From positions 6,165 through 70,164 of the forward strand of contig JAIPJS010000017.1 in the NCBI GenBank assembly GCA_021734025.1: a stretch of 64,000 bases of DNA. The letters run 5' to 3'. Below are positions 1 to 64,000 of this stretch, piece by piece. The first letter of the stretch is position 1. The number at the start of each line of letters is the position of its first letter. Below the pieces are notes generated by a model. The model was not told the origin of the DNA, made no database searches, and saw only the letters and a list, made by a program, of their open reading frames with translations. The position numbers were made by a program, and so were the translations under genes. Source of the stretch: Fidelibacterota bacterium. GTDB taxonomy: Bacteria > Fidelibacterota > JAANXI01.

Positions 1-1
1 C

Positions 2-574
2 CGGGCAGATGAGGTACGGTTCGGTGCGCAGTTTAGCGTAGCGCTTCAGTTATCGGAACAGTTCGCGTTGAATGGTCGGCTGGATTATACCAACATGAAA
101 GTCTTACAGTATTGGGAACTCAGTCAAAGCGGGATGTTCCGGCTCCGGGAGATAAACGGCGTGGAAATCGTTGCCTTTGGATTTGACGCAGAAACTACCC
201 CGGCGGATTGGGTGCAGCTCATCGCCTCGCTGGAAATATATACCACATTTTATGATGATGCCGGTATAGCGATTGATGATGCAATTCCGTACCGCCCCCG
301 GTTGGAAGTTCCGATCAGAGCGGATTTCCAGTTGCCGAAGGAACTGACTCTGCAGGTAGAAAGTACTTACAGCGGGGAGCGGTATGTAGATTTGACAGGC
401 AGTACTACTCTGGAACCATATTGGCAACTCAACAGCACCCTTTCGAGAGATTTCGGAAAGCATTATACTGCGTTTTTTCAGGTCAATAATTTACTAAATC
501 AGAAGTATAACTCATGGGAGAACTATCCGGCGAGACGGTTCCGGATTCTCCTGGGTGTACAGGCGACATTTTAA
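2..574 (+). CDS. TonB-dependent receptor, C-terminal fragment (5' end outside window)
   Basis: Reading frame open to window start; C-terminal beta-barrel-like sequence ending in aromatic Phe (..LGVQATF); followed by exbB-exbD-tonB. Confidence 0.65.
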   Translation, partial: RADEVRFGAQFSVALQLSEQFALNGRLDYTNMKVLQYWELSQSGMFRLREINGVEIVAFGFDAETTPADWVQLIASLEIYTTFYDDAGIAIDDAIPYRPRLEVPIRADFQLPKELTLQVESTYSGERYVDLTGSTTLEPYWQLNSTLSRDFGKHYTAFFQVNNLLNQKYNSWENYPARRFRILLGVQATF

Positions 575-604
575 CTGACATGCTGGATTGAACAGGAGGC
601 ATAC

Positions 605-1243
605 ATGTCCATATTTGAGATACTCACTAAAGGCGGCTGGCTGATGATTCCCATCGGACTTGCGTCGATAATTGCGGTAGCCATACTCGTGGAGCGACTC
701 GTATCACTCCGCAAAATCAGGATTAATGCGGATGCGTTTATTAGTCGGGTCCATAATCTGCTGATGCGTGAGCGGGTGGATGAGGCAATCCGGACCTGTG
801 AGGCAACTCCGGGACCGGTCGCAGCCATTACCAAGGCGGGGCTCAAAAAGCATAATCGTTCAAGAGAAGAGATTAAGGACGCCATCGAAAGCGCGGCCGA
901 ATCCGAAGTCTACCATCTTGAACGGTATCTTGGTGTCCTGGGTACTATCGCAGCTATTGCGCCGCTTATTGGATTTTTGGGAACGGTGACCGGGATGATC
1001 AGGGCGTTTATCCAGATCCAAACTCTGGGCGGAAACGTAGATGCCAGCGTGCTGGCCGGAGGGATCTGGGAGGCACTGATTACGACTGCAGCGGGCCTGA
1101 GTGTCGGTATACCGTCGCTCATCTTCTACAACTGGCTGCAAGGGAAGGTAGAACATCACGTCTTCGAAATGCAGGAAAGTTCCAGTAATCTCCTGGATAT
1201 CCTGCTGGAGAGGGAGGCCGAGGATGAAGATAGAGACGAATAA
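605..1243 (+). CDS. exbB: MotA/TolQ/ExbB proton channel family protein
   Basis: 212 aa, three TM segments, typical ExbB/TolQ C-terminal core; AGGAGG-like RBS upstream; precedes exbD. Confidence 0.85.
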   Translation: MSIFEILTKGGWLMIPIGLASIIAVAILVERLVSLRKIRINADAFISRVHNLLMRERVDEAIRTCEATPGPVAAITKAGLKKHNRSREEIKDAIESAAESEVYHLERYLGVLGTIAAIAPLIGFLGTVTGMIRAFIQIQTLGGNVDASVLAGGIWEALITTAAGLSVGIPSLIFYNWLQGKVEHHVFEMQESSSNLLDILLEREAEDEDRDE

Positions 1244-1625
1244 AAAACGCATGGTGATGTTCTCAGCGATTTCGCTGACGGACATCGTCTTGCTCTTACT
1301 GATATTCTTTATGCTGACCTCGTCGTTCGTGGTGCAGCCCGGTATCAAGGTGCGTCTTCCCAAGGCGGCGTCCGGTCAGCAGGCCAACGAATCGCGCATC
1401 TTTCTGACGGTTACGAACAACGATCAGATTTTCCTGAACCAAAAGCTGATTTCCAGAGATGACCTGGGCCAGCGGCTTCGAACCTTACTCTCTGAAAATC
1501 CGGATCGACTTGTAATTATCCGCGCTGACAGAGACCTTTCTCTGGACAAAACCATTGAAATCATTGATGTCGCCAAGCTGGCCGGCGCAGAGCGGTTTAT
1601 GATTGCAACTCAAAAGGGAATGTAG
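1224..1625 (+). CDS. exbD: Biopolymer transport protein ExbD/TolR
   Basis: 133 aa, single N-terminal TM helix then periplasmic domain; overlaps exbB stop. Confidence 0.85.
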   Translation: MKIETNKKRMVMFSAISLTDIVLLLLIFFMLTSSFVVQPGIKVRLPKAASGQQANESRIFLTVTNNDQIFLNQKLISRDDLGQRLRTLLSENPDRLVIIRADRDLSLDKTIEIIDVAKLAGAERFMIATQKGM

Positions 1626-1636
1626 CACAGAAACAG

Positions 1637-2485
1637 ATGAAGCAGACTTTTATAGATATTTTTGCGGATTTGCGAAAGACTATTGCGGCCTCAGGGGTAC
1701 TGCATATCCTGATACTTCTGCTCCTGATGCTGATGAAAATCGGCATGGACGTTGAGCGCCCGGAATACGCAGAAATTAATTTTGTTGCAAGCCAGCAGGA
1801 GTCGTCGACGCCCACCCCGGCACCGCGAACAACGCAGCGTGAACAGGTGACACCAGAACCACCTGAGCAGGAGGCGCAGGAGGCTGAACAGGAAGAACCC
1901 GCTGAGCCGGAGGTCTCCCAGACCCAGGCCGCCGCACCACAAGCGCCGCCGGTAAATCTGCCGGAACGCCGTATGCAGGAGGAAGAGGACCCGGAGATAG
2001 TGAGACGCAATTCCGAAAAACTTAACCGGGATACGGGAACCGAACGGTTACCCATGCGCGCTGATGTATACGAGGAACGGAAAGCCGGGGATGTCTCCAA
2101 CAGAGAGGCAGAGGGCGAAAAGCTCTCAGCGAATCCGCAGCAGATGGACCTGCAAGATGAAGGGGTAGCACCTACGACTGAAGTCGGCGGTCCATCCGGC
2201 GAGCAGCCGTTTCAGATCACCGGAGAAGCTGCGGAGCGCTCCATCCTGAGCAAAACTATTCCCGAGTACCCGCAGGATCTCCAGCGTGAGGCGGTGATTC
2301 GTATCAGATTTACAGTGACGCCCGACGGCAGGGTTGGCCAGATGATCCCGGTACAGAAGGACTATCCCGAGCTGGAGGCGCTCACTCTGGATGCTCTGAA
2401 AGAATGGCGGTTCAACCCGCTGCCCCCCAGTGCTGAACAGCGTGCAGTGGAGGGGATAATTACATTTCGATATGTGCTTGAGTGA
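1637..2485 (+). CDS. tonB: TonB family energy transducer
   Basis: N-terminal TM anchor, Pro/Glu-rich linker, C-terminal TonB-like domain; third gene after exbB-exbD. Confidence 0.75.
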   Translation: MKQTFIDIFADLRKTIAASGVLHILILLLLMLMKIGMDVERPEYAEINFVASQQESSTPTPAPRTTQREQVTPEPPEQEAQEAEQEEPAEPEVSQTQAAAPQAPPVNLPERRMQEEEDPEIVRRNSEKLNRDTGTERLPMRADVYEERKAGDVSNREAEGEKLSANPQQMDLQDEGVAPTTEVGGPSGEQPFQITGEAAERSILSKTIPEYPQDLQREAVIRIRFTVTPDGRVGQMIPVQKDYPELEALTLDALKEWRFNPLPPSAEQRAVEGIITFRYVLE

Positions 2486-2705
2486 CTCGGTGTGTTTCAT
2501 ATTATAAATAGACAAATTCCCGGTTCCCTGAATTCGTTGTACTGACAGAACACAATACTTATATATTTCTTCAACCTTCCACCTTCTGCAAATCAGAATT
2601 TTTGCAAGTACGAGGATTATCTTCCTGAATATTGGTGGAAATCCAGCATCGATCATCCTACTTTTTTATAATTCCGTTCATTAATACGCCCCACGGATAC
2701 ATTCC

Positions 2706-4550
2706 ATGAAACGTTTGCGATTTCTCCTTGCCGGAATTTGGTTAACGGTTGCCGTCACGGTACTGGTTGCGAAACCAGTGGACGATCCGGCCTCGCTGGC
2801 AAACATTAAAGACGTTCGGATAACACACCTCGATCTACATTTGGATGTGGATTTCGAAAAAAAAGTCCTCCGGGGTCATGTCACGCTCAGTTTGAACAAT
2901 CTCACCGGCACGGACACGCTCATCCTGGATTCCCGGGGCCTCAAAATTCAAAAAGTCACCACTGGAGAATCCGGGCAGCCGGTGCAGTATTCTCTGGGTG
3001 AGTATGTGCTACACCTTGGGCGACCACTCCAGATACTTATTACGCCGGAGACAGAGATGGTAACCGTGTATTACGAGACCAGCGATGATGCGGGGGCGTT
3101 ACAGTGGTGTTCTCCCGAGCAGACCGCCGGCGGCTCGGCACCATTTCTGTACAGTCAATCCCAATTTATAGAGGCCCGATCCTGGATCCCGCTGCAGGAT
3201 TCGCCTGGTGTCCGGATGACTTATTCGGCGACTATCACTGTGCCTAAGGGGTATCTGGCGTTGATGGCAGCGGAAAACCGGCAAACTATTGATAGCAGCG
3301 GAATATATCACTTCGAAATGCCACAACCGATACCGTCATATTTGATGGCCCTGGCAGTCGGAAAACTTGAATATCGGGTCCTCGGCGAACGAGCGGGAGT
3401 GTATGCCGAGCCCGCCTTAGTGGAAAAGGCCGCCCGGGAATTTTCCGGAACCGGAAAGATGGTGAAAGTAGCTGAAGACTTGTACGGACCGTATCAGTGG
3501 GAGCAGTTTGATATCCTGACCCTTCCACCAAGCTTCCCGTTTGGGGGTATGGAAAACCCAAGGTTGACGTTTGCTACACCGACAATAATTACCGGCGACC
3601 GGTCACTGGTTTCGGTTATAGCACATGAACTGGCGCATGCCTGGTCCGGTAATTTGGTTACCAACGCCACCTGGAATGACTTCTGGCTAAACGAAGGGTT
3701 TACCACTTATTTTGAACGGCGGATTACCGAAGCAACAAAAGGGCGAGCGTACGCCAGCATGCTTACAAAACTTGATTACGACGGGCTCCAGGCAGCCGTA
3801 CAGAGAATAGGACCTGAAAACTCTGCGACGGCATTGAAAAGAGAGTATGGCGCCCGGGATCCGGCGGATTTTTATAACTGGATACCCTATGTCAAAGGCA
3901 TGTTTTTTCTCCGGATGCTGGAAGAGGAGTTCGGTCGGCGTCGATTTGATGCATTTCTTGAAGACTATTTTAAAACCCACAGATTTCAGTCGGTGACCAC
4001 TGAAGGTTTTTTGGAATATCTCAGGGAACACCTACTGAACAATAATTCCGCCCTGGAGCGTGAACTTTACATCCGTGAGTGGATCTATGAGCCCGGGATA
4101 CCGGCGAATTGTCCGGTGGTTTCATCGCCGGAGCTGGAAAGGGTGGCCAATAATGCTAAGCAGTATTTGGAAGAGACCGATGCCTCCGTCATTGATACCA
4201 GCGGATGGACGGCGCGTCACTGGGATTATTTTTTCAGCCGCCTTCCGGATACTCTCTCCATGGAACAGATGGCCGTACTGGATGAAGCGTTTGGTCTTAC
4301 GGAGTCCGCAAATGCAAGAATCCAGCGGGAGTGGTATCAGCTTGCAATCCACAGTGGCTATGGAAAGGCATATACGGCAATACGAGAATATTTATTGACT
4401 GTCGGCCGGATTAGCCTCATCAGACCAGTGTATCGGGCGCTCGCTTCAACAAAAGTCGGTGCAGCCCGGGCACAGCTCATTTACGAGTCTGCCAAATCCG
4501 GCTATCACCCTATGACCAGAGAGGCAATTGAACGGGTGCTAGGTCCATAG
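2706..4550 (+). CDS. M1 family zinc aminopeptidase (leukotriene A4 hydrolase-like), secreted
   Basis: Signal peptide; HEXXH-type zinc motif VIAHELAHAWSGNLVTN plus downstream NEGFTTY glutamate motif. Confidence 0.85.
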   Translation: MKRLRFLLAGIWLTVAVTVLVAKPVDDPASLANIKDVRITHLDLHLDVDFEKKVLRGHVTLSLNNLTGTDTLILDSRGLKIQKVTTGESGQPVQYSLGEYVLHLGRPLQILITPETEMVTVYYETSDDAGALQWCSPEQTAGGSAPFLYSQSQFIEARSWIPLQDSPGVRMTYSATITVPKGYLALMAAENRQTIDSSGIYHFEMPQPIPSYLMALAVGKLEYRVLGERAGVYAEPALVEKAAREFSGTGKMVKVAEDLYGPYQWEQFDILTLPPSFPFGGMENPRLTFATPTIITGDRSLVSVIAHELAHAWSGNLVTNATWNDFWLNEGFTTYFERRITEATKGRAYASMLTKLDYDGLQAAVQRIGPENSATALKREYGARDPADFYNWIPYVKGMFFLRMLEEEFGRRRFDAFLEDYFKTHRFQSVTTEGFLEYLREHLLNNNSALERELYIREWIYEPGIPANCPVVSSPELERVANNAKQYLEETDASVIDTSGWTARHWDYFFSRLPDTLSMEQMAVLDEAFGLTESANARIQREWYQLAIHSGYGKAYTAIREYLLTVGRISLIRPVYRALASTKVGAARAQLIYESAKSGYHPMTREAIERVLGP

Positions 4551-4687
4551 GTACTCTGAGTTGAGTCGGTAATGGAGTATCTATCTACAAAATTATCCGC
4601 ACTGCCAAAAAATATGTGTTACGCTGATAGTGTTTCATGTAAGAAAACCGCTGCAATCGTCCGGGTTTTCTTTGTATATTTCCTTCT

Positions 4688-5641
4688 ATGGAGATACATG
4701 AAAATATAGCGCTCAGAGAACGGAATTGGTTTCGCACCGGCGGCCCCGCCGAGTATTATTGTGAACCGCAGAATTCGGCCGATTTTTCCAGGGCTCTTAC
4801 ATTCGCGCTGGAGAAGAATTTCCCGCTCTTTTTCCTTGGAGAAGGTGCTAATATCCTGGTGAGTGACGCCGGATTCCCAGGTCTGGTCGTACACCCGAAC
4901 AATACCGATATCAAAATCCTCTCCGAGGATAGGGACGAAGTATTGATCAGAGCGGGCAGTGGTGTAAGTATGCAAACCCTTATCGATTATTGCCTGGAGC
5001 GAAATTGCATCGGTCTGGAAGATTTTAGCGGTATCCCCGGAACCGTCGGTGGAGCGGTCTATATCAATCTCCATTATTTTGAGTATCTGCTGGCTGATTT
5101 TTTTGACCGGGGCACGGTCATCGATAAAAAAACAGGAGAGATCGAGGAGAAAGATCTCGATTGGTTCCGGTTTGGGTATGACGAATCCCGCCTGCACGAT
5201 GATGAGCATTATTTGATAGATGCGACGTTTCGCCTACGGCGGGTTTCGGAAACCGAAAGCGCATATGCTCGTGGCCGTCGTGACGAGATTATCCGGCATC
5301 GGGATCGCCGGTATCCGGATTCCAATACCTGTGGGAGTTTTTTCCGGAATTTCCATCCGGGGGAAGTGACACTGACGATAGATGGTGAGCCCATGCTTTA
5401 TGTGGCGTACTATTTGGACAAACTTGGCGTGAAAGGGGCACTGCAGGTAGGAGGGGCTCGAATCTCATCAAAACATGCCAATATGCTTGTCACCAACGAA
5501 GTTGCTAAATCTGAGGATGTGATTAAACTTGCCCGGACTATGCAACGCATGGTCAATGAAGAGTACGGCATTGTGCCACAACCGGAATGCCAACTCGTTG
5601 GATTTGACAGTTATCCGCTCATGCAAACGGAGGGTGAATAA
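4688..5641 (+). CDS. murB: UDP-N-acetylenolpyruvoylglucosamine reductase
   Basis: FAD-binding N-terminal region (WFRTGGPAEYY.., FFLGEGANILV) and MurB-like C-terminal domain. Confidence 0.8.
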   Translation: MEIHENIALRERNWFRTGGPAEYYCEPQNSADFSRALTFALEKNFPLFFLGEGANILVSDAGFPGLVVHPNNTDIKILSEDRDEVLIRAGSGVSMQTLIDYCLERNCIGLEDFSGIPGTVGGAVYINLHYFEYLLADFFDRGTVIDKKTGEIEEKDLDWFRFGYDESRLHDDEHYLIDATFRLRRVSETESAYARGRRDEIIRHRDRRYPDSNTCGSFFRNFHPGEVTLTIDGEPMLYVAYYLDKLGVKGALQVGGARISSKHANMLVTNEVAKSEDVIKLARTMQRMVNEEYGIVPQPECQLVGFDSYPLMQTEGE

Positions 5642-5647
5642 GAGCAG

Positions 5648-5965
5648 ATGTTTCATTTTATCGTATCGTGGGAAATATACATTCAGGGTGAAAAGTGGGA
5701 CGAAATCAACGACCGGCTGAAGGTTTGCCTGGACGGTTTCAATATCGTCAAGCTGCTGAAAACCACCTATGTGGTGAAACTTGAGGAGCAACAACAATAT
5801 GCCGAATTGCACAAAAAGTGGTCGGATATTGCGGAGGAATTTCAGGGGAATCTTGAGTTTGTGATGAGTCCGCTAATGAAGGCCGGACAATATGCAGGAT
5901 ATTTTCGCCGGGAAAAGTGGGACAAACTGACCTCCGAATTGGGCAACGGGCAACACAACCACTGA
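5648..5965 (+). CDS. hypothetical protein (105 aa)
   Basis: ORF immediately after murB stop with GGAGG-like sequence upstream; no recognisable motif. Confidence 0.35.
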   Translation: MFHFIVSWEIYIQGEKWDEINDRLKVCLDGFNIVKLLKTTYVVKLEEQQQYAELHKKWSDIAEEFQGNLEFVMSPLMKAGQYAGYFRREKWDKLTSELGNGQHNH

Positions 5966-6086
5966 TTTATATCTGTCAACGGTTTTAAGGAACAATGCCA
6001 GGGAGACCAGCTTCCCGGAATCGTATTACATGTGTGCAATTATCGGCATAAAGAGGCACAAATTGATGAATATTCCCAGATTTTAT

Positions 6087-6115
6087 TTGACATTCGGTTC
6101 ATCTCGTAGTAAATA
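6087..6115 (+). promoter_or_regulatory. sigma70-like promoter candidate (TTGACA-N17-TAAATA)
   Basis: -35 TTGACA at 6087-6092, 17-nt spacer, -10-like TAAATA at 6110-6115, about 130 bp upstream of the 6243 ORF. Confidence 0.3.
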
Positions 6116-6242
6116 TCCAACGATTTGCAGCTCAGAAATCGGTTGAGTTGAATTCGCTAACTCATGGATTCTACTGCCAATTCCATATTTTACGGATGGT
6201 CACCATTACCACACGATTTGTAGGATTTCCCCGGAGGATTAG

Positions 6243-6629
6243 ATGAAAAGTATCCTGGAACGATCTTGGATTATAGCGGTATTCAGCACTTTTGGCTTCG
6301 TAGGACTGGTTGGCTTTCTGCTACAGAGTATATTTGGGCTCGATTTGAATCTTTACGTACCATTGGCAGCGATGATGTTTGTTAGTGGTTTGTACGGGTT
6401 AATCGGCATCTATATGCTGACGGTGAAAAAAGCCGAACCGGGCAAAGAATGGGGTAAAAATCCCTGGAGTAATTTCTGCTTTGCTGTTGGGCTGTTTGCA
6501 CTGGGGATTCTCTTGCTTGTGCATAATACCATTAGTATGTCCGGTTTCGTAGTCCTCGGACTATTTTCCCTGGTTTTTGTCTTTGGGTTTTTTATCGATG
6601 AAAGTATGCAGGATCAAAGTATAGTCTGA
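6243..6629 (+). CDS. hypothetical integral membrane protein (4 predicted TM helices)
   Basis: GGAGG RBS 6 nt upstream of ATG; strongly hydrophobic segments. Confidence 0.55.
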   Translation: MKSILERSWIIAVFSTFGFVGLVGFLLQSIFGLDLNLYVPLAAMMFVSGLYGLIGIYMLTVKKAEPGKEWGKNPWSNFCFAVGLFALGILLLVHNTISMSGFVVLGLFSLVFVFGFFIDESMQDQSIV

Positions 6630-6800
6630 CAGAATTCGCCATTTATGAGGAATTGAAAAGATTCCTGACATTTGCAATCGTGGTACCTTTAGGATGAGAT
6701 ATCCCAAACAATTGGGTTGGGCGGCGTATCGAATTTCATTATTTTATATATACACTTTGGTGTTCGATTCTCCGAAGTCAGTAAAACAGGAGGATATCCG

Positions 6801-7242
6801 ATGAAAAAAGTGATCCTGCTTAGCAGCACTCTACTATTCCTTACCGCTTGTGGACTCCATTTTGTTAAGGACGGGCCAGTGCACCGTGAAAATCCTGATG
6901 GGAGCGAAGAGAGAAGTACCAGTTTCTCAATTTATTCCAACAAGACCGAAGATACGCTGGAACGCGCCCGCCACCTGGCATCTAAACAGGAATTTCAAAA
7001 AGCCATACATTTATATACATCGGGTGTACGAGGATTCGACACTCAAATCCGAGTACAGGGCCGATGCCCTGTATCATATGGGATCCCTGCACGGAAATTT
7101 TTTCAATGATAACAGGGATCTCGAAAAAGCGCATGAACTTCTTACCCGCCTCGTAAACGATTTTCCACTTTCTGATTTCCGGGATCGGGCGGAAAAACGC
7201 ATTGCGGAAATTGAGCGTCAGATGGCTAACACTGAAGATTAA
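6801..7242 (+). pseudogene. TPR-like lipoprotein (BamD/YbgF-like C-terminus) interrupted by a +1 frameshift near 7005-7022
   Basis: AGGAGG RBS and lipoprotein signal peptide (MKKVILLSSTLLFLTACG) in frame 0; TPR-like C-terminal region (..YRADALYHMGSLH..LVNDFPLSDF..RIAEIE) continues in frame +1; switch lies in duplicated hexamer ATACATTTATATACAT. Confidence 0.5.
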
Positions 7243-7427
7243 CCGATCCTCTCAGTAATCCAACAGATCCGCAATGGAGAAATTGTCTTCGGAACCTGTC
7301 CCGTGACAGGATTGCGACATCTCATCGCCGGAAAACTATCGCAAGATCACATTTCTCTTTAACCTTTCTCCCGTTTCATCGTATCATAAATAAAATTCGC
7401 TTTTCACCGGCTGTACCCTGAAAACCG

Positions 7428-7988
7428 ATGACCACCTCCAAATCAACCTATGAACGCACACTGTTGCACCGTTGCCGAAACGGGAACACCAACGCCTTTT
7501 CGGAGATCGTGAAGCAATACCAATCCTATGCCTATTCTCTCGCCATACGGCTGCTGTGGAATGCGGAAGACGCGGAGGACGCAGTGCAGGAGTGCTTTCT
7601 CCGGATTTGGAAGAATTTCGCCTCCTATGATCCGGAGAGAAAATTTACGACCTGGCTGTATACTATCGTGACCAATATCTGCTATGATATGCTTCGGAGA
7701 CGTCAGCGTGACACAGAGCTTAGAGGGAAGGACAGCGTCGATATTTCCGAGTTACAACACGCTCCCAGAAATTCAGCCAATACCGCTGATACGATAGTGC
7801 AATTGAAATGCCTGGCCAGCGGATTACCGGTACAGCAGCGGCTGGTCTTTATCCTGCGGGACGTGCAGGATCTGTCTGTTTTTGAGACGGCGGAAATTTT
7901 GGCCATCTCGGAGAATGCGGTGAAGAGCAATCTCTATTATGCCCGACGTGCTCTTCGCGAGCGATATCGTCAACTTATGAAACAGTGA
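7428..7988 (+). CDS. ECF-type RNA polymerase sigma-70 factor
   Basis: Sigma-70 region 2 and region 4 like segments (..QECFLRIW.., ..SVFETAEILAISENAVKSNLYYAR..). Confidence 0.9.
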   Translation: MTTSKSTYERTLLHRCRNGNTNAFSEIVKQYQSYAYSLAIRLLWNAEDAEDAVQECFLRIWKNFASYDPERKFTTWLYTIVTNICYDMLRRRQRDTELRGKDSVDISELQHAPRNSANTADTIVQLKCLASGLPVQQRLVFILRDVQDLSVFETAEILAISENAVKSNLYYARRALRERYRQLMKQ

Positions 7989-7996
7989 ACAGACCA

Positions 7997-8722
7997 ATGA
8001 AATGTAACGAAATACAGCAGTACTTGTATCTCTATCGGGACGATGAACTTCATGACGAGCCACGGAAATTACTCCGGGATCATCTTGACTCCTGTCCGAC
8101 ATGTTTGGCTGAATCAGATAACATTTCGGAGATAGCAGAGTTAATTAATCTCTTCAGAGCAAGCGTGCTTACACCGGAAAATCCGGATCATCTCCACTCC
8201 AGGATAATGCACTCCATTCCAAAGAAGAGAGGGCGACCCGTCCGCACTTCGATATTTGATCGACTTCTCAGTCGATTGACCGTTCGAAAGATCCGGATTG
8301 CGTTCGCAGGTACTGTGGTATTTTTCATCGCCATCTTCCTGGCTGAGCAGACGCTCCTTATAAAAAAACTCACGGCGCTGGAGGACCGGATGTCAACGCA
8401 AAGGGAACCGTCTCAGTTGCAAGCGCCGGACTGGTACCGGGCGCTGCAGGCGATGGAACCGGCAAATGTTTCACTGACCGAACTCTCCCTGGAAGACTTG
8501 CTGGGATTATTACCGAAACAGCTGAGAAACGATGTACCAAATCAACTGCCGGCAGAAATAAATAATCGGAGTTTGGCGTCTATAGTAAGCAGAGGCATCT
8601 CTCCTGCCGAACGCCGGCTCCTGGAGCGGGCAGGAATTGAAACCGAACTGTTGCGGAGACGATTTTCCACAGACCAACTCCGCCGCTTCGCGGAACAGGA
8701 GGATATCTCATGGCTGGATTAA
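7997..8722 (+). CDS. zinc-finger anti-sigma factor, single TM helix
   Basis: Directly downstream of and overlapping the sigma gene; N-terminal H-x3-C-x2-C motif (HLDSCPTCL); central TM helix. Supplied ORF begins at GTG 7985; ATG 7997 preferred. Confidence 0.7.
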   Translation: MKCNEIQQYLYLYRDDELHDEPRKLLRDHLDSCPTCLAESDNISEIAELINLFRASVLTPENPDHLHSRIMHSIPKKRGRPVRTSIFDRLLSRLTVRKIRIAFAGTVVFFIAIFLAEQTLLIKKLTALEDRMSTQREPSQLQAPDWYRALQAMEPANVSLTELSLEDLLGLLPKQLRNDVPNQLPAEINNRSLASIVSRGISPAERRLLERAGIETELLRRRFSTDQLRRFAEQEDISWLD

Positions 8723-9708
8723 AAAAGATCAGCGTCATCATAACATTGACGGCAACGCTGCTCGCGTTATCCAATTGCAGGGAAATCACCACCACTACCC
8801 GGATATTATCCGATGGCTCCTGTGAGCGGACTGTTGAAGTATCCAGTGACCCCGAAAGTAGCGTATTTCCGATACCCGGCGACAGCACCTGGACGATAAC
8901 CCGCACTACCGAAGGGAAAGACAGCGTGGATGTTTATGCCGCAACAAAGAAGTTTCCGGCGGTTTCGGCACTTCAGGAGGAGTATCCAATGCAATCAAAT
9001 TCCGGAGTAAATGTACCTGTGACGATTGAGTTACGCTCCGGATTCGGACTATTCTTTCGGTATCTGCGATATGAAGAGATCTATGGCCGGTACAATCCGC
9101 TCTCTCATATTCCGATCGCCGAGTACCTCAGCGAGATTGAGATACAACAATACACTGCCGGGGATGATAGCACGGAAATCGAGGAGCGTGTCGATGAGTG
9201 GCGGGCTCACAATCTCTATGCAGAGATGGAAAATGCGCTAATAGTTGGTGCAAAACAAAAGCAGCTTACGGAAATAAATACGGAAACATTGGCACAATAC
9301 AGGGATACTCTTTTGATTACGGTAATTGAGGAGGCTGACAGCACAGATGACCTCCTGGAGATCTTTTCTGAGTATCTTGGTACTGACCAGGTGTGGGAAC
9401 TCGCTGACACGGTCGATCAAGTATATAAGCGGATTGAAACGGTTATTGAACGGTTGACCGACCTGGCGTTGGACGATTTCACGAACCGGGTGGTGATGCC
9501 CGGATTACTCATGGATACCAATGCCAAATCCCTGGAGGGGAATATGGCCCTCTGGCAGTTTGAGGGCGGAGTCTTCGAGTTCCGCGACAAGGTCATGTGG
9601 GCCGAATCCCGTCTGCTGAATTGGTGGGGGATCGGCATTGTGCTGGGGGCCTTGGTGTTGCTCGGTGTATTACTGTTCATCGCGGTCAGGCGGAAGAGAA
9701 CGGGCTGA
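8710..9708 (+). CDS. hypothetical lipoprotein with C-terminal TM anchor
   Basis: AGGAGG RBS; signal peptide with lipobox-like LSNC; C-terminal hydrophobic helix followed by RRKRTG; overlaps anti-sigma gene end. Confidence 0.6.
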   Translation: MAGLKKISVIITLTATLLALSNCREITTTTRILSDGSCERTVEVSSDPESSVFPIPGDSTWTITRTTEGKDSVDVYAATKKFPAVSALQEEYPMQSNSGVNVPVTIELRSGFGLFFRYLRYEEIYGRYNPLSHIPIAEYLSEIEIQQYTAGDDSTEIEERVDEWRAHNLYAEMENALIVGAKQKQLTEINTETLAQYRDTLLITVIEEADSTDDLLEIFSEYLGTDQVWELADTVDQVYKRIETVIERLTDLALDDFTNRVVMPGLLMDTNAKSLEGNMALWQFEGGVFEFRDKVMWAESRLLNWWGIGIVLGALVLLGVLLFIAVRRKRTG

Positions 9709-9761
9709 AGTAACACTTCACAGCTGTCAATTTCCTCAGTGGGTAATTATATTTGCTACTT

Positions 9762-10439
9762 ATGAAAATGGAACGGAGAAAATTTGCCGTTATCTTTGAT
9801 ATGGATGGCGTGATAGTCGATAGCAATCCCGCCCACAAGGAGGCGATCCAGCGGTTTCTTCAGCGTCATGATCAATCCCTGTCCGACAACGAATTGCGGG
9901 AAAAGGTGTATGGACGAACCAACCGAGACTGGCTCCGGAATACCTTCAACGGTATTACCGAAGAGCAGATAGCCGAATATATCGACGAGAAAGAGGCCAT
10001 TTTCCGGGAGATATTTGCCGGCGATATCCGACCGCTGCCCGGTTTGCAAGAATTTTTGGATTCGTTGCAGGGAATGCAGGTCCCGATGGCCGTCGGAACA
10101 TCGGCCCCACAGGTAAATGCGGACTGGGTGCTGAATCAAACCGGATTACGTGAATATTTCGAGGTAGTCCTGCAGGCGGAAGACGTGACGCATGGGAAGC
10201 CCCACCCCGAGATGTATCTGAAAAGTGCCTGGGCATTAGGGATGAGACCGGAAGATTGTATAATTTTTGAGGATTCCGTCTCCGGAATTGAGGCCGGTCG
10301 CCGTGCCGGCGGCACGGTGATAGGCGTGACAACCACGCATTCCAGAGAAGAGATGGCGGCTACTGCTTTCGTTATTTCCGATTTCACAGAAATCACTCCG
10401 GAGCAATTGCCGGAAATTGTACATGAACCCCGGAATTAA
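9762..10439 (+). CDS. HAD-superfamily hydrolase (subfamily IA, phosphatase/beta-phosphoglucomutase-like)
   Basis: Motif I AVIFDMDGV near N-terminus, later HAD motifs (GTSAP, IFEDSVSGIEAG); start chosen at ATG rather than upstream TTG. Confidence 0.85.
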   Translation: MKMERRKFAVIFDMDGVIVDSNPAHKEAIQRFLQRHDQSLSDNELREKVYGRTNRDWLRNTFNGITEEQIAEYIDEKEAIFREIFAGDIRPLPGLQEFLDSLQGMQVPMAVGTSAPQVNADWVLNQTGLREYFEVVLQAEDVTHGKPHPEMYLKSAWALGMRPEDCIIFEDSVSGIEAGRRAGGTVIGVTTTHSREEMAATAFVISDFTEITPEQLPEIVHEPRN

Positions 10440-10454
10440 ACTATTACGACTGCA

Positions 10455-11333
10455 GTGGATAATCACACGCTCATAATATATTTATCAGTCATCGTGCCCG
10501 CAGGCATACTGATCTTGTGGTGGCTGCGCCGGTACTTTTCCAGTCTGGAGTCACGGCGCCTTACCAGGTTAGACCGGGTTGAAGGATTCAACCCGGTAGA
10601 AACCGAGACGCCTTTACGGAATTCGGTGACCTCGGCTAGAGAAAATGCCCAGGAAAGTATGCAGGCCCGCTATACAGTCATCCGCCGAACGTTCCTGATT
10701 ACAGTCTTTATTGTCTGGGTGGTGGCGCTGCTCTTTCCGTTTCTCGGGAGCATTCCCGCAACGCTGGTTTCCGGATTGGCTGCCGCAACGGCTGTCATCA
10801 TTGGAATTGCAGCCCGTCCGTTTGTGGAAAACCTGATCTCGGGGATCGTCATTTCGCTTTCCCGACAATTGCGGACCGGAGACACCATCGTTATCGATGA
10901 CAGTTACGGCACGGTGGAGGATATCACGCCCACTCATACCATTATCAAACTCTGGGACTGGCGCCGGCACATTATCCCGAACAGCAAAATGCTCAGCAAA
11001 GATTTTATTAATTATACCATCACCGATCAGTATATCTGGGAGCACGTGGAGTTTTGGGTGTCGCCGGAAGCGGATCTTGAACAGGTGGAAACTATTGCCA
11101 GAGATGTCGCCAGAGGGAGCGAATTCTGTGCAGGATACGAAGAGCCCCGGTTCTGGACGATGGGAATGGATAAGGACAGCCTGAAGTGCTGGGTGGCCGC
11201 CTGGGCGGATTCGCCGCCGGACGCCTGGAGCTTGAAGACCGATATCAGAAAGGGGTTAACCCGTGAATTTCAGAACGTCGGAATCAAGTTCCACCAGAAT
11301 TGGCATCAGTGGAAGGCTGAACCGGACATCTGA
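10455..11333 (+). CDS. mechanosensitive ion channel family protein (MscS-like)
   Basis: N-terminal TM helices then MscS-like beta domain (GDTIVIDDSYGTVEDITPTHTIIKLWDWRRHIIPNS). Confidence 0.8.
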   Translation: MDNHTLIIYLSVIVPAGILILWWLRRYFSSLESRRLTRLDRVEGFNPVETETPLRNSVTSARENAQESMQARYTVIRRTFLITVFIVWVVALLFPFLGSIPATLVSGLAAATAVIIGIAARPFVENLISGIVISLSRQLRTGDTIVIDDSYGTVEDITPTHTIIKLWDWRRHIIPNSKMLSKDFINYTITDQYIWEHVEFWVSPEADLEQVETIARDVARGSEFCAGYEEPRFWTMGMDKDSLKCWVAAWADSPPDAWSLKTDIRKGLTREFQNVGIKFHQNWHQWKAEPDI

Positions 11334-11883
11334 ATGACGCAGGCCCGTTTCACAAAGACGGTAGACTTTTCCTGAGAAAGTTTGACTCACTACCGCGAAT
11401 CAAACAAATGCATTAGACTCCGAAAGATACAGCAATCTTTGGTAGCCGTCTAAGATAACGCGGAAGGGTATGTCGCTGTTCGTCAAGCAACTCTGGATTG
11501 TCCGGGTTCATTTTTGACAATAAAAACGCTCATAAAACGATTTTTCCTGGCTTATTCGCTCCGGAATACGATATATTAGAACTGTATGCAAGCAGTAATA
11601 ACCCAATTCTTTCCTTGTTAATTGGAGCGGAAAAATGCACAACCAGTCTCACGAGACTCCCAAATCCGATCGGGAACCCCTCTTGGCTCAGTGCGGTAAG
11701 GAAGTAGTGTGTCAGGCAGTGCGCTCTGGAATTTCGGGGCTTTACGAATGTAATTCCGACAGGGACGGTGAATGTGAGTATGCACTTTCGTTCGGATATT
11801 CGTATTACTGCCGATGCCCCTATCTTACCAGAGATTAGGCAGAAAGTTTTTAGGAGTTTAACACTCTGGTACCAGATCTAATG

Positions 11884-11930
11884 AAAAAACCGCCGAATCC
11901 AAACGGTCTGGATCCGGCGGTTATCTTTTT
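11884..11930. terminator. bidirectional rho-independent terminator candidate
   Basis: Inverted repeat ACCGCCGAATCC..GGATCCGGCGG flanked by A-run on one side and T-run on the other; sits between convergent units, 46 bp downstream of trx stop. Confidence 0.5.
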
Positions 11931-11976
11931 GCCAATTAGAGTAATACAATTGGCAGGGGGATTTTAATTATGTGGC

Positions 11977-12354
11977 TTAATTTGCCATCTCGGTGACCGG
12001 TTGAATCCCGAATACATCGTTAATAGCCTGCACGAAGGTTTCCTTCGGCAGGGCGCCAGTCGCCATCTGTGGTTGTCCTTCGGTCGGTACGAAGAGTAAG
12101 GATGGAATACTCCGGATTCCAAAAACGGAAGCAAGTTCCTGTTCCTGTTCGGTATTCACCTTGTACACCTTCAGCTGCCCCTCATATTCCTCGGACAGTT
12201 CCTCAAGGACGGGAGCTACCGCCTTACACGGCGCACACCAGTCCGCCCAGAAATCTATAATTGCGGGGACGTCTCCTTCATATTCCCATTCTTCATTTTC
12301 TTCAAAGTTGAAAACCTTGGTTAAAAAATCCTGTTTTGTTAAATGTTCAGTCAT
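11977..12354 (-). CDS. trxA: thioredoxin
   Basis: 125 aa; active-site WCAPC motif in thioredoxin-fold context. Confidence 0.85.
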   Translation of the reverse strand: MTEHLTKQDFLTKVFNFEENEEWEYEGDVPAIIDFWADWCAPCKAVAPVLEELSEEYEGQLKVYKVNTEQEQELASVFGIRSIPSLLFVPTEGQPQMATGALPKETFVQAINDVFGIQPVTEMAN

Positions 12355-12595
12355 GCTGCCTCCCAGCAGTTAGTGTCCGGTTTTTGGTTATCTCTTGGTC
12401 TTTTGATTGACGAAAAGGGAGAAGGTTACAAAAATTCAGTATCAGGGTATTTTAATAAAAAAACCGTGTGACAGTGTTACTATTAAAACCGGTCGGGCGT
12501 CTGGAGTCCTCAGTCCGTCTTTCAGCTTCCATTTCTTCCCTGTTTTACCGTATTTTCCCGTAATTCCAATCGATAGTTTTAACCTGGATATTCCA

Positions 12596-13657
12596 ATGAT
12601 GATAGTGGTCATAATTCTGGGGTGCATGGCGATTTTGTCTACGATTATTCCGATCTTGGATCGGGATGCCTGGTGGATTCGGATCTTCGATTTCCCCCGG
12701 ATACAAATCATTGTGATTGCGCTCGCCCTTCTGATTGCGTTTATACCATGGTGGGATCGGAGAAATATTCCCGACAATATATTTATGGGGCTGTTAGCAA
12801 TTGCGATGGTCTATCAAATTATCCATATGTTGCCGTATACATCGTTGTGGAAAAAGCAGGTACTGAATCCCAGGGATGGTGAGATCGGGGAGACCATCAG
12901 CCTCCTGGTGACCAATATTCTCATGACAAACCGGAACGGCGATCTGTATCGTGAACTCCTGACAAGGGTAAATCCGGATGTGCACCTGATATTGGAAGCC
13001 GACACATGGTGGGAAGAGGAATTGCGGGAAACCGAAGACCTGTTTTCCGACTATGTACTCTATCCGCTTGAGAATACCTACGGTATGCTCCTCTATTCCA
13101 AACTGCCGCTGGAGGAAGTGGAGGTAAAATTGTTAGCGGAGTCCGACATTCCGTCCATCCATGCTAAGGTCGTTTTGCCGGGAGGCGGCAGAGTTCAGCT
13201 CCATTGTGTCCATCCCCGGCCACCGGGCCACGGAAAGAATCCGAACACCACTCATCGCGATGCAGAGCTGTTAGCTGTCGCTCGGGAGGTTTCGAAGTCA
13301 GATTTACCGGCCATCGTCACAGGCGACTTTAACGACGTGGCATGGTCGTATACCACCACGCTGTTCCAGCGAATCAGCGGACTGCTTGACCCCAGGGTCG
13401 GCCGGGGCTTGTACAGTACCTATCATGCAGGATATCCGTTTTTTCGCTTCCCGCTCGATCATATATTTCATTCACACCATTTCAGGATTCAGACATTCAG
13501 GCGGTTGCAATACATCGGCTCCGACCATTTTCCGCTCTACGCAGAGTTGCGCTATGTTGGAGGTGATGATATTCAAGAAGCGATTGTCGTACTGGAAGAA
13601 CACCAGGAAGCCATGCAGGAAAAATTGCGCAAAGTTGAGTTAATTGATGAATTTTAA
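12596..13657 (+). CDS. endonuclease/exonuclease/phosphatase (EEP) family protein, membrane-anchored
   Basis: N-terminal TM helices then EEP-like catalytic region (..LILEADTWWEE.., ..TGDFNDVAWS.., ..GSDHFPLYAEL); supplied ORF extends upstream to 12407 but ATG 12596 precedes the first TM helix. Confidence 0.7.
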   Translation: MMIVVIILGCMAILSTIIPILDRDAWWIRIFDFPRIQIIVIALALLIAFIPWWDRRNIPDNIFMGLLAIAMVYQIIHMLPYTSLWKKQVLNPRDGEIGETISLLVTNILMTNRNGDLYRELLTRVNPDVHLILEADTWWEEELRETEDLFSDYVLYPLENTYGMLLYSKLPLEEVEVKLLAESDIPSIHAKVVLPGGGRVQLHCVHPRPPGHGKNPNTTHRDAELLAVAREVSKSDLPAIVTGDFNDVAWSYTTTLFQRISGLLDPRVGRGLYSTYHAGYPFFRFPLDHIFHSHHFRIQTFRRLQYIGSDHFPLYAELRYVGGDDIQEAIVVLEEHQEAMQEKLRKVELIDEF

Positions 13658-13723
13658 GTATCGGATTGGTTTTCGGAGGGCATCATCAGTAAAGGTCAAT
13701 ACTCATCAACCAGTGGAGCACTA

Positions 13724-14122
13724 ATGAAGCTAACAATTGCACTCATCACTATTTTGACTGACAATTTCGGGAAGATGTCTAAGTTTTATCAGGATGTAAT
13801 AGGGTTTACGACTAAACTGAAGATGGACCAATACTGCGAATTCGAGAGTCCGGGAGTTCGGTTTGCCATCTGTGACCGATCAGTAATGGCCCAAGCGACC
13901 GGGGCCGACAGCTATAATCGAACAGCATCCGGCCACGCGTTTGAGCTGGCCTTCCATGTGGATTTACCTGAAGAAGTGGATAAAGAATACCGGCGCTTGG
14001 TGCAGAGCGGTGCCACAGGAATTAAACCGCCGACCGACATGCCGTGGGGACAACGCACTGGATTTTTCGCCGATCCGGATGACAATATCCATGAAATATT
14101 CGCTGCCATCGAGACCAATTAA
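13724..14122 (+). CDS. VOC family protein (glyoxalase/bleomycin resistance fold)
   Basis: 132 aa with paired beta-alpha-beta-beta-beta module features (ELAFHVD.., ..GFFADPDDNIHEIF). Confidence 0.75.
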   Translation: MKLTIALITILTDNFGKMSKFYQDVIGFTTKLKMDQYCEFESPGVRFAICDRSVMAQATGADSYNRTASGHAFELAFHVDLPEEVDKEYRRLVQSGATGIKPPTDMPWGQRTGFFADPDDNIHEIFAAIETN

Positions 14123-14140
14123 ACTGACCTGGAGGATAAT

Positions 14141-14791
14141 ATGAGCAGATTTAATAGTATCGGAGGATACTTTAATGTTCTCGGTGAGGGGCGGACGTAT
14201 CTGAACCTGATGTACCTGATTTTGTCCTTTCCGCTGGGCCTGGTCTATTTTGTTATGCTAACGGTTGGGATTTCGCTTGGGATAGGGTTGTTGATTATCT
14301 GGATAGGGATTGCAATCCTGGCTGGAGTATTGGCTGCCGCATGGGCTGCCACGATCTTCGAACGATATCTCACTGAGTCGCTACTCGGTATCCGGATTCA
14401 CCGGGAGCCGCCCGCACCATCGCGCCAGTCATCTCCCTGGGAGCGTATTCGAAGTCATCTGACCAACCCGGAGACATGGAAAGGGCTCCTCTTTCTCGGA
14501 CTGAAATTTCCACTGGGGATAGCATCGTTCGTGATAAGCATCACCCTGGTCAGTATCGCCGGTGGGCTGCTCGCTGCTCCATTTACCTATAACAGTTTAG
14601 ATTATCAATTCAGTGGCTGGGAACTGAATTCTATGAACGAGGCGATGCTACTTTTCCTCCTTGGAATCATTATTTCTCCCCTATTTTTACACATCCTGAA
14701 TATCATTGCAACCGCATACGGTACCATCGCCAAATCACTGTTAGGGACTGCGCCTGTCCCGGAGCGTCGCCGAGAGGAGCCGGAAGCATGA
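14141..14791 (+). CDS. hypothetical integral membrane protein
   Basis: Multiple hydrophobic helices; overlaps next gene start. Confidence 0.55.
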   Translation: MSRFNSIGGYFNVLGEGRTYLNLMYLILSFPLGLVYFVMLTVGISLGIGLLIIWIGIAILAGVLAAAWAATIFERYLTESLLGIRIHREPPAPSRQSSPWERIRSHLTNPETWKGLLFLGLKFPLGIASFVISITLVSIAGGLLAAPFTYNSLDYQFSGWELNSMNEAMLLFLLGIIISPLFLHILNIIATAYGTIAKSLLGTAPVPERRREEPEA

Positions 14792-15495
14792 GTATGCATC
14801 CCATGGTACAATATCTCATTGAGGAGATGGAAAGAAACCGGGATCCGGAGAAGGCGAAACCGATGCAAGCGTACATGAAGACGGACCAACCCTTCTATGG
14901 AATTCAGGCAAAACCCAGGCGGGAAATTTTTCGCAAAGCAAAGCGAAAATTTCCCATCGATTCCAGAGAAGAGTGGGAGCAGGTGGGCCGGCAGTTGTGG
15001 ACTGGAGAGCATCGCGAGGAGATGTATATGGCGCTGGAGGTGGCGGAGCGCTACAAACAATTCCGGGACGAGGAGGCCATGCCCCTGTTCGAATATCTGG
15101 CGGAAACGGCGCCACACTGGGATACGCTGGACTGGATTGCCGGGAAACTTATCAGCAGTTTGATACTTGCGCATCGTGAATTTGAGTCTAAACTCAGGGA
15201 ATGGCGGGAATCGGAGAATTTGTGGATGCGTCGGGCATCTCTGCTGGCGCATTTAAAACACAAGGAAGAGACCAATACGGAGTTGTTGGCAAAATCCGTT
15301 CTATTGCTGGCTCACGAGGATGAATTCTTTATCAGGAAGGCGATTGGATGGGTCCTCCGGGACTATTCTTATGCGAACCCGGACTGGGTGCAGGAGTTCG
15401 TAGATAAACATGCGGCAGAACTCTCGGGACTGAGCAGGCGGGAAGCACTGAAAAAGATCAACCGGGATCGGAAAAAGCAAAAAACAAAGCAATAG
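14788..15495 (+). CDS. DNA alkylation repair protein (AlkC/AlkD-like HEAT-repeat family)
   Basis: Characteristic C-terminal segment FFIRKAIGWVLRDYSYANPDWV. Confidence 0.75.
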   Translation: MSMHPMVQYLIEEMERNRDPEKAKPMQAYMKTDQPFYGIQAKPRREIFRKAKRKFPIDSREEWEQVGRQLWTGEHREEMYMALEVAERYKQFRDEEAMPLFEYLAETAPHWDTLDWIAGKLISSLILAHREFESKLREWRESENLWMRRASLLAHLKHKEETNTELLAKSVLLLAHEDEFFIRKAIGWVLRDYSYANPDWVQEFVDKHAAELSGLSRREALKKINRDRKKQKTKQ

Positions 15496-15540
15496 AATTT
15501 CGATGGATGTTAGGCCACAAACAAACGAAAGGACGAATGC

Positions 15541-16548
15541 GTGGAGTGGGTAAAAAATATTTTCGTCAATACTGCCGAAAACCGGGCCCGGATGTTTTGG
15601 CGGATTTCGGTGCAGCTCGGGCTGTTTGTACTGTTCTCATTTTTGGCCAGTATTGTTCTGACATTCGCTTACAGGAAGATGGCAGACGTGGAAGCGGGCG
15701 CGTCGGTCTCCCAGAGCCAGTTGATGGAATTCGTGGTCAATAATCTGTATGCCATGTCATTATATACACTGCTCACCGGTGGGGCAATCTGCGTAAGCGT
15801 CTGGGTTGCTATCCGTATAATGGACCGGCGGAGGATTGCAGATTACGGACTCAATCTTTCCAAACGATGGTGGGAGGAATTCTGGTTTGGAATACTAGTA
15901 GGGGGCGGGCTCATAGCGTTGGTGTTTGGATTCGAACTCGCCGCGGGTTGGATCACGGTTGATGCAGTGCTCGCCGGAAGTCCGGGGAAAATTGTCGCCG
16001 GACTAACCGTCTTGGCGTTTAACTTTATCTTTGTAGGGTTTTATGAAGAGTTCATCAGCCGGGGATACCACCTGACGAACTTCGCCCAGGGATTTCGCGG
16101 AATACTGGGCGCACGCGGATCGATACTGCTGGGGATGGTTTTATCGGCGGGAATCTTCGGAATAGCTCATATCGGGAATCCGGAGGCCACCGTCATGACC
16201 TCCGTAAATATTATGGTGGTCGGAGTGATATTATTAGGACTCGGATACGTTTTTACGGGCAGACTGGCTATTCCCATCGGGATGCACATCACCTGGAATT
16301 TTTTCCAGGGGGCGGTGTTCGGGTTCCCCGTGAGCGGCAGAACAGGCAGCTGGGCAAAGGTGTTCACTATTACCCAGCACGGAAACCCTGTCTGGACCGG
16401 CGGTAAATTTGGCCCGGAAGGCGGACTGATTGGTACCATTGCGGTTCTGATTGGAGCGGGGGTTATAATCTGGTGGCTCAAATACAAAGATGGGAAGGTT
16501 GGGCTCGCAACCGAAATTGCCCGTTATGAACAGACAGATGAACTATAA
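15541..16548 (+). CDS. CPBP family intramembrane metalloprotease (CAAX protease / Abi-like)
   Basis: Polytopic membrane protein with EEFISRG and FGIAH motifs matching CPBP conserved motifs. Confidence 0.8.
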   Translation: MEWVKNIFVNTAENRARMFWRISVQLGLFVLFSFLASIVLTFAYRKMADVEAGASVSQSQLMEFVVNNLYAMSLYTLLTGGAICVSVWVAIRIMDRRRIADYGLNLSKRWWEEFWFGILVGGGLIALVFGFELAAGWITVDAVLAGSPGKIVAGLTVLAFNFIFVGFYEEFISRGYHLTNFAQGFRGILGARGSILLGMVLSAGIFGIAHIGNPEATVMTSVNIMVVGVILLGLGYVFTGRLAIPIGMHITWNFFQGAVFGFPVSGRTGSWAKVFTITQHGNPVWTGGKFGPEGGLIGTIAVLIGAGVIIWWLKYKDGKVGLATEIARYEQTDEL

Positions 16549-16584
16549 ATATGATAACAGCCCGGTATAAGGTCCCTGGATAGT

Positions 16585-17370
16585 ATGGTAACTGATTTAT
16601 TCGGACTTCTCGGACAACTTGGAGTAATTATCTTTGCGTACGTTACGGTGATATTCGCAATCGCTGTATGGCGAAAAGATAACGGCATTATGGATGTCGC
16701 TTGGGGACTTGGATTCGTGATTATCGCAGGGTACACGTTGTTCACCACAGGAGAATTCCATGTTCGGCAAATCCTGGTGACGCTGTTGACGGTAATATGG
16801 GGAAGCCGGTTGTCGCTGCATATCTATGTCCGGAACCGGCGGAAGTCCTCGGAAGACTTCCGCTATCGGAACTGGCGCGAGCGCTGGGGAAGGTGGGTGT
16901 ACCTCCGGAGCTATTTACAGGTGTTTCTACTCCAGGGATTTTTGATGATCGTCTTTACCGTGCCGGTAATCTTCATAAACAAATTTTCCGGCCCGGGATT
17001 AATTGTAGCCGATTACGTGGGAATGATTATCTGGTTTACAGGATTCCTGCTCGAATCTGTTGCCGATTTTCAGTTGCTGCGGTTTAAATCGAATTCGGAG
17101 AACCAGGGCGAAATCATGACCCGTGGATTATGGCAGTATTCCAGGCATCCGAATTATTTTGGCGAGTCCCTCTTATGGTGGGGTATTTGGGGAATGGCAT
17201 TATCAGTAAATGGCGGCCTGTATACGGTGGTGAGTCCGGTTCTGTTAACCTTTTTTTTGTTGCGAATCTCCGGCGTGCCAATGCTAGAGGACAAGTATAA
17301 AGGTAATCCTGACTACCGGGAATACCGTGAACGGACAAATACGTTTATTCCATGGTTCCCTAAAGGATGA
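16585..17370 (+). CDS. DUF1295 / steroid 5-alpha-reductase-like membrane protein
   Basis: Polytopic membrane protein with C-terminal ..YSRHPNYFGESLLWWG.. motif typical of this superfamily. Confidence 0.75.
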   Translation: MVTDLFGLLGQLGVIIFAYVTVIFAIAVWRKDNGIMDVAWGLGFVIIAGYTLFTTGEFHVRQILVTLLTVIWGSRLSLHIYVRNRRKSSEDFRYRNWRERWGRWVYLRSYLQVFLLQGFLMIVFTVPVIFINKFSGPGLIVADYVGMIIWFTGFLLESVADFQLLRFKSNSENQGEIMTRGLWQYSRHPNYFGESLLWWGIWGMALSVNGGLYTVVSPVLLTFFLLRISGVPMLEDKYKGNPDYREYRERTNTFIPWFPKG

Positions 17371-17428
17371 TGCAGTTGTTGGAGGGGAATGGGGAACACA
17401 AACACTATAACACTGTCGTAATGTGATC

Positions 17429-17465
17429 CATATCAACTTGATATGTTCTATATCAATTGGATATG
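17429..17465 (+). promoter_or_regulatory. paired inverted-repeat sites (CATATCAA-N-TTGATATG and ATATC-N5-GATAT)
   Basis: Perfect 8-bp-arm palindrome at 17429-17445 and related site at 17449-17463, about 150-180 bp upstream of the DUF4097 gene; third CATATCAATTG copy at 17546. Confidence 0.35.
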
Positions 17466-17610
17466 AAAATCGCCACATTTTAGAATTTTTTTGATATATA
17501 TAAGTGGTTGAAATATAGCGATTTACTTATTAAAAAAATAGAATGGCATATCAATTGTAATACTCTATGCAGCAACAGAGAATTTTTTATCTTTTATACA
17601 AAGGGGAAAG

Positions 17611-18630
17611 ATGATGAATACAACACAAAAATTTTTCATTACAGTTGGGGCAGGTATCGCGCTAATGCTGGTGATAATGACGACCCAGGCATGCGCGGAC
17701 GTCAGACAGACAGTGGATAAGCAGTTTTCGGTGGACGCTGGCGGAACGCTCATTATCGATAGCGACCGGGGCTCCATTGAGATAAAAACAGTGGAAGAAA
17801 ATGAAGTGAAGGTCTCGGTTATCTACGAAGCGGATGTAATGAGTGAGCAAAAGGCCGAATCGATTTTTGAAGATTTCGTGGTGGACTTTTCGCAAAAGGG
17901 GAATAATGTAATTATCTCAGGCAAAGTGGATAAAGATCTGTTAGGAATATTTGATGGGAATAATCGATTGCGGATAAAGTATAAGGTGACCGTTCCGGAA
18001 CGATTTAACGCCGAACTGGCCACCGCCGGAGGCAGCATTATCGTTGGTGATCTTCACGGGAAATTGCAGGCGAAGACGGCTGGCGGCAGCCTGGATTTTG
18101 GAAATATCACGGGGAAAGTAGACGGAAAAACCGCCGGCGGGAGTATTAAAATGCAAAGCGCAGGCGATGATGTGGACCTCAAAACGGCTGGGGGCAGCAT
18201 CACAGTCGGACCAGTCAATGGAGACGCTGAAGCCATAACCTCCGGAGGGTCGGTTCGGATTGGTGAGGTGTCGGGTACGTTGGTGGCGCATACGTCCGGT
18301 GGCAGTATTTCCATCGATGGTGTTGGCGGTTCGATCGATGCAAAAGCATCCGGTGGATCGATTCGGGCTTCGGTGACGGAACAGCCTAAAGACGATTGCC
18401 AGCTGACAACGTCCGGAGGTAGCATTTCGGTCAGTCTGCCGGAAAATATCGGTCTGAATATTAAGGCCAGGACCTACGGTGGAAAAGTCAGTACCGACCT
18501 GCCTATTACAGTGCGCGGTGAAATCTCCAAGTCCCATATTGAGGGCACTCTGAACGGTGGTGGGCCTGCGATGATACTAGAAACCTCAGGCGGGAATATC
18601 TCAATTACAAAGAGCAAAGAACTGCTCTGA
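17611..18630 (+). CDS. DUF4097-like secreted beta-strand repeat protein (putative adhesin fold)
   Basis: Signal peptide; many tandem repeats of the type TAGGSI.. / TSGGSI.. roughly every 19-20 residues. Confidence 0.75.
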   Translation: MMNTTQKFFITVGAGIALMLVIMTTQACADVRQTVDKQFSVDAGGTLIIDSDRGSIEIKTVEENEVKVSVIYEADVMSEQKAESIFEDFVVDFSQKGNNVIISGKVDKDLLGIFDGNNRLRIKYKVTVPERFNAELATAGGSIIVGDLHGKLQAKTAGGSLDFGNITGKVDGKTAGGSIKMQSAGDDVDLKTAGGSITVGPVNGDAEAITSGGSVRIGEVSGTLVAHTSGGSISIDGVGGSIDAKASGGSIRASVTEQPKDDCQLTTSGGSISVSLPENIGLNIKARTYGGKVSTDLPITVRGEISKSHIEGTLNGGGPAMILETSGGNISITKSKELL

Positions 18631-18667
18631 TTTTCAGTCTCCAGGTTCTGGGAGGTATTCATTAAAT

Positions 18668-18698
18668 GATGCCCCGGCGCGCCGGGGCATTTTTTTTG
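18668..18698 (+). terminator. rho-independent terminator
   Basis: GC-rich perfect hairpin ATGCCCCGGCGCGCCGGGGCAT followed by a run of 8 T, 38 bp after the DUF4097 stop. Confidence 0.85.
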
Positions 18699-18766
18699 GG
18701 CTCCAGGTCTTCAACTATGGCTCTGTATTTACCTGCCAATCTGCGGACGTGTCACGAAGTGGGTTA

Positions 18767-18783
18767 ATAGAATATTATTCTAT
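18767..18783 (+). promoter_or_regulatory. palindromic operator ATAGAATATTATTCTAT (same family as the tetR operators)
   Basis: Perfect 17-bp palindrome, upstream of the DUF1761 gene. Confidence 0.45.
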
Positions 18784-18941
18784 AGAGTATCTATAATCAA
18801 TAAAACACTTTCCCTCATCAGGCAAATAGACTAAATTCATCCGTCACATCTGAATTCTGCAGAATCTTCGCACCTAACACAATCAAAAAAATACGGTTCC
18901 CGGAGTTTGGGTCCGTATAATCAACCATAAAGGAGTATGTT

Positions 18942-19340
18942 ATGGATATAAATTATCTGGCAGTCGCAGTTGCCGGTGTACTCTATTACGTAATCGGTGC
19001 CGCCTGGTATTCGCCCGTCCTGTTCGCGCGGCCGTGGATGGATGCCCTGGGTTTTACCAAAGAAGATCTGGAGGATGGCGCCGGTGCCAAGGCATATATA
19101 CTAACATTCGTCAATGCACTGATTATGGCGTTCGTGCTGGCCTGCATCGTGGAAGCCTTCGGCGCCACAACTGTGTGGGCCGGACTCCAGGGCGGTTTCT
19201 GGTGCTGGTTGGGATTTGTGGCGACGACCATGGCGACGAATTCGGTGTTCGCCGGCCGGTCGCTGAAGTTGTATGCCATCGATTCCGGCTATCATCTGGT
19301 CGGCCTGTTAGTTATGGGAGGTCTGCTGGCAATCTGGTAA
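18942..19340 (+). CDS. DUF1761-like small membrane protein
   Basis: 132 aa, four hydrophobic helices; GGAG RBS upstream. Confidence 0.65.
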   Translation: MDINYLAVAVAGVLYYVIGAAWYSPVLFARPWMDALGFTKEDLEDGAGAKAYILTFVNALIMAFVLACIVEAFGATTVWAGLQGGFWCWLGFVATTMATNSVFAGRSLKLYAIDSGYHLVGLLVMGGLLAIW

Positions 19341-19458
19341 GCATCGCATTATTGTTGATCTCAATCGCCGCTGTTATCTCCGGATGGCAGCGGTGTTTTT
19401 ATATGGGCGAAGAAATTTTGCCAATATCATTGGAGGAAATTCTATTTTATCCCTATAA

Positions 19459-19475
19459 ATAGAATTTCATTCTAT
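19459..19475 (+). promoter_or_regulatory. palindromic operator ATAGAATTTCATTCTAT
   Basis: 17-bp inverted repeat, about 70-85 bp upstream of tetR start. Confidence 0.5.
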
Positions 19476-19482
19476 AAAGTTC

Positions 19483-19511
19483 TTGCATTAAATAGAATTA
19501 TATTCTACAAT
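19483..19511 (+). promoter_or_regulatory. sigma70-like promoter TTGCAT-N17-TACAAT with operator in the spacer
   Basis: -35 TTGCAT 19483-19488, 17-nt spacer containing palindrome TAGAATTATATTCTA (19493-19507), -10 TACAAT 19506-19511. Confidence 0.5.
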
Positions 19512-19543
19512 TGGCCGTATTGGAAATTTAAGGGGGCCAAACG

Positions 19544-20206
19544 GTGGCAGGATCAAAAAAAATAGGACGACGCAAGCAACCGGACGAACGGAAAAAGGAA
19601 ATTATCGATGCGGCAAGAGATCTGTTCGCATCCCAGGGATACGACAACACTACCATGCAGCAGGTCGTGGAGAAGGCGGGCACGTCCATCGGGAATTGCT
19701 ACTTTTACTTTTCCAATAAAAAGGAATTGTACCAGGGAGTCGTAGAGTCCGTTAACGAAGAGATCTCCGGAGTTGTCGACACTGCAATTCGAGAAATGAA
19801 TTCACCGTATGAGAAACTCGCTGCTGCCGTGTACTACGGGGCGAGGACCGTGCTGGAACTTTCGGAATCGGCCGGTGCCATCCTTACTGGAACGGATCAC
19901 CCGGAGATTCGCCGAAATATTCTGAACCATTACACCCGTCGAATCTATCGGTTCCTCAAACGGAATCCTGTTATCACCGGAGACATAAATCTGGAGTTGG
20001 CCTCAGCCGCATGGCAGGGTGCGATATTCAACTTGATTGAACGACAGACGGCCGGGCAGTTCGACGGCGATGCGCAAACGGTCGCCCGATTCCTGGTGCG
20101 GTGGAACCTCCGCGCCCTCAACGCCCCGGATGCCGAAATCAACAGCGCGCTGGAGACGGTTGAGAGGCATTACCGGGAGGAATACGGGAGCGGGGATGAG
20201 GTATAG
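19544..20206 (+). CDS. TetR/AcrR family transcriptional regulator
   Basis: N-terminal TetR HTH (..KEIIDAARDLFASQGYDNTTMQQVVEKAGTSIGNCYFYFSNKKELY..); GTG start. Confidence 0.9.
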   Translation: MAGSKKIGRRKQPDERKKEIIDAARDLFASQGYDNTTMQQVVEKAGTSIGNCYFYFSNKKELYQGVVESVNEEISGVVDTAIREMNSPYEKLAAAVYYGARTVLELSESAGAILTGTDHPEIRRNILNHYTRRIYRFLKRNPVITGDINLELASAAWQGAIFNLIERQTAGQFDGDAQTVARFLVRWNLRALNAPDAEINSALETVERHYREEYGSGDEV

Positions 20207-20244
20207 GGTATAGGGAAAAAGGGAGAAAGGAAAAAGGAGAAGGG
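20206..20244 (+). repeat. G-tract module (GGGTATAGGGTATAGGG..) immediately after stop codon; four GGG tracts
   Basis: GGG at 20206, 20213, 20221, 20242; begins within the TetR stop codon; start of a purine-rich spacer. Confidence 0.6.
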
Positions 20245-20482
20245 AGAACGAAAAAAGGAAAAAAGCCGCGAAGGGGCGACAGATGAATAGCCCCGGGTTT
20301 TAACCCGGGGATTGTGTGAATCCCAAAATTCAAAACACTGAAGATGTGAAAGAAATACCTTATTGAAGAATGAAGAATGAAAATTAAAGAAGTGGAAAAA
20401 CTAAAGGAAACTGGAATTATGAGACAGGAAACCGAAAACCAGCAATCCAGAACTGGGGACACAGCATGCTTGACCGTTTTAA

Positions 20483-20550
20483 CGATAACACCATAACACA
20501 ATTACACAGTTTTAACTTAAACACTTGAACACCTGAACACACTAACACTG
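20483..20550 (+). repeat. tandem octamer NNRAACAC module upstream of start codon
   Basis: GATAACAC CATAACAC .. TTAAACAC TTGAACAC CTGAACAC ACTAACAC, ending 17 nt before the ATG at 20568. Confidence 0.6.
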
Positions 20551-20567
20551 TACAAAGGAGAATACAC

Positions 20568-21008
20568 ATGCAAGAACTCTACACCGAAATAGAGATCAAC
20601 GCCACCCCGGAGGAGGTTTGGGACATCCTGATGGATTTTTCGAACTATCCGGAATGGAATCCGTTTGTCACCAGCATCAACGGGGAGCAGGCCGTTGGCG
20701 GGAAGCTGACGGTAGAACTAACTCAGCCGGATAGCAAGCCGATGACCATGAAGCCGACTGTCAGGAATATTGAGCAAAACAGAGAGTTCCGCTGGCTGGG
20801 ACATCTCGGCATCCCGCGGATCTTCGACGGGGAGCACATCTTTGAACTCGAGCAACTCGATGAAAACAGGGTACGCTTTGTCCAGCGGGAAAAATTTAGG
20901 GGAATTCTTGTCCCGTTCCTGAAGAAGATGCTTGAGACGAGAACGAACGAAGGGTTTCAACTGATGAATCAAGCGCTGAAAAAACGAGCGGAAGCTGGGA
21001 CTGCCTGA
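20568..21008 (+). CDS. SRPBCC (START/Bet v1-like, polyketide cyclase-like) domain protein
   Basis: 146 aa; N-terminal ..ATPEEVWDILMDFSNYPEWNPFV.. typical of SRPBCC ligand-binding fold. Confidence 0.75.
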   Translation: MQELYTEIEINATPEEVWDILMDFSNYPEWNPFVTSINGEQAVGGKLTVELTQPDSKPMTMKPTVRNIEQNREFRWLGHLGIPRIFDGEHIFELEQLDENRVRFVQREKFRGILVPFLKKMLETRTNEGFQLMNQALKKRAEAGTA

Positions 21009-21635
21009 ATGACATAAGCCGGTGGGAATCTTGAAACGTGCAAAATAAAAAGCGTCGACTTGAATTTTTTTCCACTTTTAACGTCAAGGTTTTGATGTCC
21101 AAGTGTTCCATGCAGGCCCGGACATGCGTTTCAAGATAAAAGTGGAATTAATTGATATAGTTCCAAAACTCCAACATCACTCTTGTTTTTAAAACTATTG
21201 CTATCTTTTAATTGCCCGCTTTTTCTTGATAAAAAACGGGCAGAAAAAATCAAGGAAACTCAGAACTCGCACTCCTATAAATATACAGGCTCTTTTGCAA
21301 CATTGGATATAGTAAATATTAACTCATTCAATTTCTACTGGGGTGCTCAAACAGCTGAGTTTCCGGTAAAAAAACTAGCAATAATTTGCTGTGCAATTTA
21401 TTTTTCGCTCTTTTAATGCCCGAGTATTCCATATACGCATCAAGACAAAAGGGCGGTTACCTGCCGTGTCAACGTTGAAAACACAATCAATACGTTGTTC
21501 ACCCTACATCCAGAAGAAATCTTCGTCTGTAAAGATGGTGGCTATCTATTTGGGCGAATTTTAATAATCCCGACGTCACCCCCTCGGAAAGCTCAGCTCC
21601 GGGAAAAGCCTCCGGTGAGGATATTGCCTAAAACA

Positions 21636-21674
21636 GTCATTCCGAGCGGAACGGAGTGGAGCCGAGGAATCTCG
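21636..21674 (+). repeat. mosaic intergenic repeat R1 (GTCATTCCGAGCG..GGAATCTCG), copy A
   Basis: Near-identical to 34989-35027; related copy at 31264-31312. Confidence 0.6.
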
Positions 21675-21759
21675 CAAATGAATTTCAGGGGTAAAATTGA
21701 TGCGCCCTTTCCTCATCGCAATAATATGTTCGTCGCGGCGAATTGCGAGGCTCTTCTTT

Positions 21760-21788
21760 GGTAGCCTTTGAATTTCATTCAAAGGCGG
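21760..21788 (+). repeat. palindromic repeat R5 (GGTAGCCTTTGAATTTCATTCAAAGGCGGA)
   Basis: Perfect hairpin CCTTTGAAT-TTC-ATTCAAAGG; second copy with 2 mismatches at 39517-39546. Confidence 0.55.
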
Positions 21789-21999
21789 ATTTTACCGGAT
21801 AAAGCCGGAAAATTTGGTTGGCGACTGTGAATTAGAATGACCCTTTCAGGGTCTCGACCCCTGAAAGGGTCGGTAGCAAATAAGGAAACTCAATGCCATT
21901 CAGTCTTTGCGGCCCAGGTGATCCGTTTGTTAAGAGGGAGAACTCGAGAAATCTAGTCTGAACACATCGGGAATGAAGTGAAAAACTAAAAAACAAGAA

Positions 22000-22221
22000 G
22001 TAGAGACGTAGCATTCAGGTTGTGTGAAAACGAAAAATCAAATAAAAAGTGAATGCTGGGCACCGGTTTGTTCTTCCAGTAGAGACGTTCCATGGAACGT
22101 CTCTACAATCAACAATATCAATGGGTTACTGTATATTATTTTGCAGAGAGGATTTTCCGGAATCAAGAGAAAAAAATCTCTTGACAAAAAATTCTCACAC
22201 AGCCTCCGTGGTACGTCTCTA
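22000..22221 (+). repeat. MITE-like structured element, copy A (about 220 bp with long terminal inverted repeats and internal hairpins)
   Basis: Ends TAGAGACGTAGCATTCAGGTTGTGTGAAAA / TTCTCACACAGCCTCCGTGGTACGTCTCTA are inverted repeats; internal perfect hairpin 22079-22106; homologous to 34393-34627. Confidence 0.55.
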
Positions 22222-22237
22222 GTCTACCATTAACTTT

Positions 22238-23119
22238 TCAGTCCTCCCGACACGTCTCCGCCACATCCTCAAATGTAAACAGCCGGGAGTGAATCGCCGG
22301 ATGATCGACGCCAAGCCGGTCGAAGCCATCGCCGCCAACGTACAGCCGGATATCATATTTCTGGCATTGCTCATAGAGATAGTTAATCTCAAACTGGATC
22401 ATATTGATATCCTGGATATATGTGCTGGAAACGTAGAGCCGGTCAATATTAACCTCGCTGAAGATCTTTTCGATGTTGAAGAGCGGGGTAATCTGTCCGC
22501 TGAACAGTACCCGATATCCGTGCTCCTCCAGAATATGATCCACCATCTTGATGGCAATGTCATGCAGCTCCGATGAGAAATTAAGGCAAAAAGCTGTTCC
22601 CTTTTTCTGCGGGGGAATCTTGATCGATCCCTGGAGCCGGATAATACTGTCCCGGATGGTCTGCGACGCAAAGTGCTCCCCGATGACGGATAATTGATCA
22701 TTCTCCCAGAGATGGCCGATCTCGTGCAGTGCTGGCGTGAGAACTTTGTCATAAATCCGGTGCAGCGGATGCTGTCCCAGGTAGAGGCCGTTCAGGATTT
22801 TCTGAATTTTTTCGCGGTTTTTGTCCAGGGCGAGGTCAAGTATTTGCCCAGACAAGTATTCATAGTCGCCTTTAATAATGTGGTAGCTCGTCTCCAGATC
22901 CGATTCGGTTTCGATGGGGAAAAGGTTGGCTTTCTGGATTTTTTCCTCATTGCGCTCAAGAAAGTCCGCCAGATGCTCCGGCAGGAATTTCCGGTGCCCC
23001 CCGGCTGTCCGGATGCACTCCAGCTTCCCGTCATCCGTCCACCGTTTGATGCTGGACACATGCACTCCAAGGATATTGCTCACCTCTTCGCTGGTAAAGT
23101 ATTTCATCTCACTCGACAC
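22238..23119 (-). CDS. MerR/excisionase-type HTH regulator with B12-binding-like C-terminal domain (LitR/CarH-like light-responsive regulator)
   Basis: N-terminal HTH (..EEVSNILGVHVSSIKRWTDDGKLECIRTAGGHRKF..); C-terminal Rossmann-like cobalamin-binding-type region with GEH and VGGDGF motifs; divergent from a carotenoid operon. Confidence 0.7.
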   Translation of the reverse strand: MSSEMKYFTSEEVSNILGVHVSSIKRWTDDGKLECIRTAGGHRKFLPEHLADFLERNEEKIQKANLFPIETESDLETSYHIIKGDYEYLSGQILDLALDKNREKIQKILNGLYLGQHPLHRIYDKVLTPALHEIGHLWENDQLSVIGEHFASQTIRDSIIRLQGSIKIPPQKKGTAFCLNFSSELHDIAIKMVDHILEEHGYRVLFSGQITPLFNIEKIFSEVNIDRLYVSSTYIQDINMIQFEINYLYEQCQKYDIRLYVGGDGFDRLGVDHPAIHSRLFTFEDVAETCRED

Positions 23120-23202
23120 AACATTTCTCCTAATTTAATTCTCCGTAAGATACTTTTACGCGAGACCAGAGTCAAATATTTTGAGCGTTATGAACTTTTT
23201 TC

Positions 23203-23231
23203 TTGACGTATAATGATTTTAAATGTATTAT
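23203..23231 (+). promoter_or_regulatory. sigma70-like promoter TTGACG-N17-TATTAT for the carotenoid operon
   Basis: -35 TTGACG 23203-23208, 17-nt spacer, -10 TATTAT 23226-23231; about 55 bp upstream of the 23285 start. Confidence 0.5.
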
Positions 23232-23234
23232 CTA

Positions 23235-23251
23235 AACGCTCAAAACGCTCA
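23235..23251 (+). promoter_or_regulatory. direct repeat AACGCTCA-A-AACGCTCA just downstream of the -10 (candidate operator for the adjacent regulator)
   Basis: Two AACGCTCA copies at 23235-23242 and 23244-23251; inverted copy TGAGCGTT at 23182-23189. Confidence 0.35.
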
Positions 23252-23284
23252 TAAAATTTTTGAAGGAGCGAAAACGGAGAAAGA

Positions 23285-23866
23285 ATGAGAAGACGGATAA
23301 TTAAATCGATAATGGTGGTAATGGCCGGAATAACCTGTCTTGCCGGACTGACTAAAGCACAGGATGTCCCGGAGGATTCCCTGTTGCACCGAGGCCGGAA
23401 TTTGTTCTATACAGCCGTGGAGAGTGAAGTTGCGCTGGATTCCGCTCAAGCGGCGTTTAAACAATTGCTCTCCGAATATTCTCAGGAATACGGAGGCCGT
23501 GCCCAAACCTACATCGGCGCCCTCACCGCACTCCGGGGCAAGCACGCTCTCTGGCCGCAGAAGAAATACAAATATGTCATGGAGGGAATTGACCAGATGG
23601 AGTCCGGCGTCGCTGCCAATCCGAATGATATCGAATCACTCTTTATATACGGTTCAACCTGCTATCACCTGCCGAGTTTCTTCGGCAAAAGCAAAGAGGC
23701 GCAAGAGGCATTCAGGCAGATAGTAGCTCTCCTGCCGGAGCATGCGGATCAATATGACGCGGATATGATGGAAAACGTCATTGAATTCCTGCGAGCCAAC
23801 GCCAATCTGGATTCCAGTGACATGATGACCCTCAGTACAATTGCCAAGGAACTCGGAAACGGATGA
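23285..23866 (+). CDS. hypothetical secreted protein, first gene of the carotenoid operon
   Basis: GGAG RBS; signal peptide (..MVVMAGITCLAGLTKAQD); helical, no recognisable catalytic motif; stop overlaps next start (ATGA). Confidence 0.6.
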   Translation: MRRRIIKSIMVVMAGITCLAGLTKAQDVPEDSLLHRGRNLFYTAVESEVALDSAQAAFKQLLSEYSQEYGGRAQTYIGALTALRGKHALWPQKKYKYVMEGIDQMESGVAANPNDIESLFIYGSTCYHLPSFFGKSKEAQEAFRQIVALLPEHADQYDADMMENVIEFLRANANLDSSDMMTLSTIAKELGNG

Positions 23867-24561
23867 TCTACGAATATCTCATATTTAACGCGATTGTGGC
23901 AGCCGGCCCGGTGGCGCTCAGTTTTGAGCGAACGGTGCGGTACGTGACGAAGTGGCGGGCTGCCATCATCGCTTCTGTAACAGCGGCGCTCCCGTTCCTT
24001 CTCTGGGATCTGCTGGTCGCCGGCAAGCACTGGCAGTTCAGCGAGGATCACACCCTGGCATCTCTGGGATTCCTGCTGCCGCCGGGGGAGATACTGTTTT
24101 TCCTCACCGTCCCGTTCGCCTGTCTCTTCATCTGGGAAGTACTCCGGAAAAGGGAATGGGCCTTGCTGAAAAGGACTTCCTTAATTTACCCGATATTTTA
24201 TGCAATCGGTGCGGCTGGAATACTCTTTCTCATTGTCACTTCCAGAGATTACACGGCGCTCGTGCTGATAACCATCGGTGTTGTGGCGCTGGCGGACCGA
24301 TTCTCTGGTGCACAATTGTTAACACAAAAGGTGACTTACACGTTTTTAGCCATCGTTACGGGACTCATTTTAGTGTTTAACGGATACCTCACCGCCCGGC
24401 CGGTGGTGCTGTACAATCCGGACGTCCTCTCAGGACTTAAAATTTTCACTATTCCGGTGGAGGATTTCCTCTACGGCTACGGCCTTATTTTGTTGGTAAC
24501 GGTTATATACACAAGAACAACCCACACGAACACTACACCCAATCACGGAGAAAACCAATGA
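23863..24561 (+). CDS. lycopene cyclase domain protein (fused CrtYcd-type)
   Basis: Membrane protein with two copies of the PxE(E/D) lycopene-cyclase motif (LPPGEILFFL and IPVEDFLYGYG). Confidence 0.7.
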   Translation: MIYEYLIFNAIVAAGPVALSFERTVRYVTKWRAAIIASVTAALPFLLWDLLVAGKHWQFSEDHTLASLGFLLPPGEILFFLTVPFACLFIWEVLRKREWALLKRTSLIYPIFYAIGAAGILFLIVTSRDYTALVLITIGVVALADRFSGAQLLTQKVTYTFLAIVTGLILVFNGYLTARPVVLYNPDVLSGLKIFTIPVEDFLYGYGLILLVTVIYTRTTHTNTTPNHGENQ

Positions 24562-26057
24562 AACGAGCAGTCATAATCGGAGCGGGCTTTGGCGGACTGG
24601 CAACGGCTATCCGTTTGCAGTCGCGGGGCTACCGCACTACGCTTCTGGAAAAGAATGCAAAAGTCGGGGGACACGCCTACCAGCTGAAGCGGGACGGCTA
24701 CACCTTCGACATGGGACCGTCGTTGATCACCGCACCGGATATTATCCAGGGTGTATTCAGTTCCGCCGGGAAACGGATGGAGGACTATCTGGATCTGACC
24801 AAACTGGATCCGTTCTACCGGATCTATTATCACGACGGAACTTATCTGGATTACACGGACGATTCCGACGATATGAAGCGTCAGATGGCGCAATTCAATC
24901 CCGGGGATGCAGAAAACTACGACGAATTCATCAACGAATCCCGGGAACTCTACAACGCCGTGATCACCGACGGGCTCGGTTCGACGCCGTTCCAGGACTG
25001 GGGCACCATGCTGGAATTTTTACCGCGAGCATTGAAGCTGAAGGCCCTCCTGCCGGCTCACACGTTCGTCAAACGTCATTTTAAAGATCCGCGGCACCGG
25101 TTTGCGTTTTCGTTTCATCCGTTGTTTATCGGCGGGAGTCCGTTTCGGGCTCCTTCAGTCTACTTGATGATCCCGTACCTGGAGAAAACCGGCGGCGTCT
25201 GGTTCAGCAAGGGGGGCATGTACAGCCTGGTGGAAGCGTTCGCCAAAGTATTCACCGAATCCGGCGGCACCATTCACACCAATTCGCCTGCCACAGAGAT
25301 CGTAGTGGAGGACGGAAAGGCTGTAGGAGTCCGGACGGACGATAACTTCTACCACGCTGACGTAGTGGTCTCAAACGCTGACTTTGCGCATACCTATCGC
25401 AACTTGGTAAAGCCGGAGCACCGATCGAAATGGTCGGATCGCAAGGTGGAAAAAATGGACTATTCCATGAGCGCCTTTCTCCTGTATCTGGGTGTGAAAA
25501 AGCAGTATCCCAAACTGAAGCACCACACTCTGATACTCTCGGAACGTTACAAAGAACTTGTGAAGGACATTTTTGACAGGAAGATTCTGCCGGACGATTT
25601 CTCCATGTACCTGCACGTGCCGACCCGCACCGATTCTGAGATGGCGCCGGAAGGAGCCGAAAGTATGTACGTGCTGATTCCGGTAGCCAATCTCGATAGC
25701 GGCATTGATTGGGAAGAGATGAAGCAGACGTACGCCGATAAAATCCTCCAATTCCTGGAGGAAGATTTCGGCTTGGAGGACCTGCGCACCAACATCGAGG
25801 TGCAGGAAATTTTTACTCCCAAGGATTTTCAGGAGCAACGAAATTCCCATCTCGGCAGCGCCTGGGGCGTGGAGCCGAAGCTCACCCAGACGGCGATTTT
25901 CCGCCCCCATAACCGCAGCGATGATATCGGCGGACTTTACTTTGTTGGCGCCAGCACCCACCCCGGCGCAGGCGTCCCGGGCGTCCTGCTGACGGCGGAG
26001 GCCACGGAGAATGCCATTCTGGAAGATATACGAAAAAATCAACTGAAAACCACGTGA
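24558..26057 (+). CDS. crtI: phytoene desaturase
   Basis: N-terminal FAD dinucleotide-binding motif (AVIIGAGFGGLATA..); overall amine-oxidase fold; adjacent to crtB. Confidence 0.85.
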   Translation: MKRAVIIGAGFGGLATAIRLQSRGYRTTLLEKNAKVGGHAYQLKRDGYTFDMGPSLITAPDIIQGVFSSAGKRMEDYLDLTKLDPFYRIYYHDGTYLDYTDDSDDMKRQMAQFNPGDAENYDEFINESRELYNAVITDGLGSTPFQDWGTMLEFLPRALKLKALLPAHTFVKRHFKDPRHRFAFSFHPLFIGGSPFRAPSVYLMIPYLEKTGGVWFSKGGMYSLVEAFAKVFTESGGTIHTNSPATEIVVEDGKAVGVRTDDNFYHADVVVSNADFAHTYRNLVKPEHRSKWSDRKVEKMDYSMSAFLLYLGVKKQYPKLKHHTLILSERYKELVKDIFDRKILPDDFSMYLHVPTRTDSEMAPEGAESMYVLIPVANLDSGIDWEEMKQTYADKILQFLEEDFGLEDLRTNIEVQEIFTPKDFQEQRNSHLGSAWGVEPKLTQTAIFRPHNRSDDIGGLYFVGASTHPGAGVPGVLLTAEATENAILEDIRKNQLKTT

Positions 26058-26064
26058 GGCCATC

Positions 26065-26979
26065 ATGAAAAAGTACTGGAAATCCGGGGAAAACAGGGTC
26101 GCCTTCGAGCACGCCAGAGATCTGACGGCGCATCACTCCAAGTCGTTTTATCTCTCCACCCGGCTGCTCCCGGAGGAAAAGCAGTGGGCCACGTTCGGCC
26201 TGTACGGTTTTTGTCGCTATGCCGATAATCTCATCGATAATCCCAGGGATCGGTCGGCAGACGAGCTAATCCGAGAAGTGGACTACCTGCACGAGGAACT
26301 CAGCATCGCGTATCGAACCGGCGAATCCGAGCATCCGATACTCCGCCCGTTTATCGCCGTGGCCAAGCGGTACGGGATTCCGGAGAAATATCCCAGAGAT
26401 TTGCTCCTGGGCGTCCGGATGGATCTGGAAATCGATCGCTATAAAACGTTCGACGAACTCTACCTGTTTGCCTATCGCGTTGCCGGTGTGGTGGGATTGA
26501 TGATGACTTCCGTGTTGGGCTACAAGGACGAGGCGGCATTTGAGTACGCAGAGAAATTGGGCATTGCCATGCAGCTGACCAATATCCTCCGGGACGTCCG
26601 CGAGGACGCCGAACGTGGCCGTATCTATCTGCCACAGGATGAACTGAAGCAGTTCGGCGTTTCCGGGCAAGCTATCCTCCGGGGAGAAATGTCGCCTGAA
26701 TTTCGGGAATTGATGCAGTTTCAGGTGGATCGGGCGCACCGGTATTACCGCGAGGCCAATCCCGGCATCAACATGCTGGCGACCAACGCCCAGTTTGCCA
26801 TCCATTCGGCAAGCAAAATCTATCGGGGAATTCTCCGGAAAATTGAAGCTCAGAATTACGATCCCTTCCAGGGACGGGTATTCGTCCCGCAGATCCAGAA
26901 GTTCGGCATCCTGATCCAGGAAGTGGTGCGAACCAAAGTCCTGGTGGCCCAGGAACGGCTTCTCCCGGCAGGAACCTAA
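26065..26979 (+). CDS. crtB: phytoene synthase
   Basis: Squalene/phytoene synthase family segments (..YCRYADNLIDN.., ..YAYRVAGVVGLMMT..). Confidence 0.85.
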   Translation: MKKYWKSGENRVAFEHARDLTAHHSKSFYLSTRLLPEEKQWATFGLYGFCRYADNLIDNPRDRSADELIREVDYLHEELSIAYRTGESEHPILRPFIAVAKRYGIPEKYPRDLLLGVRMDLEIDRYKTFDELYLFAYRVAGVVGLMMTSVLGYKDEAAFEYAEKLGIAMQLTNILRDVREDAERGRIYLPQDELKQFGVSGQAILRGEMSPEFRELMQFQVDRAHRYYREANPGINMLATNAQFAIHSASKIYRGILRKIEAQNYDPFQGRVFVPQIQKFGILIQEVVRTKVLVAQERLLPAGT

Positions 26980-26997
26980 GGATTTGGGAGACAAGAA

Positions 26998-27729
26998 ATG
27001 ATAAAGGCAGAGAAAACATGGTGGGCGGATCAGCTGTTCCGGAGGTACGTGTTCCGGTCGCTGCGAAAGCACTTCGCCGGGATATCTCTGGTAGGAGAAG
27101 TCCCAGTAATTGATCCGAAACTCCCGGTGATCCTGGCGCCGAATCACAGCACGTGGTGGGACGGATTTTTCGTCTATGCACTCAATGAGAAATTACTGAA
27201 CCGGGATCTCTACCTGATGATGACCGAAGAGCAGCTCTCCCGGTTTCCCTTTTTCCGGAAGGTCGGCGCCTATTCGATTAATCTGAAGTCCACCCGGGAT
27301 GCTCTCAATTCGCTACGGTACACTACCGAATTACTTGCGCGTGATGAAGTTCCAGGCCCGATGGCCTGCATCTTTCCCCAGGGAAAATTAGAGCCGTGGC
27401 ATCGGAGACCGCTGGAGTACAAGCCTGGATTGCAATGGATTATCAATCATTGTGTGGGTGCAGTCAGCCTGCTTCCGCTCGCTATATATGTGACATTCAT
27501 CGATCAGCAGTATCCGGAAGTGTTTATCCTCTTCGGGGAGACGTGTGAAGTCAGTTCCAGTTCCTTCCAGGGAGTGGACTGGCTTGCAGGTGAGGAGGAA
27601 AGCCTTTTGGACAGGCTGCTACAAACGGTGGATGCAGGTGAACGGAAGCAGGTGCTTTTTCAGGGAAGGCGGTCGGCAGACCAGCGCTGGAGCGGCATTA
27701 AACATCTCTGGAAAGGCGATATGTCATGA
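26998..27729 (+). CDS. lysophospholipid/glycerol-3-phosphate acyltransferase family protein (candidate carotenoid-glycoside acyltransferase)
   Basis: Acyltransferase motif NHSTWWD (H-x4-D); position between crtB and a glycosyltransferase. Confidence 0.65.
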   Translation: MIKAEKTWWADQLFRRYVFRSLRKHFAGISLVGEVPVIDPKLPVILAPNHSTWWDGFFVYALNEKLLNRDLYLMMTEEQLSRFPFFRKVGAYSINLKSTRDALNSLRYTTELLARDEVPGPMACIFPQGKLEPWHRRPLEYKPGLQWIINHCVGAVSLLPLAIYVTFIDQQYPEVFILFGETCEVSSSSFQGVDWLAGEEESLLDRLLQTVDAGERKQVLFQGRRSADQRWSGIKHLWKGDMS

Positions 27730-28847
27730 CCGTACTTTCAATCTTATTGCTCGTTCCACTGGGACTTTTGTTACTTGTCGCACTGTTCAATGCGGTGTTT
27801 ACACCCAGATTACAGAAGCATTTTCCTGTAAAGGATTCGCCGAAAGTCTCGGTTTTGGTGCCTGTCCGCAATGAAGAGGAAACCTTACCGCGCTGCCTAT
27901 TGACTTTGACTGAGCAGGATTATGGGGACTTCGAAATCCTGGTGCTGGACGATGGTTCCACCGACAAAACGCCGGACATAATCCGGGAATTTGCGGAGGA
28001 ACACGCCCGGGTGCACTATATCCCCGGTGAACCGCTTCCTGAAGAATGGTCGGGGAAGAACTGGGCGTGCCATCAGCTGAGTGCAGCAGCGACCGGAGAT
28101 ATTTTGCTCTTTACGGATGCCGATAACTGGTACCGGGACGATGCGATTTCCAGAACTATCGGATGGATGCAACAGTATGAACTCGGAATGCTTTCGGCGT
28201 TCCCGGAACAGAGCACTCATACCCTCGCCGAGCAGATGATCATCCCGATTATGGATCTGTTGGTTTACGCGGGATTGCCGCTCTGGCTGACATATTATAC
28301 GAAATTTCCATCTCTGGCAGCAGCAAACGGCCAGTGGATGGCCTTCTCCAGAGAAGCCTATAACGCGGTGGCGGGACATGCATCAGTCTGTCGGGAAATT
28401 GCCGAGGATACCGCACTGGCGCGCCGGGTAAAACAGGCCGGAATTCCCATGCTGACAATGGCGGGAACCGGGGTGGTTTTCGGCCGCATGTATAAATCGT
28501 TCAATGCCATCAAAGAAGGATTTACTAAAAACCTGTTCAGCCTGATGAACCGGCGAACCCGGCCGTATTTTATTCTGGTGGCCATCGTGCTTTTTGTCAC
28601 CATTACTCCGTACGTGTTGGTATTCGTCCCCGGATTCAGTATCGTTGGAACGGTCGGTGTCCTGTTACAAGGAGTTATGCGGCTTATTGTGGCGGTCAGG
28701 TTTTGGCATCCGCCGGTGATCAGCGCGGTATTGCACCCGGTGAGTATATCCATCTTTGCCTACATAGCCGTCAACTCGTTTTTTAAAACAAAGAGCAATG
28801 CGGTGGTCTGGAAGGACAGAACAATTGCGCTGTATAATCGTGGGTAA
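27726..28847 (+). CDS. family 2 glycosyltransferase (candidate carotenoid glycosyltransferase)
   Basis: GT2 segments (VSVLVPVRNEE.., LVLDDGSTDKT.., FTDADN); C-terminal TM helices; start overlaps previous stop (ATGA). Confidence 0.75.
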   Translation: MTVLSILLLVPLGLLLLVALFNAVFTPRLQKHFPVKDSPKVSVLVPVRNEEETLPRCLLTLTEQDYGDFEILVLDDGSTDKTPDIIREFAEEHARVHYIPGEPLPEEWSGKNWACHQLSAAATGDILLFTDADNWYRDDAISRTIGWMQQYELGMLSAFPEQSTHTLAEQMIIPIMDLLVYAGLPLWLTYYTKFPSLAAANGQWMAFSREAYNAVAGHASVCREIAEDTALARRVKQAGIPMLTMAGTGVVFGRMYKSFNAIKEGFTKNLFSLMNRRTRPYFILVAIVLFVTITPYVLVFVPGFSIVGTVGVLLQGVMRLIVAVRFWHPPVISAVLHPVSISIFAYIAVNSFFKTKSNAVVWKDRTIALYNRG

Positions 28848-28889
28848 TTTTAATCACAAATCATGAAGATATTGGTAAAAAGGAAAGTG

Positions 28890-31229
28890 ATGATGAAACG
28901 TATTTCGATAATATTTGCAGCCGTTCTGGGGATAACAGTTACTGGTGTACAGCATACGCATGCCCAGCAGACCGGCGTCATTCAGGGCACTGTGGTGGAT
29001 GCCAAAACCCAGGAGCCGCTCATCGGTGTAAACGTGGTCGTGGTGGATACCGACCTCGGGGCATCTACCGATATGGAAGGCTTTTACCGCATAACGGGCG
29101 TGCCGATCGGTACCGAGCGGCTCCGTTTTTCTTATATCGGATATGAAACACTTCTCCGGACGGACGTCATCGTCACCCGCAACAAACCGGCGCAGGAGAA
29201 CGCCGAACTCCAGCCGCAGGCAGTAGAGGGAGAAGAGGTCGTTGTGACCGCAGGTTATTTTGAGGAATTGCGAAAAGCCCAGACCAGCAAGATCCAACTC
29301 TCCAAGGAAGAGATTCGACGGTTTCCCGGTGGCTTCGAGGATGTGGTGCGAACGGTGGCAGCCCTGCCGGGAGTAGCCATAAATAACGATGGTGGCAGAA
29401 ACGACTTGCTGGTGAGGGGCGGCGGCCCGTCGGAAAATTTATACCTGATCAATAATATAGAAATCCCCAACATTAATCATTTTGGCTCCCAGGGGACGGG
29501 AAGCGGCTCCCTGAGTTTTATCAACCTGGATTTTGTGGATAAAGTGGACTTCTCCACCGGCGGATTCAGCGCGCAATACGGAGACAAGATGAGCTCTGTG
29601 CTGGCGCTGGATATGGCCGACGGACGGGAAGACCGGTTCGGGAGTAAGGTTTTAGTTTCCGCTACACAGTACGGGCTAAATGCCGAAGGTCCGCTGGGTA
29701 ACGATGGCAATTTCATCTACTCCATCCGTCGGAGCTACCTGGATCTCATTTTCGAGGCCAACGGACTGCCGTTCGTTCCGACATATACCGACTGGAATTT
29801 CGTCGCCAATTACGATGTGACACCTACGGATAAACTCTTTGTGTTGGGTATCGGCGCCTACGACGAAGTCAACCGGGATCAGAGCACCCTGGAGAGCCGG
29901 GTGTTCAACGCAGGTATTATGGACAATTCGCAGAACCGCTGGATCGGCGGACTGAACTACCGCCATCTGCTGGGCAGCGGGTATCTGGATTTCACCTTGA
30001 GTAACAATTATACGGATTTCCAGTTCAGCCAGGTGGATTCAGTCCAGACGGAATATTTTCGCAGCGAAGCTACCGAAGTGGAGACGAACCTGAAGTTGCA
30101 ACATTACTGGCGGCTGAGTAACAGTGTGAACCTGCTGAGCGGCGCATCGGTCAAGGATGTCCGGAATGAGAACACCACTACTTTCGCAGATACCATATAC
30201 AACCGGAACGGCGATCAGGTGCCGGTGAATTCGCTGGGCATACCGCAGCGGCTGGAGGAGAATTCCGACGCATTCAAGAACGCGCTCTTCTCGGAGATTC
30301 AATGGAAAATCACACCAAAATTGGAAGTTTCAACAGGCATCCGGGCGGATATTTACACCTTCCTGGATCAGCCATGGTACGTGGCGCCGCGATTCAAGAT
30401 GCGGTACGCGTTTAATGAGGTATTCAGCCTGAAATCCAGCGCCGGGATTTACTATCAGGCGCCCTCGTACGTCTGGGTGATCAACGATGTGAATACCCAG
30501 CTGAAGGCGCTGCGGAATAACATGGCGGTGGTCGGATTCGACTATCTGCTCGATGAGGATCTGCGGCTTTCGGTAGAATCCTATTACAAGGATTACCAGG
30601 ATCTACCCACCGGCGCCACACCCGGCACCGATTATCTGGTGATTACAAACACCGGCACCGGGTTCGGCGGACGGGAGAACGATTTCCAGTCCTTCGGCTA
30701 TTTTCCCATGGAATCAACAGCGTACGGCCACGCCTACGGATTCGAATTGTTTCTGCAGAAAAAATACTCCGAGGTGCCACATTACGGGAAGGCTAGTCTG
30801 ACTTACAGCAAGAGTGAATTCACTGCCGGCAACGGCAGGGTGCAGCCCGGCGAATTCGACCAGCGCTGGATCTTCAACCTGTACGGCGGATACAAGTTTA
30901 ACGCGGATTGGGAAATGAGCGGCAAATTCCGGTTCTTCACCGGCGCACCGTATACGCCGGTATATCGGCCATCGGAGAACGGCGGGGAGATTCAGAATCT
31001 GCCGGAAGAATACCTGTCGAAGCGACTCGAACCGGGACATCATCTGGACGTTCGGCTGAATCGGTACTGGAATTTTGAGAGCTGGACATTCATCGCATTC
31101 ATCGATATTCAGAACATCTACAACAATCGGATCCAGGTACGGCCGCGCTACGACTTCTGGGAGGACGAAGTCGTTGACCGGCAGGGCATCGGGATTTTGC
31201 CGTCGATTGGACTCAGCGCGGAGTTGTAG
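28890..31229 (+). CDS. TonB-dependent receptor-like outer-membrane protein with N-terminal carboxypeptidase-regulatory-like domain
   Basis: Signal peptide; CarbopepD_reg-like segment (GTVVDAKTQEPLIGVNVVVVDTDLGASTDMEGFYRI), plug-like region, long beta-barrel region; start chosen at internal ATG after AGGA RBS. Confidence 0.7.
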   Translation: MMKRISIIFAAVLGITVTGVQHTHAQQTGVIQGTVVDAKTQEPLIGVNVVVVDTDLGASTDMEGFYRITGVPIGTERLRFSYIGYETLLRTDVIVTRNKPAQENAELQPQAVEGEEVVVTAGYFEELRKAQTSKIQLSKEEIRRFPGGFEDVVRTVAALPGVAINNDGGRNDLLVRGGGPSENLYLINNIEIPNINHFGSQGTGSGSLSFINLDFVDKVDFSTGGFSAQYGDKMSSVLALDMADGREDRFGSKVLVSATQYGLNAEGPLGNDGNFIYSIRRSYLDLIFEANGLPFVPTYTDWNFVANYDVTPTDKLFVLGIGAYDEVNRDQSTLESRVFNAGIMDNSQNRWIGGLNYRHLLGSGYLDFTLSNNYTDFQFSQVDSVQTEYFRSEATEVETNLKLQHYWRLSNSVNLLSGASVKDVRNENTTTFADTIYNRNGDQVPVNSLGIPQRLEENSDAFKNALFSEIQWKITPKLEVSTGIRADIYTFLDQPWYVAPRFKMRYAFNEVFSLKSSAGIYYQAPSYVWVINDVNTQLKALRNNMAVVGFDYLLDEDLRLSVESYYKDYQDLPTGATPGTDYLVITNTGTGFGGRENDFQSFGYFPMESTAYGHAYGFELFLQKKYSEVPHYGKASLTYSKSEFTAGNGRVQPGEFDQRWIFNLYGGYKFNADWEMSGKFRFFTGAPYTPVYRPSENGGEIQNLPEEYLSKRLEPGHHLDVRLNRYWNFESWTFIAFIDIQNIYNNRIQVRPRYDFWEDEVVDRQGIGILPSIGLSAEL

Positions 31230-31263
31230 GATAGGGAATGGGGCAATTATGTAGTTCAGCTGA

Positions 31264-31312
31264 GTCATCATCCCGAGCGGAGGTTCTTCAGAACCGAAGC
31301 CGAGGGATCTCG
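31264..31312 (+). repeat. mosaic repeat R1-related copy
   Basis: GTCATCATCCCGAGCGG..CCGAGGGATCTCG related to 21636-21674 and 34989-35027. Confidence 0.45.
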
Positions 31313-31342
31313 TCAATTACACTGGGTGGTTTAAATTTCCGG

Positions 31343-31405
31343 CAAAGTAACACTTACCTCAAAGAGATCCCTGTGGGACAGAGGGCAAGACCTGGAAGGG
31401 TCGAT
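31343..31405 (+). repeat. repeat R3 copy 1 (..GTAACACTTACCTCAAAGAGATCCCTGTGGGACAG..)
   Basis: About 60-nt element repeated at 31567-31630 and in reverse orientation around 35128-35190. Confidence 0.6.
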
Positions 31406-31434
31406 AAAATTGGGAGATGAAAAACCAGGTTCAA

Positions 31435-31500
31435 CCTGTCATTTCGACCGAAGTGAACCTTTGGTTTTTAAAAGGTGAACGAAGCGGAAAAATCTCGTGA
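31435..31500 (+). repeat. repeat R2 (66 nt), copy 1
   Basis: CCTGTCATTTCGACCGAAGTGAACCTTTGGTTTTTAAAAGGTGAACGAAGCGGAAAAATCTCGTGA; second copy at 34651-34716 with 3 mismatches. Confidence 0.75.
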
Positions 31501-31566
31501 AAATCCAATAGGAATGGAAAAATAATTCAAATATTCCGGGATGACTTGCACTTTTTTTCTTGAGTG

Positions 31567-31630
31567 CAAAGTAACACTTACCTCAAAGAGACCCCTGTGG
31601 GACAGGGGTTAAGACCCTGGAAGGATCGGT
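31567..31630 (+). repeat. repeat R3 copy 2, ending 20 nt before the 31650 start
   Basis: Contains perfect hairpin ACCCCTGTGGGACAGGGGT. Confidence 0.6.
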
Positions 31631-31649
31631 TATACAAAGAAAGTGAAAA

Positions 31650-32294
31650 ATGAAGCATAAAATTAAACTCACTACCCTCTACCTCCTCCTCGGCGCCGGC
31701 GGACTCTGGCACTTGCTGGGATTGTTTCAGTCAGCGATGGCCTGGCTAGCCGGGCCGTTGCTGATTGGACTCGGTGTCTGGACTGCATGGGAGTGGTATC
31801 ACACATTATCTGAAAATCAGCGATGGCGGTATATAGGTTGGGCAACGTTCGTGATCGCGGGGAGTTTTCTCCTGGAGTGGATCGGCGTAAAAACCGGAGT
31901 GGTCTTCGGCGAGTACCATTACGGCACTGTACTTCAACCGCAAGTCGCCGGAGTGCCGGTCGCCATCGGCTTTGCCTGGCTGACGGTGATGCTCTCTTCG
32001 ACCGCTGTGGTCGGGAGGCTTCGATCCGGAATGCGGGGATGGGGACTGGTAATCGGTGGAGCGCTCTTTATGGTGACATTTGATGTGATATTAGAACTAG
32101 CCGCAATGAAACTCGGCTACTGGGAGTGGGAAGGCGTGCTGGTTCCGATACGGAATTATGTTGCCTGGTTTGCGGGCGGACTCATCTTCCTTTCCATTGG
32201 AGACCTGCTCAAGATTTTTCCGTCAAAAATTCCAAAGATTTTGATGCATATGTATTTTGCCCAGATATTGTATTTTGGGTTGGCGCTGATTTAA
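31650..32294 (+). CDS. carotenoid biosynthesis membrane protein (CruF-like, candidate carotenoid 1,2-hydratase)
   Basis: 214 aa polytopic membrane protein in a carotenoid gene neighbourhood; family assignment by context and architecture only. Confidence 0.45.
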   Translation: MKHKIKLTTLYLLLGAGGLWHLLGLFQSAMAWLAGPLLIGLGVWTAWEWYHTLSENQRWRYIGWATFVIAGSFLLEWIGVKTGVVFGEYHYGTVLQPQVAGVPVAIGFAWLTVMLSSTAVVGRLRSGMRGWGLVIGGALFMVTFDVILELAAMKLGYWEWEGVLVPIRNYVAWFAGGLIFLSIGDLLKIFPSKIPKILMHMYFAQILYFGLALI

Positions 32295-32307
32295 TAATTT
32301 TATAGAG

Positions 32308-32772
32308 GTGACTTTGAAAGTTTACAATATGGATGAAACGCAGGTATTGCCGATTTCTCTCGACGTGGCGTGGGATTTTTTCTCGGATCCGGCCAACCTG
32401 GAGGAAATTACGCCTCCGTGGCTGAAGTTCAGCATACAATCGCATGACGAGGGGGAGATGTATCCCGGAATGCTTATCCGGTACAAGGTCACCGCGCTGT
32501 TCGGCATTCCGATGAACTGGATCACCGAAATCACCCAGGTGAGGGAAGGGGAATACTTCATCGACGAGCAGCGGTTCGGTCCGTACAGGTTCTGGTATCA
32601 TCAGCATCATTTCAGCGAGGTTGAAAACGGGACGAAAATCAGGGATATTCTCCACTATGGACTGCCGTTTGGGATAATTGGAAGAATTGTACACGCAGTC
32701 AAAGTGAAGGGACAATTGCGGGAGATTTTTGAATATAGACACCGGATTTTGCGGGAACGATTTGGAGAATAA
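32308..32772 (+). CDS. SRPBCC domain protein
   Basis: 154 aa; ..VAWDFFSDPANLEEITPPWL.. typical of SRPBCC fold; GTG start. Confidence 0.7.
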   Translation: MTLKVYNMDETQVLPISLDVAWDFFSDPANLEEITPPWLKFSIQSHDEGEMYPGMLIRYKVTALFGIPMNWITEITQVREGEYFIDEQRFGPYRFWYHQHHFSEVENGTKIRDILHYGLPFGIIGRIVHAVKVKGQLREIFEYRHRILRERFGE

Positions 32773-32781
32773 TTGCGCTGT

Positions 32782-32808
32782 TTGGGGCTGAAGCCCCATT
32801 TGTTTTGT
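32782..32808 (+). terminator. rho-independent terminator candidate
   Basis: Hairpin GGGGCT-GA-AGCCCC followed by T-rich ATTTGTTTTG; second hairpin CCCCGCCATAGATGGCGGGG at 32818-32838. Confidence 0.45.
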
Positions 32809-32966
32809 GCCATTTAACCCCGCCATAGATGGCGGGGCTAGTCAATTTTGTCGCTATTCATTCATATGAATAGCCCCGGGCTTTCCCAAAGGGATCTCCA
32901 TGAGGCAGCCCGGGGATAAAGATAAACTACAAATGATTGGCCCATTAAGGCTATTGTCGCAACGAA

Positions 32967-34334
32967 ATGCAATCCAAAATCCACCCGAACCGAATTCAGC
33001 GATTAAACAACAAGAGCATCAGTCCGGACGGCTCGTACGTCCTCTACTGGATGCAGGCCTCTCAGCGGGCGGAGTGGAATCACGCGCTGGAGTATGCCAT
33101 CGAACGAGCAAACGCGATGGAAAAGCCGCTCATCGTGGTCTTCGGGATCACCGATGATTATCCCGACGCTAACGAGCGGCACTACGCGTTCATGCTTCAG
33201 GGCTTGCAGGAGGCACAGCAATCGCTCGCTGAACGCGGCATCCGAATGGTCATCCGGCACCAGCCGCCGGCAAGGGCGGCCATAGCATTTGCCAGAGATG
33301 CCGTTCTCGTCGTCACCGATCGAGGGTACCTCCGGTTCCAGCGGGTATGGCGGAGCGAGGTTGCGGAAAGTATCGAAATACCGCTGATTCAGGTGGAGAC
33401 AGGCGTCATTGTCCCGGTAGAAGTCGCCTCGGAGAAGCGGGAATACGCCGCCCGCACGATCCGACCAAAGATTCACCGGCATCTGGAGGAGTACCTGAAG
33501 CCCGTCGAACCGGTGGTATTGCATCACCACTCACTGGACATCAAATTTGAGTCCTTTGCCATAGATGATGTGGAGTCGGCACTTGCCAGCCTGGATATCG
33601 ATCCGAGTGTTCCACCAGTTGGTACTTTCACCGGCGGAACTTCGGAAGCGAAGAAACATCTCCGGGAATTCATCGAAAACAGGTTGGATCAATATGATAA
33701 CCTGCGAAACGATCCCACGAAGGAGTATCTCTCCAATATGAGCCCCTATCTGCAATTTGGGCAGATTTCGCCGCTCTATATTGCGATGCAGGTTGAGGAA
33801 ACCGAAAGTCCCGGAAAGGAGTCATACCTGGAAGAGTTAATCATCCGCCGGGAACTGAGTATGAATTTCTGCTATTATGACGAGAACTATGACAATTTTG
33901 AGTGTCTTCCGGGGTGGGCGAAGAAATCACTGGATAAGCACGCCGATGACGAGCGCGAATATCTCTACTCTCTAGAGGAGTTCGAAAACGCCAAGACCCA
34001 CGACCCGTACTGGAACGCCGCGCAAATGGAGATGGTGAAGACCGGCAAAATGCACGGCTACATGCGGATGTACTGGGGCAAGAAGATCCTGGAGTGGTCG
34101 GAGTCACCGCAGGAGGCGTACCAGATAGCCATCTTTCTCAACAACACGTACGAATTGGACGGCCGGAATCCCAACGGCTACGCCGGCGTGGCCTGGTGCT
34201 TCGGGAACCACGACCAGGGCTGGAAGGAACGACCTGTGTATGGCAAGGTGCGCTATATGAACGCGAACGGATTAAAGCGCAAGTTTGATGCGGAGGGGTA
34301 TGTGGAGAAGGTTAAAAGAATGGCACGCAGATGA
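32967..34334 (+). CDS. deoxyribodipyrimidine photolyase, class II CPD photolyase type
   Basis: Recalled class II photolyase signatures: ..YVLYWMQASQRAEWNHAL.., ..RNDPTKEYLSNMSPYLQFGQIS.., ..KTHDPYWNAAQMEMVKTGKMHGYMRMYWGKKILEWSESPQEA.. Confidence 0.85.
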   Translation: MQSKIHPNRIQRLNNKSISPDGSYVLYWMQASQRAEWNHALEYAIERANAMEKPLIVVFGITDDYPDANERHYAFMLQGLQEAQQSLAERGIRMVIRHQPPARAAIAFARDAVLVVTDRGYLRFQRVWRSEVAESIEIPLIQVETGVIVPVEVASEKREYAARTIRPKIHRHLEEYLKPVEPVVLHHHSLDIKFESFAIDDVESALASLDIDPSVPPVGTFTGGTSEAKKHLREFIENRLDQYDNLRNDPTKEYLSNMSPYLQFGQISPLYIAMQVEETESPGKESYLEELIIRRELSMNFCYYDENYDNFECLPGWAKKSLDKHADDEREYLYSLEEFENAKTHDPYWNAAQMEMVKTGKMHGYMRMYWGKKILEWSESPQEAYQIAIFLNNTYELDGRNPNGYAGVAWCFGNHDQGWKERPVYGKVRYMNANGLKRKFDAEGYVEKVKRMARR

Positions 34335-34392
34335 CGTGGAAAAAACGGATGACCACGGATTAATAGATTTGGTTAAACTAGATCAAGATGTA

Positions 34393-34627
34393 ACGACGTA
34401 ACATGCAGGGTGTGTGAAAATACGCAAGGGAACAATTGTGAGTAATCATCACATATTCCTTCTGGTAGAGACGTTTCTTGCCTGTCCCGAGATGTCGGGG
34501 GAAACGTCGCTACATACAATAGTAACAATGGCTTATCGAAGATTTTTATCGAGTGGGATTTCACTACGCTCAGAGGAAAAAATTCCTTGACAATGCATTC
34601 TCACACTGCCTCCATGCTATGTCTCTA
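34393..34627 (+). repeat. MITE-like structured element, copy B
   Basis: Homologous to 22000-22221 with shared terminal blocks and internal hairpins; compensatory changes in one stem (AGAGA/TCTCT versus AGGAA/TTCCT). Confidence 0.55.
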
Positions 34628-34650
34628 CTGCTTCCACTCATCTAATATTA

Positions 34651-34716
34651 CCTGTCATTTCGACCGAAGTGAGCCTTTGGTTTTTAAAAGGTGAACGAAG
34701 CGGAGAAATCTCGTGA
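34651..34716 (+). repeat. repeat R2, copy 2
   Basis: 66-nt near-identical copy of 31435-31500. Confidence 0.75.
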
Positions 34717-34988
34717 GTTAGACCGGAGATTCCGCTTCAACAGAACAACCCTTCATTTCCGGCTACACGATTTGTTGTCCCTTCCACACTCGGGGACTCT
34801 AATGATGGTGAATGGAGTCTCAAGAATGTGAGACGGAAAATAATTCAAATAGCCCGGAGTGCAGTGATATTGGCGGAATCCCTGGCGGTGAAAATGCCGA
34901 TTAAATTACGAGTTTCCTTAATCCTTGGCTTCCTCCGATAAAACGGTTTTCGCCAGAAATTAGAAAATATTAAAAGCAAAAAGTATAA

Positions 34989-35100
34989 GTCATTCCGAGC
35001 GAAACGAAGTGGAGTCGAGGAATCTCGTAAAGCCAACCTCTTGAGAGACAACCACGAGATCCTTCGACTCCCCCGACAAGTCGGGGTCGCTCAGGATGAC
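34989..35100 (+). repeat. 112-bp imperfect palindrome (R1 full element)
   Basis: 5' arm GTCATTCCGAGCGAAACGAAGTGGAGTCGAGGAATCTCG pairs with 3' arm CGAGATCCTTCGACTCC..TCGCTCAGGATGAC; internal hairpin CCCCGACAAGTCGGGG. Confidence 0.65.
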
Positions 35101-35202
35101 TGGTATTGTTTTCGACTGTATTCTTATGATCCTTTCAGGGCCTCGAGCACTGTCCCACAGGGATCTCTTTGAGGAAAGGGTCTGATAATACACGAGGAGA
35201 AT

Positions 35203-35238
35203 AACCGTCGGTGAGCCCTCTCAGGGTCACCGACGGTT
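35203..35238 (-). terminator. rho-independent terminator candidate for the M3 peptidase gene
   Basis: Perfect 11-bp-stem hairpin ACCGTCGGTGA..TCACCGACGGT 12 bp downstream of the minus-strand stop, followed on the minus strand by a short U-rich stretch. Confidence 0.5.
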
Positions 35239-35249
35239 ATCTTCGAAGT

Positions 35250-37343
35250 TTAGTTCAATCCCCGCCGTTTCAGCAATGGTTCGATGCCCGGTTCTCGTCC
35301 CCTGAAACTTTTATACAGATCCATGGGATCATCGGTGCCGCCCTTTGCCAGGATATTATTCCTGAATTTGGTCGCGGTTTCCGTGTCGAAGAGGCCGTTC
35401 TCTTTGAACGCCTGAAACGCATCGGCGTCCAGTACTTCCGCCCAGATGTAGCTGTAATAGCCGGAGGAATAGCCGCCGGAGAAGATGTGCTGGAAATACG
35501 GACTTCGATACCGGACAACTATCTCATCGATGAGTCCTATGTCATCCATGGATTCCTTCTCGAATTCGTTAACGCTCTGCTTCACCGGCTCGGTGAGGGT
35601 GTGCCAGTCCATATCCAGATACGCCGCGGCCAGATACTCTACCGTGGCGAATCCCTGGTTAAAGTGGCGGGCCTTCCGGATTTTTTCGATGAGTGCGTCC
35701 GGTATCGGTTCGCCGGTCTCATAGTGCCTGGCATACTGTTTCATCACTTCAGGCTCGGATGCCCAGTTCTCCATAATCTGGGACGGCATCTCCACGAAAT
35801 CTCTGGGAACATTTGTGCCGGCCAGCATCGGATAGGTAACATCCGAAAGGAGTCCGTGCAGACCGTGGCCAAATTCGTGGAACAGTGTCGAGACTTCATC
35901 GAAGGTCAGAAGCGCCGGTTTGCCGCCGCTCGGCTCGGAGAAGTTGAACACGTTGGTGATGATCGGATCGATGTCGCCGTCCAGCTTCTCCTGGGTGCGG
36001 TATTCGTTCATCCAGGCCCCGCCGCGTTTCGAAGCCCGGGGATGATAATCGGTGAACAGAATTCCCACGTGGGAACCGTCTGCTTCCTTGACCTCGTAAA
36101 CCTTCACATCTTCGTGATAGGTCGGAATATCATTGCGTTCCTCGAAGGTGAGGCCGTACAGTTTTTTGGCCACCATGAAGGCGCCCTCACGGACGTTTTC
36201 CAACTGGAAGTACGGGCGCAGAATCTCGTCGTCCACCGCATATTTCTGCTGCTTCACTTTTTCGGCGTAATACCACCAATCCCACGGCTGGAGTTCGAAG
36301 TCCCCGCCTTCCTCGTCGATGAGCGCCTGGAGGTTTTCGGCTTCCTCTTTGGCGCGCTCCAGCGCAGGTTCCCAAATCTGATCAATCAGCTCGTAGACCT
36401 GCTCCGGCTCCTTGGCCATGTTATCGGCGAGGACATAGTGAGCGTGAGTCGGAAATCCAAGCAACTTTGCCCGCTCGATGCGGAGAGTGGTCATTTCCCT
36501 TACGATTTCCTTGTTATCCAGGTCGTTGCCGTGGTTCCCACGGTTGATATATGCCTTCAGCATTTTTTCCCGGAGATCTCGTCTTTCGGAGTACTGGAGG
36601 AACGGAATCAGGCTCGGCTTGTGCGTGGTAAACACCCACTTATTTGAATTGCCACGCTCCTCGGCGGCCTCGGCTGCAGCGCTGATGACGCCGTCCGGCA
36701 GGCCTGCCAGGTCTTCCCGGTCGTCGATAACGAGTTCGAATTTATTTGTCTCTTTTAAAACGTTATCCCCGAACTGTACCGAAAGCACCGAGAGCCGCTC
36801 GTTGATCTTGCGGAGTTTCTTTTTGTCGGACTCGTTCAGGTTTGCGCCCCCTCGCACGAACATCTTATGGTATTCCTCAAGAAGTTTGTTTTGTTCCGCG
36901 GTGAGTTCCAGGGATTCGCGCTGATCGTAGATCGTTTTAACCCGGTCAAACAGCTGTGCGTTTAGTAAAATATTATCATGATGCGACGAAAGATTGGGAG
37001 CCACTTCTTTGGCGAGATCCTGCATCTCGTCGTTGGTGTGCGCCGAGGTGAGGTTATAGAAGACGTTGCTCACTTTATCCAGCAACTCACCTGAACGCTC
37101 CAGTGCCTCGATAGTATTAGCGAAGGTCGGCGCGTTCTCTGAGGAAGCGATAGCCTCCACCTCTTTGGCCTGCTCCTCGATTCCCGCCTCGAACGCCGGC
37201 ATATAGTGTTCTTCCTCGATTTCACTAAATGGCGGCACGCCGAACGGTGTGTTGTACTCGACAAAGAACGGATTTTGCTGTGGCTGACTACACATAACTA
37301 GTAACACTCCTGCTATTCCTATTATTAGCGTCAATCGTTTCAT
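35250..37343 (-). CDS. M3 family zinc metallopeptidase (peptidyl-dipeptidase Dcp / oligopeptidase-like), secreted or lipoprotein
   Basis: HEFGH zinc motif (..LFHEFGHGLHGLLSD..); N-terminal signal peptide with Cys (..IAGVLLVMCSQP); 697 aa. Confidence 0.85.
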   Translation of the reverse strand: MKRLTLIIGIAGVLLVMCSQPQQNPFFVEYNTPFGVPPFSEIEEEHYMPAFEAGIEEQAKEVEAIASSENAPTFANTIEALERSGELLDKVSNVFYNLTSAHTNDEMQDLAKEVAPNLSSHHDNILLNAQLFDRVKTIYDQRESLELTAEQNKLLEEYHKMFVRGGANLNESDKKKLRKINERLSVLSVQFGDNVLKETNKFELVIDDREDLAGLPDGVISAAAEAAEERGNSNKWVFTTHKPSLIPFLQYSERRDLREKMLKAYINRGNHGNDLDNKEIVREMTTLRIERAKLLGFPTHAHYVLADNMAKEPEQVYELIDQIWEPALERAKEEAENLQALIDEEGGDFELQPWDWWYYAEKVKQQKYAVDDEILRPYFQLENVREGAFMVAKKLYGLTFEERNDIPTYHEDVKVYEVKEADGSHVGILFTDYHPRASKRGGAWMNEYRTQEKLDGDIDPIITNVFNFSEPSGGKPALLTFDEVSTLFHEFGHGLHGLLSDVTYPMLAGTNVPRDFVEMPSQIMENWASEPEVMKQYARHYETGEPIPDALIEKIRKARHFNQGFATVEYLAAAYLDMDWHTLTEPVKQSVNEFEKESMDDIGLIDEIVVRYRSPYFQHIFSGGYSSGYYSYIWAEVLDADAFQAFKENGLFDTETATKFRNNILAKGGTDDPMDLYKSFRGREPGIEPLLKRRGLN

Positions 37344-37499
37344 CGGACTCCTCCTGTAAAGAATACTCTATTTGCATAGATGTTGGGGGAAACTTGGTAC
37401 CGGTGAATGGATGTAATAATAATTCGGGTAATCATAAATGATCTCAAAAAAGAGATATGAAGATAGTGAGGCCGGGGAGAGAAAGCAATTGGTGTATAA

Positions 37500-37526
37500 A
37501 AGCCAGTGTTACGGTGTTATTGTGTT
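37500..37526 (-). repeat. octamer NNRAACAC module, minus-strand orientation (upstream of the M3 peptidase gene)
   Basis: Reverse complement reads CTAAAACAC AATAACAC CGTAACAC. Confidence 0.5.
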
Positions 37527-37684
37527 TTAGTTGGAGAAGTTCTTAATCGTAATCCTACTCTTAATCTTACTCCGTTTGTTTGTAGTTAGTTGTTGGTAAA
37601 ACTCCGCTTGTGTATCTGTTTTCACCTTTCTATGTGGATAAAAACTTTCTCGAGTTGTTTTTGGACGTCACAGAAAATTGATTG

Positions 37685-37758
37685 GGAGTAAGATTAGGAT
37701 TAAGAGTAACCAGCACTGTTGTTAACTTGAACACCCGAACACATTAACACTTGAAAAC
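37685..37758 (+). repeat. hexamer (TAAGAT/TAGGAT) module followed by octamer NNRAACAC module, + orientation
   Basis: GTAAGATTAGGATTAAGAG then TTGAACAC CCGAACAC ATTAACAC, about 80 bp upstream of the 37836 start; mirror-image copy 37545-37575 on the other side of the divergent region. Confidence 0.55.
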
Positions 37759-37835
37759 TTACTATTTCGCTTTCCCCCACACCTTTTTGTATAATACGCA
37801 TTCTGATATTCCGAACAAACACAGGACTAAGACGA

Positions 37836-39233
37836 ATGAAATTATCCCGCTTCAAAGCGCCAAATACGTTCTTTATTATCTTTTCGCTGATTATTGTAAT
37901 GGCTGCACTTACATGGGTGATTCCCGGTGGGGAATACGCCCGGGTCGAGGTGGAAGGCCGCCAGCTGGTTGATCCTAATTCCTTCGAATACGTGAAGAGC
38001 AATCCCCAGGGGATCGGTGCGGTATTAATGGCGCCCATCCGGGGATTTGTGGAGGCGGCGTTGATTATCGGATTCGTGCTGATAGTCGGCGGCGCGTTCG
38101 GAATTTTCCAAAAGACCAAGGCCATCGACGCTGCCATCAAGGGGCTGGCCAAGGCGCAGCAAAGTTCCCGTCTCATAGAGATCCTGACTATCCCACTGTT
38201 CATGCTGCTGTTCTCGCTGGGCGGCGCGGTGTTCGGCATGAGCGAGGAGACTATTCCGTTCGTGCTTATATTTGTACCACTGGCACTCACACTGGGCTAC
38301 GACTCCATCGTCGGTGTAGCCATACCGTTTATCGGCGCCGGCGCCGGATTCGCCGGGGCGTTTCTGAATCCATTCACCATCGGTATTGCCCAGGGAATTG
38401 CGGAGGTGCCGCTGTTTTCAGGACTCCAGTATCGATTTGTCGCCTGGGTTATTATCACGGGAATCGCGATTGCCTTTGTGATGATCTATGCCGCTCGGAT
38501 CAAAAAGGATCCCGAAAAAAGCGTCATGTACGAGAAGGATGAAAAGAAGCGAGCGGATCTGGATACCGATGAAATCGAAAACTTCGGTGGACTGTCCAGG
38601 CGACACAAGGGCGTTCTCTGGACGTTCGCTGCCGGTATGGGTGTGCTGATCTTCGGTGTGCTCACCTATCATTGGTACATCGAGGAGATTGCCGCAGTGT
38701 TTCTTGCCACCGGGATCGCAGTGGGTATTGTGGGGAAACTCGGCATCAACGATGTGGCGGACGCCTTCGAGGACGGCGCCAAGACGCTGGTTGGGACGGC
38801 AATCATCATCGGACTGGCACGGGGTATTTTAGTGGTGGCGCAGGGCGGGCATATCATCGATACCATGCTCCATTCACTCTCAGTAATCGTGAGCGACTTT
38901 CACCCGATTGTCGCCTCCCAGATGATGTTCATCGTCCAGACCTTCCTGAATTTCTTCGTTCCTTCCGGCAGCGGGCAGGCTGCGCTCACTATGCCTATCA
39001 TGGCGCCGCTGGCAGACCTGGTCGGCGTCACCCGGCAGACGGCGGTGCTGGCATTCCAGTTCGGCGACGGATTCAGCAACCTCATTATCCCGACTTCCGC
39101 GGTCACCATGGGCGTGCTTATGCTCGCGGACATTCCCTGGGAAAAATGGGCCAAGTGGATTCTTCCGCTGGAGTTCCTGTTCCTGATTGCGGGCTTGCTC
39201 CTGCTCGTTCCACCGTTTCTGATGGGATGGTGA
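37836..39233 (+). CDS. YfcC-family integral membrane transporter (C4-dicarboxylate anaerobic carrier-like; putative amino-acid/peptide transporter)
   Basis: 465 aa, about 12 TM helices, glycine-rich conserved loops. Confidence 0.7.
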
Positions 39234-39235
39234 TA

Positions 39236-39312
39236 GGGTACAAGGGTATAGAGGTATAGGGGGCAGTTGGGTTTCTTAATCCTAATCTTAATCCTAATCC
39301 TAATCTTACTCA
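39236..39312 (+). repeat. G-tract module (GGGTACAAGGGTATAGAGGTATAGGGGG..GGG) followed by hexamer (AATCCT/AATCTT)n module
   Basis: Starts 3 nt after the YfcC stop; four G tracts at 39236, 39244, 39259, 39269; then CTTAATCCTAATCTTAATCCTAATCCTAATCTTACTC. Confidence 0.6.
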
Positions 39313-39726
39313 TACTCCAAATCAAATTTATCTAATTATGAAATGCAGAAGGGATAAAGCGTTTCGTGGTGCGTTTACTGTTGGATATCCCGGTGCATGG
39401 GAGCGGACGAAAACTCGGATAGCCGGAGAGGAAGCGTCGCGTCCCGACAGAGACTCCTCCCGGAGGCATCCCCGGCGAAGTTTATCACCGCGCAATAAGA
39501 CTATGATGTTAATAATGGTAGCCTTTGAATCTCATTCAATGGCGGAGAACTATCATCAACATCTGCAAAAATTTGCTATTTCAGTTCAATATTCGGCATC
39601 TGTTGTAAGCAATTCACCGGCAACGACGCTTAACGCGATCGTCGCCGGAAGGATCCGTTTCACACTTCGATATTCGAAATTGGGCATTGGATATTCGATA
39701 TTCATTCTTTCCCGTCCAACCACACC

Positions 39727-39756
39727 TTGACTTTGGCCGGGTGAATCCCTTAATTA
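39727..39756 (+). promoter_or_regulatory. sigma70-like promoter candidate TTGACT-N17/18-TAATTA
   Basis: -35 TTGACT 39727-39732 and -10-like TTAATT/TAATTA around 39750-39756, about 25 bp before the 39781 ATG. Confidence 0.35.
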
Positions 39757-39780
39757 AAGGCAATTACAGCCGACGTAGAC

Positions 39781-40752
39781 ATGAAACTCACACGCATAAA
39801 AAATTTCCGTACCGGTGACAGTATCAAAGGGTTTTATCAGCTGACCCAGATGAATCGTCGTACCACGAGAAAGGGCGACGCCTTCCTGGATTGCGTTCTC
39901 AGCGATAAGACCGGATCGGTCTCTGCCAAGTGGTGGAACGTGCCCGAGGCGGCGTTCGACTGGCTGAATCCCGGGATTGTGGTGGCCGTGACCGGCGAAG
40001 TGGAAGAGTATAACGATGCCCGTCAGCTGGTCGTTGAGCAGATTACCCCGGCCAAAGAAGGGCAGGTGGAAAAGTTCGGATGGGCATTTTCTGACATTGT
40101 TCCTTCGACTACGTACGATCCCGATCAAATGTGGGAAAAGGTACAGGAGATCATTGATTCCTTTGAGGAGGAACACCTGCAGAAGCTCGTCCGCCGGATT
40201 TACCACGACTTCGAAGAGGAGATTGCCACGCACCCCGGCTCTGTTTCGCATCACCATCTCTATCGCGGAGGATTCCTGGAACATGTATGGTCATTGACTC
40301 AACTGGGGGAGTTCGTCGCCGATCACTACTTCGAGCTGGATCGGGATCTGTTTCTGGCGGGACTATTCCTGCACGATATAGGGAAGCTGCTTGAAATTAA
40401 GTCGGACTTTGAACGCCAGTATACCGATGAAGGACAATTCATAGGGCACATTGTGCTTGGCAGAGATTTGGTTCGGGAGACGGTGGAGGACTATTTCCCG
40501 GAATTTCCGGATGATTTATTGATTCGCCTGGAGCACGTCATCCTCGCGCACCAGGAGGAGCCGGCCATGGGATCGCCGAAGCGTCCGGCAACGTTAGAAG
40601 CGCTGGCGGTAGCCATGCTCGATCGGTTTGACACCAGAATGGAACAGTTCCTCATGACGCTCCGAAACGATACCAATACCGGCGAATGGACGCTGCCAAC
40701 CAGACTGTTTCCGTATCCACTCCATAAAGGCGTCGGGGACGACGAGGAGTGA
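39781..40752 (+). CDS. HD-domain phosphohydrolase with N-terminal OB-fold (YhaM-like 3'-5' exoribonuclease family)
   Basis: OB-fold-like N-terminus; HD motif region (..HHHLYRGGFLEHVWS.., ..LFLHDIGK..). Confidence 0.7.
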   Translation: MKLTRIKNFRTGDSIKGFYQLTQMNRRTTRKGDAFLDCVLSDKTGSVSAKWWNVPEAAFDWLNPGIVVAVTGEVEEYNDARQLVVEQITPAKEGQVEKFGWAFSDIVPSTTYDPDQMWEKVQEIIDSFEEEHLQKLVRRIYHDFEEEIATHPGSVSHHHLYRGGFLEHVWSLTQLGEFVADHYFELDRDLFLAGLFLHDIGKLLEIKSDFERQYTDEGQFIGHIVLGRDLVRETVEDYFPEFPDDLLIRLEHVILAHQEEPAMGSPKRPATLEALAVAMLDRFDTRMEQFLMTLRNDTNTGEWTLPTRLFPYPLHKGVGDDEE

Positions 40753-41300
40753 GTACCCGCCGCATCGCGTATACCGGACTGTTTATCGCACTTGCCGTGG
40801 CTCTGGGATTTGCCCTGGTTGCCATCCCCAATTTCGAAATGATTTCCGCAACCGTGTTTATTGCCGGCTGGCTGCTCGGGCCCGGAATGGGCGCGTTGGT
40901 CGGATTCATCGCCGAACTCGTCTTCTCCGGAATTAATCCCGCCGGTTCCGGTTTTTTGTTTCCGCCGTTGCTTATAGCCCAAGTCATTTCAGTGAGCCTC
41001 ATAGGGTTCGTTGGCGGTGTTGCCAGACGCGGACAGGTATTTTTTCTGGCCTCTGCCGGCGGAGCGGTATCACTGGGTCTGCTGGGGGGATTACTTACCA
41101 TCATTTTTGATTTCCTGACCACCATCAGTTATCCGCTTGTTGCCGGATTTAACGAAACCCAAATTTGGGCGACGCTCGGCATCGGAGCACTGTTTTATAG
41201 CATGCACGTCATCTCCAACGCCGCAATCTTCGCTGTTATCGTTCCGGCGATTCTCAAAGCCGTCCATTCGCAACTCGGAATAACCGGAGTCATCCGGTGA
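40749..41300 (+). CDS. small polytopic membrane protein (ECF-transporter S-component-like)
   Basis: 183 aa, about 5 TM helices, glycine-rich; overlaps upstream stop; family assignment tentative. Confidence 0.5.
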   Translation: MSTRRIAYTGLFIALAVALGFALVAIPNFEMISATVFIAGWLLGPGMGALVGFIAELVFSGINPAGSGFLFPPLLIAQVISVSLIGFVGGVARRGQVFFLASAGGAVSLGLLGGLLTIIFDFLTTISYPLVAGFNETQIWATLGIGALFYSMHVISNAAIFAVIVPAILKAVHSQLGITGVIR

Positions 41301-43096
41301 AGTATCTGTGCGTCATATTCATCATTGGGATTGCGATTGTGCCTGGAACAGACCTCGCGGGAAAACCGCTGGATTCACTCCATGTTAGGAATCCGGACAG
41401 TACACGAATTATTATGGATTCCGAGACAGTGCCCGGGGCCGTCCGGTCGAGATCTCACCAGATGACGATACTGCGTCCTGTCGGTTTTTTTCCCAGAGAA
41501 GAGTCGGGCGCTTCCGGATACTGGCAGATGGCGCCGGGACCGCAGTATGGCCGCACCATTTTGATCCATGGTCTGGAACTCGACACCCGGCTCCGCCCGG
41601 GCTGGCCGCTCCGGTATTTCCCGCAGCATTCCCTAATTGGTATTGCGCCGGTGAGTACCGATTCCACCGGATATCCCTTGCGTTCACATCTGCTGGAACG
41701 CCGGGAAGAGCCGATGGTCGATCTTGTGTATAAAGAGGGTGACTACGGACTCAGTGCCGTATCTGTAGGGGTAGCCACGGATATCACTGATGATACACAT
41801 CTGCATCTGTCCAGAGAAGGGGAGGGTTTCGTCGGACAATTCGGAATCGACGGTCTTGAAACTGAGCGGTATTATCTCGGAGTGCACCACCGGGTGAGCG
41901 ATTCCACCCGGTTTTTGTACAGTACGTTCTATGCCAGAGATAATAGTACGTGGACGACAGCAACGCCTGCCCCCAACAGTTTCGGGAGTGAATCCTCCAG
42001 CTGGTATCAGCATCTCCTGCGATGGAACTCCCAAACCCGCTTCGGGGAGTGGGATTATGGGTTGCGTCTCGGCTCCCAACGTCTCTGGCTCAACAAAACT
42101 GCTGAAAGAGGACAGATGACCGAACTGCAGCGCGGCGGCTGGCTCGGATATCATTTCCAATTAAATAATGCGATCGGTATTCAATGGCGATATTCCGGAG
42201 TTCAGTATGTGCTGGATGGCAGTAGTTCTAATCTGCAACGTGAACTTTGGCACCGGTTGCAAGGCGGAGCCACCATTCGTTTCGGGGAATTCTCAGTGAA
42301 GGTCCACCCGGAGATTGTAACGGTTTCTACAGGTGACGAAGTATACGTCCTTCCGAACGGCAATGTATCCTATGAGCCTTTTGATTGGATTACAGCCTCG
42401 GTGGAACTGGCAGGTACTGTTACTCCAATACCGTACCAATGGGAGCAGACGTCGGAGAAAATCACCATCCCCACCAGCTCAGTCGAAAAGACAAGCACCC
42501 AAAACATCACAAGCTCGCTGGAGATCACTCCCTTTAATTTCCTTTCGGTAACCGGAGGAGCTGAGTTTACCCAATACTCCAACTGGCACAGTCTGGCGTA
42601 TAACATGCCCGCTGCCCGGACAGATTCCACGTTGACGCTGGAGACAGTAGACGGTAACCACACCGGGCTATTTGCCTCAGCAAAGTTCCAGGTTTTTGAG
42701 GAGTTCGCACTGGGAGGGCGGTATGATGTGTATCCATCAGTGAGCAACATTCTCCCTGAACTCTGGACCCGGCAGACCATCACCGGCTGGATGCAGGCAC
42801 AGCGCTACTTTTTTGATAATAACCTCCTGCTGCACGTGTACCTGGAAGGCGGGACACTGCTATCACGACAGCCGGTCGGCTGGAATCCCCGATTCCAGAG
42901 CCTGACACACTATCCCCTGTTCGGTGATCCGGAATCCTCGGTGTTTATGCATGCAATTATCCAGGGACAAATTGGGGCATTTACCATTTCCACTTCATTT
43001 TATAATGCCGCGGCAAATAATCTTATATATGCATTGGATCAGCGCCCGCCCGCTACAATATTTTATCTTGGTGTGCGCTGGCAGCTCTGGAATTGA
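41297..43096 (+). CDS. hypothetical secreted protein, possible outer-membrane beta-barrel
   Basis: Signal peptide; alternating amphipathic strands; C-terminus ..YLGVRWQLWN rich in aromatics. Confidence 0.55.
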   Translation: MKYLCVIFIIGIAIVPGTDLAGKPLDSLHVRNPDSTRIIMDSETVPGAVRSRSHQMTILRPVGFFPREESGASGYWQMAPGPQYGRTILIHGLELDTRLRPGWPLRYFPQHSLIGIAPVSTDSTGYPLRSHLLERREEPMVDLVYKEGDYGLSAVSVGVATDITDDTHLHLSREGEGFVGQFGIDGLETERYYLGVHHRVSDSTRFLYSTFYARDNSTWTTATPAPNSFGSESSSWYQHLLRWNSQTRFGEWDYGLRLGSQRLWLNKTAERGQMTELQRGGWLGYHFQLNNAIGIQWRYSGVQYVLDGSSSNLQRELWHRLQGGATIRFGEFSVKVHPEIVTVSTGDEVYVLPNGNVSYEPFDWITASVELAGTVTPIPYQWEQTSEKITIPTSSVEKTSTQNITSSLEITPFNFLSVTGGAEFTQYSNWHSLAYNMPAARTDSTLTLETVDGNHTGLFASAKFQVFEEFALGGRYDVYPSVSNILPELWTRQTITGWMQAQRYFFDNNLLLHVYLEGGTLLSRQPVGWNPRFQSLTHYPLFGDPESSVFMHAIIQGQIGAFTISTSFYNAAANNLIYALDQRPPATIFYLGVRWQLWN

Positions 43097-43506
43097 AAAT
43101 TACGGGGAATGTTGAATAGCCGTAGTTTTAAGATATAAGTATAGGCGAAAGACCGTTCGTGGGTAGTGAGCCGAAGTTGGTTGTTTTGCTTCCCCCGAAC
43201 TCTTCACTCTCCGAAGGTTCCATTAACTATATCCTGTTTGAATGACGTGCCCATTAACAATTTAAAAATCTCCCTCTGAAGAGGTGACTGCCTACCAACC
43301 AAATCAGTGCACTTTTTTTCTGCTGAATCTCACGTACCAATCGCCGCTTTGAACCTCCTCACTGGTCATGGCCAATTGGTTACTGTTCGCTGTTTACGTG
43401 CTATTGAATAGAGTATTCAGGGCGGCAGACACATAATATATGACGGTTTTCAACTGTGACTACATGAACGCTCGATATCAGGGGGTTTTGACGGCAACCT
43501 CTGCGC

Positions 43507-43535
43507 TTGACATCTTTAGGCTAATCGTCTAATTT
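43507..43535 (+). promoter_or_regulatory. sigma70-like promoter candidate TTGACA-N17-TAATTT
   Basis: -35 TTGACA 43507-43512, 17-nt spacer, -10-like TAATTT 43530-43535; AAAGGAG about 15 nt further downstream. Confidence 0.35.
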
Positions 43536-43592
43536 CCAAGCAATTAGAAAGGAGATACAGCTTTCAGTACCAATTCGGAAACAGAAAAACTC

Positions 43593-44357
43593 GTGAATGT
43601 CGGTGTGGCGAATGTCTATGCCGAGCCGGCGTTTCATTCTGCCGTTACCACCCAGTGTATTCTCGGTGAAAAAGTCATAATCCAGAACAAAGATGGAGAC
43701 TGGCTCCGCATTACACAGTGGGACGATTACTCCGGTTGGATTCAGGAATTTTATCTGGTAGATTATCCGGAGGATTGGGCACCGGATTACAGTTATCGCG
43801 CTCCGTTGGGATGGATATTTAATGCCACATCCCGGAGTGCAAAGACTTTGCGGCAGATCACTGCCGGTTCCCGATTACCCGGAGTGCCGGAGAATAACGG
43901 TTGGGTGCAAGTATCTCTTCCGGACGGAACCAGGGGCTTCGTTCCTCATACAGACTATAAGTGGCAATCCAATGATATTCGAAGCAAGATCCTGGAAACT
44001 GCAGAGCGCTTTTTCGGCACCTCCTATCTCTGGGGAGGCAAAACGGGGTTTGGGTTCGACTGCTCCGGGTTTGTGCAGACGGTGTTTCGGCTCAATGGAA
44101 TAAATTTACGGCGCGACACCTGGATGCAAATGGAACAGGGAACAGATTTGGACAGCCGGGAAGATCTCCGTCCGGGTGATTTAGTGTTTTTTGCAGAGAA
44201 GGAGAAAGTGAGTCACGTGGGCATCGCCTATAACGAATCGGAATTTATTCATTGTTCAGGTTATGTCCGTCGGAACTCATTTGAAAAAGAGGCATCTGAC
44301 TATAGCGCCCGGCTGGATGCAATGTTTATAGGTGCACAAAGGATAATTCAGGAATAA
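43593..44357 (+). CDS. C40 family (NlpC/P60) peptidoglycan endopeptidase with N-terminal SH3-like domains
   Basis: Catalytic region ..GGKTGFGFDCSGFVQ.. and downstream His (..SHVGIAY..); GTG start; no signal peptide found in this frame. Confidence 0.75.
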   Translation: MNVGVANVYAEPAFHSAVTTQCILGEKVIIQNKDGDWLRITQWDDYSGWIQEFYLVDYPEDWAPDYSYRAPLGWIFNATSRSAKTLRQITAGSRLPGVPENNGWVQVSLPDGTRGFVPHTDYKWQSNDIRSKILETAERFFGTSYLWGGKTGFGFDCSGFVQTVFRLNGINLRRDTWMQMEQGTDLDSREDLRPGDLVFFAEKEKVSHVGIAYNESEFIHCSGYVRRNSFEKEASDYSARLDAMFIGAQRIIQE

Positions 44358-44360
44358 CCG

Positions 44361-44879
44361 ATGTCAGGCAACGGCATACTCAACAGACAGGTACTGGTCT
44401 TAAACCAGAACTACGAGCCGCTCCAGATTTGTAATGCAAAGCACGCCATCGTGATGCTCTACCTGAACCGCGTGGAATTGGTGGAGAGTGATGGGGTAAT
44501 GGTGCATTCCGTCAATGACGAATTCCCGCTGCCGACAGTCGTTCGGGTAAAACGGTACATTAATTACCGTGGATACGAGGTTGTCCTGTCTCGGAAAAAT
44601 ATCATGCGCCGTGACGAATTTAAATGTCAGTATTGCGGGAAACACGACTCGCAACTAACCATTGATCACGTCACACCGAAGCGACACGGCGGAAAGGATA
44701 CCTGGGAGAATCTGGTGACAGCCTGCATCCGGTGCAACAACACCAAAGGGGATAACACCCCGGAACAGGCGAATATGCCGCTCCTGAAGCAGCCGAAAAA
44801 ACCGCACTATATCCAGTTCCTGAAGCAGCATATTGACGAGCCGATACAATCCTGGAAACCATACATTTATTTAGGCTAA
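44361..44879 (+). CDS. HNH endonuclease family protein
   Basis: C-x2-C ... H ... H ... C-x2-C HNH signature (CQYCG.., ..TIDHVTPKRHGGKDTWENLVTACIRCNNTKG). Confidence 0.8.
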   Translation: MSGNGILNRQVLVLNQNYEPLQICNAKHAIVMLYLNRVELVESDGVMVHSVNDEFPLPTVVRVKRYINYRGYEVVLSRKNIMRRDEFKCQYCGKHDSQLTIDHVTPKRHGGKDTWENLVTACIRCNNTKGDNTPEQANMPLLKQPKKPHYIQFLKQHIDEPIQSWKPYIYLG

Positions 44880-45030
44880 CGGCGGGTACAAGGTAATGAA
44901 AACATGTTTTTCAATTAGAAAATGTAAATCACCGAGATTGAAAAACATGATTAAGATTATGAGTAGGATATAGAATAAGAAACGCGAGACATTAATACGA
45001 TAACACATTAACACGAGCGAACTGGTTTTT

Positions 45031-45765
45031 GTGAGCTACGAAGTTAAACTTGACGTCTTTGAAGGTCCACTCGACCTGCTGCTGTTTTTTATCAGCAGGG
45101 ACGAGATCGATATCTATGATATTCCCATTGCGTATATTACTGACTCGTACCTGGAATACCTGGATTTGATGCGGGAATTGAATATTAGCATTGCTGGCGA
45201 ATACATCCGGATGGCGGCGACGCTGATGCGGGTGAAAGCACGTACATTGTTACCCCAACTGGCGGGTGATCCTGATGATGAGGATTATGAGGATCCACGA
45301 TCCGAGTTGGTGGAAATGCTGCTGGAGTATAAGCGGTTCAAGGAACTTGCCGGCACTCTGAAGGTTCGGGAGTCGGATCAGAGGCAACATTTTCAGCGGA
45401 AGCCGGATCTGTCGTACGTGGATACGGATGTCCGGCCTGATGAGGTACTGAATGACGTAACCCTGTACGAATTGATGAAGACTTTTAAGCGGCTTTTGGA
45501 CAATATACCCGAAACGCCGACGCACAATATTGAGCGGGTGCAGACCAACATCCGGAAACAGTCCGAGTATCTGAGAAATCGATTACAGAAAGACGGTAAG
45601 GTGATGTTCTCCGCTATCATGAAAGAACTGGATAATAAAATTACGATCATTGTTACGTTCATTGCACTGCTGGATATGATTAAAAACCAGGAAGTGGCAA
45701 TTTTTCAGGAAACTATCTTCGAGGACTTTCGCATTGAACGCCGGATGGAAACGGCGAAGGCATAG
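45031..45765 (+). CDS. scpA: segregation and condensation protein A
   Basis: Kleisin N-terminal region (..LDVFEGPLDLLLFFISRDEIDIYDIPIA..); followed by scpB; GTG start. Confidence 0.8.
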   Translation: MSYEVKLDVFEGPLDLLLFFISRDEIDIYDIPIAYITDSYLEYLDLMRELNISIAGEYIRMAATLMRVKARTLLPQLAGDPDDEDYEDPRSELVEMLLEYKRFKELAGTLKVRESDQRQHFQRKPDLSYVDTDVRPDEVLNDVTLYELMKTFKRLLDNIPETPTHNIERVQTNIRKQSEYLRNRLQKDGKVMFSAIMKELDNKITIIVTFIALLDMIKNQEVAIFQETIFEDFRIERRMETAKA

Positions 45766-45776
45766 GTTAAGCGATT

Positions 45777-46388
45777 ATGGCTGTGGATCATTATGTATCG
45801 GTAGTAGAAGCGTTGCTGTTCGCTTCCGAGAATCCGGTAAGCGCCGGAAAAATACGGGGATGCTTTGATGAGGGGGAGGATGTGCCGGTCGAATCAATTG
45901 TCGAAGAATTGAATACCCACTATGATGAGACCGAGCGGGCATTTTTTATTATGGAAGTGGCCGGTGGCTATCAGCTGGTTACCCGGAAAGAATTCGAACC
46001 GTACGTGAAGCAGCTCTATGTGAGTTCCTCACGGATGCGCCTCTCCCAGGCAGCTTTGGAAACGCTGGCCATTGTGGCTTATAAGCAGCCGGTGAGTCGC
46101 CCGGACATCGACTCCATCCGTGGGGTGAACAGCGACGGTGTACTCCGAACATTACTGGAGCGGAATCTTATCGACATCAAGGGCAGAGAGGATGCCCCGG
46201 GTCGGCCATTACTTTATGCGACCTCCGATGAGTTTCTACGATATTTCGGTCTGAAAAGTATCAAAGATCTGCCTAAATTAAAGGAAATAGACGAACTGAC
46301 GTTGGAATCCGAGGATATTCCCGAGGATACCGACATCGCGCTAGAAGAACCCGAGGCTCCGGACGCCGAACCGAGTGCGACTGAATAA
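45777..46388 (+). CDS. scpB: segregation and condensation protein B
   Basis: Tandem winged-helix ScpB features (..VEALLFASENPVS.., ..LETLAIVAYKQPVSRPDIDSIRGV..). Confidence 0.8.
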   Translation: MAVDHYVSVVEALLFASENPVSAGKIRGCFDEGEDVPVESIVEELNTHYDETERAFFIMEVAGGYQLVTRKEFEPYVKQLYVSSSRMRLSQAALETLAIVAYKQPVSRPDIDSIRGVNSDGVLRTLLERNLIDIKGREDAPGRPLLYATSDEFLRYFGLKSIKDLPKLKEIDELTLESEDIPEDTDIALEEPEAPDAEPSATE

Positions 46389-47082
46389 GTACCTCGCCAG
46401 ATGTGGAGTAACATCCCGGCGGAAAGCCGATGACCTGATCGCTGACGGCCGGGTGGCGGTTAATGGGAAAACGGTAACCGAACTCGGAACCAAAGTTGAG
46501 CCAGACGCCGCCACTGTCACCGTCGACGGGGAAGCGGTCGAATTGCCAGACAAGTATATCTGTTATCTCCTGCACAAGCCGCAAAAATCGATATCGACCG
46601 TAGACGATCCGAAAGGGCGACCTACGGTCGTCGATCTGATAGACACGGAGCGGAGGATTTATCCGGTAGGACGCCTGGACTACGATACCACCGGCGTGCT
46701 TTTACTAACCGATGACGGAGAACTTGCCAACAAGCTGACCCATCCGTCCAACGAAGTACCGCGGAAGTATGAGGTATATTATTCCGGTAAATTGCCGGAA
46801 GATGCTCGGGGAAAATTAGCGGAAGGTATCGATATCGGAGAAGATCTGCCGGCATCCGGGGAACTTCAAATTCTCTGGGAAAAAGAAGACCATGGCGCGA
46901 CTCATCTCACGTTACATGCGGGGAGATATCATGAGGTAAAGCGCATTTTCAAACATTTTGGATGCAGCATAGAGCGGCTACACCGGATTAAATTTGCCGG
47001 CCTGGACTGCGGGGAACTGGCGCCGGGAGAATACCGGCGACTCTCGAGTGATGAATTGCAACAGCTAAAAACGGGGGAATAA
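46375..47082 (+). CDS. RsuA/RluB-family pseudouridine synthase with N-terminal S4 domain
   Basis: S4 domain (MRLNKYLARCGVTSRRKADDLI..), catalytic Asp loop (..GRLDYDTTGVLLLTDDGELANKL..); GTG start overlapping scpB end. Confidence 0.85.
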   Translation: MRLNKYLARCGVTSRRKADDLIADGRVAVNGKTVTELGTKVEPDAATVTVDGEAVELPDKYICYLLHKPQKSISTVDDPKGRPTVVDLIDTERRIYPVGRLDYDTTGVLLLTDDGELANKLTHPSNEVPRKYEVYYSGKLPEDARGKLAEGIDIGEDLPASGELQILWEKEDHGATHLTLHAGRYHEVKRIFKHFGCSIERLHRIKFAGLDCGELAPGEYRRLSSDELQQLKTGE

Positions 47083-47084
47083 TT

Positions 47085-48794
47085 ATGGATATCCGGGACA
47101 AACGAATACTCGTACTGGGGGGCTGGGGGCTAGTTGGCAGAGCCATTAGCAAGCGGATTTTGGCGCGGGGACCGGAGCAACTGATAGTGACCTCTCTGCG
47201 GAAACGGGAAACTGAAGAGGTGGTTGAAGCGTTGGAGCCCCGGGCAATGAAATACGGGGCAGAAATCGTCGGAGAATGGGGAGACATCTTCGTCAGAGAT
47301 TCCATGAAAGATGTTGGCCGGGGGGAAATGTATACGGATCAGGAGTTGCGCACCACACTCATCGCGGATATCTACGATGACCTGAGCGAGGATGTGCTGA
47401 CATCCTCAGTCCTTTATCAATTGGTGGAAAAATATCAACCGCACATTATTATTGATTGTATTAATACCGCAACGGCATTTGCGTATCAAAATCTTTTTGA
47501 ACGGGTCGCTCAGATTCGGAACTCCCTGAAATCCACCGGGAGGAGTATTGAAGACGAAGAGCATATTCTTGAGAACGTGGAACAGCTTATTGCATCCCAG
47601 TATATCCCGCAGCTGATTCGTCATATTCAGATTCTCCACGCGGCCATGTGGGAGTTCGACACCGACAGCTATTTGAAAATCGGTACCAGCGGGACCGGCG
47701 GTATGGGACTGAACGTGCCGTTTACCCACAGCGAGGAAAAGCCGTCGAAACTCTTGTTGAGCAAGTCGTCGGTAGCCGGAGCGCATACCATGTTGCTGTT
47801 TCTTATGGCGCGGACGCCGGGCGGTCCGGTGGTGAAGGAGATTAAACCGTCGGCGGCCATCGCCTGGAAGGAGATCGGTTACGGGAAGATTCGGCGGCAC
47901 GGGTCCTATATTCCCATGTACGACTGCAAAGTGGAGGATGCCAAGCGGATGGATGACTATCTGGAGAGGCATCCGGATAAGTACTGGGAGGAAATGGAGG
48001 ACAAAGTTGTAGAGTCAGTCTATATCGATGCCGGGGAAAACGGATATTTTTCCGCCGGCGAATTTTCGGTTATTACCTCTGAAGGGCTCATGGAATTTGT
48101 GACGCCGGAGGAGATCGCGGATAAAACGCTGATGGAAATTGAAGGTGGGAATACCGGCAAAGATGTGGTGGCGGCGCTGGATTCTGCCGTGCTTGATCCG
48201 TCGTATCGCGCCGGTGTCCTGCGGGAAAAGGCCGTGAATAAAATGCAACACCTGGAGGAGGAACACGAAACCCACTCTATCGCCTTCGAACTGTTAGGCC
48301 CTCCGAAAATCACGAAACTCCTGTACGAAATTTACCTGCTGAAGCGGATTACCGGTGACATCAAAAAGATTCCGGATTACGATGCGGAATCGCTCTCCGA
48401 ATCCATGGTCGGGATTATTGACTCTGACGATCATCTCCGTCAGCTTATTTTGTCAGTCGGTACCGGAATCCTGATGCCCAGTGGTAAAGATTTTCTGCGC
48501 GGACCGGATCTCAGTTTTCCGCGATTTGAGGGTGTTAACCTCTACGAGTCGACGCCGGAGAAGGTTGATTTCTGGGCGGACAATGGCTGGCTGGATCTGC
48601 GAGTAAAGAACATGGAGGCCTGGCGGGACAGGATCACCGCCATACTGGAGGAAATGGGGGAGGACAGCGAAGAAGACTACTCATCTGAGTTCTATCATCG
48701 ACACAAATACGAGTTCGACTTCGGCTCCAGTGAGCTGGGCGCTATTGTAAGCTGGATTCTGGATAAGGAAGAGGATGGCGCGCGGATAAAGTAG
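47085..48794 (+). CDS. hypothetical protein with N-terminal Rossmann-like dinucleotide-binding motif (569 aa)
   Basis: N-terminus KRILVLGGWGLVGRAI resembles a GxGxxG NAD(P)-binding loop; remainder unrecognised. Confidence 0.6.
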   Translation: MDIRDKRILVLGGWGLVGRAISKRILARGPEQLIVTSLRKRETEEVVEALEPRAMKYGAEIVGEWGDIFVRDSMKDVGRGEMYTDQELRTTLIADIYDDLSEDVLTSSVLYQLVEKYQPHIIIDCINTATAFAYQNLFERVAQIRNSLKSTGRSIEDEEHILENVEQLIASQYIPQLIRHIQILHAAMWEFDTDSYLKIGTSGTGGMGLNVPFTHSEEKPSKLLLSKSSVAGAHTMLLFLMARTPGGPVVKEIKPSAAIAWKEIGYGKIRRHGSYIPMYDCKVEDAKRMDDYLERHPDKYWEEMEDKVVESVYIDAGENGYFSAGEFSVITSEGLMEFVTPEEIADKTLMEIEGGNTGKDVVAALDSAVLDPSYRAGVLREKAVNKMQHLEEEHETHSIAFELLGPPKITKLLYEIYLLKRITGDIKKIPDYDAESLSESMVGIIDSDDHLRQLILSVGTGILMPSGKDFLRGPDLSFPRFEGVNLYESTPEKVDFWADNGWLDLRVKNMEAWRDRITAILEEMGEDSEEDYSSEFYHRHKYEFDFGSSELGAIVSWILDKEEDGARIK

Positions 48795-48797
48795 AAA

Positions 48798-48817
48798 GGG
48801 GTATAAGGGTATAAGGG
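48798..48817 (+). repeat. G-tract module GGGGTATAAGGGTATAAGGG after stop codon
   Basis: Starts 4 nt after the stop at 48794. Confidence 0.55.
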
Positions 48818-49060
48818 ATTAGTATTACGTACTGCGTATTAGTGTCCAGGTGTTCCACACAAGCGCGTATGAAACCGGAAAAGGGGACAGATTGAATATC
48901 CAACCGACGATTATCCAATGCTCTGCTGCGGCGGAACGGCGAACCAATCCCGAGGACCCCACCCGGTTCTGACCCCTTCTAAAGAATTCAATATCATGAA
49001 TGATGAGTGAAAAAGTGAAGAACGCGGAGAGCGGAAACTGAAGAATCTCGAGCATCTAAA

Positions 49061-49106
49061 CAATAACACGGGAATACCCGAACACTATAACACTATTTTC
49101 AACACT
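49061..49106 (+). repeat. octamer NNRAACAC module upstream of cmk
   Basis: AATAACAC .. CCGAACAC TATAACAC .. TTCAACAC, about 50 bp upstream of the 49157 start. Confidence 0.5.
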
Positions 49107-49156
49107 TGAAATTCGGTTTGCAATCGCAAGGGGAAACTTCTAAATTCCAAAGCTAA

Positions 49157-49852
49157 ATGAGAACAAAACTAACTATAGCAATTGATGGTCCGTCAGGATC
49201 AGGGAAAAGTACCACTGCCCGGCGCAGTGCCGAACGGCTGGATTATACCTATGTCGACACCGGCGCCATGTACCGGGCCATTACGCTACACATTCTCAAC
49301 AACAACGTCCCGATTAAGGATAAATCGCAGGTAGTGAAAGCGGCGGCTGAGGTGCAGATTCAGTTCACCCGGACCGGTGACCGGCTTGAAGTGTTGCTGG
49401 ACGGGAAGAACGTCACCGATGCTATTCGCGAGCCACGGATTGATAAGTCGGTGGGACTTGTAAGTGAGAACCCCGGGGTGCGTGCCATACTGGTGAATTT
49501 ACAGCGATCGCTCGCAAAGGATGGCGGGGTGGTCATGGAAGGACGTGATATCGGTACCCGGGTACTCCCCGATGCCGATCTCAAGTTTTTCATGGATGCC
49601 GACCTCGACATCAGGGCGGAACGCCGGAAATCTCAGTTGGCCGATCAGGGGGTAGATGTAGACAAAGAAACCGTTAAACAAGAACTGGTCAATCGGGATA
49701 CTCGCGATTCCGAGCGCGATGAATCGCCGCTTCGTGCCGCGGAGCACGCTATTCTGATTGATACAACAAACCTTTCCATTGAAGACCAGGTGGACTTAAT
49801 CGTCCAGCGAGCGAGGGAGAAGGAAGCACAGGAGGTTACTCTTCATGAGTGA
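49157..49852 (+). CDS. cmk: cytidylate kinase
   Basis: P-loop IAIDGPSGSGKST and CMP-kinase specific regions. Confidence 0.9.
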   Translation: MRTKLTIAIDGPSGSGKSTTARRSAERLDYTYVDTGAMYRAITLHILNNNVPIKDKSQVVKAAAEVQIQFTRTGDRLEVLLDGKNVTDAIREPRIDKSVGLVSENPGVRAILVNLQRSLAKDGGVVMEGRDIGTRVLPDADLKFFMDADLDIRAERRKSQLADQGVDVDKETVKQELVNRDTRDSERDESPLRAAEHAILIDTTNLSIEDQVDLIVQRAREKEAQEVTLHE

Positions 49853-52088
49853 AGAAGAAAAACAGCAACAAACCCAAGATGAGGAAACACAAGTCGAAGA
49901 AGTAGAAGAAACACAGGAGAAGGCACCTGAAAGTGATGAACAGACGGAGGCAGCAGAAGAACAGGAAACCGCTGCTCCGGAATCCGATGGCAACGGACAA
50001 ACCACTGACTTTGGCATCCTCGATCTTGACGACATTCAGACCATTCCGAAAGACGAGTTAGTCGAAAAGCGTGAAGAGACCGACGAAGAGGAAGAGCAAC
50101 TTCGCTCGCTGCTGTCAGACACGTTAAAGGATATCGGCGAAAACCAGATCACTGAAGGCCGCGTGCTCTCCATTAATGAGCGCGAAGTCGTGGTGGATAT
50201 CGGGTTTAAGGCAGAAGGGCTGATCCCCATTGAAGAATTTGAAGGTGACGATCTGCCAGAGCCGGGAGAAGAAGTCGACGTCTATATCGATTTTCTGGAA
50301 GACGAAGACGGCCAGCTGATTCTCTCCAAGCGCAAAGCTGACTTTATGAAGCAGTGGGAGAAGGTCGCCAATGCCGAAGCCAACGACGAGGAAGTCGAGG
50401 GAACTATTGTCCGCCGCGTGAAGGGTGGTATGATGGTGGACGTCAGCGGCGTCAACTGCTTCCTGCCGGGGTCACAGATCGATGTCCGGCCGATTCAGGA
50501 TTTCGACGCCTACGTTGGGCAGACCTTCAATTTCAAGATCGTCAAAATCAACGAAATGCGGAAAAACGTGGTGCTCTCCCGGAAGGTCATTCTGGAAGAG
50601 AATCTCAAAGAGCGCCGGAAAGAACTCCTCAAGGATATCGAGGTCGGTCAGGTGCTCCAGGGCCGCGTCAAAAATATCACCGACTTCGGCGTGTTCGTTG
50701 ATCTCGGTGGCATAGACGGCTTGATCCATATTACGGATCTCTCCTGGGGCCGTGTGAATCATCCGTCGGAGGTGGCCAATCTGGAAGAAGTTATCGACGT
50801 GATGGTCATCGATTATGACGAAGAGAAACAGCGTGTTTCTCTCGGACTCAAGCAATTGCAGCCGCATCCCTGGGATAGCGTGGAGGAGAAATACCCCGTG
50901 GGTTCCGTTGTCACCGGCAAGGTGGTCAGCATCACCAATTACGGCGCCTTTGTCGAGCTGGAGAAGGGCATCGAAGGGTTGGTGCACATCTCGGAGATTT
51001 CATGGGTGAAACACATCAAGCATCCTTCGGAAGTCTTTTCACTCGGTGAGGAAATCGATGTAAAAGTGCTGGATATCCAGCCGGAAGAGCAGAAAATTTC
51101 TCTGGGCGTCAAACAGTTGGAACCGGATCCCTGGGAAGAGATCGAAAAGAAATTCGAACCGGGATCCATCGTTACCGGTATCGTCCGGAACCTCACCCAG
51201 TTTGGTGCATTTGTTGAACTGGAAGAGGGTATTGATGGGCTGATTCATGTGTCCGACATGTCCTGGACCCGGAAGATCCGGCATCCCAAGGAAATTCTCT
51301 CCAAGAGTGATGAAGTCCAGGTCAAGGTCCTGGATGTCTCCAAGGACGAGCGGAAAATTTCCCTTGGCCTGAAACAGGTGGAAGAGGATCCGTGGCCCAA
51401 GATCAAGGAGAAGTTCAAGATCGGTACAACAACCCAGGGCAAGGTGGAGCGTATCCTGAACAAGGGGATTATCGTGAATCTGGAACTGGATGTGGAAGGT
51501 ATTGTCCCGTTGTCTCATATTCCGAAAAAGGATCGGAAGCAGATGACGCAGAACATCCAGGTCGGTGACGAAATGGAACTGAAGGTTATCGACATCAATG
51601 AGGATGATAAAAAAATCGTACTCTCCCGGGATGAATTCATCCAGGACAAGGACCAGCACGAGGTCGATATGTTTATGAAGACTCAGGGCGGCCAGGCGGC
51701 TGAAAAGATCGAAATTCCGGAAGAAGTCCGGAAAACGATTGAAGAAGGCGAAAGCCAGGCTGAAGAAGAGCCCGAGAGTACCGAAGCCGAGGAAGAAGTG
51801 ACCGAGAAGGCCACTGCCAACGAAGTCGACGAAGGGACAGACGAAGAGGAGGACGCAGCTCAACCAGAATCTGCAGAGGATGACGAAGAAGCAGTGAAGG
51901 CAGAAGAAGCCGAAGAGGCCGACGAAGAGGAAGCGACAGAGGCAAAATCGGAGGCCGACGAAGCAAACGACAAATCGGAGGAGAAAGAAGAAGACGACGT
52001 GGAGGAGGAACCAGAGGACGACGGGGATGCCGAGGATGACGTTGATGAAGATGAGGATGAAGATGAGGATGAGGAGTCGGAGAAATAA
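49845..52088 (+). CDS. rpsA: 30S ribosomal protein S1 with acidic N- and C-terminal extensions
   Basis: Six S1-type OB-fold repeats; Glu/Asp-rich N-terminal segment (about 60 aa) and C-terminal tail (about 100 aa); start overlaps cmk end. Confidence 0.9.
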   Translation: MSEEEKQQQTQDEETQVEEVEETQEKAPESDEQTEAAEEQETAAPESDGNGQTTDFGILDLDDIQTIPKDELVEKREETDEEEEQLRSLLSDTLKDIGENQITEGRVLSINEREVVVDIGFKAEGLIPIEEFEGDDLPEPGEEVDVYIDFLEDEDGQLILSKRKADFMKQWEKVANAEANDEEVEGTIVRRVKGGMMVDVSGVNCFLPGSQIDVRPIQDFDAYVGQTFNFKIVKINEMRKNVVLSRKVILEENLKERRKELLKDIEVGQVLQGRVKNITDFGVFVDLGGIDGLIHITDLSWGRVNHPSEVANLEEVIDVMVIDYDEEKQRVSLGLKQLQPHPWDSVEEKYPVGSVVTGKVVSITNYGAFVELEKGIEGLVHISEISWVKHIKHPSEVFSLGEEIDVKVLDIQPEEQKISLGVKQLEPDPWEEIEKKFEPGSIVTGIVRNLTQFGAFVELEEGIDGLIHVSDMSWTRKIRHPKEILSKSDEVQVKVLDVSKDERKISLGLKQVEEDPWPKIKEKFKIGTTTQGKVERILNKGIIVNLELDVEGIVPLSHIPKKDRKQMTQNIQVGDEMELKVIDINEDDKKIVLSRDEFIQDKDQHEVDMFMKTQGGQAAEKIEIPEEVRKTIEEGESQAEEEPESTEAEEEVTEKATANEVDEGTDEEEDAAQPESAEDDEEAVKAEEAEEADEEEATEAKSEADEANDKSEEKEEDDVEEEPEDDGDAEDDVDEDEDEDEDEESEK

Positions 52089-52143
52089 GTCAGACAAAAA
52101 TACGGAAGTTCGATTACTGTAGTGCGCAAGGAGGTAGATTCCA

Positions 52144-52341
52144 ATGACCGAGCCAGATCGAGAATTTCCAGGCTGCCAACAATGCGGAACCGGAATACTG
52201 GTCCCGCTGTCGGATTACGGACGTGAAGGGGCCAGCATCCTGTATAAAGCGTGGGTCTGTATTAATCCCGAATGCGGATTCAATCTCCGTATTGACAACG
52301 GCGACGTCAGCCGGGGAGAACCTATCAGGCCAAATTCCTGA
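52144..52341 (+). CDS. small zinc-ribbon protein (65 aa)
   Basis: AGGAGG RBS; two C-x2-C pairs (CQQCG .. CINPEC) spaced about 30 residues apart. Confidence 0.5.
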   Translation: MTEPDREFPGCQQCGTGILVPLSDYGREGASILYKAWVCINPECGFNLRIDNGDVSRGEPIRPNS

Positions 52342-52366
52342 CGGCTGTATAAGATAACCACAGATT

Positions 52367-52410
52367 GCAGAGGGGGAATTAAACCTCCTCTGCGTCTGAT
52401 TCTGTTTTCT
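52367..52410 (+). terminator. rho-independent terminator candidate
   Basis: Hairpin GCAGAGGGGG..CCTCCTCTGC followed by T-rich tract, 26 bp after the zinc-ribbon ORF stop. Confidence 0.4.
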
Positions 52411-52541
52411 GGCTGTCCAGCCCCTGAGAGACAGGAGTACAGAATGAATCCCCGTTTTCATCCGAAACCCTGCCCAGTGAGGTCAATTCAGCCGCTCTCA
52501 GGCCAAAATAAGGTTGCCGCAATGATCACCGGGACTGAATC

Positions 52542-53537
52542 ATGAACAACGATACATTCCTGCAGCTGTGGGATAATTTTGTGGAGTTTTTCCGGGTGGA
52601 CCGGGGAGTCAAACTCGGTGCTTTTTTACTGGCTATCCTCCTGTGGGTATATGTGGTAACGGCCAATACTTATGTGTACGAGATGCAGGTCCCGCTGGAA
52701 GTTGTAAACGTCCCGCCAGGCAGGACTATCGCAGAGCAGGTTCCGCAAAAGGTGAAGGCGGAATTCCGGGGCACTGGTATTACGTATTTCAAGACGCGGC
52801 TCTCCCTCGCGTATTCGGACATGGCCTTGCGACTAGACGTCCGCCGGGTGGACAGAGCCGAGCAATTTTATCTTCCACAGTATGTGCGGGATCATCCCGA
52901 TAATTTCATTATTCCCAGGGGATTAAATTTAGAGCTCGTCGATGTGGTTTCCCCCGAACGGATCGAAATATCTCTGGATAAGCGCGCGGTCAAGCGCGTC
53001 AAGGTGATACCCGATATCACTGTTGAGGCAGTTCCGGGGTATACAATAGTGGGGGATGTGTTTATTAATCCGGACAGCGTTATTTTACGGGGCCCGGCGT
53101 CCCGTATTGAGCAAATTGACTCCGTAAATACAGAAACAGTGCGGATTGACAACGCAGACAACAATGTCTCCGGTCAGGCCACAATACGCTTCCCGGAGCC
53201 CGGGCTAATCCACGCAGCAGTTCAATCTGTCCGGTATTCCGCGGAGATCCAGCCAATCAGCGAGCGCCGGATTACGGACATTCCGATACTTGTACAAAAT
53301 GTACCGAGCAACCTGGAGGTGACAACGGCGCCGTCTACGGTCAGTATGACTATAGAAGGCGGTTCGAGTTATATCTATGAGTTACAGCCGCAGGACGTCG
53401 AGGTGTACTTCGATTATGCCGAAGACTGGACACCGACCGTCAACAACTATGCACCAACAGTCGAGATGCCAAAAGGTGTGCTGCGGTACCGAAATATGAC
53501 GCCTGAGCGGGTGGAAGTCACAGTGGTGAGGAAGTAG
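52542..53537 (+). CDS. YbbR-like domain-containing membrane-anchored protein
   Basis: N-terminal TM helix followed by repeated beta-rich YbbR-like segments; family assignment by architecture. Confidence 0.5.
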   Translation: MNNDTFLQLWDNFVEFFRVDRGVKLGAFLLAILLWVYVVTANTYVYEMQVPLEVVNVPPGRTIAEQVPQKVKAEFRGTGITYFKTRLSLAYSDMALRLDVRRVDRAEQFYLPQYVRDHPDNFIIPRGLNLELVDVVSPERIEISLDKRAVKRVKVIPDITVEAVPGYTIVGDVFINPDSVILRGPASRIEQIDSVNTETVRIDNADNNVSGQATIRFPEPGLIHAAVQSVRYSAEIQPISERRITDIPILVQNVPSNLEVTTAPSTVSMTIEGGSSYIYELQPQDVEVYFDYAEDWTPTVNNYAPTVEMPKGVLRYRNMTPERVEVTVVRK

Positions 53538-53541
53538 GAGC

Positions 53542-54576
53542 ATGTCTGACAAGACAGTCGGAACAGTGCTGGGGATAGAAACCTCTTGCGATGAGACTTC
53601 CGTTGGAATTGTTCGTGATGGAAAGGTGTTAAGTAACATTATTGCCTCTCAGCAGGTGCATTCCGAATACGGCGGAGTGGTCCCGGAAATGGCATCCCGG
53701 GAGCATGAGCGATTGTTGGCCCATATTACCAGAGAAGCTTGTGACGACGCGCATCTCCGGTTTACTGACATCGATGGAATAGCTGTCACTGCCGGCCCGG
53801 GTCTTATGGGGTCACTGCTCGTTGGGATTAATTTTGCCAAGGGACTCGTTCTGCGGAACTCGCTTCCATTCATTGGAATAAACCATATCGAAGCCCACCT
53901 GCTGGCCAATTTTATTGAAGCTGAAACTCTGGAATACCCGTTTCTTTGTCTGCTGGTTTCCGGCGGGCACTCGCAGATTATACGCGTGAACGGATACGAC
54001 AAATACGACATTCTGGGGACTACCATGGATGATGCGGCCGGCGAAGCGTTCGATAAGGTGGCGCGGCTGTTAGATTTGGGATATCCGGGAGGACCGTATA
54101 TCCAAAAACAGAGCGAGGGCGGGCAATCCGATAAATACGATTTCCCCAGGGGGTTGCTGGATTCCGGTGATTTGAATTTTTCCTTTTCCGGACTGAAGAC
54201 GGCGGTATTGTACACGGTGAAACCCATGGAGGTGAAAAAGCGGACAGCCGAGCGCCCTCACATCAGCGCCAGCTTTCAGGCGGCAGTAGTGGAGTCTCTG
54301 GTGGCCAAGATGGAAATGGCCATCGAACAGACCGGCATCACCCAGGTGACACTTGCCGGTGGGGTGGCAGCGAATGCGGAGCTGCGGCGTCAAATGGATG
54401 AACTCCGCGACCGACACGGGCTGAATTTGTACTATCCATCTCTGGAATACTGTACCGATAACGGCGCCATGATTGCCTATGCCGGTTGGGAGGGGTTTCG
54501 TCACGACAAATCTTCCGAACTGGATCTCACCGCTACCCCGCGGGTCAGTATATCGTCACCAGTTTTTACCTCCTGA
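53542..54576 (+). CDS. tsaD: tRNA N6-adenosine threonylcarbamoyltransferase
   Basis: Kae1/TsaD signatures (..LGIETSCDETSVGIV.., ..INHIEAHLL.., ..GGVAAN..); AGGAG RBS. Confidence 0.9.
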   Translation: MSDKTVGTVLGIETSCDETSVGIVRDGKVLSNIIASQQVHSEYGGVVPEMASREHERLLAHITREACDDAHLRFTDIDGIAVTAGPGLMGSLLVGINFAKGLVLRNSLPFIGINHIEAHLLANFIEAETLEYPFLCLLVSGGHSQIIRVNGYDKYDILGTTMDDAAGEAFDKVARLLDLGYPGGPYIQKQSEGGQSDKYDFPRGLLDSGDLNFSFSGLKTAVLYTVKPMEVKKRTAERPHISASFQAAVVESLVAKMEMAIEQTGITQVTLAGGVAANAELRRQMDELRDRHGLNLYYPSLEYCTDNGAMIAYAGWEGFRHDKSSELDLTATPRVSISSPVFTS

Positions 54577-56612
54577 TGTTTTCACTGCATACTGTTACTC
54601 TATGGATTACTGTTCCTCTCATTTTGGGAGGACTGTTGTTCTGGTGGTGGTCAACCCGTTACCTATCGAGTGTTACAAATCCCACTGTTGCCGGAATAAT
54701 CCGGGGGATTCGTCTGTTTGCATTGATTGGGATTATACTGTTAGTTGCGGATTTTCGAATTAATTGGGTCACGCATCAAAATATTCCACCAACAATTGCC
54801 GTCTTCGCCGACGATTCGCAAAGTTTGACAGATTTTGAAGGACAGCTCTCCGATTCATTGGAAAAAATTCTGTCTGAAGATGCCGTAGAGGTCCAACTAT
54901 TCCGTTTTTCGGGAGATGTTCAGAAGACGGGTTCACCCAAGGCTTTGGATTTTTCCGGAACCGAAACCAATTTAAGTGCTCCGTTAGAATACCTGAAACG
55001 AGAAGCCGACAACCGGAATTACCAGGCGGCGATTTTACTCAGCGACGGTATCCATAACAGCGGACCAGAACCAACATCAGTTCTGGAGGATTGGCGGCTT
55101 CCGGTGTATACGATGTTTATCGGAGATTCGACGGTTGCGCCGGATATCAGCCTCCAACAATTTACGCTTCCCAAATACGCATATGCCGGGGATTCCGTTA
55201 CCGCCCAATTGAGGCTGGATGTTCAGTCACTCCGAAACGAAGAATCTGTCTCTCTCGTTCTCAGAGACAACAACCAGGAGTTGGCGAGCAGAACCCTGTC
55301 ACTGACGCCAGGGGATTACCAGCGGTCTGATGAGGTGGCACTGCAGTTCGAAGAGCCTGGTGAATATACTGTCTCAGCGGCTGTTGGTACGGTTTCAAAC
55401 GAGACGGATGTGGCCAATAATAGTTCCCGGGAACGCATTACAGTGAAGCCGTCCCGGTACCGGGTGCTGGTGTTAAGCGCAGCGCCGTCAACGGATACGC
55501 GCTTTCTGCTCAACGCTATCGATAATCTTGAGCGGTTCGAGTCCATTCCGATCTTTACATCACTCTCGGTTCCTGATTCGATGCCGGAAGCCCCCGATAT
55601 TATTTATTTGTTGGGCAATTCGCCGGAGTTTCAGTCGTATCTGAGCGAGTGGCAAAACGACCACACGATTACACAGGTTGGTGCGGGCGGGAGAATGTAT
55701 CTTCCCGGCGATTCCGGAGAAGAGAATGTGAACAACTGGCAGGAGCACCAGGTCACGCTCCAGCGATCCTCGGAAAGTCCTCTGCAGTCCCTTCCCTGGG
55801 GACAATCGATATGGGAGCAACTGCCTCCGGTCTGGATCCCGGCGGCATCAGAAATCGGGAAAATACGCGGGACCACGATTTTAAAATCTGTCGATGGGAA
55901 TAATTCTGTAATAACCATGGATGTGGATGGCACCGGACGAACTATTCGTGTCTATGCAAGAGAACTCTGGCGGTGGTCGTTTGCGAACCGGGATGCTGAA
56001 GAAAGTATCGAAGTACTCCCTGAGAAGCCGTATTCCAGGGTGATGGAACAGGTTTTTTACTGGTTGCTGCAGGATACGGAGTTTCAGCGATTGCAGGTAG
56101 AGTTGGACACCGATTCAAGAAACGTGATCCGGGCGACGGCTCAAGTATATTCCCGGGCACTGGAGGTTGCGGAAGTCGCGAGGGTATGGGGTGAAGTGAT
56201 CGATTCGACAGGACAAACCATCCGGCGGCAGCCGTTTACCCGGGATGGAAATACTTTTACTTTTCAGTCGAAGGTGACTTCGCCGGGGGAGTATCGGCTC
56301 AGGGCTATTGCTCATCTGACAGACGATACGCTGCGTTCCGTAGCCGGACCGGTTCGGATGGAGGATGTAGAGTATGAGTTATTGAATCGCCAGGGGCGCC
56401 CCGGTTTGCTGAAACAGATTAGTCAGCGATCTGGCGGCAAGCTCTTGGAAAATATTGCGGAGTTACCGGCGGAGGAGTTCGCGGGCCGCCCGTACACACA
56501 GCAATCAGAGCACCATTCCTTTGCATTGCGCAGGGCGTTTTGGGTGTGGATTTTACTCGTCATTCTGCTGGGCATAGACTGGTGGATCCGCCGGCGGAGC
56601 GGGATTCTGTGA
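54576..56612 (+). CDS. hypothetical membrane protein with N-terminal double TM segment and C-terminal TM anchor (about 678 aa)
   Basis: ATG overlaps tsaD stop (TGATG); two N-terminal hydrophobic helices, large soluble middle, C-terminal helix then RRRSGIL; supplied ORF extends further upstream in the same frame. Confidence 0.55.
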   Translation: MFSLHTVTLWITVPLILGGLLFWWWSTRYLSSVTNPTVAGIIRGIRLFALIGIILLVADFRINWVTHQNIPPTIAVFADDSQSLTDFEGQLSDSLEKILSEDAVEVQLFRFSGDVQKTGSPKALDFSGTETNLSAPLEYLKREADNRNYQAAILLSDGIHNSGPEPTSVLEDWRLPVYTMFIGDSTVAPDISLQQFTLPKYAYAGDSVTAQLRLDVQSLRNEESVSLVLRDNNQELASRTLSLTPGDYQRSDEVALQFEEPGEYTVSAAVGTVSNETDVANNSSRERITVKPSRYRVLVLSAAPSTDTRFLLNAIDNLERFESIPIFTSLSVPDSMPEAPDIIYLLGNSPEFQSYLSEWQNDHTITQVGAGGRMYLPGDSGEENVNNWQEHQVTLQRSSESPLQSLPWGQSIWEQLPPVWIPAASEIGKIRGTTILKSVDGNNSVITMDVDGTGRTIRVYARELWRWSFANRDAEESIEVLPEKPYSRVMEQVFYWLLQDTEFQRLQVELDTDSRNVIRATAQVYSRALEVAEVARVWGEVIDSTGQTIRRQPFTRDGNTFTFQSKVTSPGEYRLRAIAHLTDDTLRSVAGPVRMEDVEYELLNRQGRPGLLKQISQRSGGKLLENIAELPAEEFAGRPYTQQSEHHSFALRRAFWVWILLVILLGIDWWIRRRSGIL

Positions 56613-56617
56613 AAAAA

Positions 56618-56657
56618 GGGTATAAAGGTATACGGGTATAGGGTATAAGTAATAGGG
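56618..56657 (+). repeat. G-tract module (GGGTATAAAGGTATACGGGTATAGGGTATAAGTAATAGGG) after stop codon
   Basis: Four GGG tracts at 56618, 56634, 56641, 56655, starting 6 nt after the stop. Confidence 0.6.
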
Positions 56658-56817
56658 AATAAGGTAGTCGCCCGCTTCAAGTCCGCGAGGCGGATTTAAT
56701 CAGGGGAGACGCCGGAGAAAAGCAGAAAGGAACAGATTGAATATCCATTTCGCCGCGGTAGAGAAAAAGTGAAAAAACCAAACGAGAAACGGAAGGCACT
56801 CGATTCATGACGTTTTT

Positions 56818-56925
56818 AACTATAACACCACAAAAAGGAAACACTATAACGCCCTCATCCGCCAGGGCTTCGGAGAGATGGTGTTGTTACTCGAACACTG
56901 GAACACCTGAACACTATACCACTTG
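56818..56925 (+). repeat. octamer NNRAACAC module upstream of the UDP-glucose dehydrogenase gene
   Basis: CTATAACAC .. GAAACAC TATAAC .. TCGAACAC TGGAACAC CTGAACAC TATACCAC. Confidence 0.5.
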
Positions 56926-57049
56926 AGGGATGGGTGGGGAGGCGAAAAATGCTTCAGCTGTTGACTTTCAACGCGGACTTTTCTACTATTTTCGCTCGTA
57001 AATATACATTAAATTCGAGGCGTTTGACCATTAACCACTGGAGTACCAC

Positions 57050-58375
57050 GTGAAGAAGATTGCGGTGATTGGTACAGGCTACGTTGGCCTGGTCAGCGGG
57101 ACGGGACTGGCAGATTTCGGCAACAAGGTAACCTGTCTCGATATTGACGAAGAGAAGATTGAGATCCTGCAGAGCGGGGAACTGCCGATCTGGGAACCCG
57201 GTCTCCTGGAACTGGTGCAGAAAAACGTCCGAAGCAACCGGTTGCATTTTTCTACGGATATTCCCAGTGAAATCCAGGAGGCGGAGGTGGTCTTTATCGC
57301 CGTCGGCACGCCTAGTGCGGATAACGGTGAGGCCGATCTGAGTGCTGTCTACGCGGTCGCCGAGACTATCGGTCAGAACCTGAACGGACATAAGTTTATC
57401 GTGACCAAGAGTACCGTGCCGGTGGGGACCGGGCGAAAAGTCCGGGAGATTATCGAGGAGCAGGCGCCGGCCGGGAGCAGCTTCGAGGTGATTAGCAATC
57501 CTGAATTTCTCAGAGAAGGTTCGGCCGTCTATGATTTTATGCATCCGGATCGGGTAGTCATTGGCACTGAGACGGAGGACGGTCACGAGGTAATGCAGGA
57601 TATTTATCGACCGCTCTATCTCATCGAGACGCCATTTGTGTTTACGAATGTGCCGACTGCCGAGCTGATTAAATACGCATCAAATGCGTTTCTGGCGACA
57701 AAAATTACCTTTATTAATGAAATCGCGAACATATGTGACGGCGTGGGGGCAGATGTCCACATGGTGGCCAAAACCATGGGGATGGATGGTCGGATCTCAC
57801 CCAAGTTTCTGCATCCCGGCCCGGGCTACGGCGGTTCCTGCTTTCCCAAAGATGTGAAAGCGCTCCATGCCATCGCCAAAGAGGCCGGATACGATGCGGA
57901 ACTGATTGAGGCCGTGACCCGTGTGAATCAGAATCAGAAAACACGGATGTTCACGAAACTGGAAAAGATGTTGCCGGACCTGGACGGGAAAACCGTTACT
58001 TTGCTGGGACTCGCGTTTAAGCAGAGGACGGACGATGTCCGTGAATCCCCGGCCCTGCCGATTATCGATCACCTGAAAGCGGCCGGAGCGACTATCAGAG
58101 CCTTCGATCCCGTAGCCATGGAATCCATGAGAAAACGACATGCTGACCTTGATTATTACGAGGATATTTATGAAAGCGTGAAAGGCTCCGACGCCGTAAT
58201 GATTCTCACGGAATGGAATGAATTCCGGGGACTGGATCTGGCGAGGATTAAATCGAATATGCGCCAGCCGAATATGGTGGATGCCCGGAATTTGTATGAT
58301 CCGGATACCGTGCGAAAAGCCGGATTCAAGTATGCGTGTGTCGGCCGGGAAACCTATAGCGAGCAATTATCATGA
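57050..58375 (+). CDS. UDP-glucose/GDP-mannose dehydrogenase family protein (UDP-glucose 6-dehydrogenase-like)
   Basis: N-terminal Rossmann motif KIAVIGTGYVGLVSG; catalytic-Cys region ..GPGYGGSCFPKD..; GTG start with GGAG RBS. Confidence 0.85.
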   Translation: MKKIAVIGTGYVGLVSGTGLADFGNKVTCLDIDEEKIEILQSGELPIWEPGLLELVQKNVRSNRLHFSTDIPSEIQEAEVVFIAVGTPSADNGEADLSAVYAVAETIGQNLNGHKFIVTKSTVPVGTGRKVREIIEEQAPAGSSFEVISNPEFLREGSAVYDFMHPDRVVIGTETEDGHEVMQDIYRPLYLIETPFVFTNVPTAELIKYASNAFLATKITFINEIANICDGVGADVHMVAKTMGMDGRISPKFLHPGPGYGGSCFPKDVKALHAIAKEAGYDAELIEAVTRVNQNQKTRMFTKLEKMLPDLDGKTVTLLGLAFKQRTDDVRESPALPIIDHLKAAGATIRAFDPVAMESMRKRHADLDYYEDIYESVKGSDAVMILTEWNEFRGLDLARIKSNMRQPNMVDARNLYDPDTVRKAGFKYACVGRETYSEQLS

Positions 58376-58830
58376 TTGAGGGCGTACAGACCAAACAGCT
58401 GAAGATCATCCCTGATGAGCGGGGCCGTCTTTTCGAGATCCTGCGGAATGACGACGAGATGTTCACCGAATTCGGGCAGGTCTATCTTACGACCAATTAT
58501 CCCGGCGTGGTGAAGGCGTGGCATTATCATAAGTCCCAGCGACACGATGCAGTCTGTTGCGTCTCCGGGATGATTAAGCTGGTGCTATACGACAACCGCG
58601 AAGAGAGTCCGACATATGGCGAGGTGAATGAGTTTTTTATCGGGGAACATAATATGATGATTGTGAGTATTCCCCAGTATGTGTGCCACGGATGGAAGGG
58701 GATCTCTGAACAGGAATCGATGGTTTTGAGCGTGGTAAGTGAACCGTATAATCACGAGGATCCGGACGAGTACCGCCTGCCGTACGATACTGACGAAATT
58801 CCGTACGACTGGGAGCGGAAAAATCGATGA
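58372..58830 (+). CDS. RmlC-like cupin sugar epimerase/isomerase (dTDP-4-dehydrorhamnose 3,5-epimerase family, short form)
   Basis: 152 aa cupin-like with ..IPDERGRLFEIL.. and ..AWHYHK.. segments; within a nucleotide-sugar gene cluster. Confidence 0.55.
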   Translation: MIEGVQTKQLKIIPDERGRLFEILRNDDEMFTEFGQVYLTTNYPGVVKAWHYHKSQRHDAVCCVSGMIKLVLYDNREESPTYGEVNEFFIGEHNMMIVSIPQYVCHGWKGISEQESMVLSVVSEPYNHEDPDEYRLPYDTDEIPYDWERKNR

Positions 58831-59873
58831 AGATTACTGAACAGACATTTTTTGTGACAGGAGGCTGCGGATTTATCGGCAGCAATTATGTCCGGTTTCT
58901 GCATCAAAAATATCCCGATGTTACGATTGTAAACCTGGATAAACTGACCTATGCCGGCAATCCGGAAAATCTCAGCGATATCGAGGAATCGGAACGGTAC
59001 CACTTTGTAAAGGGCGATATCTGCAATAAAGAATTGGTCGATGAACTGTTTGAGGAGTATCAACCAGACGTCCTGGTGAATTTCGCCGCGGAGAGCCATG
59101 TGGACCGCTCTATCGGCGCGCCGGATGATTTTATCGATACGGATGTCTACGGAGCATACAGGCTCCTGGAGGCCTCCAAATCCCATGGGATAGCAAAATT
59201 CATCCAGATTTCCACCGATGAGGTCTACGGCAGCATCGAGGACGGCGAGTTCAGCGAGACCGATCCGCTGATGCCGCGGAATCCGTATTCGGCGAGTAAA
59301 GCCGGCGCCGACCGCCTGGCGTATTCGTATTCCCAGACATACGATCTTCCGGTGATTGTGACCAGGGCATCGAATAATTTCGGCCCCTATCAGTACCCGG
59401 AAAAGCTGATTCCGCTGTTCGTAACCAACGCCATCGACGGCGAACAGCTTCCGCTTTACGGCGACGGGAAGAACGTTCGCGACTGGCTATACGTGGAAGA
59501 TCACTGTGACGCCATCTGCTTTATCATCGAAAACGGTGAAGACGGGGAGACCTACAATATTGGCGGCGGCAACGAAAAGCAGAATATCCAGATTACGAAA
59601 GCGATTCTCAATGCGCTCGGCAAGGATGAGTCGCTCATCAAATATGTCCGGGATCGCCAGGGACATGACCGGCGATATGCGCTGGATACGGAGAAACTTG
59701 GATCGCTGGGATGGCAGCCCCGTTTCCGAGGCGATGACGGGTTTCGCGACGCAATGCAACTGACCGTCGATTGGTACCGCGACAACGAAAATTGGTGGCG
59801 CCCCCTGAAAAGCGGGGAGTTTCTGGAATATTATAAATCGCACTATAACATGGAATTATCAGAGCAGGGATGA
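58827..59873 (+). CDS. rfbB: dTDP-glucose 4,6-dehydratase
   Basis: SDR extended family: TGGCGFIGSNYV Rossmann motif, YSASKAGAD catalytic YxxxK. Confidence 0.85.
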   Translation: MKITEQTFFVTGGCGFIGSNYVRFLHQKYPDVTIVNLDKLTYAGNPENLSDIEESERYHFVKGDICNKELVDELFEEYQPDVLVNFAAESHVDRSIGAPDDFIDTDVYGAYRLLEASKSHGIAKFIQISTDEVYGSIEDGEFSETDPLMPRNPYSASKAGADRLAYSYSQTYDLPVIVTRASNNFGPYQYPEKLIPLFVTNAIDGEQLPLYGDGKNVRDWLYVEDHCDAICFIIENGEDGETYNIGGGNEKQNIQITKAILNALGKDESLIKYVRDRQGHDRRYALDTEKLGSLGWQPRFRGDDGFRDAMQLTVDWYRDNENWWRPLKSGEFLEYYKSHYNMELSEQG

Positions 59874-61201
59874 GTGGAAGTATGACCTTTGAAGAGCGAA
59901 TTCAAAATCATGATATCACCCTGGGCGTGGTTGGCCTGGGATATGTTGGCCTGCCGCTGGCAGTGGATTTTGCCTCGGCCGGGTTTAAGGTGATCGGTAT
60001 TGATATCGATGACTCCAAAATTGAAAAAATCAACGCCGGAGAAAACTACATCCAGGATGTGTCCGATTCGGAACTACGGGGCCACGTGGAGACCGGGAAA
60101 CTCTCCGCTACCACTGACTTTAGCGTTATTGATGAACTTGATGCGATTTCTATCTGTGTACCCACCCCGCTGAATAAGCTGAAAGATCCGGACGTGTCGT
60201 TCATCCTGAACGCGCTGGATGAGATCAACGAACATATGCACAAGGATCTTATCATTGTCCTGGAGAGCACAACGTACCCGGGCACAACCCGGGAACTGGT
60301 GCTCCCGAAACTGTCTGAAAGCGGCCTGGAGGTCGGGAAGGATTTCTTCCTGGTGTTCAGTCCCGAACGCGTCGATCCGGGGAACGAGACGTATCATACC
60401 AAAAATACGCCGAAGGTCCTGGGCGGCATCACCGATGAGTGCACCCGTCTGGGGAAGATTCTCTACGAAGAGGTGATAGAGACCATCGTTCCGGTCTCCT
60501 CCACCGAGGCGGCGGAGCTCGTTAAACTGTTGGAAAATACCTTTCGGTCCATTAACATCGGACTTGTGAACGAAATGGCCATCATGGCGGAAAAACTGGG
60601 TGTGGATATCTGGGAGGTCATCGATGCTGCGGACACCAAGCCGTTCGGGTTTATGAAGTTCTATCCCGGTCCTGGCCTTGGCGGTCACTGCATTCCTATC
60701 GATCCCCATTATCTGGCCTGGAAGATGAAGACTTTGGATTACAAGGCGCGCTTCATCGAACTGGCCGGGGAAATTAATACGGAGATGCCGTATCACGTGG
60801 TACAACTGGTGATGGACGGGTTGAATCGATATAAAAAGAGCGTGAACGGAGCAAAAATCCTGGTGATGGGAGTCGCCTATAAAAAGAATATCGACGACGT
60901 CCGGGAATCCCCTGCGCTGGATATCATCCGTCTCCTCCAGGAGAAAGGCGCGGAAGTGGACTACTACGATCCCTTCATCGATAACATCAAGCTCGATGGC
61001 ACGAATATGGAGTCCATCCGGTATTCTACTGATATTTTAGGGAACTACGACTGTAACGTTATTGCCACAGATCATTCAACGTTTGACTATAATGAAATTG
61101 TGGAGAAAAGTAGCCTGGTGATTGATACGCGGAATGCGGCCAAAGTGCATGATAGCGTTCAAAAGGACAAAATTATTAAATTGGGTGGGAATAACAGTTG
61201 A
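59870..61201 (+). CDS. nucleotide-sugar dehydrogenase (UDP-N-acetyl-D-hexosamine dehydrogenase-like)
   Basis: Rossmann motif LGVVGLGYVGLPLA; catalytic-Cys region ..GPGLGGHCIPID.. Confidence 0.8.
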   Translation: MSGSMTFEERIQNHDITLGVVGLGYVGLPLAVDFASAGFKVIGIDIDDSKIEKINAGENYIQDVSDSELRGHVETGKLSATTDFSVIDELDAISICVPTPLNKLKDPDVSFILNALDEINEHMHKDLIIVLESTTYPGTTRELVLPKLSESGLEVGKDFFLVFSPERVDPGNETYHTKNTPKVLGGITDECTRLGKILYEEVIETIVPVSSTEAAELVKLLENTFRSINIGLVNEMAIMAEKLGVDIWEVIDAADTKPFGFMKFYPGPGLGGHCIPIDPHYLAWKMKTLDYKARFIELAGEINTEMPYHVVQLVMDGLNRYKKSVNGAKILVMGVAYKKNIDDVRESPALDIIRLLQEKGAEVDYYDPFIDNIKLDGTNMESIRYSTDILGNYDCNVIATDHSTFDYNEIVEKSSLVIDTRNAAKVHDSVQKDKIIKLGGNNS

Positions 61202-62202
61202 TACGGAAATTAATTTTTGTAGGTCTTGTCTGCTTCCTTTCATTACTAATGCAAACTTTCACTTATGGGCAGGGATTGAGTGGGCAACAATCCCGTGATC
61301 GTTCCCTTGAACTCCGTCAGACACTCCAGGATCGCGTTCAGCAGCAACAAAAACGACAACAGATTACCCAGGAGACTCTCGCACAAATCGCATATGATGA
61401 ACCGATTGACCCCAACGAGTATATTGTGGGGCCGGGTGACAGGTTTGCACTTTATATTGAATCAATCGAAGCGCAATATCTTGAGTTGATGGTCAGCCCC
61501 ACTGGTACCTTTCTTATCCCGAGTGTCGGAGATATCAATGTGCTCGGTTTGACCCTCAAAGAGATGAAGGAAAACGTAAGGGAGAAGATAAAAGAGGTTT
61601 ACGCCAATTCGCAATCAGGTATTGTATTGACAATGCCTCGTATTATTTCGGTTTATTTGGTGGGAGCGGTTCAAAATCCCGGGAGTTATGATATATTTTA
61701 TACTAGCCGGGTGAGCGATCTCTTCGAGCACTCCCAGACTTCTTCGTTGTTTAAGAAGCCGAAGAGATTGCAGATTATAAGAGACGGTGATACGCTTTCC
61801 TTGGATTATACTCAATACCTTTATGAGGGGAAAATCTCTGAGAATCCGAAGCTCCTATCAGGTGATATCGTTTTTATTGGTGAAGCGAATTTAGGCATTA
61901 CGGTGACCGGCTTCGTCGCTTCGCCTGGGATTTATCCGTATATCCCCGGGTTTAGCTATGTGGATTATGTCGGCATGGCCGGCGGTGAATTACCGGAAGG
62001 CGATGCGCAACGCTATGTGCTGTCCGATCGGCAAAACAGGGTGAAATCGAAAGAAAATGCCGTTATTAAACCTGGGGATCACATTTTTGTCCCCCGCTCT
62101 CAAACGTACGTATGGCTGGGAGATACTTCAGTTTTAGAGGTTGTGACAAGTTTGAGTTCATTGGTACTGGCGTTTATTGCGGCGGTAAGTCGGTTACGAT
62201 AG
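61198..62202 (+). CDS. polysaccharide export protein (Wza-like, outer-membrane auxiliary)
   Basis: Signal peptide; Poly_export-like motif ..YIVGPGDRFALYI.. and SLBB-like repeats; TTG start overlapping upstream stop. Confidence 0.75.
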   Translation: MIRKLIFVGLVCFLSLLMQTFTYGQGLSGQQSRDRSLELRQTLQDRVQQQQKRQQITQETLAQIAYDEPIDPNEYIVGPGDRFALYIESIEAQYLELMVSPTGTFLIPSVGDINVLGLTLKEMKENVREKIKEVYANSQSGIVLTMPRIISVYLVGAVQNPGSYDIFYTSRVSDLFEHSQTSSLFKKPKRLQIIRDGDTLSLDYTQYLYEGKISENPKLLSGDIVFIGEANLGITVTGFVASPGIYPYIPGFSYVDYVGMAGGELPEGDAQRYVLSDRQNRVKSKENAVIKPGDHIFVPRSQTYVWLGDTSVLEVVTSLSSLVLAFIAAVSRLR

Positions 62203-62280
62203 CTTACAACTTAGCATATTGAGCCGGGGCACCTCACATCTATACCGAAATTATAATGAATTACAAATAAGGTAGTTTTA

Positions 62281-63528
62281 ATGAGTAAAAACAAGACGGA
62301 TTTTACCTTCATCGATTACCTGTATATGCTTGTAAAGCATCGATGGTTGATAATTATTAACGGATTAATCTTCTGCCTGATTGCGGCAGTATATAGTTTA
62401 CTTATGCCGAAAACCTATACCGCTCATGTGACCATTATGCCCCCGGAATCGCAAGGGGCATCCAGTATATTTTCAAGCATGGCTTCCGCTACATCAAATC
62501 TACCAATACCCGGAGGGCTTGGTTCGTTGATCGGCGGCTCATCCGGAGAGGTGACTTCTTATTTAACTTTATTGAAAAGCAGGAACATGGCGGTCAGAAC
62601 TATTGAGCGCTTTAATTTACTCGAGCGCTACAATTCAAAAAATATAGATGAGGCGTTGGTTTCTTTTTATAACAATGTAGATATTGAACTGACCGAAGAG
62701 GGGGCCGTCCGAATTGATACATATGCTTCGACGGAATTCCTCCATCCGGATTCCAGTGAAATCGAGTCTCGTCAACTTGCTGCTGAAATGGCGAATTATA
62801 TGGCGGCGGAACTGGATCGTATTAATACAAAGCTTCGCACAAAACAGGCACGTCTCACCCGAGAATTTATCGGAAAACGGTATGAGCAGAATAAAGAAGA
62901 TCTCCGACAGATTGAGGAGGAGATGCAGGCGTTTGAAGAAAAGCATGGTGTTATCTCAATTGAAGACCAGGTGAGTGCGGCAATACAGTCCGCGGCAGAA
63001 CTTAAGACTGAGATCATATTAAATGAGATCCAGTTGAAGGCAATGAAAAGTACACTGAATCCGGAAAGCCCAAGCGTAGTGCAACAAGAGGTGAGGCTTA
63101 AGGCGTTACGGAACAGTATGCAGGAGTTAAAAACCGGGCAAAATGGTGAAGCCGGGATGCAGATTTTTCCCCCATTTGACCAGGCGCCCGAACTCGGAAT
63201 TCGTTTTTTACGGATCAAACGAGAGATGGAAGTTCAAAATTTAATCTATGAATTCCTGACCCAACAATTTGAGCAGGCCAAATTGCAGGAAGCACGGGAT
63301 ACCCCGACGGTTCAGGTAGTTGATGAAGCCGTCGCTCCTATTTTACGGGAAAAACCAAAACGGAAATTATTAGTACTATTCATTGGATTTATCTCGGTGA
63401 TTATTAGTGCTGCATACATTTTTACCGTTGAATATTTGGAGGTTTTACGTGAAGAGAATCCGGAACGGTATGAACGGGTCGTCTATGTTTTAAGAGGGGT
63501 GAATATATTTAAACCACTGAACAATTAA
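62281..63528 (+). CDS. polysaccharide chain-length determinant protein (Wzz/PCP family, no kinase domain)
   Basis: N-terminal TM helix, long coiled-coil periplasmic region, C-terminal TM helix. Confidence 0.7.
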   Translation: MSKNKTDFTFIDYLYMLVKHRWLIIINGLIFCLIAAVYSLLMPKTYTAHVTIMPPESQGASSIFSSMASATSNLPIPGGLGSLIGGSSGEVTSYLTLLKSRNMAVRTIERFNLLERYNSKNIDEALVSFYNNVDIELTEEGAVRIDTYASTEFLHPDSSEIESRQLAAEMANYMAAELDRINTKLRTKQARLTREFIGKRYEQNKEDLRQIEEEMQAFEEKHGVISIEDQVSAAIQSAAELKTEIILNEIQLKAMKSTLNPESPSVVQQEVRLKALRNSMQELKTGQNGEAGMQIFPPFDQAPELGIRFLRIKREMEVQNLIYEFLTQQFEQAKLQEARDTPTVQVVDEAVAPILREKPKRKLLVLFIGFISVIISAAYIFTVEYLEVLREENPERYERVVYVLRGVNIFKPLNN

Positions 63529-63548
63529 TAAAGCACCGGCGATCTTGA

Positions 63549-64000
63549 ATGAAAAAATTACTCCATCTTGATTATCAACATTCATGGCCGGTGTTATCTC
63601 TCCTCGTCCTCTTTCAGATTTTTTTAACATATATTGTCCTTACTACTTCCATTCCGGTTGCTGCTATTTTTATCCTTGGATTTGTTATTGTATTTCCCGC
63701 CGTAATCTATTCACCGCAGATCATTTTTTTTTCTCTGCTTTTTTATATTTCATTGTTACCCAATCAGAGCTGGGGAGAACAGTATGACTTGTTTCCGATC
63801 TATGTCAATAGGTTCTTTGTGCTCGCTCTGTTATTCCTGGCATTTGCGATATTCGTAATCCGCAACAGGTTTGAAAATCGCTGGAAGATTCGTATTACGC
63901 CCCTGGATGTACTTGTTGGAATGTTCTTACTCTATTCCTTGGTCAATTTACTATGGGGATTATACAATAACGCCAATAGCTACATAGCCTATACTGAATT
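63549..64000 (+). CDS. polytopic membrane protein, 3' end outside window (possibly Wzy-like polymerase / O-antigen ligase family)
   Basis: My own translation from ATG 63549 is open to the window end (MKKLLHLDYQHSWPVLSLLVLFQIFLTYIVL..) and strongly hydrophobic; missing from the supplied track because it has no stop. Confidence 0.4.
   Translation, partial: MKKLLHLDYQHSWPVLSLLVLFQIFLTYIVLTTSIPVAAIFILGFVIVFPAVIYSPQIIFFSLLFYISLLPNQSWGEQYDLFPIYVNRFFVLALLFLAFAIFVIRNRFENRWKIRITPLDVLVGMFLLYSLVNLLWGLYNNANSYIAYTE

Follow-up and report, generated by a model that had tools for sequence, protein, structure and literature searches.

Which factor reads the short repeats that lie at the start of a carotenoid (crt) operon in this genome, and by what arrangement on the DNA? 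In the window, as we call the whole stretch of 64,000 nucleotides that was analysed, the operon adjoins a regulator gene divergently, the regulator lying on the minus strand and ending at 23119 and the operon running on the plus strand from 23285. A first-pass annotation of this DNA had placed a canonical promoter between the two, followed by repeats proposed to be the operator of a divergent, CarH-type, B12-dependent repressor, with the caveat that 8-mers of this kind are not statistically unusual. Here, we re-read the intergenic region, compare it with homologous loci and ask what kind of protein the regulator is.

Repeats and promoters between the regulator gene and the crt operon

The features on which the argument turns are as follows, in order of position.

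22238..23119, minus strand: regulator gene, 293 aa, with a BldC/excisionase-type winged helix-turn-helix, a CarH-like four-helix bundle and a B12-binding Rossmann domain
23147..23175, minus strand: putative regulator promoter P_reg, with -35 box TTGACT (23175-23170), a 17-nt spacer and -10 box TATCTT (23152-23147)
23182-23198, minus strand: candidate operator site O1, tandem TGAGCGTT-A-TGAACTTT, from the search with the tandem 17-mer
23203..23231, plus strand: putative carotenoid operon promoter P_crt, with -35 box TTGACG (23203-23208), a 17-nt spacer and -10 box TATTAT (23226-23231)
23235-23251, plus strand: candidate operator site O2, tandem AACGCTCA-A-AACGCTCA, from direct reading and as a match to the 17-mer
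23285..23866, plus strand: first operon gene, 193 aa, with a hydrophobic, signal-peptide-like N terminus
23863..28847, plus strand: remaining operon, encoding a lycopene-cyclase-domain protein, CrtI, CrtB, an acyltransferase and a family-2 glycosyltransferase (Pfam)

The open reading frames of the operon abut or overlap one another, and Pfam assigns CrtI and CrtB as phytoene desaturase and phytoene synthase. The 193-aa protein encoded by the first gene has no match in Pfam or NCBIfam, and is 43% identical to the product of the syntenic gene in locus L093. A similar N-terminal sequence is found in the first gene after O2 at L005, L006, L014, L016, L030, L034, L043 and L060; judged from this shared sequence, these eight proteins are likely homologues of the 193-aa protein. 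With likely homologues first after O2 at no fewer than eight other loci, the protein would be part of the presumed light regulon and conserved within it. The regulator itself is identical to one recorded in a Candidatus Marinimicrobia metagenome-assembled genome, and most of its relatives belong to Calditrichia.

Past the 3′ end of the regulator gene, positions 21009-22237 form a 1.2-kb stretch without a long open reading frame and with a GC content of 0.41, compared with 0.50 for the window. The syntenic locus L091 has a DUF1614 gene at the matching position, of which 21009-22237 of the window holds no trace. Four copies of TAGAGACGT fall within 220 bp of this stretch, against 0.14 expected in the whole window; the set includes a perfect 28-bp palindrome at 22079-22106, and a fifth copy lies at 34466.

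Re-reading the sequence confirmed the positions given in the first-pass annotation for TTGACG-N17-TATTAT, for the pair of AACGCTCA copies and for TGAGCGTT. Exact copies of AACGCTCA occupy 23235-23242 and 23244-23251, and the inverted copy, TGAGCGTT, occupies 23182-23189 (sequence reading of 22900-23600). The inverted copy is present as described but is not a stray single copy: on the minus strand, 23198..23182 reads AAAGTTCA-T-AACGCTCA, which differs from the tandem 17-mer by 2 mismatches at specified positions. Because the upstream copy is half of this second tandem, O1, the region forms a 70-bp pseudo-dyad of two tandems with a 9-bp period, set in inverted orientation. The O1 repeat nearest the crt promoter, TGAACTTT, has no CG core.

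Clustering, rather than number, sets these copies apart from background. The window contains 5 occurrences of AACGCTCA, where 1.7 would be expected, and 3 of the 5 are inside 70 bp; three copies within 70 bp were seen in 0 of 3000 shuffles and two copies in 19, with a Poisson estimate of about 3e-6. The earlier caveat about 8-mers was, on these figures, too cautious. The tandem 17-mer, with up to 3 mismatches, has 2 matches in the window, against 0.14 expected from shuffles.

Two lone copies lie elsewhere in the window. The one at 17745 is inside a coding region and was taken as chance. The other, a single exact copy at 11525 (region 11516-11540), is intergenic and lies 5 nt past a TTGACA, with no second repeat; it is flanked by an open reading frame ending at 11333 and a minus-strand open reading frame at 11977-12354, with no clear downstream gene, and could be a weak regulon site or chance.

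P_crt is the best sigma-70-like match in a consensus scan of 2.5 kb, agreeing at 10 of 12 positions, and its boxes are conserved at homologous loci; the canonical promoter of the first-pass annotation therefore stands, and to it we add a second, the regulator's own promoter, which was found in the same scan and abuts O1. O1 lies between the two back-to-back -35 boxes, those of P_crt and P_reg, and O2 begins 3 nt past the -10 box of P_crt, such that O1 and O2 flank both core boxes of P_crt. From the positions of the boxes, the crt start site is predicted at about 23238-23240 and that of P_reg at about 23140 on the minus strand; O2 would then span about -4 to +13 relative to that start, and O1 would lie at about -41 to -57 relative to both promoters.

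Recurrence of the motif and its geometry across genomes

The comparative set comprises 80 genome loci, 619 kb in all, with regulator homologues at 35-62% identity. The exact 8-mer AACGCTCA is found within 300 nt upstream of the regulator homologue at 43 of the 80 and is, in an unbiased count, the most widespread 8-mer upstream, 38-fold enriched relative to the rest of the loci. The tandem 17-mer, again with up to 3 mismatches, has 130 matches in the 619 kb, 92 of which fall within the upstream 300 nt that make up 4% of the sequence. Tandem sites are present upstream of the regulator in 54 of the 80 loci, from Calditrichia, KSB1 and Marinimicrobia. In the other 26 loci the upstream 300 nt are free of tandem sites, and at least two of these loci carry one farther along. 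The full layout of O1, promoter and O2 is present at 31 loci, the window included.

A position matrix gives the half-site as A-W-C-G-C-T-C-A, with the CG invariant. Half-sites on the same strand are offset by 9 bp in 78 pairs and by 18 bp in 11 pairs; other offsets almost never occur, and 11 bp never does. The repeats come in runs of 2-4 (three, for example, in L093 and L048), with an A/T-rich junction between them.

Conservation within the region was resolved by footprint alignment of the window and three syntenic loci, the regulators of which are 86%, 81% and 63% identical to that of the window. Both tandems and the four promoter hexamers are invariant or nearly so, including both boxes of P_reg, which are invariant, while the spacers between -35 and -10 boxes diverge. 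O1 is unchanged throughout, except for the single spacer base between its two repeats.

The same geometry is kept in a wider sample of 29 non-redundant loci. Rightward promoter boxes are kept between O1 and O2 in 26 of these, again with diverging spacer sequence, and promoter spacers measure 16-18 nt, mostly 17. O1 and the -35 box are separated by 5-7 nt in 17 of the 29 loci, a number that rises to 19 if the range is widened to 4-7 nt to take in the window (4 nt); another 7 loci have a separation of 16-17 nt. Between the -10 box and O2 there are 2-4 nt in 17 loci and 10-11 nt in another 6. At 21 of the 29, the regulator strand shows a TTGACA-like box exactly 6 nt past O1, then a 17-nt spacer and TATATT.

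The centres of O1 and O2 are 53 bp apart in the window, and across loci their distances fall into two classes, 53-58 and 60-65 bp, with the extra 10 bp or so placed differently between O1 and O2 in different lineages. A strict dual-tandem DNA pattern, used alone to scan metagenomes, returned 6 loci, too few for spacing statistics; the regulator is adjacent in 4 of the 6, a contig end intervenes in 1 and the regulator is absent in 1. The distribution is bimodal, but one metagenome locus lies at 60 bp and periods of 9 and 10.5 bp are indistinguishable in these data, so that a helical phasing of the O1-O2 distance is suggestive only.

The motif extends to distant relatives of the regulator. The promoter of the homologous gene in three strains of Chloracidobacterium thermophilum reads TTGACC, 18 nt and TAGAGT, and AACGTTCA-A-AACGTTCA comes just after it; the 186-aa gene beside this regulator is not homologous to the 193-aa first gene of the window (E 0.86). 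A Pyrinomonadaceae locus carries TGAGCGGT-T-TGAGCGAT. Across loci, the divergent gene varies, encoding a lycopene cyclase, CrtI, a probable homologue, of 190 aa, of the window's 193-aa protein, an ECF sigma factor, a TonB-dependent receptor, GTP cyclohydrolase II or a DUF4397 protein. From this comparison of sequences, the motif goes with the regulator, whatever the neighbouring gene.

Tandem sites also stand ahead of TonB-dependent receptors with CarboxypepD_reg, GTP cyclohydrolase II, ECF sigma factors and DUF4397 proteins (L022, L027, L047, L048, L052, L063, L066, L069 and L071; also L018, L035 and L037; L017, L021 and L029; and L041, L050, L055 and L088). The regulon therefore appears broader than carotenoid genes. 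Its ECF sigma neighbours are reminiscent of the LitR-LitS pair in Streptomyces.

Several genomes have two paralogous regulators, each with its own tandem sites, either in one locus (L089, 2875-5647, in tandem) or on pairs of contigs (L004/L050, L007/L055 and L008/L049). The second set of paralogues has its tandem ahead of the -35 box of the regulator, with one half-site after the -10 box. The most distant regulators, about 35-37% identical to that of the window, are those of the Marinimicrobia loci L073, L076 and L078; here the upstream repeats have diverged to TGCACGTT or TGAACGTT, perhaps because recognition helix and half-site have evolved together.

The regulator and a proposed light-released operator

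Pfam models place the regulator above the cut-off for HTH_17 (score 42.4, cut-off 27), MerR_1 (31.7, 21.6) and B12-binding_2 (38.1, 23), and below it for the B12-binding Rossmann domain (22.7, 32.1). In an alignment of 26 sequences, the Wx9EH motif (W138-x9-E148-H149) and E184-x-H186 are invariant or nearly so; the lower-ligand histidine is conserved in the family, and the motifs align with those of CtMerR. The closest PDB entry in a phmmer search is CtMerR (8JBS; E 8.6e-30 over residues 6-271). An AF2 model of the regulator (pLDDT 88.8) matches 5C8F, 5C8E and 5C8D in Foldseek over 295-306 columns, with E values of 2e-13 to 1e-11, and the CtMerR cobalamin domain with a TM score of 0.84.

The DNA-binding domain points elsewhere. 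Searched alone against PDB sequences, it finds CtMerR (E 4.4e-10) and then BldC (E 4e-5); TtCarH is absent from this search at E <= 1, and in full length TtCarH aligns over the cobalamin domain only. BldC residues V23, R30, W31, G44, H46 and R47 align with V19, R26, W27, G40, H42 and R43 of the regulator, all invariant in the family. Scores stay below cut-off for both the NCBIfam CarH model NF052513 (43.8 bits, cut-off 400) and the BldC model NF033787 (39.1, cut-off 77). These comparisons make the regulator a variant in its own right, in which a CarH-like photosensor is joined to a DNA reader of BldC type; its candidate operator is bipartite and built of 9-bp repeats. What holds of the earlier designation 'CarH-type' is thus the B12 sensor module; the BldC/excisionase-type DNA-binding domain and an operator without the 11-bp period set it apart from canonical CarH. 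The broader proposal, that the repeats are the operator of the divergent B12-type repressor, gains support from the comparison, as motif, 9-bp period and promoter position recur in dozens of genomes.

We consider it likely that 23182-23251 is the bipartite operator of the regulator encoded at 22238-23119, and that this protein is a CtMerR-like adenosylcobalamin photoreceptor that acts as a light-controlled repressor.

Other explanations of the repeats account for parts of the same evidence. That a short word should have clustered by chance in AT-rich intergenic DNA has next to no probability left: an 8-mer is short, and lone copies in the window, such as that at 17745, do resemble chance, but no shuffle reproduced the cluster and the same layout is found in dozens of independent genomes, comparative data by which this explanation is already refuted. 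Alternatively, the operator could be real and conserved but read by another factor, either the TetR-family protein encoded at 19544-20206 or one encoded elsewhere, with the B12-type regulator merely a neighbour or a target. The TetR gene is 3 kb away and syntenic in L091, tandem sites also occur at genes that do not adjoin the regulator, and binding by the B12-type regulator is something that we infer from sequence. Even so, the regulator gene is the motif's only constant partner, at 54 loci from several phyla with varying neighbours, and the Chloracidobacterium homologue has the motif with no TetR among its listed neighbours. TetR dimers typically bind palindromes, whereas 9-bp direct repeats fit a BldC-type domain. 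We judge a reader other than the B12-type regulator to be improbable.

Lower again is the probability that the repeats are themselves promoter elements or the target of an alternative sigma factor. A leftward -35 box, TTGAGC at 23243-23238, can be read within the repeats, with TAAAAT (23221-23216) 16 nt away and 9 of 12 positions matched in the scan, and ECF sigma genes are sometimes the divergent neighbour. However, conservation covers the whole 8-mer, including an invariant CG outside the -35 consensus, in a strict 9-bp tandem, and the footprint alignment has no conserved -10 box at the proposed position; a much better conserved leftward promoter lies 6 nt beyond O1, in favour of which the promoter inside the repeat was rejected. 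Least probable among the explanations that accept the repeats as functional, by a little, is that O2 acts as RNA, in the 5′ untranslated region of the crt mRNA, through stability, translation or protein binding. O2 would indeed be largely transcribed, and in the six loci in which it follows the -10 box by 10-11 nt it would lie entirely in the leader. Against this, O1 is the same motif inverted between two -35 boxes, transcribed by neither promoter, and at many loci the motif lies upstream of -35 boxes. An Rfam scan of the whole window also returned no match, and the region is therefore not accounted for by a riboswitch or other known RNA.

For a bipartite operator of the B12-type regulator, the data give directly the sequence and its departure from chance, its conservation and geometry, and the domains of the protein; we infer binding by that protein, repression, and dependence on B12 and light, while bridging of O1 and O2 by one tetramer would be a further possibility. 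Two BldC-type winged-helix domains would read each tandem head-to-tail, with the invariant Arg26 placed on the invariant CpG. In the dark, a B12-bound tetramer, offering four DNA-binding domains for four repeats, would occupy both O1 and O2. Occupancy of O2 would cover the crt transcription start and switch the crt operon off, and O1, abutting both -35 boxes, would add cooperativity and probably an autoregulation that damps P_reg. On illumination, cleavage of the Co-C bond would break up the tetramer and end cooperative binding, so that both promoters would be freed and transcription could begin. Because its position does not alone block RNA polymerase, O1 could have a role in cooperativity, in autoregulation or even in activation.

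More tentatively, one tetramer might clamp the two inverted pairs of 9-bp repeats and thereby wrap or bend the core promoter in a form that light can release, a possibility that we consider doubtful. It is hinted at by the match of four repeats to four domains, by the two classes of O1-O2 distance with about 10 bp at differing places and by BldC-type bending; O1 and O2 are five to six helical turns apart. Bridging is disfavoured because many promoters have a single tandem only, and also by our own estimate that 53 bp of straight DNA measures about 180 Å, which is near or beyond the span of a tetramer unless the DNA is strongly bent. We know of no photoreceptor for which such a promoter clamp has been described.

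Relation to known systems

B12-based photoreceptors are a young field in which, to our knowledge, DNA binding is well understood for one paradigm, that of the CarH tetramer bound to 11-bp repeats in tandem. The CtMerR-like class is widespread, numbering hundreds of proteins across Calditrichota, Marinimicrobia, KSB1 and Acidobacteriota, and its DNA target had been left open. The loci compared here supply a candidate operator for this class, AWCGCTCA with a 9-bp period in two inverted tandems around a sigma-70-type promoter, together with a structural rationale drawn by analogy, in which BldC-type head-to-tail reading would place an arginine on the invariant CpG. They also supply a candidate regulon of carotenoid genes, an ECF sigma factor, TonB-dependent receptors, GTP cyclohydrolase II, DUF4397 proteins and a putatively secreted protein without a recognised family. 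If the assignment is true, it would provide optogenetics with a green-light repressor-operator pair orthogonal to CarH; if the clamp is also true, the orthogonal green-light switch would have a defined operator. We found neither the AWCGCTCA motif nor a DNA target of the CtMerR-like class in the literature searched, the coverage of which leaves out most subscription journals.

Two classical arrangements offer a first point of reference. MerR activators bind a palindromic operator inside an over-long spacer of 19-20 bp between the -35 and -10 boxes; here, the spacers are 16-18 nt, and the sites lie outside the spacer and consist of direct repeats. GalR, at OE and OI, is a repressor with two operators flanking a promoter. 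The present layout is similar in having two sites around the core promoter, with spacings in two classes about one helical turn apart, but the sites are only 53-65 bp apart, each is built of direct repeats and their bridging is putative.

For CarH and LitR class I, the references are Thermus thermophilus CarH (PDB 5C8D/5C8E) and the CarH proteins of Bacillus megaterium and Myxococcus. The regulator resembles TtCarH in its domain order, in which a winged helix-turn-helix precedes a four-helix bundle bearing Wx9EH and then a B12-binding Rossmann domain with a histidine as lower ligand, and in its full-length fold (E about 1e-13). Like CarH, it is encoded divergently from carotenoid genes and has a direct-repeat operator, here a candidate one, overlapping a sigma-70-type promoter; by analogy, the expected logic would be repression by a dark tetramer and release by light. 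CarH operators consist of three or four contiguous 11-bp repeats, nnnnTnnACAn (PMC9304148), whereas the repeats described here have a 9-bp period and the sequence AWCGCTCA, and are arranged as inverted pairs, one to each side of the core promoter. The DNA-binding domain also has no detectable sequence similarity to that of TtCarH.

CtMerR (8JBS/8JBT) is closer, with similarity over the full length, DNA-binding domain included, although the identity is only about 28% (tblastn). Its cobalamin domain forms a tetramer with adenosylcobalamin in the dark and monomers in the light (PMC11796333). That study treated the cobalamin-binding domain alone and gave no DNA target; the word 'operator' is absent from it, and its authors proposed 'an alternative DNA-binding site' but named none (PMC11796333). 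CtMerR's own gene has the 9-bp tandem AACGTTCA-A-AACGTTCA after its promoter. Compared with the half-site of the window, the Chloracidobacterium repeat has T for C, and a single clear tandem lies near the promoter.

Finally, the DNA-binding mode most like the one proposed here is that of Streptomyces BldC (6AMK/6AMA). BldC protomers each take one 9-bp direct repeat, head-to-tail, on a variable number of repeats; Arg30 contacts a pyrimidine-G step, the wing residues His46, Arg47 and Arg48 enter the AT-rich minor groove, Val23, Trp31 and Gly44 form the interface between protomers, and a dimer bends DNA by about 50 degrees (PMC5859096). BldC itself is a stand-alone protein of 68 residues without a sensor and has the consensus AATTnnnnC, unlike the 293-aa regulator with its B12 module and its AWCGCTCA repeats. 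The contact, wing and head-to-tail residues of BldC are nevertheless invariant in the regulator family, and the 9-bp period, the runs of 2-4 repeats, the invariant CpG and the A/T-rich junction would all fit the BldC mode.

Follow-up and report, generated by a model that had tools for sequence, protein, structure and literature searches.

The hexamer runs in the 64-kb stretch of DNA analysed here (the window), which comes from a Candidatus Marinimicrobia MAG, are genuine, orientation-specific tandem arrays of a TARGAK unit (TAAGAT/TAGGAT/TAAGAG), and they may represent one module in a dispersed mosaic with rapid turnover, BIME-like or SSR-like in character, that fills the promoter-distal parts of intergenic spacers. 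This reading is tentative and draws on the intergenic position of the tandem arrays, their adjacency to AACAC octamer arrays, a mirror arrangement in a divergent spacer, 21 composite loci in metagenomes, a bias in orientation and turnover between relatives.

The four arrays, c1 to c4, were found within a few bases of where the initial annotation had placed them (Table 1). Each site carries 3-7 in-phase TA.GA. units arranged head to tail, and four runs of at least three consecutive units were seen against an expectation that we estimate at ~0.01 per 64 kb. TRF reported arrays of period 6, 12 or 18 at 37541, 37680 and 39274-39323, corresponding to c1-c3, and none at c4; likewise all matches to TARGATTARGAT (one mismatch or fewer) fall inside c1-c3. 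All four arrays are intergenic and outside called genes, in a window of which 12.8% is intergenic DNA. The window sequence, arrays included, is also present in an independent Logan assembly, so the arrays are not an assembly artefact (L002, which is identical to the window, was left out as uninformative).

Table 1. Coordinates of the tandem-repeat modules and associated sites in the window.
Feature	Positions	Strand	Sequence or context
AACAC octamer array	37505-37532	-	GTGTT on plus strand; between c1 and peptidase M3 gene
c1	37540-37573	-	minus-strand letters: GGAG TAAGAT TAAGAG TAGGAT TACGAT TAAGAA
Inverted-repeat centre, ~110 nt	37574-37684	.	G/T-rich module (GTTTGTTTGTAGTTAGTTGTTGG) and one DnaA box
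Perfect DnaA box, isolated	37633-37641	-	between c1 and c2
c2	37685-37711	+	GGAG TAAGAT TAGGAT TAAGAG TAACC
AACAC octamer array	37724-37758	+	between c2 and putative DcuC promoter
Extended -10-like TGTATAAT	37788-37795	+	downstream of AACAC array; putative DcuC promoter
G-tract module (TAGGGTACAAGGGTATAGAGGTATAGGGGG)	39234-39264	+	begins at DcuC stop codon, immediately 5' of c3
c3	39273-39318	-	GGAG TATGAG TAAGAT TAGGAT TAGGAT TAAGAT TAGGAT TAAGAA
c4	44946-44981	+	degenerate: CATGAT TAAGAT TATGAG TAGGAT ATAGAA TAAGAA
AACAC octamer array	44994-45014	+	between c4 and scpA start

The arrays have defined ends, beginning after ..GAG and closing with a TAAGAA unit in nearly all copies. In the window they start as GGAG-TAAG (c1, c2), GGAG-TATGAG (c3) or ..GAT-TAAG (c4) and end in TAAGAA or TAAGAG. 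They are also polar: except in c3, the purine strand of an array coincides with the sense strand of the downstream gene. On our reading of the sequence the canonical units contain no ATG, GTG or TTG on either strand, and one of their reading frames carries repeated TAA/TAG stops. A protein-coding repeat was rejected on the grounds that the arrays lie outside called genes and that the ORF beside c3 (39338-39730), which neither gene pipeline called, has no Pfam match.

Three of the four arrays (c1, c2 and c4) are followed on their own strand, after 9-24 nt, by an AACAC octamer array, and when arrays were placed at random within intergenic DNA, at least three fell beside AACAC in ~1e-5 of trials. 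The initial annotation had counted two such cases, one too few.

Two of these composites mirror each other in the divergent spacer, each facing its own gene: the purine strand of c1 faces the minus-strand peptidase M3 gene (35250-37343) and that of c2 the plus-strand gene for a DcuC/YfcC-type transporter (37836-39233). Together the two hexamer and AACAC units form an inverted repeat of ~250 bp at 37505-37758, in which the AACAC array 37505-37532 is the inverted partner of 37724-37751 and the hexamer arms 37550-37573 and 37685-37708 are 83% complementary and 97-119 nt apart. This relation between the 37540 and 37685 arrays had gone unremarked in the initial annotation. The G/T-rich module at its centre recurs in the related mosaics L146 and L147. 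The third composite, c4, lies 5' of its AACAC array and the scpA start (45031); neither c3 nor c4 has a complementary partner array.

The remaining array, c3, is atypical. It is the longest in the window (7 units), lies downstream of the DcuC stop directly after the G-tract, reads on the plus (sense) strand in the pyrimidine form (AATCYT)n, and has neither an AACAC array nor an inverted partner. By breaking the polarity rule it counts against the mosaic reading.

Where co-directional spacers of the window carry modules, these follow the order G-tract at the upstream stop, hexamers if present, AACAC octamers, promoter, gene, in line with the small vocabulary of modules that had been proposed, and the modules are strand-specific; other 6-8-nt arrays are numerous in the same spacers. 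Promoter positions here are consensus matches. A sigma70-like promoter was found downstream of the AACAC array in the DcuC, cmk and ugd spacers, and the DcuC site, TGTATAAT, is conserved as TGTATACT in L123 and L129-L134, so placed that the hexamer and octamer arrays would sit upstream of the putative DcuC promoter.

Outside the window, the hexamer-to-AACAC composite was found at 21 metagenome loci where we would expect fewer than one by our estimate. These are Marinimicrobia-like or Armatimonadota-like, and in several the modules keep a fixed order that closes with a sigma70-like promoter. The composite, present in this order at three window sites and at 21 metagenome loci, behaves as a dispersed mosaic. 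Of the proposed order of G-tract, hexamer, octamer and gene, the hexamer-to-octamer step thus recurs at 21 independent loci, but c3 is reversed beside its G-tract, and the G-rich module expected 5' of the hexamers in related genomes was not found; the module immediately 5' there is (CCCTTATAC)n, the C-rich complement of the G-tract.

In the Marinimicrobia-like loci the hexamer array is almost always followed within ~5-25 nt by a (AACACNNN)n array, after which a sigma70-like promoter and the gene often come. Among the 18 Marinimicrobia-like arrays listed, nearly all end in TAAGAA and are followed by AACAC, the exceptions on our reading being window c3 and L155 at 12077. An extended order of GT-rich module, TTCAC hairpin, (CCCTTATAC)n, hexamer, AACAC and promoter is seen in L146, L147, L150, L154 and L155, and full mosaics end in TTGACA-17-TATATA (L146) or TTGCTA-N17-TAAGAT (L150). 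About five composites (L148, L152, L156, L143 and window c4) have 12-25 nt between the end of the AACAC array and the start codon, so that the arrays there must be located within or at the promoter or the 5' UTR and not upstream of it, a point against the mosaic reading. Genes preceded by mosaic arrays include the housekeeping genes scpA, lysC and hemN. The Armatimonadota-like copies have ~100 nt in common, non-repeat parts included, which marks them as a dispersed family.

More than 120 genome stretches, 59% of them from PVC bacteria, carry hexamer arrays on their own, a wide occurrence beyond this lineage that could not have been known from the letters of the window. The arrays there are usually paired, giving hairpins of 25-35 bp; in PVC/FCB loci these have predicted energies of -27 to -53 kcal/mol (z-scores -3.5 to -10). 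Validated starts or ends of genes are 3-50 nt away from the hairpins, with atpD-atpC and a convergent pair among the cases, and the hairpins occur in every gene arrangement, divergent included. Orientation is biased both in the genome set, where sense-purine arrays ahead of gene starts outnumber the others 19 to 5, and between hairpin arrangements A and B (27 against 4). Unit number ranges from 3 to more than 14 across copies and differs among family copies that have one common loop (L022/L086/L102). The TARGAK unit and the order are found in genomes of different phyla with 36-70% GC, a recurrence for which slippage alone is insufficient and which points to a sequence-specific partner or horizontal spread; this too counts against the mosaic reading. 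As a control, viral collections were searched: the hexamer-to-AACAC composite is absent from them, none of 126 runs matching the hexamer pattern pairs, and the matches are mostly TAGGAG and resemble coding repeats.

The arrays are gained and lost between close relatives. No hexamers were found in the orthologous spacers of L123, L126 and L129-L134 (80-90% amino-acid identity), nor in the hemE-hemN spacer of L160, as compared with L156. In L123 and L129-L134 the AACAC array 37724-37758 is kept in the orthologous place, with another copy number (4-6 copies, differing between samples, with contigs breaking inside the array), and the array 44994-45014 is conserved in L123. Within the genome hexamers are rare (four arrays in three adjacent spacers, while another 19.5 kb of this contig contains none); the idea of a stable building block is therefore not borne out, given this rarity and their absence from the spacers of these relatives. 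Comparison of the divergent spacer with L123 likewise gave no clean insertion: its whole distal part is rearranged and lacks clean boundaries. Between the NCBI MAG and the Logan assembly of the same population the hexamer arrays do not differ; that no copy-number polymorphism of the hexamers was seen, in two identical assemblies, counts against the mosaic reading.

Several known systems resemble these arrays in part. Like BIME/REP sequences, they are intergenic, dispersed, multi-copy mosaics of short motifs in a preferred order, frequently form inverted pairs or stem-loops beside gene ends, and vary between related genomes. REP, however, is a fixed 20-40-bp palindrome, whereas here 6-8-nt units are arrayed in tandem, the PVC stems being 25-35 bp of hexamer repeats; no compact palindrome of 20-40 bp was found in the window, where only c1 and c2 are complementary. 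REP families are mostly species- or genus-specific, and the hexamer unit is common to several phyla. The GTAG- and CGTC-tagged repetitive extragenic palindromes surveyed in PMC3733652 are a different kind of element; the hexamer arrays have no unpaired GTAG/CGTC tag, GTAG occurring only inside some units.

Simple-sequence repeats close to promoters include the contingency-type TAAA tract upstream of Neisseria nadA and tandem repeats in yeast promoters. The likeness lies in short tandem units upstream of a promoter and in a copy number that varies between copies and populations (directly seen for the neighbouring AACAC array). The units here are imperfect, however, several arrays are chained in a fixed order with housekeeping genes downstream, and no polymorphism in the length of the hexamers was seen in this population.

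The PVC/Ignavibacteria hairpins resemble intrinsic terminators or intercistronic stabilisers in lying a few nucleotides from stop codons, sometimes between convergent genes, but the hexamer stems are AT-rich, lack a U-tract and are also found between divergent genes, and in the window the copies have no partner or one 110 nt away. An intrinsic terminator was rejected because a terminator scan was empty at the window arrays (0 terminator-like sites between 37300 and 39850, and the arrays within 44700-45200 equally negative). An adenine on each third base (TAA GAT TAG GAT) and a perfect DnaA box between c1 and c2 recall a DnaA-trio, whereas arrays at many loci per genome and a single DnaA box do not fit oriC. 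That candidate was rejected too, as the box is isolated, without a cluster, and cumulative GC skew rises almost steadily through the window with no reversal. Rfam gave no match in the window at the gathering threshold and, for eight hairpin-bearing loci, only spurious sub-threshold miRNA-like matches on the hairpins. Exact-string and topical searches of the searchable literature returned nothing relevant on hexamer, octamer or G-tract arrays; the hexamer module is thus described neither in Rfam nor in that literature.

Four other explanations were weighed. The composite could be a promoter and leader cassette, in which the last TARGAT acts as a -10-like element (T-A-n-n-n-T), transcription starts at the terminal TAAGAA/A-rich boundary, and the G-free AACAC array forms an unstructured CA-rich 5' leader favouring Shine-Dalgarno-independent initiation. 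The fixed order and polarity of hexamer, AACAC and gene fit this, as do the conserved terminal TAAGAA with its A-rich continuation, the TAAGAT that serves as -10 in the L150 match, the purine arm adjoining gene starts in PVC hairpins, and the five composites named above that leave no space for another promoter. We nevertheless consider it unlikely: by inspection no consistent -35 or TG extension lies at the right spacing (a sigma70 promoter with its own -35 was rejected for this reason), a better sigma70-like promoter lies downstream of AACAC in L146 and in the DcuC, cmk and ugd spacers, the DcuC site is conserved in relatives without hexamers, and the -7 T is missing from TAAGAG and TAGGAG units. 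A binding array on which a putative nucleoid-associated protein or global regulator polymerises along 6-bp (GATTA) repeats, and which could loop DNA when paired across a divergent spacer, would account for the recurrence of the unit across phyla and GC contents, for its boundaries and polarity, and for the inversion of c1 and c2 ~115 bp apart. It is improbable, as close relatives do not conserve the hexamers at orthologous promoters, unit number is unconstrained (3 to >14), no candidate protein was identified and a 6-bp period does not place sites on one face of the DNA helix.

An element acting in RNA has a similarly low probability. Paired arrays would be transcript stem-loops serving as terminators, RNase III sites or protectors of mRNA ends, and c3, unpaired and C-rich/G-poor in its pyrimidine sense (C16/G5 over 39266-39340), would be a Rho loading site after DcuC, where a canonical terminator was not found. 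The stability of the PVC/FCB hairpins and their closeness to validated gene boundaries speak for such a role. On the other side, the window arms are ~110 nt apart and upstream of both putative promoters, so they are probably not co-transcribed, and the hairpins lack U-tracts and occur in every gene arrangement. In a G-U versus C-A fold-energy test, crude gene calls gave 11 of 14 cases with the more stable fold on the sense strand; with Pfam-validated flanks the split was 4 against 3. Finally, the arrays could be ordinary microsatellite-like expansions, functionless and unrelated to each other, consistent with fast gain and loss, degenerate units and the many other short arrays in the same spacers; identical unit, boundaries and neighbour order at dozens of loci in different phyla, the orientation bias (19:5 and 27:4) and the AACAC adjacency make this very unlikely.

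Under the preferred mosaic reading, hexamer arrays would arise and change length by replication slippage, to which template switching from arm to arm may contribute where two arms pair, and would spread as part of the mosaic element. They would persist because, unable to code, they serve as a spacer or insulator of tunable length ahead of the promoter, and would not be gene-specific regulatory sites. In PVC genomes the TARGAK unit, placed head to head, would give long stem-loops adjoining gene boundaries. A more ambitious reading, which we regard as rather unlikely, is that the TARGAK array with (CCCTTATAC)n upstream and (AACACNNN)n downstream constitutes an undescribed, cross-phylum, polar cis-element with a defined partner or activity that spreads between spacers, examples being a portable promoter/leader, an insulator cassette or an array recognised by a conserved protein. 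The full composite would then belong to Marinimicrobia and Armatimonadota-like genomes, and the hexamer-only hairpins would extend across Verrucomicrobiota and Planctomycetota.

Even if functionless, the arrays have practical effects: metagenome assemblies are broken where contigs end inside them, spurious ORFs result, and the intergenic regions of close relatives become unalignable, which affects the prediction of promoters and sRNAs in MAGs. A functional mosaic would be a portable upstream element of tunable length, common to several mostly uncultured phyla, and its hexamer hairpins would be a REP-like class abundant in Verrucomicrobiota, including the culturable and testable Akkermansia.

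Four arrays of TARGAK hexamers (TAAGAT, TAGGAT or TAAGAG; array form (TAAGATTAGGAT)n), designated c1 to c4, were found where the initial annotation had reported hexamer runs, give or take a few bases, and this observation is confirmed and strengthened. All four lie in intergenic DNA, which makes up 12.8% of the window. Arrays with periods of 6, 12 and 18 were called by TRF at c1, c2 and c3, and every match in the window to TARGATTARGAT, allowing up to one mismatch, falls inside these three. An independent assembly of this population has exactly this sequence, so the hexamers are not an assembly artefact. The window belongs to contig JAIPJI010000005.1 of MAG GCA_021734225.1, listed by NCBI as a Candidatus Marinimicrobia bacterium. 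c1 and c2 share a 492-nt spacer between the divergent genes for a peptidase M3 and a DcuC/YfcC-type transporter, c3 follows the stop codon of the transporter gene, and c4 is placed between an HNH gene and scpA.

Repeat modules and other features of the window and of other loci (purine-strand sequence for c1 to c4); L-numbers denote loci in other genomes or metagenomes.
Feature	Position	Strand	Sequence or remark
c1	37540-37573	-	GGAG TAAGAT TAAGAG TAGGAT TACGAT TAAGAA
c2	37685-37711	+	GGAG TAAGAT TAGGAT TAAGAG TAACC
c3	39273-39318	-	GGAG TATGAG TAAGAT TAGGAT TAGGAT TAAGAT TAGGAT TAAGAA
c4	44946-44981	+	CATGAT TAAGAT TATGAG TAGGAT ATAGAA TAAGAA
AACAC array	17394-17413		(AACACNNN)n
AACAC array	20487-20548		
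AACAC array	37505-37532	-	
AACAC array	37724-37758		
AACAC array	44994-45014		
AACAC array	49065-49109		
AACAC array	56840-56922		
AACAC array	L123:9883-9911		
G-tract array	20200-20265		(GGGTATAG)n type, C-free, at or overlapping plus-strand gene stop
G-tract array	39234-39264		as above
G-tract array	48798-48817		as above
G-tract array	56616-56666		as above
G-tract array	17381-17395		weaker
G-tract array	31230-31245		weaker
G-tract array	44883-44897		weaker
DnaA box	37633-37641	-	TTATCCACA, perfect
Heptamer array	39666-39703		TTCGATA, about 5 copies
67-nt copy	31434-31500		97% identity within pair
67-nt copy	34650-34716		
51-58-nt element	31342-31392		direct
51-58-nt element	31566-31616		direct
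51-58-nt element	35124-35181		inverted
Purine-rich repeats	51884-52075		overlapping, 6-27 nt (GAAGAAG, GATGAG)
Akkermansia/Kiritimatiellia hairpin	L022:4544-4808		
Akkermansia/Kiritimatiellia hairpin	L086:2795-2947		
Akkermansia/Kiritimatiellia hairpin	L102:904-984		
Phycisphaerae reverse form	L003:3483-3568		
Phycisphaerae reverse form	L013:3734-3826		
Phycisphaerae reverse form	L029:2996-3060		

AACAC octamer arrays are strongly over-represented in the window (23 matches against 2.4 expected), and those mapped are all 5' of genes and on the gene's strand. Their 5' boundary is often TGTTGTTA(A)CTYGAACAC and is partly palindromic (GTGTT..AACAC). The initial annotation had placed hexamers upstream of this module in two cases; this is borne out at three, c1, c2 and c4 each lying 9-24 nt 5' of an AACAC array in shared orientation, and under random intergenic placement three of four arrays were adjacent to AACAC in only ~1e-5 of trials. 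The order hexamer, octamer, gene is kept on both strands of the divergent spacer, so that its arms pair as an inverted repeat, absent from the initial annotation, in which 37550-37573 pairs with 37685-37708 (83% complementary) and 37505-37532 with 37724-37751 (75%). The DnaA box at the centre of this repeat, between c1 and c2, is perfect but isolated, and there is no GC-skew switch; a replication origin was ruled out, and the box may either be due to chance or mark a promoter regulated by DnaA. G-tract arrays such as GGGTATAG start at stop codons (20200, 39234, 48798 and 56616) and lie 5' of octamers in those co-directional spacers of the window that bear both modules. Several contain at least four GGG runs and could fold as G-quadruplexes. 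In related genomes a complementary (CCCTTATAC)n array is found just 5' of the hexamers in place of the G-tract. The exception to the order is c3, which is pyrimidine-sense, directly follows a G-tract and has no AACAC array.

The window also carries repeats of other kinds. The heptamers sit in the 547-nt spacer 39234-39780, just 5' of the conserved TTGACT promoter-like site of an HD/OB-fold gene. Both dispersed families, the 67-nt pair and the 51-58-nt element, flank the caroten_synth-photolyase block, where the spacer 34335-35249 measures 915 nt. The purine-rich repeats at the 3' end of ORF 49845-52088, probably an S1-domain protein by synteny with L123, would encode its acidic low-complexity C-terminal tail.

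The hexamer, an intergenic building block in the initial annotation, is not a stable one. L123, a syntenic locus whose transporter has 86% amino-acid identity, keeps the AACAC arrays and a -10-like TGTATA(A/C)T 5' of the transporter, and the AACAC array 5' of scpA, and has no hexamers in 21 kb. Neither were hexamers found in L129-L134, another lineage with 86% identity, where the transporter is followed by a spacer of 71 nt as against 547 nt in the window; these contigs end within an AACAC array at their 5' ends, with 4-6 copies varying between samples. L126, an 80% relative, has none of the modules, and no additional hexamer arrays were found in 19.5 kb more of the contig to which the window belongs. 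The hemE-hemN spacer has the full mosaic in L156, confirmed as Marinimicrobia, and no mosaic in L160 and L161, whose HemN proteins cluster with that of L156 at no less than 90% identity. Relatives lacking hexamers at the compared spacers indicate that this module is quickly gained and lost; the AACAC array is more stable, though not invariably so.

Metagenomes were scanned for hexamers followed by AACACNNNAACAC within 4-34 nt. This composite was detected at 21 loci, where by our own estimate fewer than one would occur by chance, and had no match in viral contigs. Of the 18 arrays listed for Marinimicrobia-like loci, almost all begin after ..GAG, end in TAAGAA and are followed by AACAC-type arrays. 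A longer fixed order is present at five loci: G/T-rich module, TTCAC... hairpin, (CCCTTATAC)n, (TARGAK)n, (AACACNNN)n, sigma70-like promoter (in L146, a predicted TTGACA-17-TATATA) and gene. The window copies also carry the G/T-rich module and the 'ATTGAAAAA' flank, suggesting that the metagenome and window elements are homologous. Six copies in one genome of 63-70% GC, whose closest named aspartate kinase homologues are mostly from Armatimonadota, have ~100 nt in common including non-repeat parts, which identifies them as a dispersed repeat family. This Armatimonadota-like ~100-nt element (L141, L142, L145, L153, L158 and L159; Ga0255338) consists of GCCTGAATGCC, hexamers, a GC-rich 15-mer and CAACACCTGAACACC; L158 has in addition an inverted GTTCAGGTGTT array ~150 nt upstream, mirroring the divergent spacer of the window.

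When one genome per species was scanned for at least three TARGAK units, at least 120 stretches were returned. Among the matches listed, 71 of 120 belong by record title to Verrucomicrobiota, Planctomycetota, Lentisphaerae or Kiritimatiellia, an inverted partner commonly lies 15-60 nt from the array, predicted hairpins range from -27 to -53 kcal/mol (z-scores -3.5 to -10), and hairpins with the pyrimidine arm 5' of the loop and the purine arm 3' of it outnumber the reverse form by 27 to 4. Among the same matches listed, unpaired arrays situated up to 80 nt 5' of a gene start have their purines on the sense strand in 19 cases versus 5, arrays after stop codons show no orientation bias (16 versus 12), and no AACAC array adjoins any of the 177 hexamer runs in this set. 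Where flanking genes were validated with Pfam, hairpin and gene boundary are 3-50 nt apart, and the spacers are of all three kinds: co-directional (atpD-atpC, with the hairpin at L012:2148-2223), convergent and divergent. The hexamer pattern is common in viral contigs, with TAGGAG dominant, and 0 of 126 runs there were paired, so pairing is not an automatic product of the pattern. The Akkermansia/Kiritimatiellia hairpins have a common loop, CC(A/G)TTCTCCACCAG(T/G)AGAT, and outer arms AAGTTAAGC...CCCCTTAACTT; they carry 3 to 14 hexamer units per arm, a range that shows directly that arrays have expanded within a single family. The Phycisphaerae copies have a purine arm, a GC-rich inner stem-loop (GGATCGCGC..GCGCGATCC) and then a pyrimidine arm, and look like a bidirectional terminator with hexamer arrays replacing the A-/U-tracts.

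The arrays matched no Rfam family, and no canonical terminator was found in terminator scans. A coding repeat was ruled out by their position outside called genes, and GTAG/CGTC REPs by a REP survey and the array sequences themselves. No paper with these hexamer or module sequences was found in a literature search; the closest known parallels are BIME/REP mosaics and promoter-proximal simple-sequence repeats.

Good promoter matches, where present, lie downstream of the arrays, and this position favours a putative role as upstream spacer or insulator. A promoter-plus-leader cassette is the leading alternative; in keeping with it, the AACAC array reaches 12-25 nt from the start codon at several loci. 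The arrays may also bind a protein, act in RNA as a stem-loop or Rho-loading site, or be pure junk. The proposal that spacers are assembled from a small vocabulary of modules stands in part: the modules do have an order and a polarity, both of which are seen again at other loci, but in this genome the hexamer is rare and unstable, and c3, one of its four copies, breaks the rule. Taken jointly, the defined ends, polarity toward the downstream gene and fixed neighbour order, with dispersal to many loci in several phyla, variable unit number and fast turnover at orthologous sites, fit a mosaic element that is dispersed among intergenic spacers and would have slippage-prone tandem arrays as its modules.

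Follow-up and report, generated by a model that had tools for sequence, protein, structure and literature searches.

A probable Ind2-type atypical SDR oxidoreductase of the PF27054 family encoded between rluB and cmk in a Fidelibacterota genome

Gene X (47085..48794, + strand) is an ATG-initiated ORF in the window, which is the whole 64,000-nucleotide stretch of DNA analysed here. It is a real ORF and encodes a 569-aa protein (N-terminus MDIRDKRILVLGGWGLVG) which, on its sequence, belongs to PF27054, a catalogued yet poorly characterised family of Ind2-type atypical SDR oxidoreductases. Our preferred reading, held with moderate confidence, is that X is a cytoplasmic NAD(P)(H)-dependent member of this family which most likely converts a 2-oxo acid to a 2-hydroxy acid, that it represents a separate clade of primary metabolism, and that its position among housekeeping genes reflects operon packing.

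Searches of Pfam-A, NCBIfam and the PDB sequences with X recognised only residues ~2-90, as SDR/KR-like. The Pfam models KR and Epimerase score 22.2 and 15.8 bits (cut-offs 22.6 and 20.9, respectively), and all NCBIfam SDR models fall far under their cut-offs. These searches bear out the first-pass annotation in its description of a Rossmann-like N-terminus followed by a remainder to which no name could be given. The family membership comes from the identical database protein P0001 (100% over 569 aa), recorded as 'short-chain dehydrogenase [Candidatus Marinimicrobia bacterium]'. P0001 and all 120 homologs among the matches listed carry PF27054.1 as a precomputed annotation, from a model newer than the Pfam-A copy with which X was scanned. 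Database context records give the name of PF27054 as 'Beta_methylindole_red_C', which we take to stand for beta-methylindole-3-pyruvate reductase, that is, Ind2 of indolmycin biosynthesis. X is thus not unrecognisable, and the strong form of the earlier finding is deflated. Placement of X in a well-characterised enzyme family is only half achieved: PF27054 covers X, but to our knowledge a single characterised enzyme is linked to the family, no member structure is solved, and a literature search on PF27054, the enzyme name, the family or the organisms found no relevant paper.

The family is large. A word-indexed protein search with X returned at least 7,999 proteins at E<=1e-3. When 1.84 billion representatives were searched exhaustively with HMMER, 812 clusters (50% identity) passed E<=1e-3 and 234 passed E<=1e-30. 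Relatives that align over their full length extend down to ~29% identity in the HMMER search and to 26% in wider alignments. At least 586 genomes have a relative of X in a scan with one genome per species; the best 80 of these are labelled Marinimicrobia, Calditrichota/Caldithrix, KSB1, Ignavibacteria/Melioribacter and Kapabacteria, with some other MAG labels. Further members occur in Thermoanaerobaculia, in Clostridia (including gut Clostridia), in Patescibacteria-labelled MAGs and in the diatom Seminavis robusta. The diatom protein P0195 (644 aa, ~32% identity to X, 'expressed unknown protein/short-chain dehydrogenase') is a full-length eukaryotic member, so the family extends beyond bacteria. 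Two apparent fusions were set aside: P0141 (3HCDH with X) comes from a contig on which many genes are split and may be an assembly artefact, and P0219 (an X fragment with a PPIase) is probably an artefact as well. The source names of 20 diverse members are all 'hypothetical' or 'short-chain dehydrogenase'. PF27054 is large, yet it has hardly been studied, has no solved structure and is atypical in mechanism, with the clade of the window spanning several phyla. Once the substrate and mechanism of the family were defined, thousands of genes carrying these two names could be annotated.

The N-terminal part of X (residues 1-255; 47085..47849, + strand) forms the SDR-fold NAD(P)-binding/catalytic core, into which a helical segment is inserted at about residues 137-172. 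Conservation was counted in an alignment of 321 full-length members with 26-100% identity to X. The dinucleotide-binding loop G12-G-W-G-L-V-G18 (47118..47138, + strand) is nearly invariant at its glycines G12 (318/321), G15 (319/321) and G18 (320/321). The basic stretch S37-L-R-K-R41, which follows strand beta2, may point to NADPH, and not NADH, as the cofactor. Right after strand beta5 comes the family signature loop K198-I-G-T-S-G-T-G-G-M-G-L-N-V-P-F-T-H-S-E217 (47676..47735, + strand), in which G203 and G205 are present in all 321 members, K198 and G206 in 320, G208 in 319, M207 in 318, H215 in 312, T201 in 311, T214 in 308 and N210 in 303. Other near-universal residues of the core are D124, N127, A129, T130, Y196, S221 and P255.

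The SDR motifs were registered from the sequence and the predicted secondary structure (helix alphaF). In this registration T201 would occupy the position of the catalytic Ser after strand beta5, and K227 (47763..47765, + strand; 312/321) would be the Lys of the YxxxK motif, placed on helix alphaF. Position 223, where the Tyr is expected, is Leu in X, and the five commonest residues there (M/G/V/A/L) account for 251 of the 321 members, with no Tyr among the five. Thus the Ser-equivalent T201 and the Lys K227 are kept, the canonical Tyr is missing, and the classical Ser-Tyr-Lys triad is incomplete. The invariant T214-H215 pair, at the end of the flexible glycine-rich loop, would be the obvious candidate for a Tyr substitute; residues 204-219 are of low confidence (pLDDT<50) in the AlphaFold2 model. 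X has the Rossmann fold and the glycine-rich NAD(P)-binding motif of classical SDRs, and lacks both the YxxxK triad and a score above the curated threshold. Its identity to classical SDRs (for example MalC 6nkh, AerF 6jh7 and glucose 1-dehydrogenase 1gee) is 11-18%. In contrast to them, X has no Tyr in the YxxxK position, carries the ~35-residue helical insertion and the invariant G-T-x-G-x-G-G-M-G…T-H loop, and is more than twice their size owing to an extra domain of 310 residues.

This C-terminal family-specific domain covers residues 256-569 (~310 residues; 47850..48791, + strand). The full-length protein was predicted by AlphaFold2 with a mean pLDDT of 80 and a pTM of 0.69. Residues 256-569 modelled alone, with the alignment of full-length homologs, give a confident compact domain (pLDDT 85.6, pTM 0.87). 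Near-universal residues in this part are G317-E318-N319, M336, T340, E342-E343, L404-G405, K411, E415, W502, D504, R506, W513 and R567, and K411, E415, D504, R506 and W513 are each found in 312-320 of the 321 members. Conservation of the charged residues K411, E415, D504 and R506, like that of the glycine-rich loop ending in T214-H215, extends to every subfamily. The homology between X and PF27054 members is full-length and includes these conserved C-terminal residues. A family profile searched against all PDB sequences matched by its Rossmann region alone, and the C-terminal domain of X is without a solved structural relative in the PDB.

Ind2 has been described as an NADH-dependent ketone reductase which converts 3-methyl-indolepyruvate to indolmycenic acid (PMC8246080; PMC5925218). 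Ind2 of Streptomyces griseus is the namesake of the Pfam family in which X is placed by precomputed annotation, and their chemistry is presumably the same. In X, NAD(P)H would donate a hydride to a carbonyl group on a small carboxylic acid. Most likely a 2-oxo acid is reduced to the corresponding 2-hydroxy acid, with an aryl 2-oxo acid as a possible substrate. H215 (or Y196) would act as the proton donor in place of the missing Tyr, Lys/Arg residues of the C-terminal domain (K411 and R506) would hold the substrate carboxylate, and the C-terminal domain would close over the active site; we only infer these roles of the four residues in catalysis and substrate binding. The reaction type proposed for X is shared with FldH/HgdH-type 2-hydroxyacid dehydrogenases, which act in the reductive fermentation of amino acids, and with the ketopantoate reductase PanE/CxnC as functional counterpart of Ind2, but no sequence similarity between these enzymes and X was detected. 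The 2-hydroxyacid dehydrogenases belong to the D-2-hydroxyacid dehydrogenases and PanE is 6PGDH-like, and these folds and families are unrelated to X. Fusions of panC with cmk are present in cyanobacteria and, taken together with the PanE-like CxnC, could suggest X as a ketopantoate-reductase analogue, which we offer as an idea only. CxnC, a PanE homolog, was proposed for the Ind2 step in chuangxinmycin biosynthesis (PMC5925218).

More informative gene neighbourhoods recur in a distant subfamily with ~27% identity to X. Its dinucleotide-binding loop reads G-A-G-Q-I-G, in place of GGWGLVG in the clade of the window, and the two groups differ also at positions 180 (H in the window's clade, F in the distant subfamily), 200 (G and S) and 217 (E and D). 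Several members of this subfamily adjoin genes for TrpRS, the target of indolmycin. In locus L086, from Wukongibacter, a TrpRS gene precedes the homolog P0217 by 103-135 nt, the distance depending on the start codon chosen for the X homolog. The TrpRS encoded there scores 219 bits against the trpS equivalog model TIGR00233, while the housekeeping copy scores 389 bits. Two B12-radical-SAM enzymes, a carrier protein, a carbamoyltransferase, a thioesterase and an NRPS are encoded in the same region. The X homologs of L096, L097, L098 and L101 each adjoin a TrpRS gene whose HIGH and KMSKS motifs are intact. The two genes are -11 to +16 nt apart, and a second TrpRS copy is found in L096 and L098. 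A PPDK_N-type ATP-utilising enzyme is encoded in L086, L097 and L098, a B12-radical-SAM enzyme also in L098, and a chorismate-mutase-methyltransferase fusion near the X homolog of L096. Ind3 of the indolmycin pathway is of the PEP-utilising type. The coupling step catalysed by Ind3 is ATP-dependent (PMC8246080), and the indolmycin cluster of Pseudoalteromonas includes a TrpRS which gives resistance in Streptomyces griseus (PMC5069768).

By analogy, L086, L096, L097, L098 and L101 resemble indolmycin clusters in which the X homolog would be an Ind2-type reductase. Modules of this kind were delimited on contigs of anaerobes and gut bacteria at L086:1989-21671, L097:287-4181, L098:4-7640 and L101:20-2851, and these four could be producers of TrpRS-targeting compounds. 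We infer the link between Ind2 and PF27054 from the Pfam name together with these contexts, which support the meaning of that name, and not from a direct alignment. A search with a profile of the distant subfamily found no protein named Ind2 among its matches, and tblastn of one distant member against plasmids gave no match. Other distant members are placed next to different genes. In L102 (3615-8647) a TPP-dependent 2-oxoacid enzyme is followed by an HGD-D 2-hydroxyacyl-CoA dehydratase component and then by the X homolog, the series being flanked by PAS histidine kinases, and in abundant gut Clostridia the X homolog is followed by a transporter of the auxin-efflux-carrier family. The L102 series, the transporter in gut Clostridia and the fusion in L096 hint independently at chemistry on 2-oxo or 2-hydroxy acids. 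Judged by analogy, the contexts of the distant members support 2-oxo-acid reduction as the chemistry of the family and point to aryl acids. The combination of an X homolog with TrpRS, an ATP-dependent enzyme and B12-radical-SAM in anaerobes and gut bacteria marks indolmycin-like clusters, and could guide the mining of antibiotics directed at TrpRS.

The genes around X in the window are those for an HNH endonuclease, scpA, scpB, rluB, cmk, rpsA, ybbR and tsaD. Upstream, in the same apparent operon, are scpA (45031-45765, + strand; Pfam SMC_ScpA, 7e-34) and scpB (45777-46388, + strand; Pfam SMC_ScpB, 1.4e-57), followed by the rluB-like pseudouridine synthase gene (46375..47082, + strand; Pfam S4 and PseudoU_synth_2). 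Only 2 nt separate the stop codon of rluB from the start of X, and translational coupling of the two genes is probable. Downstream are cmk (49157-49852, + strand; Pfam Cytidylate_kin, 1.6e-70) and rpsA (49845-52088, + strand), which overlaps cmk and was named by reading its translation; tblastn with rpsA recovers an equivalent gene at related loci.

The context of X was surveyed by tblastn of the window neighbours against 85 loci and by clustering of the flanking ORFs in 170 loci. Of the 158 loci in the clade of the window, 35 have the order scpA-scpB-rluB-X-cmk(-rpsA) and the other 123 lack it. Its carriers are Marinimicrobia, Calditrichota, KSB1 and a few others. In Ignavibacteria-type genomes X is divergent from genes for a ptsN-like EIIA, hisS, lgt and a trmH-like methyltransferase, and elsewhere it follows a small ybjQ/UPF0145-like ORF (all named by reading). 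No recurrent metabolic partner gene was found beside X in the loci of this clade. About 20 of the 32 related loci with rluB have a rluB-to-X junction of -5 to +7 nt, and such short junctions make co-transcription with rluB likely. The first-pass annotation had read from the tight linkage a co-expression with chromosome segregation and ribosome functions. A functional tie to these is not supported, as scpAB/rluB are near X in 35 of the clade loci and not in 123. Since the order is confined to these 35 loci, the linkage is not a family-wide functional association; the scpA-scpB-rluB-X position is specific to lineages and reflects how the operon is packed in Marinimicrobia, Calditrichota and KSB1 and no common function of its genes, and the placement of X in a housekeeping operon should be taken as carrying no functional information. 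The trpS gene heads a trpS-scpA-scpB-rluB-X series in 15 of the 35 scpAB-type loci and in none of the other 123 clade loci. The association of trpS is thus due to scpAB and not to X, and a real trpS-X link in this clade was rejected. The 64-kb window contains no trpS.

Readings of X other than that of an NAD(P)H-dependent 2-oxo-acid reductase were also considered. We regard as rather doubtful the proposal that the GGWGLVG clade, which is conserved across Marinimicrobia, Calditrichota, KSB1, Ignavibacteriota and relatives, is a core housekeeping enzyme with a structurally new C-terminal domain and a Tyr-less SDR mechanism. Such an enzyme would fill a place in central metabolism to which no protein is yet assigned, or would serve translation or chromosome biology through an NAD(P)H-linked function, and would be no arylpyruvate reductase. 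Catalysis by X is not guaranteed, as the canonical SDR Tyr is missing. X could be a non-catalytic NAD(P)-sensing atypical SDR of the NmrA/HSCARG type, serving as a regulator or partner of the co-transcribed chromosome-condensation and ribosome machinery, which is unlikely. The recurrence of translation- or nucleotide-related neighbours, with trpS at the head of the operon in the 15 loci given above, would fit an enzyme acting on RNA or nucleotides, such as one for modification or salvage that uses NAD(P)H and is tied to rluB, cmk, trpS or tsaD; but the absence of trpS from the clade loci without scpAB assigns that link to scpAB, the distant members adjoin enzymes of small-molecule acids, and the fold searches gave no precedent for an SDR-type RNA modification, nor do we know of one. 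This makes a role on RNA or nucleotides quite improbable.

The top match between profile and PDB is the UDP-GlcNAc 4,6-dehydratase 3pvz (E 4e-7), and X could accordingly be regarded as a CapD/PglF-like nucleotide-sugar 4,6-dehydratase or another 'polysaccharide biosynthesis protein'. A weak Polysacc_synt_2 match to X, one homolog bearing that very name, PF02719 on P0078, and a polysaccharide cluster ~8 kb downstream of X are in line with it. However, the match covers only residues ~4-76 of X and not the whole catalytic domain, and after beta5 X has G-T-S-G-T-G-G, not S-T-D-K, so that we consider a dehydratase of this kind very unlikely. Least probable, and hardly to be expected, is a true Ind2 ortholog which makes a tryptophan-derived, indolmycin-like inhibitor of TrpRS in a Marinimicrobia genome. 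The name of PF27054 and the presence of trpS in the same operon as X in related genomes speak for it; against it are the lack of trpS in the window and, close to X, of a methyltransferase, a PPDK_N-type enzyme or any further gene of such a cluster, the core-like distribution of the clade across several phyla in housekeeping contexts, and the low identity (~27%) of X to the cluster-associated subfamily. The X locus has no cluster combining an indolepyruvate methyltransferase with a resistant TrpRS and an ATP-dependent coupling enzyme; clusters of this kind were seen for the distant subfamily alone. In contrast to Ind2, X is of the GGWGLVG type and is found in a housekeeping context in phyla of the FCB group, with no biosynthetic cluster around it. 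The clade of the window is not an Ind2 ortholog, and forms a separate, widely conserved clade of primary metabolism. All four of these explanations, namely the regulator, the RNA or nucleotide enzyme, the sugar dehydratase and the Ind2 ortholog, are less likely than the reading of X as an NAD(P)H-dependent 2-oxo-acid reductase.

Between X and cmk lies a non-coding spacer of 362 nt (48795..49156, no strand assigned) with one promoter-like site at 48969-48997. On the + strand of this spacer (48795-49156) no terminator-like site was found, and neither the spacer nor the whole 64-kb window gave an Rfam match. The spacer is unconserved except for ~47 nt just before cmk. It is unusually long: in relatives the gap from X to cmk ranges from 3 to 614 nt, with one outlier of 1,175 nt. 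The rpsA product of the window (747 aa) has long, highly acidic low-complexity tails at both the N- and the C-terminus. In a related MAG a single 1104-aa gene call (L004:10337-13651) spans cmk and rpsA, and this may reflect a fused gene or an error of gene calling.

The HNH endonuclease gene of the window (44361-44879, 172 aa; Pfam HNH/HNH_5) is placed upstream of scpA. The same gene is also found upstream of scpA in loci of Marinimicrobia, KSB1 and Calditrichota, and immediately upstream of X in several Ignavibacteria loci. About 8 kb downstream of X and unlinked to it, a polysaccharide biosynthesis/export cluster (57050-63528) encodes two proteins of the UDP-glucose/GDP-mannose dehydrogenase family, an RmlC-like epimerase and a GDP-mannose-4,6-dehydratase-like SDR, as well as a Wza-like exporter and a Wzz-like chain-length determinant. 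Two long ORFs of the window, at 41297-43096 (599 aa) and 54486-56612 (708 aa), are without a Pfam match at E<=1e-5, and the 599-aa ORF is kept beside an NlpC/P60 gene in L006, the closest relative.
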